From positions 235,538,001 to 235,602,000 of the forward strand of contig CM126203.1 of NCBI GenBank assembly GCA_052327205.1: a stretch of DNA of 64,000 nucleotides, given 5' to 3'. Made by a program: the position numbers and the translations under genes. Position 1 is the first letter of the stretch, and each line of letters begins with the position of its first letter. The notes below the pieces were generated by a model, which did not search any database, was not told where the DNA came from, and worked only from the letters and a program-made list of their open reading frames with translations. The stretch comes from Somniosus microcephalus (lineage: Eukaryota). Below, one piece after another: positions 1-64,000 of the stretch.

Positions 1-129
1 GCGCCGGCAGTTGGAGGAGGCCCAGGATCGGAATCCCACGCGGGCCCACTGCACAACGGCCGGTGCGCTAGGTAAGTGCAGGTCGGAGGCTTGCACCCGC
101 GGGAAGCCTCCGACCTGAATTTCTGGGCC
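1..129. mobile_element. Right end of a GC-rich non-autonomous DNA transposon (Harbinger-like terminus) with a subterminal hairpin
   Basis: Ends ...GAATTTCTGGGCC (reverse complement GGCCCAGAAATT), resembling the GGGCTGGATTT / GGCCTCGATTTT termini of other elements here. Perfect 14-bp stem 79-92/104-117. Confidence 0.45.
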
Positions 130-230
130 AATGTATAAATGAGTGATAACGTTTTATTTTTCTATTTTTGAAAACTCTTATGCTGGTAAAGCAGGCGTAA
201 GAATTCAGCGGGCGGAAGTTGGACAAATAG

Positions 231-1626
231 CGAGGGAGATAGAGAAGATGATGAAACAAAAAAAAAGAGGGTATATGATTCATGTCAGGTGAATTCTTCA
301 AGGGAGAACCAGACTAAATACAATAAGTTGAGAGGGGATCTGAAGATGAAAATAAAAGATTGGCAAAGAGAGAATATGAGAGTAGAATGGTAGGTAACAT
401 AAAAGGGAACCCAAAAATCTTCTATCGGCATGTAAACAGTAAGCAAATAGTAAGAGGCGGGGTGGGGCCCATTAGAGACAAAGAAGGTGATACATACTTA
501 GAGGCGCAGGGCAAGGCTAGAATACTCAATGAGTACTTTGTATCGGTGTTTACTGAGGAGGTGGATGCTGACAAAATATTGGTAGAAGCGGAAAAGCAAT
601 GGAAGGGGTGAAAATTGATAGACAGGATGTACTAGAAAGGCTGGGTATGCTTAGAGTGGACAAGGTGCCTGGTCCAGATGGCTTGCATCCCAGGTTGCTA
701 AAGGAATTGGGGGAGGAGATAGCAGAATGGCTTGCCATAATTTTCCAATCTTCCCTAGATGCTAATTAAGGCGAGCCAACACGGGTTTGTAAAAGGAAGA
801 TCATGTTTGACTAATCTAATTTAATTTTTTGATGAAGTAACTGGGAGGATTGATGAAGGGAATGCAATGGATGTTGTCTGCATGGATTTTCAGAAGGTGT
901 TTGACAAAGTACCACATAGAAGGCTGGTTAACAAAATTGAGGCTTATGGAATAGGTGGGTCAGTGGCAGCTTGGATAAGGAATTGGCTTAAGGACAGAAA
1001 ACAGCGAGTTGTGGTAAATGGCTGTTTTTCAGACTGGAGGATGGTAGACAGTGGTGTTCCCCAAGGGTCAGTGCTGGGGCCACTGCTTTTTTTGATACGG
1101 CCTGGATATTGGAATACAGAGTAAAATTTCTAAATTTGCCGATGACAACAAACTTGGGGGAGTGGCAAACAGTGATGATATCATCAATCGACTGCAACAG
1201 GACATAGAAATGCTAGCAGAATGGGCAGACAAATGGCAGATGGAATTTAAGAGAGAAGTGTGAGGTGATGTATTTTGGCAGAAGGAACAGGGAGAGGCAA
1301 TATACAGTTAATGGTACAGTTTTAAAGAGTATGCAGGGACAGAGGGACCTGGGAGTTAATGTGCATGGGTCCCTGAAGATGACAGGGCATATTGAGAGAG
1401 TGGTTAACAAAACATATGGGATCTTGGGCTTTATAAATAGATGTATTGAGTACAAAAGTAGAAAAGTTATGCTCAACCTTTATAAAGCACTGGTTAGGCC
1501 ACAACTGGAGTATTGCATCCAGTTCTGGTCACCACACTTTAGGAAGGATGTGAAGGCCCTTGAGAGGGTGCAGAAGAGATTTACCAGAATTGTTCCGGGG
1601 ATGGGGGATCTTAGGTACAAGACAGG
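231..1626 (+). mobile_element. CR1 LINE family A, degenerate ORF2 (5' part of a split copy)
   Basis: ORF fragments 360-611, 867-1124 ([24 protein letters not shown]) and 1265-1690 (LYKALVRPQLEYCIQFWSP). Resumes at about 7166. Confidence 0.9.
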
Positions 1627-3480
1627 AAGGAGAGAAACAAAAGTGGCAGACAGAGAAATCAAGGGTTTAAATCAAACATGGCCACAGTAAATAATAATTC
1701 TAAAAAGATCTAAGAGCGTTAAAAAAACAAGCCTGAAGGCTTTGTGTCTTAATGCGAGGAGCATTCGTAATAAGGTGGATGAATTAGCTGCGCAAATAGA
1801 GGTAAACGGATGTGATATGATTGGGATTACGGAAACATGGCTCCAAGGTGACCAAGGCTGGGAACTCAACATCCAGGGGTATTCAATATTCAGGAAAGAC
1901 AGGCAAAAAGAAAAAGGAGGTGGGGTAGCATTGCTGGTTAAAGAGGGGATTAACACAATTGTAAGGAAGGATATTAGCTCTGATGTGGAATCTGTATGTG
2001 TAGAACTGAGAAATACCAAGGGGAAGAAAACGTTCGTGGGAGTGGTATATAGACCTCCAAACAGTAATGCGGAGGTCGGGGATGGCATTAAAAGGGAAAT
2101 TTGAGAAGCGTGCAATAAGGCCACAGCAGTTATCATGGGTGACTTTAATCTACATATAGATTGGGCTAACCAAATTAGTAACAATACTGTGGAGGAGGAA
2201 TTCCTGGAGTGTATATGGGATGATTTCCTGGACCAATATGTCAAGGAACCAACTAGAGATCGGGCCATCTTAGACTGGGTATTATGTAATGAGAAAGGAT
2301 TAATTAGCAATCTTGTTGTGCGAGGCCCCTTGGGTCGGAGCGATCATAATATGATCAAATTCTTCATTAAGATGGAGAGTGAAGTAGTTGACACAGAGAC
2401 TAGGGTCCTGAATTTAAATAAAGGAAACTACGATGGTATGAGGCGTGAGTTGGGTAGGATTGATTGGGAAATGTCATTCAAAGGGTTGACGGTGGATAGG
2501 CAAGGGCAAACATTCAAAGATCGCATGGATGAACTACAGAATTTGTTCATCCCAGTTTGGCATAACAATAAAACAAAAAAGGTGACTCAAACGTGGCTAA
2601 CAAGGGAAATTAGGGATAGCATAAGATCCAAGGAGAGGACATATAAATTGGCCAGAAAAAGCAATAATCCTGAGGATTGGGAGCAATTTAGGATTCAACA
2701 AAGGAGGCCAAAGGGATTAATTAAGGGGGGGAAAATAGAGTACGAGAGTAAGCTTGCAGGGAACATAAAAACTGACTGTAAAAGCTTTTATACATATGTG
2801 AAGAAAAAAAGATTGTTGAAGTCAAGCGTAGGTCCCTTGCAGTCAGAATCAGGGGAATTTATAATGGGGAACAAAGAAATGGCAGCCAGCTAAATACATA
2901 TTTTGGTTCTGTCTTCACAAAGGAGGACACAAATATCCTCCCAGAGATGTCGGGGAACATAGGGTCTAATGAAAGGGAGGAACTGATACAAATCAGTATT
3001 TGTAGGGAAATGGTGTTAGGGAAATTGAAAGGATTGAAGGCCGATAAATCCCCAGGGCCTGATAATCTACATCCTAGGGTACTTAAGGAAGTGGCCCGAG
3101 AAATAGTAGATGCATTGCTGGTCATCTTCCAAAATTCGATAGACTCTGGAACAGTACCCATGGATTGGCGGGTAGCTAATGTTACCCCACTATACAAAAA
3201 AGGTGGTAGAGAGAAAACGGGGAATTACAGACCGGTAAGCCCTACATTGGTAGTGGGGAAAATGCTAGAGTCCATTATAAAAGATGTAATAGCAGAGAAC
3301 TTGGAAAACAGTGATCGGATCGGACATAGTCAACATGGATTTACAAAAGGTAAATCGTGCTTGACTAATCTACTGGAATTTTTTGAGGATGTAACTGGTA
3401 AAATAGATAAGGGAGAACCAGTGGATGCGGTGTATTTGGGCTTTTAAAAGGCTTTCGAAAAGGTCCCACATAAGAGATTA
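1627..3480 (+). mobile_element. CR1 family B, 5'-truncated copy, left part (APE endonuclease and start of RT)
   Basis: ORFs 1742-2104 (CLNARSIRNK, GITETWL), 2135-2893 (GDFN, SDH) and 2947-3447. Stops at ...CATAAGAGATTA, the point where 6016 resumes. Confidence 0.92.
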
Positions 3481-6015
3481 AACATAGAAACATAGAAGAT
3501 AGGAGCATAGAAAATAGGAGCAGTAGGCCATTCGGCCCTTCAAGCCTGCTCCGCCATTCAATGCGATCATGGCTGATCATCCAAATTCAGTACCCGGTCC
3601 CTGCTTTCTCCCCATACCCCTTGATCCCCTTAGCCTTAAGAAATATATCCAACTCCTTCTTGAATATATTTAATGAACTGGCCTCCACCGCCTTCTGTGG
3701 TAGAGAGTTCCACAGGTTCACCACTCTCTGGGTGAATAAATTCCTCCTCATTTCTGTCCTAAATGGCTTACCCTTTATCCTTATACTGTGTCCCCTGGTT
3801 CTGGACTCCCCGACCATCGGGAACATCCTTCCTGCATCTAGTCTGTCCAGTCCTGTCAGAATTTTATAAGTTTCAATGAGATCACCTCTCATTCTTCTAA
3901 ACTCCAGCGAGTACAAGCCCAATCGACCCAATCTCTCCTCATAAGTCATTCCTGCCATCCCAGGTATCAGCCTGGTGAATCTTCGCTGAACTCCTTCCAT
4001 GGCAAGAACATCCTTCCTCAGATAAGGCGACCAAAACTGCACACAATACTCAAGGTGTGGTCTCACCAAGGCCCTGTACAACTGCAGCAAGACATCCTTG
4101 TTCCTGTACTCAAACCCTCTCGCTACGAAGGCCAACGTACCATTTGCCTTCTTAACCGCCTGCTGCACCTGCATGCTTACCTTCAGCGAATGGTGCACAA
4201 GGACACCCAGGTCTCGTTGCACTTCCCCTTCTCCCAATCTATTGCCATTTAGATAATAATCTGCCTTCCTGTTTTTGCCACCAAACTGGACAACCTCACA
4301 TTTATCCACATTATATTGCATCTGCCATGTTTCTGCCCAATCACCCAACATGTCCAAATCATCCTGCCGTTTCCCGACATCCTCCTCACAGCACACACGC
4401 CCACCCAGCTTTGTGTCGTCTGCAAATTTGGAGATATTACATCTAGTTCCCTTGTCTAGATCATTAATATATATTGTGAATAGCTGGGGTCCAAGGACCG
4501 ATCCCTGCGGTACCCCACTAGTTACTGCCTGTCACTCGGGAAAAGAGCCGTTTATTTCAACTCTTTGCTTTCTGTCTGCCAACCAGTTCTCTATCCAAGT
4601 CAATATCTTGCCCCCAATCCCATGTGCCTTAACTTTACACGCTAGTCTCTTATGCAGGACCTTATCGAAGGCCTTCTGAAAGTCCAGATACACCACATTC
4701 ACTGGTTCTCCCTTATCTATTTTACCAGTTACATCCTCAAAAAATTCCAGTAGATTAGTCAAGCACGATTTACCTTTCGTGAATCCATGTTGACTTTGTC
4801 CGATCCTGTCACTGTTTTCCAAGTGCTCTGCTATTACATCATTTATAATGGACTCTAGCATTTTCCCCACTACCGATGTCAGGCTTACCGGTCTGTAATT
4901 CCCCGTTTTCTCTCTACCACCTTTTTTGAATAGTGGGGTAACATTAGCAACCATCCAATCCATGGGTACTGTTCCAGATTCCATCGAATGTTGGAAGATG
5001 ATTAGCAATGCATCTACAGGAAACTGTGTGTTATCCGGCACCCACGGGACCGAGCTGCTGCCGTTGCCTCAAAACTTCCATACTCTCCAGAGTTAATGTT
5101 GAGAGATACGGAGATTCTTATCTCCGTATTTGACAACAAACACTGTTGCTTAGCAACAGCTTCTAAACACTCGGGTGTGGCCCTAAAGCTCTGTAGCTGA
5201 AGCTGTTGCTATAGCTACAGACCTTGCACAGCTTGACTGTTCAAACAAAGCAAAAAAAACAAACAAAAAGAATTAAAAACGGCTGCTGATTTTTGCCAGT
5301 GGCTCCAGATTGCCGGATAGCTCACCTCCGGATAGCACAAAGTTTCCTGTACTATTTCTCGGACCACTTCTTGAAGTACCCTAGGATGTAGATTATCAGG
5401 CCCTGGGGATTTATCGGCCTTCAATCCTATCAATTTCCCGAACACCATTTCCCTACAAATACGGATTTCTTTCAGTTCCTCCCTTTCATCAGACCCTATG
5501 TTCCCCGGCATCTCTGGAAGGTTATTTGTGTCCTCTTTTGTGAAGACAGAACCAAAATATGTACTTAGTTGGTCTGCCATTTCTTTGTTCCCCATTATAA
5601 ATACCCCTGATTCTGACTGCAAGGGAACTACGCTTGACTTCACCAATCTTTTTCTCTTCACATATCTATAAAAGCTTTTAGTCAGTTTTTATGTTCCCTG
5701 CAAACTTACTCTCATATTCTATTTTCCCCTTCTTAATTAATCCCTTTGTCCTCCTTTCTTGAATCCTAAATTGCTCCCAATCCTCAGGATTATTGCTTTT
5801 TCTGGCCAATTTATATGTCCTCTCCTTGGATCTTATGCTATCCCTAATTTCCCTTGTTAGCCACGGTTGAGTCACCTTTTTTGTTTTATTTTTATGCCAA
5901 ACTGGGATGAACAAATTCTGTAGTTCATCCATGCGCTCTTTGAAAGTTTGCCATTGTCTACCCACTGTCAACCCTTTGAGTGACATTCCCCAATTAATCC
6001 TACCCAACTCGCGCC
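3481..6015 (-). mobile_element. CR1 family B copy inserted antisense into the 1627-7165 copy
   Basis: 3' tail (CATAGAAA repeats) at 3481. RT ORFs 3587-4396, 4532-5041, 5215-5661. 5'-truncated at about 6015. Confidence 0.92.
5017..5349. mobile_element. 333-bp MITE, Tc1/mariner-pogo type
   Basis: TIRs CAGGAAACTGTGTGTTATCCGG / CCGGATAGCACAAAGTTTCCTG (2 mismatches). TA duplication at 5015-5016 and 5350-5351. Removing it restores GCATCTACTATTTCT as in the sister CR1 at about 45716. Confidence 0.88.
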
Positions 6016-7165
6016 TAGCGTGTAAAGTTAAGGCACATGGGATTGCGGGCAAGGTATTGACTTGGATAGAGAACTGGTTGGCAGACAGAAAGCAAAGAGT
6101 TGGAATAAACAGCTCTTTTTCCGAGTGGCAGGCAGTGACTAGTGGGGTACCGCAGGGATCGGTCCTTGGACCCCAGCTATTCACAATATATATTAATGAT
6201 CTGGACGGCGGAACTAGATGTAATATCTCCAAGTTTGCAGACGACACAAAGCTGGGTGGGCGTGTGTGCTGTGAGGAGGATGCCGAGAAACTCCAGTATG
6301 ATTTGGACAGGTTTGCTGATTGGGCAGAAGCATGGCAGATGCAATATAACATGGATAAATGTGAGGTTATCCACTTTGGTGTCACAAACAGGAAGGCAGA
6401 TTATTATCTGAATGGCAATAGATTGGGAGAAGGGGAAGTGCAACGAGACCTGGGTGTCCTTGTGCACCAGTCGTTGAAGGTAAACATGCAGGTGCAGCAG
6501 GCAGTTAAGAAGGCAAATGGTATGTTGCCCTTCGTAGCGAGAGGGTTTGAGTACAGGAACAAGGATGTCTTGCTGCAGTTGTACAGAGCCTTGGTGAGAC
6601 CACAGCTTGAGTAGTGTGTGCAGTTTTGGTCGCCTTATCTGAGGAAGGATGTTTTTGCCATGGAAGGAGTGCAGCTAAGATTCACCAGGCTGATACCTGG
6701 GATGGCAGGAATGACGTATGAGGAGAGATTGGGTCGATTGGGCTTGTACTCGCTGGAGTTTAGAAGAATGAGAGGGGTTCTCATTGAAACTTATAAAATT
6801 CTAACAGGACTAGACAGACTAGATGCAGGAAGGATGTTCCCGATGGTCGGGGAGTCCAGAACTAGGGGTTACAGTCTAAGGATAAGGGGTAAGACATTTA
6901 GGACAGAGATGAGGAGGAATTTCTTCACCCAGAGAGTGGTGAACCTGTGGAATTCTCTACCAAAGAAGGCAATAGAGGCCAATTCATTAAATAATATTCA
7001 AGACGGAGTTAGATATATTTCTTAAGGCTAAAGTGATCAAGGGATATGGAGAGAAAGCAGGAACAGGGTACTGAATTCGGATGATCAGCCATGATCTCAT
7101 TGAATGGCGGAGCAAGCTCGAGGGGCCGAATGGCCTACTCCTATCTTCTATATTTCTATGTTTCT
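6016..7165 (+). mobile_element. CR1 family B, right part (RT with FADD, 3' UTR and tail)
   Basis: ORFs 5907-6614 (sense part) and 6618-7025. Tail TTCTATGTTTCTA. GACAGG flanks both ends of the 1627-7165 insertion. Confidence 0.92.
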
Positions 7166-7596
7166 AGGACAGGTTGGAGAAACTGGATTTGTTTTCATTA
7201 GAGCAAAGGAGGTTGAAGGGTGATTTGATAGAGGTGTACAAGATTATGACGGGTTTGGATAGGCTAGATGGGGGAAAGGCTGTTCCCATTAGTTGATGGT
7301 ACAAGGACTATGGGACACAGCTTTAAGGTTTTGGGCAAGAGATACAGGGGGGGATGTGAGGGAAAACTTTTTTACGCAGAGTGGTGATGACCTGGAACTC
7401 GCTGCCGACAGAAGTGGTGGAAGCGGAGACACTCAATGTTTTCAAGGGGAGACTGGATAGGTACTTGAGGGAAATAAACTTGCAGGGCTATAGGGATAGA
7501 GCGGAGGAATGGGACTGACTGGATTGCTTTACAGAGAGCCAGCACGGACTCAATGGACCAAATGGCCTCCTTCTGTGCCGTTATGACTTTGACTCT
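7166..7596 (+). mobile_element. CR1 family A, 3' end
   Basis: Continues 1626 (compare uninterrupted TACAAGGACAGGTTGGAG at about 55333). CR1 3' tail ATGACTTTGACTCTA. Confidence 0.9.
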
Positions 7597-8009
7597 ACAC
7601 CAGCAGAGGCCCATCTTCCGGGGATGCGGAGAATCTGTCAAGAGGATTTACAAGGTAAGCTTGTTGGAATTCTGCTCCTCCTGGCCCACAAGCAATGCTG
7701 TAAAGGCACTTAGCTGATGGATCCAGCCCTTCTCGCCTCCTTTTACCCACTGAATTTCCAAAGGCCCAGGAAACCCAGCGAGAGTGGTTAAAAATAGAAA
7801 CCCTGTAAAAATAGAAGCACGCTGTCTCTTAAAAATGTTTCAGTAACCAAGCCACCTCCCAAGAGCAAATTGGTCACTCGCCCTTCGTCTCGCATCCATT
7901 AAAAATGGATATGGGCCCGCTCGAGGAGGGTTTGGTTCCTAGTTCAGATTTTTAACACTTTAACCTCCCACCTGAACCAAAGCCACCATTTCTGGGAGTT
8001 GAAATTACC

Positions 8010-8562
8010 TGTGCAGAGCCTGAATCAGGAAGTGTAAGTTAGAATAGTTAATCTAATGCTAAAACATCTACAGAAAGCAAAATAAAGAGACAGAAAGACA
8101 GATGGGATTAAGAGATAAAAAAGATAAAGAAAAATGTTTTAAAAATTATTTAATTTTGAATTTTTTTAAATCTCCAACAATAATTAAAATCTGAAGGAAT
8201 GAGGCTCCACACTTGTAAAAGTTAATTTTCAGTGCCAGAGAGGTTGTTTGATAAGTTTTAATTACTATGCTGTTAAAACATTACTTACACTTGAATGGAC
8301 AAGCCCTAATCTTTTCTGGCATGTTAGTGGGTATCGAGTGGGTAAATACCCCAACTTCACGCCCTTCCATGTTTCAATGCCGAGTCTCTTGGCGAGATAC
8401 TGTTATAGTGCAGCTTCTGGAGAAGCAAGGCATTTCAGACAAAAATTGCTGATTTCCACATTTAATTGTGCATGTAGTCGAGGGAAGTTGCTGTCTGATT
8501 ACTCTTTAATAACGGCGAGCCCTAAAAGTCCTGCCGTTATTTTTAATCACAAACTCCGAGCC
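8010..8562. mobile_element. Non-autonomous DNA element fragment related to 9800-10553
   Basis: Shares blocks with 9800-10553 (ATGGGATTAAG; TTTTCAG.G.CAGA; CATTTAA.TG.GCATGT) and a similar right terminus. Confidence 0.45.
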
Positions 8563-9799
8563 ATTATGGGGAAGTAGCTTGTGATGCTAAGCAAGTAGCA
8601 TTATACACTGGTGAGGAAGGATAGCTGGTGATTAATGGGGGACCATATGGTACAAGACAGACACGAAGGTTGCTCAAGCTGTCTAGTGAGTTGTATGCAG
8701 ATATTTAGAGAGTCATATTTTCTGCCATTTTCCACTTAGGTCATGGGGTAGTAGTTGTCTGGACTGCACTCTACCACTGATATATGGCAAAAACAACAAC
8801 AGTGAAAACAGCAGTAAAAGCATCTCCCATGCATGCTTTAATTGCTGTTCGAGGCTTTGGGATCCAAACTCCAAGATGCAGTTATGGCTGGCTTCAACAT
8901 ACTTGCACAATGACTTCAATCATGTTGAAGAGATCCAGAAACCTCAAATATACAATGACCTATTCTCACACAGATAATGGACGTTGTTCATGCTATAGAA
9001 TATACAAGGAAACAGTTGGCAGAGTCAGTGGCAGATCTGTGCAATCATGTAGCCCTACGGGTGACAGTAGACACTGAAAGCAATAAGTCCACAGCAACTA
9101 CAGCAGAAATTTCTGACACTTATGTAGGTCCATCAAGATCAGTCACAGCTAGAGCCTTTTGTATGCCCTGAAACTCACCAGTTGCCTGTGCTGTCATCCA
9201 CAGTGCTATCCCCTCAATTCAGGGGACAATTAGAAGTATGACACATATGCAGAAATAAATAGAAGTTCAATTTATAAGGCGTAATCATTCCAGCAAACCA
9301 TAAACACACAGATCACGATGCTTACTAAACCGAATTAAATTGTAATGAATCTTGCAGTAGTTCTAAGGCACATCTACAATCAACACAAGTTCAAAACACA
9401 CCAGAAATTGTGGAGAACCAAGGATCTAAACATACTGGAAATTGTGGGGAACCAAGAATCTAATGAGAGTGAGGAACTTGAAGTAATAGTAAAGAAAAGT
9501 ACTGGAGAAGTTAACGGGACAAAAAGCCAACAAATCCCCTGGGACTGATGGCCTACACCCTAGGGTTTTAAAAGAGGTGGCTGCAGAGATAGTGGATGCA
9601 TTGGTTTTAATCTTTGCAGAATTCCCTAGATTCTAGAATGGTCCCCGTGGATTGGAAGGTAGCAAATGTAACCTTGCTGTTCAAAAAAGGGAGAGAGAAA
9701 ACAGGGAACTACAAGCCAGTTAGCCTGACATCAGTAGTAGGGAAATTGCTAGAATCTATTATTAAGGACGTGGTAAGAGGGCACTTGGAAAATCACAAT

Positions 9800-10553
9800 G
9801 GCGCAGATTTTGAAGTCAACGGCGAAGTGATGACGCTCGCCGCTGACCTCTAAGAAAGCTGCCCACAAAGATCTAGCAATCTCTGTGGCATCGATTTCAT
9901 CGCTCCCGAAGTTAATTTGAATCTGACTCCAAGCCTAGGGGCATCTCCAGCGTCAACAGTGATGTCATCAAGCTGGCTAAGCAGCCAATCACATTGAAGA
10001 ATTCTCAGACAGCAAACCAGGAAGTAAAAAGCAGGATTTATCATTCACTTTTTAATCAATCAGTTTACAGAGAGAAAGAGTTAAAGATTGGGACATACAC
10101 ATGGGATTAAGGTAAAAGCTGAAACATCATGAACAAACTTTTTTAAATTAAAAAATGGAAATATCATAATGGAAAAATTTAACATTCCACAAATATAAAA
10201 TTAGTTTTTCAGGGTCAGAACAATTGTTAAGCAGTAATATGACTCAGTACACCATTAAAAATCCAGTTACACCTCATTCAAAAAGGCATAGCATTTTTGG
10301 TTTATTTTTTTTAAGAGCAATATTCCAGCGTGGAAGCTTAAGTTTTGTCAGTTCAGTGATTTTGAATTGATTGCCGGCTGTGAGGAGTTCATCAGCGCGC
10401 CCTGTGGAGGAGCAGGGAATGACTGACAGCAACTTCTGGATTTCTGCATTTAACTGAGCATGTGCGTACTCCAAAGGTTGCTTCAGCTTCAAAGTTGTAA
10501 TGACTGTGAACACTGACTGTTTGGCTGTCATTACAATGGCATATTCCGGGTCA
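9800..10553. mobile_element. About 750-bp non-autonomous DNA element (Harbinger-like, imperfect TIRs) inside CR1
   Basis: CR1 breaks after ...GAAAATCACAAT and resumes ATGATTAGG...CAACACGG. Termini GGCGCAGATTTT / ATATTCCGGGTC. Confidence 0.6.
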
Positions 10554-11367
10554 CTATGATTAGGTAGAATCAACACGGTTTTATGAAAGATTTGTCAAAC
10601 ATGATTTCCCTATTAAGAGTTTTATGAGCGTGTAACTAGCAGGGTAGATAAAGGGAAACCAGTGAATGCAGCATATTTGGATTGTCAGAAGGCATTCAAT
10701 AAGGTGCCACACAAGAGATTGTTAGGCAAGATTCGGGCTCATGGGATTGGGGGTAATATATTGGGCATGGATTGAGGACTGATTGACAGACAGAACACAG
10801 AGTAGGGATAAACGCATCACTTTCGGGATGGCAGGGTCCAACTAGTGGAGCACCGCAAGGATCAGTGCTTGGGCCTCAGCTATTTACGATCTATATCAAT
10901 GACTTGGATGAGGGGACAAAGTGTAATATATCTAAGCTTGCTGACGATACAAAGCTAGGTGGGAAAGTAAGCTGTGAGGAGGACGCAAAGAGGCTGCAAA
11001 GGGATATAGATCAGTTAAGTGATGGGCAAGGTGGTGGCAGATGGTAGGAAGAATGGAAAAACAGAAATATAAAAAAATGTGCGTGAGTAGTAAATGTTGA
11101 TATTTGGGTGTCCTTGTACACGATCACAGAAAGTTAACATCCAGGTACAGCAAGCAGTTAGGAAGGCAAATGGTATGTTAGCCTTTATTGCAAGGGGGTT
11201 GGAGTATATATACAGGGCTTTGGTGAGACGACACCTGGAGTACTGTATACAGTTCTGGTCTCCTTACCCAAGGAAGGATATACTTGTCTTAGAGGGGATG
11301 CAACAAAGATTCACTAGATTCATTCATGGGATGAGAGCTGTCCTATATGAGGAGAGATTGAGTAGAA

Positions 11368-11777
11368 TTTTTTTTTTTTTTTTTTTTTAATTAATTCGTT
11401 CACAGGATGTGGGCGTCGCTGGCAAGGTCGACATTTATTGCCCATCCCCAATTGCCCCAGAGAAGGTGGTGGCGAGCCACCTTCTTGAACCGCTGCAGTC
11501 CTTGTGGTGAAGGTACTCCCACAGTGCTGTGGGTATGGAGTCACATATAGGCCAGACTGGGTAAGGACAGCAGATTTCCTTCCCTAAAAGGACATTAGTG
11601 AACCAGTTGGGTTCTCCTGACAATCCAGTAGTTTCATGATCACAATTACTGACACTAGTTTTTTTAATTCCAATTTATTTAATTAACTGATTTTAAATTA
11701 ACCCAACTGCCGTGGTGGGATTTGAACCCACGTCTCTGGATTATTAGTCCAGTAACATAACCACTATTCTACTGTAC
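11368..11777 (-). mobile_element. tRNA-derived SINE with LINE-derived 3' tail and poly(A)
   Basis: Minus-strand head with A-box-like TAGTGGTT and B-box GGTTCAAATCCC. Same family as 23670-24007. The 21-T run is the poly(A) tail. Confidence 0.85.
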
Positions 11778-13024
11778 ACTATGTTCTCGAGTTTAAATGA
11801 ATGAGAGGTGATTTCATTGAAATATATAAAATTCTTAGAGAGCTTGTCAGGGTAGATGCCGAGAGGCTGTTTTCCCCTGGCTGGAGAGTCTAGAACTTGG
11901 CGTCATAGTCTCAGGATAAGGGGTTGGCCATTTAGGACTGAGATGAGGAGAAATTTCTTCACTCAGAGTGGTGAATCTTTGGAATTCTTTACCCCAGAGG
12001 GCTGTGGGTGCTCAGTCATGGAGTACATTTAAGACTGAGATCAATAGATTTTTGGGCACTAAGGGAATCAAAGGATATGGGATAGGGCAGGCAAGTGGAG
12101 TTGATATAGATGTTCAGCCATGATCTTACTGAATGGCAGAGCAGACTCGATGGGCTGTATGGCCTACCCCTGCTCCAATTTTTATGTTCTTACAAGGGGC
12201 AACCAGCACAAAAATACTTTACTTACAACAGTAGCACTGCACAACAAAATAAAATGAATTGGCTTTTAGCATGATTTTTAACAATCCTTTCATTGTGCAG
12301 AAATTAAAATGTCAGTTTCCCAAAACCCAATGTGGTTGAACTCAGACATTCCCCGTCACTAGGTGATTTATTTTGCATAAAGTTGAGAGCATTGGAGACC
12401 TTCACTGCCAATGATTGTGTGGCATCAGCCATCTGCAATGCACCAAGACTTCCAGAATCAAAGTGGCAGACCTCAATAATGGCCTGCTTAGCCTCATCTC
12501 ACACTGATTTTTCCCCTATGCCCAAGTAGCTAACTTTGTTATTATACACCCACTAGCTGGGGTAGTACATCCATACTTTTAAACAGAAAATACCTCTGTG
12601 CTAGTCACTTATCTCTGACAGAAGTTTTAAATCTTCCCTTTTGGTTAAGCTCCCTTAAACCAAGCCTAAATTGCAGTAAAGTACTAATTTGACTCTGAAC
12701 CTGCTGACTGCTGCAGGAATTCATCATTGCTACCTTTAACAAGGCCCTATCAACTATAAATTAGACTCCCTCTCATTTTAGGTCAACCTTTTAACTTATT
12801 TGCTGGAGGGACATGAATTAGTGCTAAACACAGACAAATTATGCACTTGCACCCACCATGATGCTGCTTTTTACTCATGTTTAAAATGATCTTTAAAACC
12901 AATTGCCATTATAAAGTAAAAATTATTCTCGTCCCCAGCTTTGTACATTAACCATGATGATTCGAATCTTTGTTTTACTGCCTCTATTGGTGTTTCTGTT
13001 AAAATAAAAATCTTGTCTTGAGCT

Positions 13025-13345
13025 GGTTAAGGCAATGAGAAGCTAAGCCATACAGACCAGGAATGCTCCAAGTTTAGTCTCAGGTCTGTTCTAAATTAGC
13101 TGATCTCAGTTGTGACAACAGTAGGCATGCTATAATTGACCTCCTCTCCTCCAAAGTTAGAGAGGAGAAACAAATCTACCAGCATTCCCACTGCTGATAA
13201 CTGACTCCTGCTAGAAGTGCAGACACTGAATGAAGACATGTTCAGGCCTAGGCACTGTCAAGAGCTCAACAATCGCGATCTTGGCTCACAAATGAAGAAC
13301 AGCCACCAAACACCTTTGTAATCATATTCCAGATGGCAGTCAATA
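13025..13345 (+). mobile_element. Ancient SINE relic, AmnSINE2-like
   Basis: Blocks GCCATACAGACCAGGAA, TTAGCTGATCTCAG and GGCTCACAAATGAAGAA match my recollection of the AmnSINE2 consensus (not database-verified). Confidence 0.55.
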
Positions 13346-13699
13346 ACTTAAGAGGAACAAAATAACTGATGGAAAAGGAGATTAGTTTAAAACAAAACGT
13401 CATAACTCATCTTTGAAATACGACTGAAAAACACACACTTAGCAGGTCTTATTTCCGTTTTATGGAATTAATTTTTACAAATCACAAGGAGGGGAAAATT
13501 CATGCATGACTAAGATTTTTCACAGTATTAATTTCTAGTTTGGGTGGGTAAGAAAAGACAAAACTAAATAGAAAGTTGGATGCAAATACAAAGCCTTACA
13601 TTTCAGGAAGATATCTTAACATGCTTTAATATTAGAGGAGAAAACAGCTGAGCAGGAGGCGAAACTTAAGGTTACTTTCCTTCCCTGTACCCTCTATTG

Positions 13700-14080
13700 C
13701 TGAGAAGGACAAGCGCAGCAATGTCTTGGGAACACCATTACATCCAAGTTCCCCTCCAAGTCACCTACCATATTTGCTTGGACATATATCACTATTCTTT
13801 CATTGTCACTGGGTGAATATCCTGGAACCTACATAACACCTTTTTTCAATTAATTCTTGGAATGTGGGCATCGCTGGCAAGGCCACATTTATTGCCCATC
13901 CCTAGTTGCCATTGAGAAGGTGGCGGTGGGCCTTATTTTTGAACCACTGCAGTCCGTGTGGTGAAGGTGCTCTCACAATACTGTTAGCTAAGGAGTTCCA
14001 GGATTTTGGAAGTACCATCACCACAAGAACAACAGGAGTTCAAGGAGAAGGCCCACCACCAGGGCAACTATCATGGGCAA
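13700..14080. mobile_element. 3' fragments of the second LINE family: an older + copy with a - copy (about 13841-14005) nested in it
   Basis: AAGTTCCCCTCCAAGTCAC on +, then TGTGGGCATCGCTGGCAAGGCC...ATTTATTGCCC (tail on -), then the + copy resumes. Confidence 0.65.
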
Positions 14081-14603
14081 TCAATTACAATGCAGACAAG
14101 TCTTATCTGTACTGGAAATGTTTTTCTGTTGCATCAAAGCAAGAGACCATTGCTTCAGAGCACAAAGAGTAGATCATATTACTTTACCATAGCCATGTAA
14201 ATGATTCTCAAGCTGTGCAGTACCAGCAAAGAAACCAGATCCCTTTAAGGTATTTATGGTGAAGTTTCAGCATATCAACTACTACAACCAGCTAGCAGCA
14301 TGGATAGGTACAAATAGTTTTACTTCCTGGCTTCATCACAAGTTGGTCTCTGCTGTCTGGTACTTCAGGGCTCAGCAAAAGTGGCTTTAATTTTAATATT
14401 CTGAAGAAAGCACCTTAAAATTCAAATGGTAATCTGATTTTTTTTGTCCAAATACCACCTAACATGACATCTGTAGTTCAGCATCATCTGGAGTCCCACT
14501 ACAGAAAGCAGTATTGAATAAACTGTTCGGAGTAACACATCATTCTATAGCTCTGAAAAACTACCAGTGAAAGAAGCCTCATCTTTTCTTTATTCGTTCA
14601 CGA

Positions 14604-15795
14604 TGTAAGAATCCTGAGAAATCTCCATTTCAGATTCCCACTAGCTAACATGGACAAAATGAAATAAACATTGTTAGTTGTAGGTTTAAGTTTGTATTAT
14701 TTAACTGTTAGTCAATGCATGCCGATTCTTGAATAATCATGCTTTTCAACTAGTGTAACATGCCTTGGGTAGACCCAATTAGGTTTTAAAATGGAAGAAA
14801 GAGGCCTGCTTGACCGAATATTAAAAATGCAGAATCCAACAAGCCTTGTTCACAAAGCGACAGTCAGTCTGTGAGAAAAGCAGAGAGAATTAATGAAATT
14901 CCAGAGACTGAGATAAGAGGCAGGGACCGTAAGATTGTTATGAATTACATGTTAGTTGTTTGTTTTTTTTTTGAATACTTGTTTTCTATCTTTAGTGATA
15001 TAATCATCAGGAATAGATTCATAATTCTGTGTAAGAATTAAATATAAAAGTCTATAATCATCAACCGCATGCCATAATAATCTGAATTATGTATAGCATG
15101 TAACCCCTTTTCTTATACTTAAAAGTCTGAGTGTAGGCTCTAACCAGACAACCTGGGATAAGAAAGAGATTGCCATGGTCGAATAGACTGCAGTGAGTCT
15201 GGGAACCAAGGTTAGGTGCAGTTACCATTGTGCTGAAATGTTATAACATCCGCAGTGAATTAGAAAAACAAAGACCAACAGCAAAGGTCGTAACTCAACC
15301 TATGGGAGACTTATTCCTTTTGTATTGCCATAACTGCCCCAGGTAGGTGTCGTGATGGTCAAAAACAATGATGTAAGAGTGTCATCAGACCAAAAACCTG
15401 CGTAAGCCAGGGTGCTACGAACGTGGCATCTTTATGATTGGATTTTGTGTTTGGGTGTCAGCCAATGATTGGCTCAGGAGGACTCCATAGGTTTTGAATG
15501 AGAGTAAAAGGTATAAGAAGTGGGTCTTAACAGCCACAAATTGTAGAAAATTTCAGGAGTAGAAGATTACAGGACAAATGAGAGAGGCACCCAGGAGACA
15601 TGGAGAAATGAGACACAAGGTGCAGCTTTTACACAGAGTATAAGTGGTAATATAAGTCTCAATTATATTCTGTAAACTGCTGCTCGAATACTGTAATGTA
15701 TTAAGTCTTGCTTGTGCTGAATAAAGTTAAATCACTGTTCCCAATACGGGTCAACCTCGAATCATTTGGAACCAGGGTCCCGCTGGGATCTTATA
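14604..15795 (+). mobile_element. Solo LTR, about 1.2 kb (ERV-like)
   Basis: TGTAAGA...TCTTATA termini. Degenerate 4-bp TSD ACGA/ACAG. CCAAT at about 15462, TATAAG at about 15513, AATAAA at 15720. Splits the LINE tail. Confidence 0.7.
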
Positions 15796-16531
15796 ACAGG
15801 AGGTGGGAGTCGCTGACAAAGCCAGCATTTATTGCCCATCTCTAATTGCCCTCGAGAAGGTGCTGGTAAGTCGCCTTCTTGAACTGCTGCAGTCCATGGG
15901 GTGAAGGAACTCCCACAGTGCTGTTACGGAGGGAATTCAGGGATTTTGACCCAGCGACTGTAAAGGAATGGCGATATATTTCCAAGGCAGGATAGTGTGG
16001 GACTTGGAGGGGAACTTGCAGGTGGTGGTGTTCCCATGCTCCTGCTGCCCTTGTCCTTCTAGGTGGTAGAGGTCACGGGTTTGGGAGGTGCTGTCAAAGA
16101 AGCCTTGGCGAGTTGTGCAGTGCATCTTATAGATGGTAGACACGGTACACCGGTGGTGGAGGGAGTGAATGTTTAAGATGGTGCATGGGGTGCCAATCAA
16201 GCGGGCTGCTTGGTCATAAGAACATAAGAAATAGGAGCAGGAGTAGGCCAATCGGCCCCTCGAGCCTGCTCCGCCATTCAATAAGATAATGGCTGATCTG
16301 ATCCTAACCGCCAATCCACTATCACATAACCATCTCCTGAATCTAACAGAATTAGACACGAAATAGGAGCAGGATCAGGCTACACGGCCCCTGGGCCCGC
16401 TCCGCTACCCACAGGGCCATGACCGATCCGAACCTAGACTCATGTCCAAATTCCTGCCCGCTCCCCATAACCCTTAATTCCCTTTACTTCTAGGAAACTG
16501 TCTATTTCTGTTTTAAATTTATGTAATGATG

Positions 16532-18223
16532 GGATATCGGGAAAAATAGGGACATTGGCAAAGGAGGAACTGACGCAAATCAATATCTCTAAGGATATGG
16601 TGTTAAGGAAGCTAAAGGGATTGAAGGTGGACAAATCCCCAGGGCCTGATAACATGCATCCTAGGGTACTGAAGGAGGTGGCCCTAGAGATAGCGGATGC
16701 ACTAAGGATGATTTTTCAGAATTCATTAGACTCGGGAACAGTGCCGATGGATTGGAGGGTAGCTAACGTTACCCCACTATTCAAAAAGGGGGGTAGGGAA
16801 AAAGCAGGTAATTACAGACCTGTAAGCCTTACATCAGTTGTGGGCAAAATGCTGGAGTCCATCATTAAGGATGAAATAGCGGAGCACTTAGCAAATGGGG
16901 ACAGGATAGGACAGAGTCAACATGGATTTACAAAGGGTAAATCGTGCTTGACTAATCTATTGGAATTTTTTGAGGGAGTAACTGGTAGAATAGATGGGGG
17001 AGAGCCAGTAGATGTGGTGTACCTGGACTTCCAAAAGGCCTTCGATAAGGTCCCACATAAAAGATTAGCATGGAAAATTGAGGCTCATGGGATAAAGGGG
17101 AAAGTTTTGGCGTGGATAGGGAACTGGCTGTCAGATAGAAAACAGAGAGTTGGAATAAACGGCTCATTTTCTGAATGGCAGGCAGTAACAAGTGGGGTAC
17201 CACAGGGATCTGTCCTGGGCCCCCAGCTGTTCACAATTTACATTAATGACCTGGATCAGGGAGTCGGATGCAGCATTTCCAAATTTGCAGACGACACTAA
17301 ACTAGGAGGGGGGGTGGGCTCAGAGGAAGAGACCAGGAAGCTCCAGAGCGATTTGGACAGACTGGGCGATTGGGCGGATAAATGGCAGATGCACTATAAT
17401 GTGGACAAGTGCGAAGTTATCCACCTTGGGTGCAGGAACGGGAGGGCAAATTATTATTTAAATGGCAATAGATTGGGAGAGGGGGAAGTACAGAGAGACC
17501 TGGGTGTTCTTGTACACCAGTCACTGAAGGCGAGCATGCAGGTGCAACAGGCGGTCAAGAAGGCAAACGGTATGCTGGCCTTCATAGCAAAAGGGTTAGA
17601 ATACAGGAACAGGGATACCTTGCTGCAGCTGTACAGGGCACTGGTGAGACCACACCTCGAGTACTGTGTACAGTTTTGGTCGCCTCATCTGAGGAAGGAT
17701 GTTCTTGCCATGGAGGGGGTGCAGCGGCGATTCACCAGGCTGATACCAGGAATGGCGGGAATGACCTATGAGGAGAGACTATGTAGTTTAGGGATGTACA
17801 CACTGGAGTTTAGAAGATTGAGAGGGGACCTCATAGAAGTGTATAAAATTCTGACAGGTCTAGACAGACTGGATGCAGAAGGAATGTTTCCCTTGGCGGG
17901 TGAGAACAGAACTAGAGGACATAATTTAAGGATAAGGGCTAAACCATTTAGGACAGAGATGAGGGGGAATTTCTTCACTCAGAGAGTGGTGAACCTGTGG
18001 AACTCATTGCCACAGAGGGCAGTGTACGCCAGCTCATTAAATATATTTAAGAGGGAATTAGATATATTTCTACGGGCAAAAGGGGTTAAGGGTTACGGAG
18101 AGAAGGCGGGGACGGGATACTGAATTAAAGGATCAGCCATGATCTCATCGAATGGCGGAGCAGGCACGAAGGGCCGAATGGCCTACTCCTGCTCCTATCT
18201 TCTATGTATCTATGTATGTATCT
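16532..18223 (+). mobile_element. Young 5'-truncated CR1 copy
   Basis: ATGATG TSD at 16526-16531 and 18224-18229. Intact 3' UTR and tail. Confidence 0.93.
16555..18123 (+). CDS. CR1 ORF2 reverse-transcriptase portion (522 aa, uninterrupted; endonuclease lost by 5' truncation)
   Basis: [29 protein letters not shown] and KFADDTKL motifs in one frame. Confidence 0.85.
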   Translation: MAKEELTQINISKDMVLRKLKGLKVDKSPGPDNMHPRVLKEVALEIADALRMIFQNSLDSGTVPMDWRVANVTPLFKKGGREKAGNYRPVSLTSVVGKMLESIIKDEIAEHLANGDRIGQSQHGFTKGKSCLTNLLEFFEGVTGRIDGGEPVDVVYLDFQKAFDKVPHKRLAWKIEAHGIKGKVLAWIGNWLSDRKQRVGINGSFSEWQAVTSGVPQGSVLGPQLFTIYINDLDQGVGCSISKFADDTKLGGGVGSEEETRKLQSDLDRLGDWADKWQMHYNVDKCEVIHLGCRNGRANYYLNGNRLGEGEVQRDLGVLVHQSLKASMQVQQAVKKANGMLAFIAKGLEYRNRDTLLQLYRALVRPHLEYCVQFWSPHLRKDVLAMEGVQRRFTRLIPGMAGMTYEERLCSLGMYTLEFRRLRGDLIEVYKILTGLDRLDAEGMFPLAGENRTRGHNLRIRAKPFRTEMRGNFFTQRVVNLWNSLPQRAVYASSLNIFKRELDIFLRAKGVKGYGEKAGTGY

Positions 18224-19244
18224 ATGATGTAGCTTCTACAGCTTTTTGGGGCAGCATATTCCATGGATCTACCTCCCTCCGAGTGAAGTAGTTCCTCCCC
18301 ATCTCAGTTTTGAAAGAGCGGCCCCTTATTCTAAGACTATGCCCCCTAGTTCTAGTTTCACCCATCATCGGGAACATCCTCCCCGCATCCACCCGATCCA
18401 ACCCCTTCACAATCTTATATGTTTCAATAAGATCGCCTCTCATTCTTCTGAACTCCAATGAGTAGAGTCCCAATCTACTCAACCTCTCCTCATATGTCCA
18501 TCCCCTCATCCCCGGGATTAACCGAGTGAACCTTCTTTGTACTGACTCGAGAGCAAGTATGTCCTTTCTTAAGTATGGACACCAAAACTGTACGCAGTAT
18601 TCCAGGTGCGGTCTCACCAATACCTTGTACAACTGAAGCAATACCTCCCTATTTTTATATTCTATCCCCCTAGCAATGAAAGCCAACATTCCATTGGCCT
18701 TCTTAATCACTTGCTGCACCTGCATACTAACCTTTTGAGTTTCGTGCACCAGGACCCCCAGATCCCTTTGTACTTCAGTACTTTCCAGTTTCTTGCCATT
18801 AAGATAATAACTTGCTCTACGATTTTTCCTGCCAAAGTGCATAACCTCACACTTTCCAGTATTGTATTCCATCTGCCAAATCTCTGCCCACTTACTTAGC
18901 CCGTCTATGTCCCCTTGCAGGTTTTTTATGTCCTGGATGGTGTCGAGCTTCTTGCGTGTTGTTGGAGCTGCACTCATCCAGGCAAGTGGAGAGTATTCCA
19001 TCACACTCCTTACTAGTGCCTTGTAGATGGTGGAAAGGCTTTGGGGAGTTAGGAGGTGAGACACTTGCCATAGAATACCCAGCCTCTGACCTGCTTTTGC
19101 AGCCACAGTATGTGTGTGACTGGTCCAGTTAAGTTTCAGGTTAATGGTGACTCCCAGGATGTTGATGGTGGGGGATTCGGTGATGGTAATGCCATTGAAT
19201 GTCAAGGGGAGGTGGCTGGATTCTCTCTTGTTGGAGATGGTTAT

Positions 19245-19500
19245 TGTAGTGTATGTAACTGTTCTACCTTTAAGAGAACTATCGTATGTAACCGTTCACC
19301 TTTAAGAGGACTATTTTAGGTGTGGCACTACTTTATCTTGGCTGCTGTATACTGTAATACCGACGGTGACCACGCCAGTATATAAGTGCTGTGTCAGGAT
19401 TTATTGGGCAGATTCGCCCCGACCTTCGAATAGTAAAGTCCTGTTTAAGTTACTCTTGTAGTCTGTGTATTACTTCGCTATACAACCCACAGACTTTACA
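19245..19500 (+). mobile_element. Gypsy solo LTR (256 bp)
   Basis: TGTA...TACA termini. Perfect 5-bp TSD GTTAT (19240-19244, 19501-19505). TATAAG and AGTAAA. Similar to the LTR at 61015-61190. Confidence 0.9.
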
Positions 19501-20754
19501 GTTATTGCCTGGCACTTGTGCAGCACGAATGTTACTTGCCACTTATCAGTCCAAGCCTGAATGTTGTCCAGGTCTTGCTGCATGCGGGAATGGACTGCTT
19601 CATTATCTGAGGCGTTGCGAATGGAACTGAACACTGTGCAATCATTAGCAAACATCCCGAGTTCTGACCCTATGATAGGCAGAAGGTCATTGATGAAGCA
19701 ACTGAAGATGGTTAGGCCTAGGGCACTGCCCTGAGGAACTCTAGCAGTGATGTCCTGGGGCTGCGATGATTGGCCTCCAACAACCAAACTGTCTTCCTTT
19801 GTGCTGGTTTGACGCCATCCAGTGAAGAGTTTTCCTCCTGATGCCCAGTGACTTCAATTTTACTATGGCTCCTTAATGCCACACTCAGTCAAATGCTGCC
19901 TTGATGTTAAGGGCAGTCATTCTCACCTCACTTCTAGAATTCAGCTCTTTTGTCCACGTTTGGATCAAGGCTGTACTGAGGTCTGGCGCCAAGTGATCCT
20001 GCCGGAACCCAAACTGAGCAGGTTATTGGTGAGTAAGTGCTGCCTAATAGTGCTGTCGACAACACCTTCCATTACTTTGCTGATGATTGAGAGTAGGCTG
20101 ATGGGGCAGTAATTGCACGGTGGTAGTGTCACACAACACGATGGAGGGTGTCCTCAGTGTGAAGACAGGACTTTGTCTCCACAAGGACTGTGCGGTGGTC
20201 ACTACTACCAAGAGTGTCATGGACAGATGCATCTGCGACAAGTAGATTGGCAAGGACAAATAGGTTTTTCCCCTCGTGTTGGTTCTCTCACCATATGTCG
20301 CAGGCCCAGTCTGGCAGCTGAAGGTCAGTTTCTGGTGCTGTTAATGTTTGGGATCAGGGAAACCCAGTTATCCAAGTTCATCCCTGGTGCAAGGTTTGGT
20401 CTGGAGTTGTGGAGATGAGTGCCCAGGACTACTTTGATTTGAAGGACGATGATGATTAGGAGCTCTGTGGCTTTGAGGTCAAGAAATAGTTTAATGCTGC
20501 AGACATTCTGAATATTAGCAAGGACATATGGAGTTCAACCAGTAAGACATTAAAGGATTATCTAGTGTGATGCATGGTAGTGCAGGTATCAATTAAAAGA
20601 TGATTGACAGTATGGAAGATGTAGGAAGTGGTGTTAATGAAGGGTCTAGTGCTACTAATGATAGTTAGGAGGAGGAACTAGAGTTAGTGCCAGCTGAAAA
20701 AGTCTCTGTAAAAATGCTGTATAGGCCACCCAAAAGGCTTCACAGTTTTTTTAA

Positions 20755-21330
20755 GCAACATCAAATTGCATTTATATAGCATTTTAACATGGTAAAACAT
20801 CCAAAAGGAGCTTCACAGGAGTATAATTAGACAAAAATTGACACTGAGCCAAAGAAAGGGATATTAGGATGGGTTACTAAATGCTTGGTCAAAGAGGTAG
20901 GTTTTAAGAAGCCTCCTAAAGGAGGTGGAGAGGTTTAGGGAGATGATTCCAGGCCTTAGAGTCTGGATGGCTGAAGGCACAGCCGCCAATGCTGGGGCGA
21001 AGGAAGTGGGGAATGCACCAGAGGCCAGAGTTGGAGGAACGCAGAGTTCTTGGAGGGTTGCAGGGCTGGAGAAGGTTACAGAGATAAGGAGGGCAAGGCC
21101 ATGGAGGGATCTAAACAAGAGGCTGAGAATTTTAAAATCGAGGTGTTGAAAGCCAACGTAGGTCAGCGAGCACATGGCTGATGGGTGAACGGACCAGTAC
21201 AGGTTAGGATACGGGCAGCAGAGTTTTGGATGAGCTCAAGTTTATGATCAGTGGAATACGCGAAACCAGCCAGGAGAGCACTGGAATAGTTGATTCTGGA
21301 GGTAACAAAAGCATTGGATGAGGGTTTCAC
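20755..21330 (-). mobile_element. L2-type LINE 3' fragment
   Basis: Peptides SRINYSSALLAG, IQNSAARILT, FKILSLLFRSLHGLA and LLKTYLFDQAF are typical of the L2 ORF2 C-terminus. Confidence 0.8.
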
Positions 21331-21999
21331 AACATACACCACGAGGATTACACTGGAGTCTCCTGTGTGACAGAAAATCAGTTGTTTTAGCATCACAATC
21401 CCCACCTCCACTCCAGACATTCCTTATGAACTAATTTTTTTACTTTTTAATTTGTGCATCCCTACAAATCCTACAACAATGAATACAACTACAAAAATGT
21501 TTCTTTAATTATTTGTATTTTACTTGTCTTCATTAGTAGGCCTAGGGTATTGTGGTACCAAAAGGTCTAAGATCATTTGGAGACTCTCAATTATCTGCCA
21601 CTTTCCATTATTCAGAAGGGGCTCCCTTCTATAACTGAAGTTCTTCTGTAGTACAGAATCTGGGATTGAGACGCTTAAGATGAAAAGAGCACCCCAAAGC
21701 AGTCTTCCGGAATTTATCCTTTAATCCATTGTACAAGATAAGCTTTCATGAAGCAAAAGGCACAAAATGTCTACAGTCTCTGAAATGAAAAATGGACCAT
21801 AGTCCAGCCAAAGAAATAACATTTATACACACAAGCAAGCAAAGTGGAATATTGCCCTCCACTGGGACTCAACTGAAAGTAGATATGTGACAAAAACATG
21901 TCAAGTAAACTCCCAGGCCTCCAAATAAGTTACTGCTGGTTAATTTTACTCCATGATAAAAAAAGTTACAGTTTTAAAATAAAAATATAAAGCTCATAC

Positions 22000-22093
22000 C
22001 TGTCAGCACAGCTTGAGCTCATTTTGCTCCCTGTTTATGGTAGTTGAGGAAGGCAGAGATACTTCATCTTATGGGAGACATTTGGCCAATTGC
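22000..22093 (-). other. Candidate host-gene exon (94 nt; 5' UTR plus possible start MSSSCAD-)
   Basis: Acceptor TTCTTCCCCCTTTTAG, donor CAG|GTATGA, in non-repetitive AT-rich DNA. Stops in all through-frames, with an ATG near the 3' end. Confidence 0.45.
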
Positions 22094-23089
22094 CTAAAAG
22101 GGGGAAGAATTTTTTTTAAAAAAACAAGCATGCATAATTTGAAATAAAGTATTTGGAAATTACCACTGAAAAGTTCACCACAGCAACTATGTGGATTACA
22201 CTGAAAATCATAATATACTTAATTATCTATACATAAATGAAAAAATTGGGGGCATCACTTTTGAGCCAACTTCCCAACAGTAATCATGTTACTGTTACAA
22301 ATGTTAATGTCCCTTTCTAGAAAACTCATTGGTCAATAGTAATAGGTCGAACAGGTCCATGTTGATTAATAAGGCTCTGGACCACTGCCGATGAAAAGGC
22401 CAGGCAAAGTCAAGCATTTGGCATATTTCAGATTAGACAGTAATGGCAACTGGTTCCCTTCTAGCTATAGCTTTAACATTGAGTGCTACATCAGCCTCTC
22501 ACTAGCTTCTTCTTCCACCTCTTCTGCTAAGAGGGCTCTTCCCCAGTGAACGAGGTTCACATGCTATCTCCAGTCACCATCCGCCATTTCTTTCTACCAG
22601 GTTTCTACTACTATTGCAGCACCATCGGAGCCAGATTCAACTTGATGTGGCACTGAGTCACTAATGTTGATGAGCCAGATGAGACATGATGGGGGTTAGG
22701 AGTTTATTTGAAGTCCAGGACTCCTATCCTCCCTTTCCCTCAGAGAACCCTGGATCCCTTCTTATTGCTCAGATTCTTAGTGCCCATTGATCCCAGGACG
22801 TCTCTGGAGCCTGTCTCCCAATGATCCAAGATCTTGTTCCAGTGTTCCCTCAACCCCACTGCCCCCGCCCCCACCACAGCATTATGAGAATCATGGGACC
22901 TTGACCCCAGTGCTTTCCTCTCCTGGGACAAACAACTGCTAGACCCTTGGACCCATCCCACCATTACTCCCTATACTTCTCCCTCTGCTGATAAATCAGC
23001 GTCCCTGATTATTCTACTTTGTATAACATTCCTGTTCTTTCTTATAAAACCGCCAACTCGCCATGAGCAATGTCACAGGTGATTCTCTA

Positions 23090-23352
23090 GTCACAAAAAG
23101 GGAGATTAGAAAAAAAACTTTACAGAAAGGTTGGTTAGAATGTTGAATTCTCTGCCACAAAACCATTATTGAAGCAGAGTTCATAAATTCTTTAAAAAGG
23201 AATTAGATAGTTACTTTAAAAAAAGAGAAATATTAAAGTGTGCAAACAAGAGAATGGGATTAGACGAGATGGTTCAAATGGAATAAAACACCGGCACAAA
23301 TTTGATGGATCGAATGGCTTATTTCTGTGTTGCAACATTTCATGATTCTATA
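23090..23352 (+). mobile_element. Old CR1 3' end
   Basis: CR1 3' UTR motif GAATGGCTTATTTCTGTG and tail ATGATTCTA. Confidence 0.65.
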
Positions 23353-23669
23353 ATCTAGATCAGTAAGGAATAAGTGAGGGTGTATGTGTCTAGTCAGAAG
23401 GACAGTTTGAGCCTTTCTTCAGTTATTTGTGAACAAGCCTTTTGTCCATTAGTGGCCATGATTGGTAAAGTGCATGTTTTCTCAAAAACCAGTGCTGAAT
23501 ATCAGGGCAGAAATTCAGTAATTTATTCTATTTACCCCAGAATGATAGGGACTCTGAAGTGGAAAACACCTCATATGCAAACTATAACTTCACTTGTGTC
23601 CATTTAGACCCTTGGACATCATCACAAGCCACCCTCAGCTACCCGTGAACCATGTATACATGCATACAG

Positions 23670-24007
23670 GGGTACGGTAGCATAGTGGTTATGTTACTGG
23701 ACTAGTAATCCAGAGGCATGGATGAGAGTTCAAATCCCACCACAGCTGGGGAATTTAAATTCAGTTAATTAAATAAATTGGGACCAAAAAGCTAGCATCA
23801 GTAATGGTGACCATGAAACTACCAGATTGTCATTAAAAACCCATCTTTAAAAGTCTAATGTCCTATATGTGACTCCAGACACAGCAATGGTCTTAACTGC
23901 CCTCTGAAATATCACGGTTCAAGAAGACAACTCGCCACCACCTGCAAGGGCAATAAATGCTGGCCTTGCCAGCAACGCCCACATCCCATGGACGAATAAA
24001 AAAAAAA
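23670..24007 (+). mobile_element. tRNA-derived SINE (same family as 11368-11777)
   Basis: Head GGTAGCATAGTGGTT...GTTCAAATCCC. Tail GGGCAATAAATGCTGGCCTTGCCAGCAACGCCCACATCCC followed by poly(A). Confidence 0.85.
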
Positions 24008-24269
24008 TCTTGACAACAGAGCACTATATCATTTATATAAACAAATAAATAGAAGTATGATTCCATCATACCAAGACCAGCATCCTTTCAAACTTTCCAT
24101 TTCATTGGTCTCATTCTCAGTTACTTGCAGAGAGACCTGGCCTGCTTTCCATGTACTTTTACTATTAAAAGCATATTTTGACGTCAATTGGGTCAGAAGA
24201 AATTCTTCGAAGGAGTTTTAAATACTTCACTTAATTTTTTTTGATGAAATCTCTGACATTTTGCTGTCA

Positions 24270-25172
24270 AAGATGGGTGGGAAAGCAAGCTGTGTAGAGG
24301 ACTCAAAGAATCTGCAAAGGGATATAGACAGGCTAAAGTGAGTGGGCAAACATTTGGCAGGTGGAGTATAATGTGGGAAAGTGCGAGGTTATCCACTTTG
24401 GCAGGAAAAATAAAGCAGCAAATTATTTAAATGGAGAGATTTTACAAAATGCTACAGTTCAGAGGGACCTGGGGATCCTTGTGCATGAAACACAAAAAGG
24501 TAGCATGCAGGTACAGCAAGTAATCAAAAAGGCAAATGGAATGTTGGCCTTTATTTCAAGGGGGTTGGAGTATAAAAGTAGGGAAGTCCTGCTACAACTG
24601 TACAGGGTATTGGTGAGACCACACCTTGAGTACTGCATACAGTTTTGGTCTCCTTATTTAAGGAAGGATATACTTGCATTGGAGGCAGTTCAGAGACGAT
24701 TCACTAGGTTAATTCCAGAGATGAGGGGGTTGACTTATGAAGAAAGGTTGAGCAGTTTGGGCCTATACTCATTGGAATTTAGAAGAATGAGAGGTGATCT
24801 TATTGAAACATAAGATACTGAGGGAGCTTGACAAGGTAGATGCAGAGAGGATGTTTCTCCTTGTGGGGAAATCTAGAACTCGGGGGCATAGTTTCAGAAT
24901 AAAGGGTCGCCCTTTTAAAACTGAGATGAGGAGGAATTTGTTCTCTCAGAGGGTCGTAAATCTGTGGAATTCTCTGCCCCGGAGAGCCGTGGAGGCTGTG
25001 TCATTAAATACATTTAAGGAGGAGATACAGATTTTTGAAAGATAAGGGAGTGAAGGGTTATGGGGAACAGGCAGGGAAGTGGCTTTGAGCCCAAGATCAG
25101 CCATGACCTTATTGAATGGCGGAGCAGGCGCGAGGGGCCAAGTGGCCTATTCCTGCCCCCAATTCTTATGTT
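24270..25172 (+). mobile_element. CR1 3' fragment
   Basis: ORFs 24361-24813 and 24794-25045. Tail TTCTTATGTTC. Confidence 0.9.
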
Positions 25173-26314
25173 CTGTTCGAATCTTCACCTTAATCATCAT
25201 AGCCTTATCCTGTGGTATTCCTCTTTCTGTAAACTTTGTAAACAAGCACAATGGGCCACATCATTTCTGTATCCACTCCATAAGCCTTTAACCTGCCCAT
25301 TTAAATTGTTACAAAATAGCCTGGGCCACAAACCATACCACTCCTGATTTCTAGGACAAAAGACCTACCCCTACACTTTCTTCAAGAATATCACCAGCCT
25401 GTTTCAGTATTTCATTATGAGTGGGCTACTCTTTTATTAGGAAGTTAGCCAGTTAAGCCAAAAATCACACTCATGCTATTCTGGGCAAGTTTTTGAAAGG
25501 ATGCAGCACATCTGAGCCTTCAAAGTTTATTCTTACAGAACAAAAGTCCATCATGAAATATTTCTTTCCACTCCCCAAAATCCAGCCCTAATCCTTGAAA
25601 CAGTTCATACAGGACGTTGGAAAAAAGGATATACCATTGGGCAGTAAGACGATCAAATTACAGGGTGAAAGTAATCAGATACTAATAAAATAAGGCTTTA
25701 ACCCATGTGAACATTTAAAAAAAAATTAGATTTTAGCAGATGGAGTCAGGGCCTAAACAGGCCTGAATGTGACTATTGCTCAGTTATAATCTCCAAGACT
25801 CAAGCATTTGTAAAAAAAATAGTAATTCTGACAATGTGGAATTAACTTCACAACAAAATGCCATGTCTTGCTGATACCACCTGACCTGTTTGGCTAAAAA
25901 AAAGACACTAAGTAAAAAAATCTGAACAGATTCAGAACCTTGTTCTGGGCTCAGCTGCACAGTCATGCAAAACAGAAGTCCTGGGCAATATTGTTAATAT
26001 GTACTTGCCTAATATTAGTTATGATCATTTCAAGCTTTACCATACCTCACTCGCTTATGCCAGAAGTGCCTGCTATTCCAGAATCAGCCCAGTTTCCTAA
26101 CCACTCAAGCACTCATCACTCTGGGGGAGAAAGTGCATTGCTCTCTTCAATCTCATCTCTTCCACAAAACCACCTCCTGCTCCCTTGATCCTTTTCCACC
26201 CAAATCCTGATCTTTCAACTATAACTCTGGCTCCCATGCTAGCTGATAACATTAACAGTTCCTTTTCCACAGGCACCAACCATCTCCTGTTCAAAACCGT
26301 TATCATCAATGTCT

Positions 26315-27380
26315 ATTCATGGTGTGTTGCATCCCTGGTGCCAGGGTAAAGGATAGCACTGAACGGGTCAGGACATTCTGCGAGGGGACGGGGAACAGCC
26401 AGAAGCCGTGGTCCATGTTGGAACCAATGACATAGGTAGGAAAAGGGTTGAGGTCCTACAGGCAGAGTTTCAGGAAATAGGAAAAAGATTGAAGAACAGG
26501 ACCTCAAATGTGGTAATCTCTGGATTACTCCCATTGCCACGTGCTAGTAAGTACAGAAACAGGAAGAGAGTGCAGGTGAATACGTAATTGGAGAAGTGGT
26601 GTAGGAGGGAGGGCTTCAGATTCCTGGGGCATTGGGACCAGTCAGGGACAGGAGGGACCTGTACAAGCCAGGTGGGTTGCATCTGAACAGGGCTGGGAGG
26701 GACCAATGTCCTCACAGGGGGGTCAACTCGTGCTGTGGTGGAGGGCTTAAACTAATTTGGCAGGGGGAGAGGAACCAGGATGTAGCAGCAGAGAGGAGAT
26801 AAAAGGTGCATAGAAAACTAGGAGGGACAAACAGCAACAGAATAAAGTGTAAAATAACAGGACTTAGATGGAGGGAAAAAAGCAAAGCTGACTAGCATGG
26901 TGTGGGAATGCAGGTGTGTTAATGCGAGGAGTGTTACAAATAAGGTTGATGAGCTACAGGCACAAGTAGAAAAGTCACCCGGTCCGGATGGAATGCATCC
27001 TAGGTTACTGAGGGAAGGAAGGTTGGAAATTGTGGAGGCTCTGGCCACAATCTTCCAAACCTCTTCAGATATGGGGGTGGTGCCAGAGACCTGGAGGATT
27101 GCAAATGTTACATTCCTGTTTAAAAAAAATCAGAGGGATAAACCCACCAACTACAGGCTAGTCAGCGAACATCTGACTTATGGAAACAATAATCTGATAC
27201 AAAATTAATTGGCATTTGGAAAAGTACAGGCTAAATGAGTCAGCACGGATTTGTTAAAGGTAATTTGTGTTTGATGAACTTGATTGAGTCCTTTGATGAA
27301 GTAACGTAGAAGGTTGATGAGGGTAGTGTGATTGATGTTGTGCATATGGACTTACAAAAGGCATTTGTCAAAGTATCACT
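26315..27380 (+). mobile_element. Degenerate, internally deleted CR1 (ORF1 esterase region and ORF2 pieces)
   Basis: Nucleotide match to the ORF1 MVCCxPGARV and GTND region. ORF 26897-27208 fuses CVNARSV to KSPGPDGMHPR. Confidence 0.75.
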
Positions 27381-28160
27381 TTTTTTTTTAATTCATGGGA
27401 TGTGGACAATACCAGCATTTATTGTCCATCCCGCATTGCCCTCGAGAAGGTGATGGTAAGCTGCCTTCTTGAACCGCTGTAGTCTGTGTCATGCAGGTAC
27501 TCCCACAGTGCTGTTAGGTAAGGAGTTCCAGGATTTGGACCCAGCGACGATAAAGGAATGGCAATATATTTCCAAGTCAGGGTGTTGTGAACACCACCAC
27601 CTCCAAGTCACACATGTGCCTGCTGCCCTTGTCCTTCTAGCTGGCAGAGTTTGCTGATTTGGGGGGTGCTGTCGAAGAAGTCTTGGCGAGTTACTGCAGT
27701 GCATCTTGCAGATGGTACACACTGCAGCCATGGTGCACCAGTGGTGGAGGGAGTTAATGTTTAAGGTGGTGGATGGAGTGCCAATCAAGTGGGCTGCTTT
27801 GTCTTGGATGGTGTCGAGCTTTTTGAGTTGTTGGAGCTGCACTCATCCAGGTAAGTGAAGAGTATTCCATCACACTTCTGACTTGTGCCTTGTAGGTGGC
27901 TTTGGGGACTCAGAAAGTGAGTCATTCGCCACAGAATACCCAGCCTCTGACCTGCTCTTGTAGCCACAGTATTTATGTGGCTAGTCCAGTTAAGTTTCTG
28001 GTCAATGGTAGGGTAGTGACGATGGTAATGCCATTGAATGTCAAGGGACGGTAGTTAGACTCTCTCTTGTTGGAGATGGTCATTACCTGGCACTTATGTG
28101 GTGCAAATGTTACTTACCACTTATCAGCCCAAGCCAGAATGTTGTCCAGGTCATACTGCA
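27381..28160 (-). mobile_element. Second LINE family 3' fragment
   Basis: LKKLDTIQDKAAHLIG...SLHHWCTMAAVCTICKMHC. Poly-T tail at 27380. Confidence 0.85.
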
Positions 28161-28682
28161 GGCAGAGTATTGTGTTCAATTCTGGGCACCGCACTTTAGG
28201 AAGGATGTCAAGACCTTGGAGAGGGTGCAGATGAGATTTACTAGAATGGTTCCAGGGATTTGGGACTTTAATAATGTGGAGAGACTGGAGAAGCTGGGGT
28301 TGTTCTCCTTAAGAGCAGAGAAGGTTAAGAGGATATTTGATAGCGGTGTTCAACATCTAAAGAGAAACTGTTTCCAGTGGCATAAGGGTCAGTAACCAGA
28401 AGACACAGATTTAAGGTGATTAGCAAAAGAACCAGAGGCAACATGAACAAACATTTTTTTTTTATACTCCGAGTTGTTGTGATCTAGAATGCACTGCCTG
28501 AAAGGGTGGTGCAAGCAGATTCAATAGTAACATTCAAAAGGATATTGGATAAATACTTGCAGGGCTATGGGGAAAGAGCGGTGGGGGGTGGGACTAGTTG
28601 GATAACTCTGCCAAAGAGTCGGCACAGGGATGATGGGCCGAATGGCCTCCTTTTGTGCTGTATCATTCCATGATTCTATGTC
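28161..28682 (+). mobile_element. CR1 3' fragment
   Basis: EYCVQFWAPHFRKDV. Tail CATGATTCTATG. Confidence 0.85.
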
Positions 28683-30654
28683 TTATAGTTCATGTGCTGA
28701 CAGTCCAAGTTAAATAATGTGAATATATCCATATTATCCATGCATTTAAATATTTTAAAAGACCTGAATCATGTTCATATTTTCTCTAATGAAAGCAAGC
28801 TCAGATTTGCCAATGTCGCCAGAACTTAATGCTCTAAATCTTAGAATCCTCATTAGCCATGTGTAAGCCTAAATATTGTCAGTAGGTTAGTCAATCATTT
28901 AAATGGAACAAGTTATTTTAGCAAGTGATATAATAATGCATATGCTACTTTCATACACTTTACAGCAGGCTGAACAGGATTACATACAGCTTTTAAGCTA
29001 TACTTACTTTAAAAAAGTACCCATTTTTCTCCCAAAACTATGCCATGGAGTAGCACCTTTAGTTCCCCATGCAGGGAGTATTTGCAGACTCATGGCACTA
29101 TTATAAATCTAGGCAATCTGGTTTGAGACCAGTACCTGTTCAAAGCAATTTTAGGTTGATGTCCCAGTTATACTGCCTATTTTGCATCACTTTCTAGCAT
29201 GTAAAACAAAGCTCATCCCAGTACATAAGTACATACAAGAACACATGCCCAGAACTCCAACTATCTGTCCAAACAAGTTACATTTTTAATGTTCGCAAAG
29301 AGACAATGTGACAAGCAACTCTTTGCTAAAATTAAAAGTTAGAAGGAAGTTTTAAAAATTCATAAGCAGTTGGTTGGACCGTCTAGGAACTCGCTAAAGT
29401 TTGCTTTCCACCAGTTGAAGTGGTACTGTAGCACAGGAATTAAGGCACAGGGATAAAATTCCAAAGTTGTACACTTTGGCTGGACTTTTACCGGCGCTGA
29501 GAGGGTGGGATCGGAGGCAGGTCAGCTGTCAAAATAGAAAAGATTGACAGCGGGTCAGGAACCCGCTGTCAAGTCACCTCCACACGAGTCTCCCAGGTGT
29601 CAGGTCTGTCAGCGCTGAACAGACCCAACACCAAGCGGTAGGGGAGACAATTTAGATGATTAAATGCATTAAGAGGCAATTAAGTCTTATTTTAAGCTTA
29701 CTTTTAGATTTTTAGAGTTTGCCAACGGCTTCCCTGCTGCTTGGGACTCACATCAGGTAAGGAGGTCGAGTTTGTGTCAGCAGGGGATGATTTACTAACT
29801 TGACAGCGACAAATGGTCTATAAAAGCTCCCATTCCATAGGTTTTCACTTTCCAAGGTTAGAAGCTCTTGCTTACTATATTTGGAAGACAGATTGAGGTT
29901 TATGCAGCTTGCAAATGTTTGGAGCAAACTCTCAATCCAGTGTCACCTCATTGGAGCAACCCCTCTCACCATTGACAGATCGCTTCCGTCATCTCAACCT
30001 CACCTGCCATCTATTCCATCAGCATGAAAAAATCTCACCTTGGTCCTCAGAATCCCACCACGATCAGCCCCAACACCAGCAGCACCAACCTTCTCCGCAA
30101 TCACCTGATGCTGCACAGGACAGAGGGCTTCAGCACCCGAGCACATTGCTGCCCGGGAGGCCAGATTTACTTCACTTGACGCTGTACACCCTGGCTGACA
30201 CAATGCACACCACCCCACACCAACAACATAAAGCATCCCTACAATGCTCGAGCCATTCCTTTCACAAACATTACCATTGCTGGGGGGTATCCTTATGTCT
30301 CACCATTCACTGCAACTCACTAAGCCACTGCCAAAGATGCACACAAATCTGTCCAAAAACAGTGTTGAAAATAAAAGTTTCAATGTTTGATAGCACATTA
30401 ACAGAAACATCACATGAACATTGGCTAAACCACCCAATTGCCTACCCTTGTCTGTTAGTTGGTATGCTTGCAGTAGAATGAATGAGAGTGAGTGTGAGGG
30501 TTGGCTAGTGAGATGGGGAAGTGATAATGTAGATAGAGAGGGATGGGTGGAGCTGCAAGGGAAGTTGGTGTAAGGATGTGCAGGAGTAGGGTAGGGAAGG
30601 CAAAGTGATGGGGATGCGATATGTGGCACAGCAGGAGGAGGTTGAGTGTGATGT

Positions 30655-33092
30655 GGAGATGCCGGTGTTGGACTGGGGTGGACAAATGTAGAAAGTCACA
30701 CAACACCAGGTTATAGTCCAACAGCTTTATTTGAAATCACAAATATGGAAACAGCGCTCCGATAGCTTAAGAAAAGATATACTTGCTCTGGAGGCGGTTC
30801 AGAGAAGGTTCACTCGGTTGATTCCGGAGATGAGGGGGTTGACGTATGAGGAAAGGTTGAGTAGGTTGGGCCTCTACTCATTGGAGTTCAGAAGAACAAG
30901 AGGCGATCTTATCGAAACATATAAGATTGTGAAGGGGCTTGATCGGGTGGATGCGGTGAGGATGTTTCCACTGATGGGCGAGACTAGAACTAGGGGGCAT
31001 TATCTTAAAATAAGGGGCTGCCCTTTCAAAACTGAGATGAGGAGAAACTTCTTCACTCAGAGGGTAGTAAATCTATGGAATTTGCTACCCCAGAGAGCTG
31101 TGGAAGCTGCAACATCAAATAAATTTAAAACGGAGATAGACAGTTTCCTAGCAGATACGGGAATTAGGGGTTACGGGGAGAGGGCAGGGAAGTGGAAGTG
31201 AGTCTAGATTCGGATCAGCCATGATCCTATTGAATGGCAGAGCAGGCCCGAGGGGCCGTATGGCCTACTCCTGCTACTATTTCTTATGTTCTTAGTCAGG
31301 TGAAGTGAAGAGAAGCATACAAGCACAGCATATATAGTCAGAGAAAACTGCCAGATGATTACAGGTAATCTTTCTAACTGCCATTTATCACACCTCGGCA
31401 GAGAGATAATCACAGCAATCAAAGGTGTGAATGGTGTCCAAACAGGTCAGCCAGGAAAACATTACATCAAAGAACAATGAGGTGGGGTCACAAGGGGTCA
31501 AATGTTGCAGATGCTGGGGTCTGTATGAAAAACAGAAAAAAAAACATTGCTTGAAATCACAGCAGGTCCAGCCGCATCGGTGCAGAGAGAACAAGCCAAC
31601 GACGACTCGAGTCTGGATGACTCTACGGCAGGTGGGGTTACATGTAGCGTGACATGAACCCAAGATCCCGGTTGAGGCCGTCCTCACGAGTGCGGAACTT
31701 GGCTATCAGTTTCTGCTCGACGATTTTGCGTTGTCGTGTGTCTCGAAGGCCGCCTTGGGGAATGCTTACCCGAAGATCGGAGGCTGAATGTCCTTGACTG
31801 CTGAAGTGTTCCCCGACTGGGAGGGAACACTCCTGCCTGGCGATTGTTGTGCGGTGTCCGTTCATCCGTTGTCGCAGTGTCTGCATGGTCTCGCCGATGT
31901 ACCATGCTCCGGGGCATCCTTTCCTGCAACGTATGAGATAGACAACGTTGGCCAAGTCACATGAGTATGTACCATGTACCTGGTGAGTGGTGTCCTCACG
32001 TGTGATGATGGTATCTGTGTTGATGATCTGGCATGTCTTGCAGAGGTTGCCGTGGCAGGGTTGTGTGGTGGCGTGGTCGCTGTTCTCCTGAAATCTGGGT
32101 AATTTGCTGCGAACGATGGTCTGTTTGAGGTTAGGCGGCTGTTTGAAGGCGAGTAGTGGAGGCGTGGGGATGGCCTTAGCGAGGTGTTCGTCGTCGTCGA
32201 TGACATGTTGAAGGCTGCGGAGAACATGGCGTAGTTTCTCCGCTCCGGGGAAGTACTGGACGACGAAGGGTACTCTGTTGGTTGTGTCCCGTGGTTGTCT
32301 TCTGAGGAGGTCTATGCGATTTTTCGCTGTGGCCCGTCGGAACTGTTGATCGACATCTCGTTCTTAAGAGGGCGTCTTTCAGCATCTGTAGGTGTCCATC
32401 GCGTTCCTCCTCGTCTGAGCAGATCCTGTGTATTCGCAGGGCTTGTCCATAGGGGATGGCTTCTTTAACGTAGCTAGGGTGGAAGCTGGAGAAGTGGAAC
32501 ATCGTGAGGTTGTCCGTGGGCTTGCGGTAGAGTGAAGTGCTGAAGTGTCCGTCTTTGATGGAGATTCGTGTGTCCAAGAATGAAACCGATTCTGAGGAGT
32601 AGTCCATGGTGAGTTTGATGGTGGGATGGAACTTGTTGATGTCATCGTGTAGACTTTTCAGTGATCCTTCGCCGTGGGTCCATAGGAAGAAAATATCGAT
32701 GTATCTGGTGTATAGCGTTGGTTGGAGGTCCTGTGCAGCGAAGTCTTGCTCGAACTTGTGCATGAAGATGTTGGTGTATTGGGGTGTGAATTTGGTCCCC
32801 ATGGCTGTTCCGTGTGTTTGGGTAAAGAACTGGTTGTCGAAGGTGAAGACATTGTGGTCAAGGATGAAGCGGATGAGTTGTAGGATGGCGTCTGGAGATT
32901 GGCTGTTGGTGTTGAGTACTGTGGCTGTCGCAGCGATGCCGTCATCGTGGGGGATACTGGTGTAGAGTGCCGAGACGTCCATCGTGGCGAGGAGTGTTCC
33001 TGGTGCAACTGGTCCGTGGGTGCTGAGTTTCTGTAAGAAGTCTGTAGTGTCGCGACAGAAGCTGGGGGTTCCCTGTACAATGGGTTTCAGGA
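30655..33092 (-). mobile_element. Penelope-like element, left arm (RT, GIY-YIG and 3' pLTR)
   Basis: ORF 32176-32982 (MDVSALYTSIP, GTAMGT) and 31638-31955 (NVVYLIRC...WYIGET...RMNGHR). Confidence 0.93.
30767..31293 (+). mobile_element. CR1 3' fragment inserted in the left PLE arm
   Basis: ORF 30731-31201 (LRKDILALEAVQRRF...). Tail TTCTTATGTTCTT. Absent from the right arm. Confidence 0.92.
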
Positions 33093-33263
33093 CATCCTAT
33101 CGTATCAGGCAACGGAACCCTGTGCGACAACCTCTCTGGATACATCGAGGGCATCCTGAAACTCATCGTACAGGGAACCCCCAGCTTCTCTCGCGACACT
33201 ACAGACTTCTTACAGAAACTCAGCACCCACGGACCAGTTGAACCAGGAACACTTCTCACCACG

Positions 33264-34626
33264 ATGGACGTCTCGGCACTCTACACCAGTATCCCCCGCG
33301 ATGACGGCATCGCTGCGACAGGCTCAGTACTCAAGACCAACAGCAGCCAATCTCCAGACACCATCCTACAACTCATCCGCTTCATCCTTGACCACAATGT
33401 GTTCACCTTCGACAACCAGTTCTTCACCCAAACACACGGAACAGCCATGGGGACCAAATTCACACCCCAATACGCCAACATCTTCATGCACAAGTTCGAG
33501 CAAGACTTCTTCGCTGCACAGGACCTCCAACCAACACTATACACCAGATACATCGACGACATTTTCTTCCTATGGACCCACGGCGAAGGATCACTGAAAA
33601 GACTACACGATGACATCAACAAGTTCCATCCCACCATCAAACTCACCATGGACTACTCCTCAGAATCAGTTTCATTCTTGGACATACAAATCTCCATCAA
33701 AGACGGATACCTCAGCACTCCACTCTACCGCAAGCCCACGGACAACCTCACGATGCTCCACTTCTCCAGCTTCCACCCTAACCACGTTAAAGAAGCCATC
33801 CCCTATGGAAAAGCCCTGCGAATACACAGGATCTGCTCAGACGAGGAGGAACGCGATGGACACCTACAGACGCTGAAAGACGCCCTCGTAAGAACGGGAT
33901 TTGACGAGTCGAGCATCCTTCGACAGTTCCAACAGGCCACAGCGAAAAATCGCATAGACCTCCTCAGAAGACAAACATGGGACACAACCAACAGAGTATC
34001 CTTCGTCATCCAGTACTTCCCCAGAGCGGAGAAACTACGCCATGTTCTCCGCAGCCTTCAACATGTCATCGACGACGACGAACACCTCGCTAAGGCCATC
34101 CCCACGCCTCCACTACTCGCCTTCAAACAGCCGCCTAACCTCAAACAGACCATCGTTCGCAGCAAATTACCCAGATTTCAGGAGAACAGCGACCACGCCA
34201 CCACACAACCCTGCCACGGCAACCTCTGCAAGACATGCCAGATCATCAACACAGATACCATCATCACACGTGAGGACGCCACCCACCAGGTACACATAGT
34301 CATGTGGCTCGGCCAATGTTGTCTACCTCATATGTTGCAGGAAAGGATGCCCCGGAGCATGGTACATCGGCGAGACCATGCAGACACTGCGACAACGGAT
34401 GAACGGACACCGCGCGACAACAGCCAGGCAGGAGTGTTCCCTCCCAGTTGGGGAACACTTCAGCCGTCAAGGACATTCAGCCTCCGATCTTCGGGTAAGC
34501 ATTCTCCAAGGCGGCCTTCGAGGCACACGACAACGCAAAATCGTCGAGCAGAAACGGACAGCCAAGTTCCGCACTCGTGAGGACAGCCTCAACCGGGATC
34601 TTGGATTCATGTCACGCTACATGTAA
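33264..34626 (+). pseudogene. PLE reverse transcriptase / GIY-YIG endonuclease ORF (5'-truncated, frameshifted)
   Basis: ORF 33264-34580 (RYIDDIF, SFLD, LYRKPTD, CKTC) plus 34378-34626. Confidence 0.88.
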
Positions 34627-34646
34627 CCCCACCTGCCGTAGAGTCA

Positions 34647-34991
34647 CAGAATCACAGAAACCCCACAGTGCAGATAGAGGCCATTTTGGCCCATCGAGCC
34701 TGCACCGACACATATCCCACCCGATCCCCGTAACCCCTACACCAACACATATCCCACCCTATCCCCGTAACCCCACGTATTTAATCCCCCTAACACTAAG
34801 GGTCAATTTATCATAGCCAATCAACCTAACTCGCACATCTTTGGACTGTGGGAGGAAACCGGAGCACCCGGAGGAAACCCACGCAAACACGGGGAGAATG
34901 TGCAAACTCCACACAGACAGTCGCCCGAGGCCGGATTCGAACCCGGGTCCCTGGCGCTGTGAGGCAACAGTGCTAACCACTATGCCACCGT
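34647..34991 (-). mobile_element. HE1-type V-SINE with CR1-derived tail
   Basis: tRNA head (GGTGGCATAGTGGTTAGC, GGTTCGAATCC). V-domain TGTGTGGAGTTTGCACATTCTCCCCGTG...GGGTTTCCTCCGGGTGCTCCGGTTTCCTCCCACAGTCCAAAGA. CR1-like tail. Confidence 0.92.
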
Positions 34992-35290
34992 GACTCGAGT
35001 CGTCGTTGGCTTGTTCTCTCTGCACCGATGCGGCTGGACCTGCTGTGATTTCCAGCAAAGTTTTTTTTTCTGTTTTTCATACAGACCCCAGCATCTGCAA
35101 CATTTGACCCCTTGTGACCCCACCTCATTGTTCTTTGATGTAATGTTTTCCTGACTGACCTGTTTGGACACCATTCACACCTTTGATTGCTGTGATTATC
35201 TCTCTGCCGAGGTGTGATAAAGGGCAGTTAGAAAGATTACCTGTAATCATCTGGCAGTTTTCAGACTGTGCACGTAAGCTTCTCTTCACT

Positions 35291-35327
35291 TCACTTGACG
35301 AAGGAGCAGCGCTCCGAAAGCTTGTGA
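35291..35327 (+). ncRNA. Minimal type-I hammerhead ribozyme motif in the PLE pLTR (C3>U variant)
   Basis: TCAC-TTGACGA-A-GGAGC-AGC-GCTCC-GAAA-GC-TT-GTGA: stem I TCAC/GTGA, stem II GGAGC/GCTCC, palindromic AAGCTT in place of stem III. Confidence 0.7.
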
Positions 35328-36689
35328 TTTCAAATAAAGCTGTTGGACTATAACCTGGTGTTGTGTGATTTCCTACATTTGAGGTTGTGGGGGGCTTGGC
35401 AGTAATGTTTTGTGATCTACTGAGATCAATGAAAGGTTTGCGCCACTGCAGCCTGGTCCTCCTGATGACATCCCTGCTTGTGCCCTCCTGTGTAATGTGC
35501 AACCAGGCTGTGTTGGTCTCCCAGGGAGGTGTCTTCCACCCATTTGAAGGGAAGAGAACCTCCCTGCGTGCGGTTTATGGAGGGAGTAATGGGAGAGCCT
35601 GGGTGCAGCCATGCACATTTGTGTAGTGCTCGTCAGTGTTTGCAGCACCTCAATGCTGTAGATCACTGACAGCAGAACTGTCAAAATCAATTTGGACATG
35701 GGTCTCTAAGGAAACCGGCTGACGACACATCATCAAATGATGTCATCAGACCCGCTTCCTTTTAATTGGCCGGGAAACACGCTGGGCGGGCTTAACAAGC
35801 CCAATCAACTTAAAAGCACTTGGAGAGCACGGGCTAGAGCAGGCAGTGGGCTGGGACTGCGCTACCGACCCTGGCCGCTCTGGGCCTACCTCGGTCGGCG
35901 AAATCGCGGCCTTTATGTCAATGCAAAGTGGTTCCAGCTTTACATCAATGCAAATTTGTAATATAACGTGAAAGGGTACGATCATTCTTGTTCCCTATTT
36001 GCCTCCTCGGAGCCAAGTATACAGCAATATTGGCAGAGGCCTAAAAGTAGGCATTTGCCTGTTTTTATATTTAAAGTACAGCATACGAGCTACCAAAGGG
36101 GGCAGCTAAAATAAAATACACAAGAAAACACTACAGCAAGCAGTAAATCAATATTGTTTATTCTACATCCTCAGCAGCCCTAATATCTACTTTAATAGCA
36201 AAGTCTTCACACTACTTCAACAAACTGCAACATTAAATAAAGTTAAAATTATTAATATTGTATCTTACAAACAGGATATCCTAGTAAAACTTATAACCAT
36301 TCTAAAGTATTGATCACTTGCATCAATGACTTTGTAGGGGCATACGGAAGAGCCCCGCCTCACAAGACCAGCTCGGATATCTGCAGCTAAGAGCGGGACC
36401 TAGTGTACTATCCATGCTGAGTTTGCAGCTGCTCTGGCAGATTCCAGCCAACTAACAAGAGGAAATTCAACAGAAAGAATGCAGATTTTCAGAGTCAAGT
36501 GCTTGCCAGAAGAGTTAATTTTTCTTTTAATTGATTGTGGAGAAACACAGTTGTTCTTCATCCTCTACATACTACTGGAATGAGCTGACCCTGATCACCA
36601 GTACAGATATGGGAGAGGAATAATGAGACATTGACAAATTTGAGCTTGCTTTCATTACAAGAAATATTGAGGCAGGGCAGTTACTGCAA

Positions 36690-37175
36690 TCTATCAACAG
36701 AGACAGAGTGACTGAGCATTTTTAATAAGTATGAGCTAATCAAATCAGTATGAATTTGTGAAGGGTAGGTCATGTTTGACTAATTTAGTTCAATCTTTTG
36801 AGGAGGTGACTAACATTCTGGATAGGGGAGTATCTATGGATGTTGTCTATATGGGCTTCCAGAAGGCATTCGATAAAGTTCCATCCAAGTGATTATTAGT
36901 AAAATCAAAAGTGCAGGGAATTGGAAGTAACCTTGTGACATGGGTTGGTAATTAATTGGGAGGTAGGAGACAGAGGGTAGGTATGAAGGGACTTTACTGT
37001 AATTAGCAGGATGAGACAAGGAATCCCCAGGGATCTGTACTGGGGCCTCAGCTTTTCACTATATTATATGAATGGCTTGAATATCCAAGTTTGCAGATGC
37101 CACCAAGTTCAGAGGTACTGCAAGCTGTATAGTTGGAAGCAGAAAGTTACAAAGGGACATAGGTTAAGTGAGAAT
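36690..37175 (+). mobile_element. Degenerate CR1 RT fragment
   Basis: TCATGTTTGACTAATTTA, TTCCAGAAGGCATTCGATAAAGT and CCAAGTTTGCAGATG match CR1 RT. Confidence 0.75.
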
Positions 37176-37288
37176 GAAAAATTTTGGCTGGTGGAGAGGG
37201 AAGGAAGGAAGTAAGTGAGATGGAGGAAAAAAACAAATAAAGATTGTTAATTTATGCTCCTCAGCACCAGTAAAATGGCTCCATTTAC

Positions 37289-37364
37289 CTTATTGGATAG
37301 TTTCCGCAATGTTAAGAAGCATAGTAAATTTCTCCACTGATCGCATAATTCTGATTTTTCTCAC
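37289..37364 (-). other. Candidate non-coding (5' UTR) exon, 76 nt
   Basis: Acceptor TTTCTGCTTTTTTTAG, donor AAG|GTAAAT. Unique island between repeats. Stops in all frames. Confidence 0.4.
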
Positions 37365-37489
37365 CTAAAAAAAGCAGAAATGGAAACTCTATGTGAGAAG
37401 TGGGTAGAGTCCACAAAGCAGCTGTTAAAAACAGATAAAGGCTGGAATTGGCTAGGGAATTTAATATTTTGATTAAAATGGTATACAAC

Positions 37490-38550
37490 AAGAATTGCAT
37501 TTATTATAGTGCCTTTAACGAGGAAAAACAGCCATGGCACTTCACAGAAGCATAATCAAACACCAAGCCAAAGAAAGCAATATTAGGAGGGGCGACTAAA
37601 AGCTTGGTCAAAGAGCTGAATTTTAAGGAAGAAGAGGAAGGTAGAGAGATGGGGAGTTGTAGGGAGGAATTCCTACTTGGCACAAGGCACGGCTGCCAAT
37701 GGTGGGGCGACAGAAATTCAGAATGCACAAGTCAGAGTTGGAGCAACACAGAGTTCCCGGAGGGTTGTCGGGCTGGAGAAGGTTAGAGATGGCGGGGGGG
37801 GGTGAGACCATGAAACGATTTTAACACAAAGAAAATAATTTTAAATTTGAGACCTTTAAAGAGGGAGCCAATGTAGGTCATCGAGTACAGGGATGATGAG
37901 TGATTGGGACTTGGTGAGGGATGCGATACAAGCAGCAGAGTTTTGTATAAGTTGAATATTAAGGAGAGTGAAAGATGGAAGGTCTTTCAGGAGAGCATTG
38001 GAATAGTCAAGTCTAGAAGTGAAAAAGACAAGATTGAAAGTTTTAGCAGATGGGCAGAGCCCAGGGCGAGCAATGTTATTGCAGGGCTATGGGGAAAGAG
38101 CTAGGGAGTGGGACTAATTGTGTAACAGGTATAATGGGCCAAATGGCCTCCTACTGTATCATTCTATGATTCTATGATAGAGGATATGGGGCTGGAAACT
38201 CAGATGAGGGTCAAAGAAAAAGCAGAGGTTGCAAACAGTCTGATTCAACCTGAGACAGAGAAGGGCAGTGGTACGGGTATGTTGGGGCTGAGGACGATGT
38301 TACATAAGATATACGGCACAGAAACAGGCCATTCGGCCCAACCAGTCCATGTTTAACTGGAGCAAATTGCAGCTCATCCAGGATTGGATGTCGGACAAGC
38401 AGGCTGACAACACAGAGGTAGTGGAGAGGTTGAGACACGTGGTGAAGAAGTAGAGCTGAATGTTATCAGTGTACATATGAAACCTGACCGCAAGTCTTCG
38501 GATGGTATCACCAAGGATCAGCACGTAGGAGGAGGAGGAGAGGGTCAAGA
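37490..38550 (-). mobile_element. L2-type LINE fragments with short CR1 tails inserted
   Basis: Similar to 20755-21330. Peptide FHMYTDNIQLY...CLSDIQSWMSCNLLQLN. CR1 tails at about 38080-38175 and 38300-38350. Confidence 0.75.
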
Positions 38551-39169
38551 ACTAATTTTTAGCACAAAAATCTAGATTTACATAGTGTCTGTCTGTCTGT
38601 CTGCTATACACTCAAAAGTTAGAGCGTACCTACACATATGTTGTATCAAAAGAAAGGTTATGATCAGGGGAGTGTCATAGGCGTATATACTTTTTGGTCA
38701 GAAAAAAATTGTCCGGACAATATACAAAAAATGTTCAAAAATCCGCTCATTAGCGGTTGACCAATCCTACCGCTCATTAGCGTTGACTGACGTGATGGTT
38801 GATCAATCCTACAGTTCAGTGACCTGATGGTTGACCAATCGGTGCGTCACGGGGGGGCGTTTCATTCAGTGTGTGGGCGGGCCTAATCCGGCAGCCTCCC
38901 GAAACGTCGCCGCCATTTTTTTTATACCGACAGCGACAGCACCAGCACAACAAACCCCCACATTGCGGCTCCGGCACAGTATCCCGCTCCCGGCCCACCG
39001 GAGCGGGAGGCGAGTTGGGCTCACTCGGGCCGGGCCGGCCCTGACAACCACTCGGCCCGAGACACAGGGCGGGGGAGCGGCAGCGGCCGGCCGTCAACCG
39101 CGCGGCCCTGTAAACTGCCATTCCACAAAAAAGCCTAGGCAACGGGCCCCCCCAGCTAGTAGTATAATA

Positions 39170-39950
39170 TTTACAGCACAGAAACAGGCCATTCGGGCCA
39201 ACAGATCCATACCAGTGTTAATGCTCCACACGAGCCTCCTCCCAACCTACTTCATCTAACCCCATCAACATATCCTTCTAATCCTTTCTCCCTCATGTGT
39301 TTATCTTGCTTCCACTTAAATGCATCTATGCTAGTCGTCTCAAGTACTCCTTCTGGTAGCGAGATCCACATTCTAACTACTCTCTGGGTATAGAAGTTTA
39401 TCTCGAATTCCCTATTGGATTTATTAGTGACTATCTTATACTTATGGCCCCTAGCTTTGGACACCCCACAAGTGGAAACATCTCTATGTCTACCTTATCA
39501 AACCCTTTCATAATCTTAAAGACCTCTATCAGGTCACCACTCAGTCTTCTCTTTTCCAGAGAAAAGAGCTCCAGTCTGTTCAATCTTTCCTGTCTCTCCA
39601 TTCTGGTAACATTCTAGTAAATCATTTTGCAGCTTCTCCAGTACCTCTATATACTTTTTATACCAAGACCAGAACTTTTCACAGTACTCAAATGTGGTCG
39701 AACCAAGGTTCTATACAAGTTTAACATAACTTCTGCTTTTCAGTTCTCTCCCTCTAGAAATGAACCCCAGTGTTTGGTTTGCTTTTTTTTTTTTTAAATG
39801 GCCTTATTAACCTGTATCACTACTTTTAGTGATTTGTGTATCTGTACCCCCAGATCCCTCTGTTCCTCTACCCCTTTTAAATACTTATTTTCCAAGGAGT
39901 ATGTGACCTCCTTCTTATCAAAATGTACCACCTCACACTTATCTGGTTCT
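39170..39950 (-). mobile_element. CR1 3' fragment
   Basis: ORF 39252-39464 (RGHKYKI...TQRVVRMW) and the EEQRDLGVQIHKSLK segment. Confidence 0.85.
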
Positions 39951-40155
39951 AGTTCAAGTAGACACTGTATGGAAAGTTTACATTTACTATTATACTTTAC
40001 AAAGATCCAAGGAATAAAACTACCCACAATGGCTTGCTGGATTTTGTGCAGTAAAGATTTTCTGGAAAGAGCCCATCTGCTCCACCAGAAAATCTCCAGG
40101 AAGCATCGAGACACACAACTAGGTGAGAACACTTAGGCAAACAAAGCATACTTGT

Positions 40156-41170
40156 ACATAAGAACATAAGAAGTAGGAGCAGGAGTAGGCCATACGGCCC
40201 CTCGGGCCTGCTCCGTCATTCAATAGGATCATGGCTGATCCGAATCTAGACTCACGTCCACTTCCCTGCCCTCTCCCCTTATCTGCTAGGAAACTGTCTA
40301 TCTCCATTTTAAATTTATTTAATGTTGCAGCTTCCACAGCTCTCTGGGGTAGCAAATTCCATAGATTTACTACCCTCCGAGTGAAGAAGTTTCTCCTCAT
40401 CTCAGTTTTGAAAGGGCAGCCCTTATTCTAAGATTATGCCTCTAGTTCTAGTCTCACCCATCAGTGGAAACATCCTCACCGCATCCACCCGATCAAACCC
40501 CCTCACAATCTTATATGTTTCGATAAGATCGCCTCTCATTCTTCTGAACTCCAATGAGTAGAGGCCCAACCTACTCAACCTTTCCTCATACGTCAACCCC
40601 CTCATCTCTGGAATCAACCGAGTGAACCTTCTCTGAACCGCCTCGAGAGCAAGTATATCTTTTCTTAAATATGGAAACCAAAACTGCACGCAGTATTCCA
40701 GGTGTGGCCTCACCAATACCCTGTATAACTGCAGCAAGACTTCCTTGTTTTTATACTCCATCCCCCTTGCAATAAAAGCCAAGATTCCATTGGCCTTCCT
40801 GGTCACCTGCTGCACCTGCATACTAACTTTTTGTGTTTCATGCACCAGGACCCCCAGATCCCTTTGTACTGTAGCACTTTGCAATTTCTCTCCATTTAGA
40901 AAGTAACTTGCTCTTTGATTTTTTCCTGCCAAAGTGCATAACCTCACACTTTCCAACATTATATTCCATTTGCCAAATCTCTGCCCACTCACTTAACCTA
41001 TGTCCTTTTGCAGGTTTTTTATGTCCTCCTCACTCACTGCTTTCCCTCCCATCTTTGTATCGCCGGCAAACTTTATGTTGCACTCGGTCCCTTCCTCCAA
41101 ATCGTTAATATGGAATCTCTTCAGTCTGAAAAATTCCCATTTATTGCTGCCCTCTGTTTTTAAGCCAATT
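40156..41170 (-). mobile_element. CR1 3' fragment
   Basis: ORFs 40423-40992 and 40119-40400. Tail CATAAGAACATAAG. Confidence 0.9.
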
Positions 41171-41378
41171 TATTATCCAGCTACTTCCTATTCTGTAAAC
41201 TCATCTATTAATCATAGAAGTGGAACCTTGCCAAAATCTAAGTGAATGCTATCAAGTTCAGTTAGCCTGCCATCTCATAAGTAATGTCTTTTAAAAACTC
41301 TTGGCAAATTGGTTATATATCAGTTCCCTTTGCTGGATTCATGCTGACTGTTCTTCACAAACTATGCTTTTACAACTA

Positions 41379-41847
41379 TGTAAGAAATCATGAATTGGAA
41401 GAAATAACGAGATAAAAAAGTCTCTTCAGACTGGTGTTAGAATAACTGGATAGATGCTTAGAATTTGCTTATGTTCTTGGTTCCCTGCAGATATTGAAAC
41501 ATTCTGCACCGTGGCGGTGACCTTGTTTCCAGATAGCTATCTGCTGTTTGTGTGCTAGAAACTGTATCTTTGATAATCTACCCTAGGCCCACCCCTAAAG
41601 AAAGAGTAAAAGAGATATCTAAAGAGCTTTTAGCACAAATGGTGAAAGGAAGGGAAGAGCTGTTCGTGCACGCCAGCCGTCTGTCCAATCGGGACCGACA
41701 CCAGCTGCTTGTCATGGTCGTATGTCTACTATGTCGATCTTGATTGCGTGTTGTACTTAACTTAAACTGCCGCTCTTTAATAAAAAGCCTTACAACTCCC
41801 AAGACCCTTTGGTTAATCTGTGTGTGACTTGTGATCCAAATCTTACA
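41379..41847 (+). mobile_element. Solo LTR (469 bp)
   Basis: Perfect 7-bp terminal inverted repeat TGTAAGA/TCTTACA. 4-bp TSD ACTA. AATAAA at about 41779. Confidence 0.85.
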
Positions 41848-41949
41848 ACTAAATCATTCTTAACCCCTTTTGAATAACGGGTCTCCTTTGATGTGTTCAG
41901 TGTATCTCTGCCTACTGTTGCTGTAAATTTTAGTTAATGGGCTGGATTT

Positions 41950-43070
41950 AAGGCACATGGGATTGGGGGCAAGGTATTGTCTTGGATAGAGAACTGGTTG
42001 GCAGATAGAAAGCAAAGAGTTGGAATAAACGGGTCTTTTTCCAGAGTGGCAGGCAGTGACTAGTGGGGTACCGCAGGGATCGGTCCTTGGACCCCAGCTA
42101 TTCACAATATATATTAATGATCTAGACAAGGGAACTAGATGTAATATCTCCAAATTTGCAGACGACACAAAGCTGGGCGGGCGTGTGTGCTGTGAGGAGG
42201 ATGCCGAGAAACTCCAGTATGATTTGGACAGGTTTGCCGATTGGGCAGAAGCATGGCAGATGCAATATAACATGGATAAATGTGAGGTTATCCACTTTGG
42301 TGTCAAAAACAGGAATGCAGATTATCTAAATGGCAATAGATTGGGAGAAGGGGAAGTGCAACGAGACCTGGGTGTCCTCGTGCACCAGTCGCTGAAAGTA
42401 AGCATGCAGGTGCAGCAGGCGGTTAAGAAGGCAAATGGTATGTTGGCCTTCGTAGCGAGAGGGTTTGAGTACAGGAACAAGGATGTCTTGCTGCAGTTGT
42501 ACAGGGCCTTGGTGAGACCACACCTTGAGTATTGTGTGCAGTTTTGGTCGCCTTATCTGAGGAAGGATGTTCTTGCCATGGAAGGAGTTCAGCGAAGATT
42601 CACCAGGCTGATACCTGGGATGGCAGGAATGACGTATGAGGAGAGATTAGGCTTGTACTCGCTGGAGTTTAGAAGAATGAGAGGGGATCTCATTGAAACT
42701 TATAAAATTCTAACAGAAGACAGACTAGATGCTGGAAGGATGTTCCCGATGGTCGGGGAGTCCAGAACCAGGGGTCACAGTCTAAGGATAAGGGGTAAGC
42801 CATTTAGGACAGAGATGAGGAGGAATTTCTTCACCCAGAGAGTGGTGAACATGTGGAATTCTCTGCCAAAGAAGGCAGTAGAGGCCAATTCATTAAATAT
42901 ATTCAAGAAGGAGTTGGATATATTTCTTAAGGCTAAAGGGATCAAGGGATATGGAGAGAAGGCAGGAAGAGGGTACTGAATTTGGACGATCAGCCATGAC
43001 CTCATTGAATGGCGGAGCAGGCTCGAGGGGCTGAATGGCCTACTCCTGCTCCTATCTTCTATGTTTCTAC
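41950..43070 (+). mobile_element. CR1 family B 3' copy inserted at the Harbinger left TIR
   Basis: ORF 42056-42979 (307 aa, FADD). TSD GATTT (41945-41949, 43071-43075). Confidence 0.92.
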
Positions 43071-43086
43071 GATTTTGCGGAGGGTT

Positions 43087-43108
43087 GGGGGGGGGGGGGG
43101 GGGGGGGG
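43087..43108 (+). repeat. Poly-G run (22 nt)
   Basis: Directly visible. Confidence 0.9.
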
Positions 43109-44289
43109 AAAGACAGTGGGCGCAATCGGTGATGGATCAGGTGGGAAAGTGTTTTTTTCCCCCAAGTGGGTCGGGACCCCGCTGTGAACCCGCCGCCACA
43201 CGCCTTTACCAAATGTCGGGTCCGTCAGCGCTGAGCAGACCCGACACGCAGTGGCGGGGGAGGCGATTAAAATCATTACTGGCTTGTTTACAGCCAATTA
43301 TCAATGGTTATTTCCCAGCTTTTTAGATTTGACAGGTCGTCCATCGGTTTCCTGCTGTGTCTGGACCTCGTCTGTGAAGCAGAGGCGGGAGGTCAGTGGC
43401 CATTGAATCAGCTGATGAGTTGACAGCTTCAAATGTCAAGTCAAAGCTCCCAGCTGATTGAGAAATGTTCCCTTAACCAGTAGCTTCAGTAAACTGCATT
43501 TCCACTACAGATTCAGGATGCTGCAAGTCTCCATCCAGTCTGACATCATTACCTCTCCCACCATGGACAGATCACTTCTGTCGTCTCTATTTCACCTGCC
43601 ATCTATTCCAACAGCGTGGGTTCCCCTGAAACACTCTCACCTTGGTCATCAGAATCCCACCACGATCAGCCCCAACAACACCAACCTTCTCCACGATCAA
43701 CTGATGCCGAGTTCTGTGCAGCATCAGCACCCGAGTACACTGCTGCCCGGGAGGCCAAGGATGGCCTCACCATGGCTTGATTTACTTCACTTGACACTGT
43801 ACACTCTGGCTGCCATATGCCAGGTTGACACCACCCCACACCAACACCATAAAGCATCCCTACAATGCCCAAGCCATTTCTTTCACTCATCACCATTGCA
43901 GGGGGTACCGTTATGTCTCACCATTCACTGCAACTCACTATGCCACTTCCAAAGGTGCACACAAATCTGTCCAAGAACGAAAAGTGTTGAAAAAAAGATT
44001 TCAATGTTTGACACATTAACAGAAACTGTACATGAACATTGCATAAAAGACCCAAGTATCTACCCTTGTGTGTTGTTAGTTGGTATGATTGCACTAGGAT
44101 GAGGGTGAGTGCGAGGGGTGGCTAGTGAGATGGGGATGTGATAATGTAGATAGAGAGTGATGGGTGGAGGTGCAAGGTAAGTTGGTGTGAGTAAGGATAT
44201 GCAGGAGTAGATACATAGAAGATAGGAGCAGGAGTAGGCCATTCAAGCCTGCTCCACCATTCAATGACATCATGGCTGATCATCCAAAT

Positions 44290-47153
44290 TCAGTACCCGG
44301 TCCCTGCCTTCTCCCCATATCCCTTGATCCCTTTAGCCTTAAGAAATATATCCAACTCTTTCTTGAATATACTTAATGAACTGGCCTCCACCGCCCTCTG
44401 TGGCAGAGAATTCCACAGGTTCACCACTCTCTGGGTGAAGAAATTCCTCCTCATTTCAGTCCTAAATGGCTTACCCCTTATCCTTAGACTATGACCCCTG
44501 GTTCTGGACTCCCCAGCCATCAGAAACATCCTTCCTGTATCTAGTCTGTCCAGGCCTGACAGAATTTTATAGGTTTCGAGGAGATCCCCTCTCAATCTTC
44601 TAAACTCCAGTGAGTATAAGCCCAATCGACACAATCTCTCCTCATACGTCATTCCTGCCATCCCAGGTATCAGCCTGGTGAATCTTCGCTGCACTCCTTC
44701 CATGGCAAGAACGTCCTTCCTCAGGTAAGGCGACCAAAACTGCCCACAATACTCAAGGTGTGGTCTCACCAAGGCCCTGTACAACTGCAGTAAGACATCC
44801 TTGTTCTTGTACTCGAACCCTCTTGCTACGAAGGCCAACATACCATTTGCCTTCTTAACCGCCTGCTGCACCTGCATGCTTACCTTCAGCGACTGGTGTA
44901 CAAGAACACCCAGGTCTCTTTGCACTTCCCCTTTTCCCAATCTATTGCCATTCAAATAATAATCTGCCTTCCTGTTTTTGCCACCAAAGTGGATAACCTC
45001 ACATTTATCCACATTAAAGTGCATTTGCCATGTTTCTGCCCAATCACCCAACCTGTCCAAATCGTGCTGGAGTTTCATGACATCCTCCTCACAGCATACC
45101 CTCCCCCCCCAGCTTTGTGTCGTCTGCAAATTTGTAGATATTACATCCAATTCCCTCGTCCAGATCATTAATATATATTGTGAACAGCTGGGGTCCTAGG
45201 ACCGATCCTTGCGGAACCCACTAGTCACTGCCTGCCACTCGGAAAACGACCCGTTTATTCCAACTCTTTGCTTTCTGTCCGCCAACCAGTTCTCTATCCA
45301 AGTCAATACCTTGCCCCCAATCCCATGTGCCTTAATTTTGCACGCCAACCTCTTATGCGGGACCTTATCGAAAGCCTTCTGAAAGTCCAAATACACCACA
45401 TCCACTGGTTCTCCCTTATCTATTATACCCGTTACATCCTCAAAAAATTCCAGTAGATTAGTCAAGCATGATTTACCTTTTGTAAATCCATGTTCACTTT
45501 GTCCGATCCAGTCACTGCTTTCCAAGTGCTCTGCTATTACATCTTTTATAATGGACTCTAGCATTTTCCCCACTACCCATGTCAAGCTTACCGGTCTATA
45601 ATTCCCCGCCTTTTCTCTACCACCTTTTTTTTTGAATAGTGGGGTAACATTAGCCACCCGCCAATCCATGGGTACCGTTCCAGAGTCTATCGAGTTCTGG
45701 AAGATGACCAGCAATGCATCTACTATTTCTAGGTCCACTTCCTTAAGTACCCTGGGATGTAGATTATCAGGCCCTGGGGATTTATCGGCCTTCAGTCCCA
45801 TCAATTTTCCTAACACCATTTCCCTACAAATACTGATTTCTTTCAGTTCCACCCTTTCATCAGACCCTATGTTCCCCGGCATCTCTGGGAGGTTATTTGT
45901 GTCCTCCTTTGTGAAGACAGAACCAAATATGTATTTAGTTGGTCTGCCATTTCTTTGTTCCCCATTATAAATTCCCCCGATTCTGACTGCAAGGGACCTA
46001 CGCTTGACTTCACCAATCTTTTTCTCTTCACATATCTATAAAAGCTTTTACAGTCAGTTTTTATGTTCTCTGCAAGCTTACTCTCATATTCTATTTTCCC
46101 TTTCTTAATTAATCCCTTTGTCCTCCTTTGTTAAATCCTAAACTGCTCCCAATCCTCAGGATTATTGCTTTTTCTGGCCAATTTATATGCCCTCTCCTTG
46201 GACCTTATGCTATCCCTAATTTCCCTTGTTAGCCACGGTTGGGTCACCTTTTTTGTTTTATTTTTATGCCAAACTGGGATGAACAAATTCTGTAGTTCAT
46301 CCATTCGGTCTTTGAATGTTTGCCATTGCCTATCCACCGTCAACCCTTTGAGTGCCATTCCCCAATCAATCCTACCCAACTCGCTCCTCAGACCATCATA
46401 GTTTCCTTTATTTAAATTGAGGACCCTAGTCTCCGAGTCAACTACTTCATTTTCCATCTTAAATGAAGAATTCGATAATATTATGATCGCTCCGACCCAA
46501 GGGGCCTCTTACAACAAGATTGCTAATTAATCCTTTCTCGTTACATAATACCCAGTCTAAGATGGCCTGATCTCTGGTTGGTTCCTCGACATATTGGTCC
46601 TGGATACCATCCCGTAAACACTCCAGGAATTCCTCTTCCACAGTATTGTTACTCATTTGCTTGGCCCAATCTGTATGTAGATTAAAGTCACCCACGATGA
46701 CTGCTGTGCGCTTATTGCACGCTTCTTTAATTTCTCTTTTAATGCCATCCCCAACCTCCGCCTTACTGTTTGGAGGTCTATAAACCACTCCCACTAACTT
46801 TTTTTCCCCTTAGTATTTCTCAATTCTACCCATACAGATTCCACCTCATCAGAGCTAATATCCTTCATTACAATTGTGTTAATCCCTTCTTTAACCAGTA
46901 ATGCTACCCCACCTCCCTTTCCTTTTTGCCTATCTTTCCTGAATATCGAATACCCCTGGATGTTGAGTTCCCAGTCCTGGCCTTCCTTGAGCCACGTTTC
47001 CGTAATCCCAACCAAATCGTATTTGTTTACTTCTATTTGCGCAGCCAATTCATCCACCTTATTACAAATGCTCCTCGCATTAAGACACAAAGCCTTCAGG
47101 CTTGTTTTTTTAACACTCTTAGACCTATTAGAATTATTATTTACTGTGGCCAT
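44290..47153 (-). pseudogene. CR1 ORF2 (APE endonuclease and RT), frameshifted
   Basis: ORFs 46794-47153, 46459-46794, 46131-46457, 45196-45882 and 44290-45168. Confidence 0.9.
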
Positions 47154-47279
47154 GTTTGATTTAAACCGTTGATTTCTCTGACTGCCACTTTTGTTTTTCT
47201 CCTTCCTATCTTTTGCTTTTATCCTCGTTTCCCTTTCCTCTGTCTCCCTGCTCAGGTTCCCAACCCCCTGCCATTTTAG

Positions 47280-48224
47280 TTTAAACCCTCCCCCACCGCA
47301 CTAGCAAACACCCCCCCTAGGACATTGGTTCCAGCCCTGCCCAGGTGCAAACCGTCCAGTTTGAACTGGTCCCACCTCCCCCAGAACCGGTTCCAATGTC
47401 CCAGGAACTTGAATCCCTCCCCCGGCACCATTCCTCTAGCCACGTATTCATCTGAAGTATCCTTCCATTTCTACTCTGACTAGCACGTGGCACTGGTAGC
47501 AATCCTGAGATTACTACCTTTGAGGTCCTGTTTTTTTAATTTATCTCCTAACTCCCTATACTCCGCTTTTAGGACCTCATCCTGTTTTACCTATATCGTT
47601 GGTGCCTATATGCACCACGACAACTGGCTGTTCACCCTCCCCTTCCAAGATGTTCTGGAGTCGCTCGGAGACAGCCTTGACCCTTGCACCAGGGAGGCAA
47701 CACACCATCCTGGAGTCTCGTTTGCGGCCGCAGAAACGCCTATCTATTCCCCTTACAATTGAATCCCCTATTACTATAGCTCTACCCCTCTTTTTCCTCC
47801 CATTCTGTGCAGCAGAGCCACCCCTGGTGCCAGGAAGTTGGCTGCTGCTGCCTTCCTCTGATAAGCCATCCCCCCCAACAGTACTCAAAGTGGTGTATCT
47901 GTTGGAGAGGGGGATAGCCACAGGGGACCCCTGCACTACCTGCCTGCACCTAGTACTCTGCCTGTTGGTCACCCGTTCCCTTTCTTCCTGTCCAACCTCT
48001 ACCTGCGGTGTGTCCAACTCTGTAAATGTGCTATTCACGTTGTCCCAAGCATCGTGAACGCTCCAGTATGTGTCCAATCGCAGCTCCAGCGCCGCAATGC
48101 AGTCTGTCAGTAGCTGCAGCTGGACACACTCCCTGCACATGTAGTTGTCAGGGACACAGGAAGTGTCCCGGAGTTCCCACATATCGCAGGAGGAGCAGAT
48201 CACGGGGCCCGGCTGTCCTGCCAT
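47280..48224 (-). pseudogene. CR1 ORF1 (C4 zinc finger, leucine zipper, SGNH esterase)
   Basis: CSSC...CREC, IAALELRL, IVIGDSIVRG, HIGTND. Frameshift near 47580. Confidence 0.88.
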
Positions 48225-48359
48225 GACTTACCCTTTAATTAATTGAATTTAAACTAAATCAATCAATCCCACTAATTACACTACAGTTAACTGGTTTACC
48301 AACAGTCCCTGCTACACCAGAGAGACCTTAGAAACTATAAACCAGAGTTAAAGTTTAAA

Positions 48360-48556
48360 AAAGAGAAATACTCACCAACCAAATACTCACCTGCTTCCTG
48401 GTGACGTCACACTTTGATTACTTTTTACCTCTCTCCCCTGCTGTTGAACTGGTATGCTGCTCCTGACTCACTGCCGCCGGTTTCAAACTGCCGCCGATGC
48501 TGTGTTCCCACACAGGCCCGCTCTAGTCGGGCTGCTCCTGACTCACTGCCGCCACT
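48360..48556 (-). promoter_or_regulatory. Putative CR1 internal promoter / 5' UTR
   Basis: CRE palindrome GTGACGTCAC at 48401-48410. AP-1 TGACTCA at 48464 and 48539 within a duplicated 23-bp unit. Confidence 0.5.
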
Positions 48557-49605
48557 GTAGGGTAGGAAAGGCAGAGTGATGGGGATGTGATGAGGGGCAC
48601 AGCAGGATGAGATGGAGTGTGGTTTTGTACTAACATTTCATGATCTACTGAGATCATTCAAATGTTTGCGCCACTGCACCCAGGTCCTCCTGACCACATT
48701 CCTTCTTGTGCCCTCCTCTGCAATCTGCAACCAGGCTGTGTTGATCTCCTGGGGAGGAGTCTTCCGCCCATTGAAAGGGAAGTGAACCTCCCTGCATGCT
48801 GTGACTCCCTCCATAAGCATATGGAGAGTCATGGGAGAGCCTGGGTGCAGCCCTGCACCTCTGTGCAGTGCGCGTCAGTGTTTGTAGAACACTGACAGCA
48901 CAAATGTCAAAATAAAGTTAGCCATGGTACCTTTAAGTAAACCAGCTGATGACGAGTCATTAAATGTCACCAGACCCACTTCCTCTAATTGTCCGGGAAA
49001 CGTGCTGGGCGGACTTAACAAGCCCAATCACGGTAAATTCATTTCAGAGGCCGGGACGGAGGCAGCAGTGGAGTCGGGACCCTCCACTGACGTCGCCCGC
49101 CACGGACCCACCGAGGTTCGTTAAATCCAGCCCAATGTCTCAGTCCTAAATATTAATACAAGTTGAAAACAATGGTGATGGAGAAAATAATAAAACTGAA
49201 GAATGACAAATTTCCAGGAGCTGATGGTTTCCACCCCAAGGTATTAAAAGGTGAGGAAATTGCAGATGCTTTAGTCATGGGGGGTTAAATTGATTAGCTC
49301 CCGAAAACGGGCGAGGGGATTGCGATGCGCAATTAACCCGCGCCCGTTGAGTGGAATGCAGGCAGCACGGCAACTTCGTGCTGCCTGCTCATTATAATGA
49401 TTTCTTCATACAGCCAGTGCTCCCCGTGCTGTTCTTTGGCTGTACGCATCAGCAGGGGCCTAATATCGTTACTAACTTGCAATACTTAAAGCTAGCCTGC
49501 ACTACTTAAAGCTAGCATGCACCTCTTAAAGTGGAGGTACATTGTGGCTGGAACAGGTGCTGGGAGTCGTTCTACAAGTGAATCTGACCTGGGAAAGAGT
49601 GAAGA

Positions 49606-51100
49606 ATGGCTGACCGTGGGAAAGCGCAGTCACCCAGGTTTTCAGACGCTGCACTGGAGGTCTTGGTGGAGGAGGTGGAAAGGAGGAGAGATGTCCTGTA
49701 TTCTCAGGGGGACAGGAGGCCCTCCAGACACATGATGAGAAAGCAGCAGAAACAAATAGTCACAAACGTCAATGCCAGGAGCATAGCCCCAAAGACCTGG
49801 ATGCAGTGCCGGATCTCACACGAGTGGTCAAGGTCAGTGAATGCATCTTCAAATGCCACAGCCTACCAACTGCACCACCAGCTTCAACCACTGCTCAATT
49901 CACCACATCCCCATCACTCACCTACCACCAATCGCTATCAATCAGGGCTTACACCTAACATTCATATGCTTCACTTCACCCTCGCATACTTAGCACTACT
50001 GCAAGCCTCAAATCAACATCTCAGTTTGCACACAGCTATTCAACCATCATAGCCACATCACTCAAACATACTTACTAACATACTTCCCTCTCCCTTGCAG
50101 GAGAAGGTGGTGCACAACCAGAGGCAGCAGGAACTAACCAGAGAGGGAGAGGTGTGCCTGCATATTCTAACCCCCATGGAGAAGACAGTGGCCGTTATGG
50201 GAAGGGCCACGGCGGAGGCCGTGGCCACCGGTGGAGCTAAAACCATTGAAGATGAAGGCATCCGCATACCTAATCCTCCACTTCCCCCTCATCCCATAGT
50301 CCCTTTTGACTGATAAGCTGCTGATGGTGTAAGCATGCACTTCTTACTTTCTCCTCTCCCCTCACCACAACCCTACCCAAGTCCCTTTTTCCTTTCAGAT
50401 ACGCAAGAACTGCAACCGGCCCAGGCAGTGGTGGAAGAGCAACTGGTGGAAGAGCAAGAAGACAGTGAAGATAAAGACACGCCATCACTCGATTTCACAG
50501 TCACAAGCTCAGATACCGACACTGTGCATGATTTAGAGGATAGCATCGAGGCAGGATCTGCACGTGGAGAGACACAGGGCACAAGTGCACTGCAGCCAGG
50601 GCAGGTGGAAAGCTTGCCAAAGGAAAAGCTTGCCAGAGGGCAAGGTCACAAACTAGTTCTACTGCAGAGGACTCAGATGATGACTTTGATGGGTCAGGCT
50701 ACAGGAGAGGGCTGATGGGTGTAAACACCCAAATGTTTGGTGCACTAGAAAGCCTGCATTCAATGTCAAGGAGCACGAAGGAGTCCAGCACCAAATTGGC
50801 ACAAGGCTTTGCACAGAGCTTGGAACCCATCCTTTCCTACATGGAATGGGTGGCCACCTCCAACACACCTGTGGCGCCAACAATGATGCAACATCTGATG
50901 GCCGATGTCTCAGCTTCCACTGCAGCATAAGCAGCATCCACCTAACATCCGAGTGCTGTAGTGTAAGTTCAGACTGGTGTCATGTAATCTCAGCCTGCTG
51001 CCATGGAAGCTCAGACTGCTGCCATCATGGCCCTGGATACCAATGTCCAATGTCCAAAGAAGCTTCCAGGGCATCACAGCACTCCTGCAATCTGTTCTCC
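49606..51100 (+). pseudogene. Harbinger Myb/SANT-like DNA-binding protein (exons about 49606-49832, 50101-50257, 50399 onward)
   Basis: PRFSDAALEVLVEEVERRRDVLY...TWMQCR. Donor AAG|GTCAGT. Acceptors CCCTTGCAG and CTTTCAG. Exon 2 begins EKVVHN. Confidence 0.75.
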
Positions 51101-51594
51101 AACAGATCTGCTCCATAAAGACCCTCTGTGATAAGGCCTCCTGCGGGGAGCCCTTCTCCCCCTCCCTCTTCCAGCAGCTTATCCTGCTCTGAGTAGCCTC
51201 TGCTCATTCTCCCAGTCATGTTGAATTCCAAGGGGAAGCTCTACTAGGCCACCCATGTCTGGAAGCAACTGGTTTGTGCACAAGCCTTTAAGTTACCAAA
51301 AAAGTACTTCAGCACCAGCCAGACCACTCCCCGTTGACTATTAAAACGTTTAATAAGTATGGAAAAGCACCCAAAATGTGTAGAATTGCAGCAATAACCA
51401 GAAGAAATAATCCAGAAACTAACCTGCAAATAGTTGATGATCCCTTTAAATAGCATTGGTGGGGGGTTCCTCATGCAGTTGAATGCATGTTTAGCTGTGG
51501 GAGGTTAAGAGAGGGCATAGACTGGAGCATGGAGCTCCAAAATTGAAGCGCTGGCATCAAGTCAGCGTTGCATGCTGATTAACGTCATGATCTT

Positions 51595-51829
51595 TGTGGT
51601 AAACCACTGTCATACCTGTCTGTGTCTGTATGTGTATTCCACTAGGTACAGGTCTGGACATGCCTCGGCTGACTCCTCCCACTATTCCAGGTATATAAGT
51701 GACTACCTCCCAGTCCCTTAGTATTCTGGACGGGTCGACCACTCGAGACAAGACCTTCATTCTTTAGTTAATAAAAGCCTGATTGTTACTCGCTCAACTT
51801 CAGTCTTTTGAGTAATTGATGGCGCATCA
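51595..51829 (+). mobile_element. Gypsy-type solo LTR (235 bp)
   Basis: TG...CA termini. Perfect 5-bp TSD ATCTT. TATATAA and AATAAA. Confidence 0.88.
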
Positions 51830-52222
51830 ATCTTCCTGCTCTGCATGCTGCCGGTGGACATTGGTGAACATATGCTAACCCCTTTACCAATATGGCATCC
51901 AGTGCACTTCGCATCAGAAGTGTGCACGGTTGCGCCGCAGAAGCCATTTTGGAATCTTAAGGGGCCTTGTAACGCCCCAAAAACGGGTGTTACCAAGCCC
52001 AATTTCGCCCCCTTCATCTTAGAAAACTCTTATTCAGGAATTTTCCACTTGGATTGGAAAATTGCTGATGTCACTCCATTACACAAGCAGGGTGAGAGAG
52101 AGAGAAACCAGGAAATTATAGACCTACTAGTCAAACGTCTGTTATGGAGAAGTTACTAGAATTTGTCATTAAGGACAGAGTGGCTGAATACTTAACAAAT
52201 ATGAACTGATTAGAGAGAGCCA

Positions 52223-53559
52223 TAAATAAAAACAGAAAATGCTGGAGAAACTCAGGTCAGGCAGCATCTGTGAAGAGAGAAACAGAGTTGATGTTTCAGG
52301 TTGATGACGTTTCGTCAGAACTGGAAAAAGCAGGAAATGGAACAGATTTTTAAGCAAGTGAAGAGGCTGGGAAAGGGGGGAGGGGATGAAAGAACAAAAG
52401 GGAAGGTCTGTGATAGGATGGAAGGCGGAAGAGGTTAAGAGATATTCAAGGCAAAAGGAGATGGTAATGGGACAGGTTAAGAAACAAAGGATGGCTCTAG
52501 ATGAAGCGCAAATTGCGCTGGCAGAATGAAAGACAGCTGCCATGTGGGGAGAGAAAAGACGACAGACAAAGAGTGTGGAGAAAAATGAGAGATAGGGGCT
52601 GAGGAGTCCGGAAGGCTGTAAAGCGCCCAATCGAAAGATGAGGTGCTGTTCCTCGAGCTTACGCGGGGCTTCCGTGGAACAATGCAAGAGGCCGAGGACA
52701 GTGAGGTCAGAGTGGGAGTGGAGCAGAGAATTAAAGTGAGAGGCGACCGGAAGCTCGGGGTCCCCCTCACAGACTGAACGGAGGTGTTCCGCAAAGCGAT
52801 CACTCAATCTGCGTTTGGTCTCCCCAATGTAAAGGAGACCGCATCGTGAGCAGCGAATACAGTATACTAAATTGCGAGTAGTACCGTACAAGTAAATCGC
52901 TGTTTCACCTGGAAGAGGTGTTTGGGGCCCTGGACAGTGGGAAGGTATAAGGGCATATGTCGCATCTCCTGCACTTACATGGGAAGATGCCAGGCGAAGG
53001 GGAAGGGGTGCTGGGGGTGATAGAGGAGTGGACAAGGGTGTCGCAGAGGGAGCGGTCCCTACGGAATGCTGAAAGGGGGTGAGGGGAAGATGCGTTTGGT
53101 GGTGGGATCACGCTGGAGGTGGCGGAAAATGATCCGTTGAATGCAGAGGCTGGTGGGGTGAAAGGCGAGGACAAGGGGAACTCTGTTGTGGTTCCGGGAT
53201 GGAGGGGCAGGGGTGAGGGCAGAAGTGCGGGAGATAGAACGCACACGGTCAAGGGCTATGTCAACCACTGTAGAGGGGAATCCTCGGTTGAGAAAAAAGG
53301 AAGTCATGTCGGAAGCACTGGTATGGAAGGTGGCATCGTCAGAGCAGATGCAGCGGAGACGGAGAAACTAGGAGAATGGAAGAGAGTCCTTACAGGAGGC
53401 GGGGTGGAAGGAAGTGTAGTCCAGGTAGCTGTGGGATTCAGTGGGCTTGTAGTGAATGTTGGTCAATAACCTATCCCCAGAGATGGAGACGGAGAAGTCG
53501 AGGAAGGGAAGGGAAGAGTCGGAGATGGACCATGTGAAGGTGAGGGAAGGGTGGCAATT
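52223..53559 (-). mobile_element. Penelope-like element (second family), 5'-truncated
   Basis: PFLD...IHYKPT and NLVYCIRCSRCGLLYIGETKRRLSDRFAEHLRS (GIY-YIG). 8-bp TSD GAGAGCCA. Confidence 0.92.
52286..52322 (-). ncRNA. Minimal hammerhead ribozyme motif in the PLE 3' region
   Basis: Minus strand AGTT-CTGACGA-AACGTCATCAACCT-GAAA-CA-TC-AACT: intact core, stem I AGTT/AACT, weakened stem II. Confidence 0.6.
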
Positions 53560-54839
53560 GAGAGCCAGCATAGATTTGTAACTGGTAAGTCATGTCTAAC
53601 TAATCTAGTTGAATTTTTTGAGGATGTCACTAATGTGGTAGATAAGGGAATGTCTATGAATGTTATTTTCAGAAGGCACTCGATCAGGTTCCACACAAAA
53701 GATACTGTTAGCAAAAATGAAAGCATTTGGAACTGGAGGCAACCTATTGACATGGGTAGAGAATTAGTTAGGAGGTAGGAGACAGAGAGTAGGGATAATG
53801 GGTATGTACTCAAATTAGCAGTATGTGGCAGTGGTGTCCCCCAGGCATCTGTACTGGGGCCTCAGCTTTTCACTATATTTATCAATGACTTAGATGAAGG
53901 AATAGATAGCTTTATATCCAAGTTTTCTGACAGCACCAAGTTAATTGGCATAGTATAAGTATTGTAATGGGAGAAGAAATTTACAAAAGGACATAGATTA
54001 AGTGAGTGGGCAAAACTGCGGCAGATGGAGTTCAGTGTCGGGAAGTGCAAGGTCATCCACTTCGGACCCAAGAAAGATAGGTCAGAGTATTTTCTAAATG
54101 GTGAGAAGCAGAGATTTAATTATTAAAAAGGCTAATAGAATGTTAACCTTTATCTCAAGGAAGCTAGAATACAAAGGGGTGGAATACAAAGCTACAGTTG
54201 TATAAACCTCTGTAGTTTGACCACATCTGGAGTACTGCATTCAGTTCTGGGCACTGCACCTCAGGAAGGACATATTGGCCTTGTCCAGGGTGCATCAAAG
54301 ATTTACCAGAATGATTCCTGGGTTTAAAAGGATTAAAATATATGAGGACAGGTTGCATAAGGCTTGTGCTCTCTTGAACATAAATGGCTAAGGAGTGATC
54401 TAATTGAGGTGTTAAAATGATTAAAGGATTTGATAGGATAGAAACTATTTACTCTGGGGTGGCAGTCCAGAACAAGGGGGCATAATTTTAAAATTAGAAC
54501 TAGGCTGTTCAGGGGTGATGTCAGGAAGCACTTCACACAAAGGGTAACGAAAATCTGGAACTCTTTCCCCCCACCCCTGCAAAAAACTGTTGAAGCTAGG
54601 TCAATTGGAAAATGTCCAAACTGAGCTTGGTAGATTTTTGTTAGGTAAGAGTATTAAGGGATATAGAACCAAGGCAGGTACATTGATTTGATACAGATCA
54701 GCCATGATCTAACTGAATGGCAGAACAGGCCTGAGGGGCTGAATGGCTTACTCCTGTTCCTATTAGTTATTTACATCCATGGTCTTTCATGGAGTTCCCA
54801 TTATAACTCCTCTGTAGTGACCTATATATAATCCATATA

Positions 54840-55760
54840 AATGACCTGGATATTGGAATAGAGTAGAATTTCTAAATTTGCCAATGACACCAAACTTGGG
54901 GGGTGTGGCAAAGTGAGAATGATGCCAATCGACTGCAACAGGACATAGAAAGGCTAGCAGAATGGGCAGATGGAATTTAATAGAGAAGTGTGAGGTGATG
55001 CATTTTGGCAGAAGGAACAGGGAGAGGCAATAAACACTTACTGGCACAGTTTTAATGAGTGCAGGGACAGAGGGACCTGGGAGTTAATGTGCATAGGTCC
55101 CTGAAGGTGGCAGGACATTGAGAGTGGTTAGCAAAGCATGTGGGATCTTGGGCTTCATAAAAAGGAGGTATTGTGTAGAGAAGTTATGCTGAACCTTTAT
55201 AAAGCACTGGTTGGGCCACAACTGGAGTACTGCATCCAGTTCTGGTCACTACACTTTAGGAAGGATGTGAAGGCCCTTGAGAGGGTGCAGAGGAGATTTA
55301 CCAGAATGGTTCCGGGGATGGGGGATCTTCGCTACAAGGACAGGTTGGAGAAGCTGGATTTGTTTTCATTAGAGCAAAGGAGGTTGAGGGGTGATTTGAT
55401 AGAGGTGTACAAGATTATGACAGGCTTGGATAGGCTAGATGGGGAAAGGCTGTTCCCACTAGTTGATGGTACAAGGACTAGGGGACACAGATTTAAGGTT
55501 TTGGGCAAGAGATACGGGAGGGACGCAAGGAAAAACATTTTTATGCAGCGAGTGGAGAGGACCTGGAATTCGCTGCCAACGGAAGTGGTGGAAGCGGAGA
55601 CACTCAATGTTTTCAAGGAAAGACTGGATAGGCACTTGAGGGAAATAAATTTGCAGGGCTACAGGGATAGAGCGGGGGAATGGGACTGACTGGATTGCTC
55701 TGCAGAGAGCCAGCACGGACTCGATAAGCCGAAAAGCCTCCTTCTGTGCCATATGACTAT
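54840..55760 (+). mobile_element. CR1 family A 3' copy
   Basis: ORF 55138-55689. Closely similar to 1100-1626 joined to 7166-7596. Confidence 0.9.
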
Positions 55761-58700
55761 GGCCTCGATTTTAATAGCCCTAAGGAGGCGGGTCTGTAGC
55801 GAAAATCAGAAAAAATAACTTCAGACACCCAAGCTGCCTCCATCCCGCCCCCACGCGATTTTCATGAGTGCCTGTTCAGCCACTCCCAAACTGACCCGAC
55901 TGGAACCAGTGGGACAGGTAGTTAAGGCAGTTAAGAGCCTTTCTAATCCTATTTTGATAGTGGTTTCCCATTTTCGTGCTTCTGGCTCCTGTTTCCCATC
56001 TTGTCAGAAACAGGCCAGGTTCAAGGAGACGAGTTGCTGGAGGACATGATTTGTATTCATTGGTGGAGCACTTTAAAACAGCCCCTGAAACATGGCTGAC
56101 ATCCAAATGCAACAATTTTGCTGTTGTAGGTATGGGATAAGATTTTGCTCATCTACTGACCTTGTGCCTGTTCAAGCTGACACTCAGCTGCAGTGTGACT
56201 GGAATGGAATAATTTCAGGACACTTCGACAGTGTGCTTGCAAGCTTGTTGCCTCAAATGAAATCTATAGCAAGGGGATGGGAAAAATTTATGTCCTCTCA
56301 TCCTGGTCCTCATAATCGGAGGAGCAGCAGCCGTGTGGCTCAGTGCAGATCTTCCTGGGAAGAGGACGAGGGGCACCTTGCATGCCCTGTTGTGACCAAT
56401 GCAGCATCCCTCCAGTTCACTGCTGCCCGTCATGCAGGGTATGCACACTGCCATGCCACATTCGCATAAGCTTACTCTTCAACCATAGGTGGCTACCATA
56501 TGGCTCTGTAATTGTAGGTGACATTTGTCCAACGTCATACATCATCTCTGTTATACCCAGTTATTTCCCATCACTTTCACCATCAGCATTACAAAAGCAA
56601 GTCACCCTAAGCCCTCAATGCACTTATGCCATTTCCCAGAACACATAGGCTACACAATCAACTGTTGCCATAATTTTTCTTTATCACATGACAAAAGGAT
56701 CATAAACCAACAACAGTCAGAAGAAAAAAGACAAAATACCCACAAGAGTCCCCTTGTGACTATATGTGCTTAATCTTTCTCTTACGCGTACTTCTATATG
56801 GCGCTTCCCCTGTAGCTTCAGCAGATGTCGAGGCACCTTGCTGACTAGGATGCTGTGCCTGCTTAGATGCCTTTGGCGGGCGTCCTCTGGGTTTGGGCGC
56901 CTAGGAGGGCTCTGCAACAGTCTGCTCTTCCTGCGGCTGTGCAGGGGCCGAAACGGCCATCTCAGTTGGCTCCGCAAAGTGGGTCTCTGGCCGAGGGCTC
57001 CGCAATGGCATGGTCGTGTGAGCGCTTCGAGAGGGGCCCACACTTCCTTGAGTCCTGCCAACAACATCCCTCTCATGGGTCCGCCGCACCTCATGGCTGG
57101 CAAGTGGCTGGAGAACGCCTTGCTGCACATCAGGGGGGCCATGAGGACCCGTATCTGCACTGGCAGTCCTCATCACAAGGATGTCCATGAAGCTCTGGTC
57201 TCTCTGCTCATCTCTCCTCCAGAGATGACAATCTATTTTAAACAATCACCATGTTTTCCTGACTCTGGTGATTTATTTCCTCCATGGCGGTAGCCAGCCT
57301 TTCCAGAGGTACGTTCATGCGCCATTGCCTCTACCACGGCAGTGCTTTAAGAGATGGACTCCTCCATTCTATCTGCACTTGCACTAACCCTGGAGGCAAA
57401 TCCTTCCAGAGACTCCTGCACTTGTTCCTATATTTCCCAAGCAGCTATTTTTCTGGATGGCCCTAGGGGCACAGCGTCTGCATGCAGCTCAGCAGAGCTA
57501 GGAGATGGCTGCGACCTCCGCCAATGACTCTCCACTGCTGTCACTGTCTCCACCATCTGCTGATGCTCACTTGTGCGCGGTGATAGACCAGGTGGCAACG
57601 CTACTCTAACTCGTGAGGGCCCCACTGAGGTGTGCGTTGCTGTGCTGGTGCTAGGTGTGCTGAGTCCTGGTGACGCTGCTCCCTCAGAGGCTTCAGGTTC
57701 CTCTGAGGAGTAGTCTGACTCTTCATCCTAGATCGTGGGGAGGAGAGCATCGATGGTCCTGTGGGAGAGCAAAAGCATGATTTAGACATTGGATATTGAT
57801 GTAGCAGACACATCCTTTTGAGCTGATATGATGTTCATAGAGAATCGCATTGTATGTCATTGCAGTCAATCACTAAATGTCAATGAGAGATGAAACTCTA
57901 TTCCGTCACCAGCTTCCTCTAGTGTGCCCATCTCTCCATTGCCCACTTCCAGATCCTCACCACCTCCAACAATTTAGCGTGCAGCCGCCTCAGCATTTGT
58001 CAATGTTGCTAGGGTTGTTGTACCTCCTCCAGTCAGTGCGCTCTCCCTTATTGTGGGCTATCTTTTCCTGCAAGGAGGGACAGAAGCGGAGTTTCAACCA
58101 CAGTGATGGAGTGAGTGTGAAGAATCCCTACTATAGAAGCTTTGAGGAAGACGAAGATGGCGTAAGCTGCCAAGAGGAAGCTAACTCCGTATGTGTTGTT
58201 AGTTGTTGCCACTGCAGAACAGTGAGAGCGAGTCTAAGGGGTGCATAGGCAGGATGCTGAAGTGATTTAGTACAGAGAGATGGATAGGTAAGGGTGCAAG
58301 GGAAGTAAGAGTAAGGTGGTATGTGGAGGAGCAGGCTTACAACGCAGAGTGCTGGTGATAAGAGAAGGGAAGCAGATTGAAGGGAAGTGTGATGGGATAC
58401 TCACTTTTGATGTTCGCACAAGATCACTAAAGCGGTTCCTGCACTGGATCCAGGAGCGTGAACAAATGGACCTTGTACTGACCTCAGCAATGTGTAGCCA
58501 GGCTGCTTTGGTTTGCTGAGGAGGCTTCCTCCGGCCACCCAGAGGGAAGAGAATCTCCCTGCGCCCTCTTACAGCTTTGACAAGAACATGGAGGGACTCA
58601 TCATTAAATCGAGGAGCTGCCTTGCCTCTGGAAGAAGTCATTGTGGTTGGAGCAATCTCACTGAGTATCAGAATGCAGAAGAGAAAGGCTTAGGCTGAAT

Positions 58701-58882
58701 GGGAGCTTTAAAACCAGCTGCTATGAAGTAGTCATCAGAGGCGGCCACTCATTGGACCGGCCAGCGCGCCCCAAGCGGAGTTAATTAAAATCGGACATCA
58801 GCAGCTGATCCCGCCGGAAGCGGCTCCAGAACCCGCCCACCACACAACCCGACTCTAACCCACTTCGGGAATTAAAATCAAT
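55761..58882 (-). mobile_element. Harbinger-type element with a minus-strand Myb/SANT gene
   Basis: Termini GGCCTCGATTTTAAT / ATTAAAATCAATT. Exon 58405-58641 (APRFNDESLHVLV...SWIQCRNRFSDL) with donor GTGAGT. Exon 2 from 58067 (EKIAHN). Confidence 0.8.
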
Positions 58883-60499
58883 TACTCTAGTGCATGATAG
58901 TAAGCTGTTTACAAACCCAACACCTCAGCATTCATAACAAACTAAAATCTGGCACACTACAGTAATTTGAAACTCTATGTACTGTAGTTGACATATCTAC
59001 TACACATAATCAAATGGAAATGGATATGAAGTCCCAAAGCCTACAGAAATCATTGTTGTACACTTCCCACTTTGAAGGTGCATCAGAGCAACATCCAAAT
59101 TCCTCACGTAGTATTAAAGCAATTTTATTTTGCTAAAATTAACCCACAATGCATCCAATATAAATATAACTATTGTCTGCATCTCAAAAAAACTTACACT
59201 TCACTGCAAACTTATGTAACTGTAAATGTACAATAGCTATGTTTCCTTGAGAAAAAATTACTTGGAATTGCAGAAAAGATTACAAATTGCAGAATTACTT
59301 GCATCACCAATGAATACTAGCAATTAACTTTAGGTGGTTACTTCAGGTTCTAAACTTATTTATTTATGCAAACAAGGTACATTTGAAAAGTTAAATTCAG
59401 ATTATATCACCATGTTTCCATTCTTCCCCAGCCAACTACCATCCATAAGAAATACAACGCCAGAAGGAAACTACATACTTTCATTTGATTTAATATCTCA
59501 GTACAGTCTGCCTCATTTCATTATATACACAAGGCAGACCTCCTCTGCCTCTTGGTTATAATGTACAGTAAAGGTTAATGTACCGTTAACTGAAGGCGAG
59601 TTATATCCTGATTTATATACACAGTCTAGGTGGCAAATTATTTACGATATTTTATGTTCCCGTTCCCCTAAGGTGTGTATGCAAGTTCTGGCAAAAGGAA
59701 TAAATAATTGATTACTAAACCAACAGAGATTGTTTTGCATGGTTTTATTTCCTTGGGTCTTAATGCTGGATAATGGGCACGTTGTTGTTTATATTGCAAC
59801 ATAGTCACGAGAGGTAGTTTCCGCTACATTATAAGCAAGAAGTTTTAAAAGGTAGTTTTTACTGCCGATTTAAAAACCTGGGGTTTTCAGGGGTTTTTGC
59901 AGTTTTTATTTTTTGCATCAAAAAACAGAAAATCAGTTTTTATTTGGGACATCCCTAAACTTCAAGAAAACAAGCAAGGGACTAACAAGCCACAATTAAG
60001 TTAAATAGCAATCGGCAATGATTTATACTGTTCACACACATTATTTTAATGGGCCTGAATAATATCCTGTTCTCCCCCTGCCAAGAAAAATGTTAACCTG
60101 CAGAGGATCATATCCCTACCCACATGCACAGTTCAAGATAGTTTAAAAGGATCTTGGTCTCCTATTTGTTTCAAAATTGAATTATTTATTTTCCCCTGCC
60201 CTGCCCCCCCCTTCCCATTAGGAAATCGTAGCTGCATCCCTTAGTCTACACATTTTACAGGAACCCATCAGGCTCCCAATATTCAGGAGCCCATGTTATC
60301 ATTAACGTAATAACACAAAATAGCAAATGTTTTTTGTATGTTTAAGCTAATTAGCTATGGATGGCCAAATGCATTTGGAGAATGATGGAATCAGGACAAA
60401 CTTATTGGTCACTCAGTAAGACACTAGTACACAAGAGTCAGCGATAACAAAAACACACACACACACGTTGTTACTAGGAAGTGGTATCATTGTTGGGAT

Positions 60500-60870
60500 A
60501 GTTTAGGACCCTTTTCTGCCCACATAGATGTAAAATAAAAACCATCAGAAATCAATGGAAGTACTCAAAATCTCCACGTGGCAAATGGTTACAATGGCAT
60601 CAAATTAAAACTTCTAAATTAAACAAAATGAAGGACATAAATCAGTTTTGACCCATTCTGTCCTTACTAATATATCCTATTTTAAGCAATATCAGCAAGC
60701 AAACTTACCCAAAGTGGCTTCACATCCTGCACTGAAAGTCAGTCCCGAGATGCATGTGCATTGCACCAACGATATTATGCATAATGCATGCATACATCAT
60801 CACGCATTGTATATCACCAGCACGACACGTGCACATCTCGGGACCCAATACGAATAGGTGAATTTGCGCC
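60500..60870. repeat. Ancient hairpin repeat (MER129-like) with a CpG-decayed palindrome at 60742-60844
   Basis: GTCCCGAGATG...CATCTCGGGAC with 34-bp arms differing almost only at CpG transitions. Family name from memory. Confidence 0.55.
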
Positions 60871-61637
60871 TTTGAAAGGTCAGAATCAAACAATAATTAA
60901 TTTTTAATCAATCAACCAACTGAGAAAAATCCACTAATTTATTGGTAGAAATCAATTTTTAAAAATGTTAAAAGCCTTTAATTATAGGTACATCCAGTTT
61001 TACAGCTTACACTGTGTTGTGTATGTACCTTTAAGAACTGATTTTATACTGCAGTACCGGCAGTGACCACCCCTGTATAAAAGGCCCTAGCAGGCTTCTG
61101 TACTTCAGTCCGACGTTACCCTCTGTTCAGTAAAATACCTGTTTAATTGTTCTCCCGCAGTCCTTGTATTATTGAGGCGCGGACTTTACAGTGGCGACGA
61201 GCAATTTCGAACTCACCTGCAGTATTGCATCACCTCACGGGGATCTTTCCCTGAGAAGAAGTTTCTTGGAGGTCGAAGTCAGAGCAACGGGCGTCGACCG
61301 CGGGCAACCGCCCAAGGATCCATCGGTGTTCGGAGAATTGTGGGAGAGGCTGTGGAGAGCTGGGCTTGGCTCCCCAGTCAAGGTGTTCCAGCAAATCGTG
61401 CTGGTAGCAGGTAGTGCGCTGACCCTTCCGGACTGCGGCGGGCTCGAGCGGCTCTACAAAAAGGGCCGCGCAGCGTCGCCGGGAGGAAAGAGAGGGTGGA
61501 GCGCACAGGACGCGGTCGGTGCTCAAGAACCGGGCAGCGTAGAGGAAATAAAACGAGGGGGAAGGAAAAGTGAGACGCGCCGAAGCCGCGGGTCGCCGCC
61601 ATTACCCTGTAGAACGCTAGGAGCAGCGTGGCAGCAA

Positions 61638-61756
61638 GGGGAAGAAGGAAAAGCGCGGGAGGCACCATTTTATTCCATTGGGGGAAGAAGGAAAAGCGCG
61701 GGAGGCGCCATTTTATTCCATTGGGGAAGAAGAAAAAGCGCGGGAGGCGCCATTTT
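61638..61756 (+). repeat. About 3 copies of a 42-43-bp tandem repeat in the Gypsy leader
   Basis: Unit GGGGAAGAAGGAAAAGCGCGGGAGGCGCCATTTTATTCCATT. Confidence 0.9.
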
Positions 61757-61768
61757 AAATCACCCAAG

Positions 61769-64000
61769 ATGCTGAAGAGTGGCAGTATCACTGCTTTCGA
61801 CAACGAGGTAGAAGACTGGACCACGTATGTGGAAAGAATTGAAGTGTACTGCAATGCCAATGAGGTGGCCAATGGAAAGAAGGCGTCGGTATTATTAAAT
61901 TTAATGGACGCGAGAACGTACGGCCTATTGCGGAATTTAATTACCCCAGCTAAACCAATGGAGAAAAGTTTTGAAGAGATTGTTAATATCTTACAGGAAC
62001 ACCTAAACCCTACACCGCTGCTGACAGCACAAAGATGAGAACAATGCTGACTATCTTACGGAACTACGCAAGTTATCGAAGCACTGCCAGTTCGGAGCAG
62101 GTCTGGCAGACACCTTACGGGATAAGTTTGTCTGCGGGCTCCAGAGTGAAGGAACCCAGAAACGACTACTTTCGGAAAAGGACCAGACGATAGAACAGGC
62201 TTTCAGCGTGGCAGTATCCTACGAAGCAGCAGCACGGGGAGCTGCGGAAATACAACAGAAACCACAAGAATACAGCGCTAACGAAATGGCGTATGGAGCA
62301 GAAAAGTGCTATCGCTGCGGCAGAACAACCCATGATCAGAAGGACTGCTGGTTTAAGGACAAAGTATGCAGGCAATGCGGGAAAATGGGACATATAGCAA
62401 GAGTCTGCAGGTCGGGAAAGAAAACCAACACTACAAGAACTACTAAGGAAAAAGTACAAGAAAGTAAAAAAAAAAAACAGTAGTTCGGAAGATCAGGAGA
62501 GTGATAACGACTCCGGGAGCAGGAGACTAAGTTGTCTAAAGTTACACAACGTGATCGCAAAGGAGGATCACCGAACCATTTGGGTCACCCTCATGATAGC
62601 AGGGTCCCAAGTAAAGATGGAATTGGATACAGGATCAGCCCTAACTGTCATGAATCGACGAGACGCGGCTATTCTCACACATACCCTTAAAGGACATGTC
62701 CATTGTATTGAAGACATACACGGGGCAAAAAGTCTACCCCAGAGGTAAAATAAGGGTGCCAGTTAAATATAACGGCAAGGAAACACAGAAACTGTATCTA
62801 TATATACACAAGATGGAGGACCACCATTATTGGGACGTGAATGGATCCAAAAAATACAATTGGATTGGCATTCCATTCAGGCGCTAACTGTCAAAAAGGA
62901 TGATGACGTCACACCTGGACGACTGTCACAAATTCTAACTGACGCGAAAGAGGTGTTCCAACAAGGACTTGGGACTCTAAAAAGAGTAAAGGCAACGATA
63001 AAAAATCGAGGATAACGGAAACCCCAAAATTTTTTAAGGCCAGACCGGTGCCGTACGCGATCCGCCCAGCCGTCGAAGCAGAACTGGAGAGTCTGGAGCG
63101 TTCGGGTGTGCTGTCCAAGGTGGATTGGAGCGAGTGGGCCACACCCATCGTTCCTGTAATGAAGAAATCATTGAGCAGCACGCCTGGGGAGCCGAAGAAG
63201 GTTCGCATCTGTGGGGGCTTCAAGGTAACTGTGAACCCAGTCCTGCACACAGTACAATATCCACTTCCACGGATAGAAGATATTTTCGCCTCACTATCTG
63301 GAGGGAAACGCTTTACGAAGATTGATCTGGCACAAGCGTATCTACAAATGGAGGTGGAAGAAGCATCTAGGAAATACCTCACGATAAACACTCACAAAGG
63401 CCTTTACCAGTACAATCGACTGGTATTCGGGGTAGCATCAGCCCCGGCTATTTGGCAGAGGGCAATGGAACAAGTCCTGCAAGGGATCCCAGGGACCCAG
63501 TGTTATTTGGATGACGTCCTGGTGACGAGCGAAAATGACAGCGAACACCTTGCCAACCTGGAGCAGGTGCTCACTAGATTGCAGGAATATGGGCTACGAG
63601 CCAACCGCCCCAAATGAGAGTTCTTCAGGAGACAAATCTCGTATTGTGGCCACATGATTGATGAGGAAGGGTTGCATAAGTCGCCAGACAAGATTGAGCC
63701 TGTAGTCAAGGCTCCAGCACCGGAAAATGTGTCGCAACCGAGGTCGTTTCTCGGGCTGGTGAACTACTACCATAAGTTCTTGCCGAATTTATCTACAATT
63801 CTGCACCCACTGAACGCCCTGCTGCAAACTGGAGTAACATGGAAATGGAGTGAGGAGTGTAAGCGTGCCTTTCAGAAATGTAAATGCCTAATCACTTCAA
63901 AAGAAGTATTGGCCCACTACAACCCAACACTACCGATTCGGTTGGCATGTGATGAGTCGCCCTACGGCATTGGAGCGGTGCTGTCACACAAATTCCTTGA
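61769..64000 (+). pseudogene. Gypsy gag-pol with stops and frameshifts
   Basis: Gag WTTYVERIE. Two CCHC knuckles (CYRCGRTTHDQKDC, CRQCGKMGHIARVC). Protease LDTGS. RT YLDD. RNase H start LACDESPYGIGAVL. Confidence 0.9.

Follow-up and report, generated by a model that had tools for sequence, protein, structure and literature searches.

A Penelope-like palindrome in Somniosus microcephalus and a family of head-to-head, one-tailed insertions that suggest priming from both target ends

In LINE-1 twin priming, both ends of the target prime on the RNA, and their cDNAs then join head to head, with a single target duplication around the whole. Inverted copies are also described for Penelope-like elements (PLEs); the papers cited here by accession were available in part, and what is said of them refers to those parts. 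In the published inverted PLEs (PMC8557442, Fig. 2; Adineta vaga Pen2a, PMC3846280), a 5' inverted copy stands head to head with the element, one tail of 30-40 bp and one enclosing duplication are present, the axis carries a short palindrome or overlap, and partial tandems occur. The inverted partner there is a pLTR of 0.2 kb, and the tail is described as optional or as 'often' one-sided. Palindromic junctions have been read as self-priming on an antisense template (PMC3846280), and Craig 2021 (PMC8557442) explains the tail by a nuclease that resolves an intermediate. For the anole Poseidon element PAc (PMC11167929), both target strands are cut and extended in vitro, two adjacent RNA start sites bound the tail, the protein is a predicted dimer, and a hammerhead lies near the ORF start. 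Its start site does not differ between the strands, and strict one-sidedness of the tail is therefore not predicted by that work, whose available part gives no account of inverted copies. In Drosophila, rearranged Penelope copies form long inverted repeats able to give dsRNA, and siRNAs map to their inverted parts (PMC3681739). Twin priming of LINE-1 is named in bioRxiv 10.1101/2024.12.14.628481, in the part available.

We analysed a 64-kb stretch of the shark genome (the window, within which all positions are counted) that holds a palindrome of about 4.7 kb. Its inverted arms meet at 33092/33154 (self-BLAST E = 0, far beyond chance). Just as the earlier note had described, they are separated by a short piece of RT sequence, here a 61-nt spacer (33093..33153, forward strand) that makes up the 5' extremity of the right arm, and the junction alignment shows a 3-nt overlap, GGA (33090..33092), compatible with both arms. 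The left arm (30649..33092, reverse strand) corresponds to positions 1199-3137 of the reference copy L019, and the right arm (33090..35381, forward strand) to positions 1135-3103. Without their later inserts, the arms measure 1892 nt and 1947 nt, the spacer being counted in the latter, and they differ by 75 substitutions in 1836 aligned positions (4.08%). Both contain RVT_1 above the Pfam cut-off, both are 5'-truncated with broken coding frames, and the translations confirm that the ORF remnants face outward. In the left arm, one Asp of the YxDD motif is missing and the RT remnant is frameshifted; in the right arm, a 5-nt deletion puts the frame out ahead of the nuclease. The inner limit reported for the left arm was correct. 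Its outer limit, given as 30685, was too short: the arm reaches 30649, 34 nt beyond the equivalent end of the right arm. This tail (30649..30682, reverse strand; 34-37 nt) runs up to the start codon of the following unit and is found on the left arm only, within the 30-40 nt described for one-ended PLE tails.

The left-arm translation places the RT domain and then GIY-YIG in one ORF, broken and 5'-truncated as it now is, which is the order of endonuclease-bearing PLEs. It also shows two Cys between the GIY- and YIG-like motifs, in agreement with the definition in PMC8557442 as far as its Cys are concerned. The linker and nuclease remnant occupy 31641..32100 (reverse strand). A Pfam match to GIY-YIG was obtained on the right-arm copy only, below the cut-off of 22.6 (20 bits, E 8.6e-4), and the motif was also recognized by eye. 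Both arms contain the linker as C-X4-C-X2-C, a form of the CX2-5CxxC linker of Neptune/Nematis (PMC8557442); assignment to the Penelope/Poseidon clade, which has no such linker, was rejected on this motif. Placed by motifs alone, the family thus appears closest to Neptune/Nematis-like PLEs with a C-terminal GIY-YIG, whose RT-to-nuclease order, C-X4-C-X2-C linker and two Cys in the GIY-YIG core it shares (PMC8557442).

Each arm was later invaded by another repeat, as the earlier note had recognized. A LINE 3' fragment (30769..31294, forward strand; 93% to window positions 40159-40668), which we take from its likeness to be CR1-like, sits in the left hammerhead core, and a short interspersed insert (34647..34991, reverse strand), presumably a SINE by the same kind of likeness and without a tRNA according to ARAGORN, lies in the right arm. 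The outer ends, which had been called ribozyme-bearing, do carry hammerhead remnants; the ribozymes themselves are no longer intact. On the left, the LINE fragment splits the core, and part of the ribozyme is inverted: a degraded piece with helix II and GAAA, matched to the family motif (30747..30768, forward strand), adjoins the LINE 5' joint, and the 5' remnant, comprising a stem I strand and the first five core bases, lies at 31295..31303 (reverse strand). On the right, a minimal hammerhead motif (35291..35327, forward strand) has core position C3 changed to T at 35295, a position at which 305 of 306 aligned segments of other loci have C. Rfam gave no hammerhead match at the locus, and the z-score of the hammerhead fold was about 0. 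The family motif retains an intact core with stems I and II and resembles the minimal hammerheads of metazoan PLEs (PMC4209133) in its core boxes, in the bulged base before helix II and in the palindromic bases replacing helix III. By contrast, the studied locus holds only damaged copies of this putative minimal type I hammerhead. At the palindrome axis, only a mir-642-like hairpin scored in Rfam, below the gathering score, because the palindrome itself produces such scores. Pseudo-LTRs from partial tandems, present in family copies L005, L011, L019, L033 and others, are absent here, and no second copy of exactly this junction was found among the 40 of 1220 candidates that were scored. Among the ORFs of at least 150 aa in the window, the 18 of 36 that were scanned gave transposon domains only, a scan that short exons of a host gene would escape. 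Overall, the locus is an old, dead and decayed repeat insertion.

The palindrome interrupts an older host repeat. Its left part (29550..30648) matches paralogues at about 74-85% by BLAST, including the empty-site loci L078, L084, L095 and L101, and its right part (35380..35900) is contiguous with the left part in the empty-site paralogues. The reading frame of one paralogue of this host repeat matches Myb_DNA-bind_5.

Around the two arms we found a degraded target-site duplication of 11-12 bp, which the earlier note had missed (30637..30648 and 35380..35391, both forward strand). The left copy differs from the common empty-site form by one change and the right copy by two, and the first two bases of the right copy fit the element end too. 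All of the 30 empty-site paralogues have the target sequence once; around the palindrome it is doubled. The arms share five rare non-CpG alleles, where 0.35 would be expected, and at most three with any other arm; two of the five are absent from all of the approximately 255 other segments. In a FastTree phylogeny of 100 arms, the two are sisters (support 0.917), as are the arms at six of the seven two-arm loci in the tree, L127 being the exception. Since one duplication encloses both arms, and since they share rare alleles and are sisters, the origin of both from one insertion event, as the earlier note had assumed, is supported.

The alternatives, that two insertions occurred independently, that an inverted duplication came later or that the assembly is at fault, we consider very improbable. 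Raw distance seems to speak for them: in 31 of 116 comparisons other copies are as close or closer (best matches 96-98%), an outcome that by the earlier note's own reasoning would point to separate insertions, yet the comparison is invalid because each copy in the family decays independently. Private changes are twofold higher in the right arm (51 versus 26, P 0.006), and no independent read spans the junction; the contigs from five sequencing runs are short, none of those listed bridges it, and their 'opposite strands' joints are such as ordinary copies give. Against these points stand the single duplication around both arms, the alleles found in these two arms only and their sisterhood in the tree. 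Moreover, the 4% divergence and the different later insert in each arm exclude a read-through artefact, and the same geometry recurs elsewhere in the family.

We surveyed the family through the best 40 matches per query, a non-random sample. Of the element loci obtained in this way, 9 of 186 and 14 of 90 were left out because they were duplicates or the window itself. A head-to-head junction was present at 162 of the 253 sampled loci; the two-armed layout is ordinary for the family and common to most sampled copies. Both outer ends were readable in 133 of 167 junctions, the other 34 being set aside. A tail of about 37 nt was found on exactly one arm in 129 of these 133 (99/102, 24/24 and a further 6/7), and the four exceptions, L170, L207 and L210 without a tail and L211 with two, are all compound or interrupted. 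Removing the tandem read-through units and these four exceptions from the 133 left 114 pairs, in which the tail lay on the shorter arm in 60, on the longer arm in 53 and on one of two equal arms in 1. This pattern suggests that the head-to-head arms are probably two separate cDNAs, one for each 3' end of a staggered target cut.

The earlier note had held that arms of this length imply fold-back synthesis. In its pure form, a single cDNA would build the whole hairpin by self-priming, and a nuclease would later trim one tail. The short overlap at the axis and the common template of both arms fit this reading, self-priming is published for palindromic junctions (PMC3846280), nuclease resolution is a published source of the tail (PMC8557442), and the 61-nt spacer and 3-nt overlap of the studied locus are what fold-back at a microhomology would leave, with the caveat that unequal pairs show the same overlap range. 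However, an arm copied by fold-back should hold nothing absent from its template arm. Here the supposed copy, the left arm, is tailed and the spacer-bearing arm is tail-less, and a tail on the arm without the spacer could not be produced by pure fold-back unless the target-primed arm had lost its own start. Random trimming of either strand would be needed to yield 60 versus 53, fold-back loops would ordinarily measure 1-2.7 kb, and the RT of the related element initiates in vitro at both borders of the tail (PMC11167929). Pure fold-back therefore appears quite improbable, and arm length does not imply it.

A mixed course seems to us rather unlikely. It would have both target ends primed, one of them yielding a short tail-bearing cDNA, after which the right-arm cDNA would fold back at GGA, copy itself and anneal to the short cDNA. 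It would account for the small loop at the locus and for a tail on the arm that lacks the spacer; alleles are shared between arms, and in five single arms (L042, L075, L171, L223 and L304) there is a short inverted piece but no duplication, and these may be true short fold-backs. Near-equal arms are mildly in excess among long pairs (5 of 30 versus 2.4 expected, P 0.08). Overall, though, they stay within chance (11 of 114 versus 7.5 expected, P 0.12, with tests ranging from 0.12 to 0.36), so that this course is not needed. Near-equal and unequal pairs are also alike in junction overlap (at least 2 nt in 57% and 53%), and in most pairs the arm lengths lie hundreds to thousands of bases apart. 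We also dropped the idea that the tail-less arm of near-equal pairs is slightly longer. A first count of 10/10 (one-sided permutation P 0.0008) had included four pairs with unresolved partners and one tail-less pair; the third batch gave 2 positive, 4 negative and 1 zero, and the fully resolved near-equal pairs 7/10 (P 0.34).

The insertion sites agree with two cDNAs primed from the two target ends. A target duplication was found in 91 of 100 units, with a mode of 12-13 bp, and both ends cluster within a few bases. The target interior is AT-rich (67% versus 49%) and the flanks show a mirror-symmetric bias, with C at -7 in 22/44 and 20/44 and G at -3 in 21/44 and 18/44. These are AT-rich sites inside other repeats, whereas the Neptune/Nematis PLEs of PMC8557442 target microsatellites. 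The same sites were used several times, in some insertions with the tail on one side and in others on the opposite side; L044 and L196 have the same 13-bp duplication, which recurs reversed at L135. Within-pair divergence was below the between-locus mean in 72 of 72 pairs (2.6% versus 5.0%), and pairs shared 243 rare alleles against 20 expected. Among 93 pairs, the arms belonged to the same subfamily in 55 + 34, were ambiguous in 4 and were clearly mixed in none, an argument weakened by the fact that the subfamilies differ somewhat in age (P 0.006). By these comparisons, the arms of one insertion evidently share a common template. The idea that the tail-less arm, displaced as single-stranded DNA, had gathered extra mutations was rejected (private changes 633 versus 617).

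Under two-end priming, the element nuclease would nick both target strands 12-13 nt apart. One target end would then prime at the end of the RNA tail, and the second would do so some 37 nt upstream. Both would probably use a single RNA or, failing that, RNAs of one source copy; these two cases look alike in sequence. Each cDNA would stop independently, the cDNA ends would anneal over a few bases, GGA at the studied locus, and host repair would fill in, the LINE and the SINE arriving later, one per arm. The near-equal arms of the studied locus are probably a coincidence of where the two cDNAs stopped, 64 nt from each other.

This course has priming from both target ends, head-to-head joining and one duplication in common with LINE-1 twin priming. 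In LINE-1, however, the second primer falls somewhere inside the RNA by chance and the resulting pieces have no overlap, whereas here the start sites would be fixed 37 nt apart and the 3' part is therefore duplicated. The anole PAc (PMC11167929) shows the same two RT starts bounding the tail, the same cutting and extension of both strands and a hammerhead near the ORF start; it belongs to another clade, and its tail lies inside the ORF rather than ending at the start codon. The published inverted PLEs (PMC8557442, PMC3846280) share the layout described at the outset, and they differ in their 0.2-kb partner, against 1.9 kb of coding sequence here, in a tail less strictly one-sided than 129/133 and in the self-priming or nuclease resolution invoked for them. 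The two-armed structure itself is thus published; two-end priming we did not find in print. With about even chances, we propose a fixed two-primer mode of PLE insertion, in which a nuclease-RT dimer would make a mirror-symmetric 12-13-nt cut and start at two set points 37 nt apart on one RNA. Each two-armed insertion would thus have exactly one tail, either arm could be the longer, and kilobase coding palindromes able to seed silencing of the family would be routine.

In the predicted hairpin of the studied locus, the arms pair over 27 perfect runs of at least 21 bp. The dsRNA, which the earlier note had put forward as an endo-siRNA or ADAR substrate, would be strong if the locus were transcribed. 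The rearranged Penelope copies of Drosophila offer a precedent (PMC3681739), and many family loci would have equal potential. The formation of tandem and inverted PLE structures is named as unexplained in PMC8557442 (in the part available), and our family sample bears on this question: sharp predictions for the in-vitro system already available follow from the strict one-tail rule, from tails that occur on either arm and from the use of one cut in both orientations. If two-end priming is true, PLEs, unlike LINEs, would use programmed RNA sites to prime from both target ends, and would fill genomes with long self-complementary copies.

In a self-comparison of the window, which belongs to a 6.4-Gb genome, the inverted repeat formed by the Penelope-like element (PLE) arms breaks off at 33092 and resumes at 33154, leaving a 61-nt spacer. 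The coordinate reference was L019, a natural full-length copy whose 3137 nt run from the start codon to the end of the tail. Measured against it, the left arm (30649-33092) matches positions 1199-3137 and is tailed, and the right arm (33090-35381) matches positions 1135-3103 and is tail-less. Thus the spacer is right-arm sequence, and the tail is on the left arm only. GGA at 33090-33092 is compatible with both arms. Inverted arms, a reverse transcriptase (RT) spacer of about 60 bp and a GGA junction had been described in the earlier note. Of 1836 aligned positions, 75 are different in the two arms. The right arm carries 51 private substitutions and the left arm 26 (P 0.006); no such bias was seen between tailed and tail-less arms family-wide. 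There are also later inserts: the left arm contains a fragment that we take to be a LINE, and the right arm a short insert, presumably a short interspersed element. A domain search found RVT_1 in both arms and a weak GIY-YIG match downstream. The linker of this element contains C-X4-C-X2-C, a motif given for Neptune/Nematis and not for Penelope/Poseidon in the available text of PMC8557442. Elsewhere in the window, many LINE copies with RT and AP-endonuclease domains lie at 1619-7170, 16538-18934 and 40158-47212 (70-94% alike, several with internal inversions), and zf-CCHC and RT matches lie at 62025-63617.

The outer ends had been described as ribozyme-bearing. A minimal hammerhead motif does lie near the 3' end of the family element and both arms retain remnants of it, but an Rfam search detected no hammerhead at the locus. 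In the left arm the core is split by the LINE, and at the 5' joint of that LINE (30743-30768) 22 nt of the target sequence, hammerhead helix II, stand inverted where a duplication would be expected. In the right arm core position C3 is T, a position at which 305 of 306 other segments have C. C3U cripples the hammerhead. C3G abolishes cleavage, according to excerpts of PMC11167929. A transcript reading through both arms would fold into a hairpin with 27 perfectly paired stretches of at least 21 bp, 1342 bp in total. Since the 5' part of the element is missing from both arms, such a transcript would need to originate outside; a scan of 18 of the 36 long window ORFs revealed no host exon. Penelope inverted repeats yield siRNA in Drosophila (PMC3681739, in part), so the dsRNA idea for inverted Penelope copies is already known, and at this locus it is a prediction.

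Both flanks are parts of one older, abundant repeat (29550-30648, 35380-35900 and 48557-49030; 4790 candidates; Myb/SANT-like frame), probably Harbinger-related. The 12-bp target site is single in 30 of 30 paralogues of this repeat and stands on both sides of the locus, with 1 and 2 changes. The two arms have five rare non-CpG alleles in common against 0.35 expected, two of them absent from about 255 other segments, whereas either arm shares at most three with any other arm. In a tree of 100 arms they are sisters (support 0.917). In 31 of 116 comparisons, raw distance puts another copy as near to an arm as the opposite arm is, or nearer, which the earlier note would have read as two insertions; raw distance misleads on this question, and the shared alleles and sister placement favor one event. 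The locus is a real, single, dead insertion of an already known kind, the head-to-head layout being described in the portions available of PMC3846280, PMC8557442 and PMC8969392 (see also, likewise in part, PMC4209133, bioRxiv 10.64898/2026.07.22.740005 and bioRxiv 10.1101/2024.12.14.628481).

Element queries returned from at least 86 to at least 2547 candidates each, and 276 loci were fetched from the best matches, 253 remaining once duplicates were removed. A head-to-head junction occurs in 162 of the 253 (115/177 plus 47/76), a frequency for this sample and not a genome-wide rate. Both arms reach at least 1 kb in 30 of 114 fully resolved, non-tandem pairs, and at three loci (L027, L068 and L181) the arms equal or exceed those studied here. 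Other long palindromes are L027, L068, L181, L307, L308 and L309, with arms of about 2.6, 2.0, 2.2, 1.7, 1.4 and 1.3 kb; in L309 both arms start at the same position. At seven loci (L032, L040, L125, L144, L151, L198 and L213) the joint also contains a stretch from another part of the element, as if RT had jumped template prior to joining. Family copies L239-L246 (94-99.7% alike), on contigs C40, C43 and C51, were amplified together with 3 kb of flanking sequence, a segmental amplification. Eight linked sites (reference positions 1657-3095) separate two subfamilies, with arm-arm divergences of 3.1% and 2.4% that overlap widely; this locus is in the older one.

Outer ends were resolved on both sides in 133 of 167 junctions, and in 129 of these a tail is present at one end and absent from the other; the exceptions (L170, L207, L210 and L211) are all compound units or interrupted ones. 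Among 114 pairs, the shorter arm is the tailed one in 60 and the longer in 53, and in one the arms are equal. Duplications, most often of 12-13 bp, flank 91 of 100 units, and the target has an AT-rich interior with a mirror-symmetric bias outside. Identical sites were used in both orientations. In copies of other repeats, independent insertions with different 5' ends lie at one site or only a few bases apart, forming four groups (L027, L068, L125, L190; L044, L196, L135; L003, L069; L052, L157) that comprise 11 of 100 units, three of them with both orientations. Such repeated use points to a real sequence preference of the putative nuclease. Paired arms fall below the between-locus mean distance in 72 of 72 cases and share 243 rare alleles against 20 expected; no clear mixed-subfamily pair was found among 93. 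One RNA for both arms would be the simplest candidate explanation of the strict one-sidedness.

The earlier note inferred that arms this long imply fold-back or self-primed synthesis. If one arm were a fold-back copy, its template would be the arm with the spacer, and the copy could contain no sequence missing from that template. At this locus, as in roughly half of the family, it is the arm without the spacer that has the tail; arm length does not imply fold-back. A small class of fold-back pairs may exist in the family: five single arms (L042 at 6369-6410, L171, L223, L304 and L075) carry at their 5' end an inverted piece of 37-265 nt, with no duplication found, and these could be either short fold-backs or arms whose second arm was deleted. 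Near-equal pairs number 11 of 114, where permutation gives 7.5 (P 0.12); among long pairs there are 5 of 30, with 2.4 expected (P 0.08), so the 64-nt offset at this locus needs no special cause. A prediction that the tail-less arm is slightly longer in near-equal pairs was borne out at first in 10 of 10 and failed in a new batch; over the resolved pairs it is true of 7 of 10.

Followed inward from either flank, the strand that extends the target 3' end is the element's antisense strand, which is what cDNA priming at each nick would give. For an anole PLE, PMC11167929 reports cleavage and extension of both strands, with synthesis starting at two sites that bound the tail. Together with the tail placement, these observations suggest double priming, and the family counts support it. 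We found no proposal of priming at both target ends for PLE inversions in literature whose coverage was thin for subscription journals. We consider it likely that each target nick would prime its own cDNA, at two fixed RNA sites, that each cDNA would stop independently, and that their ends would then join over a few bases.
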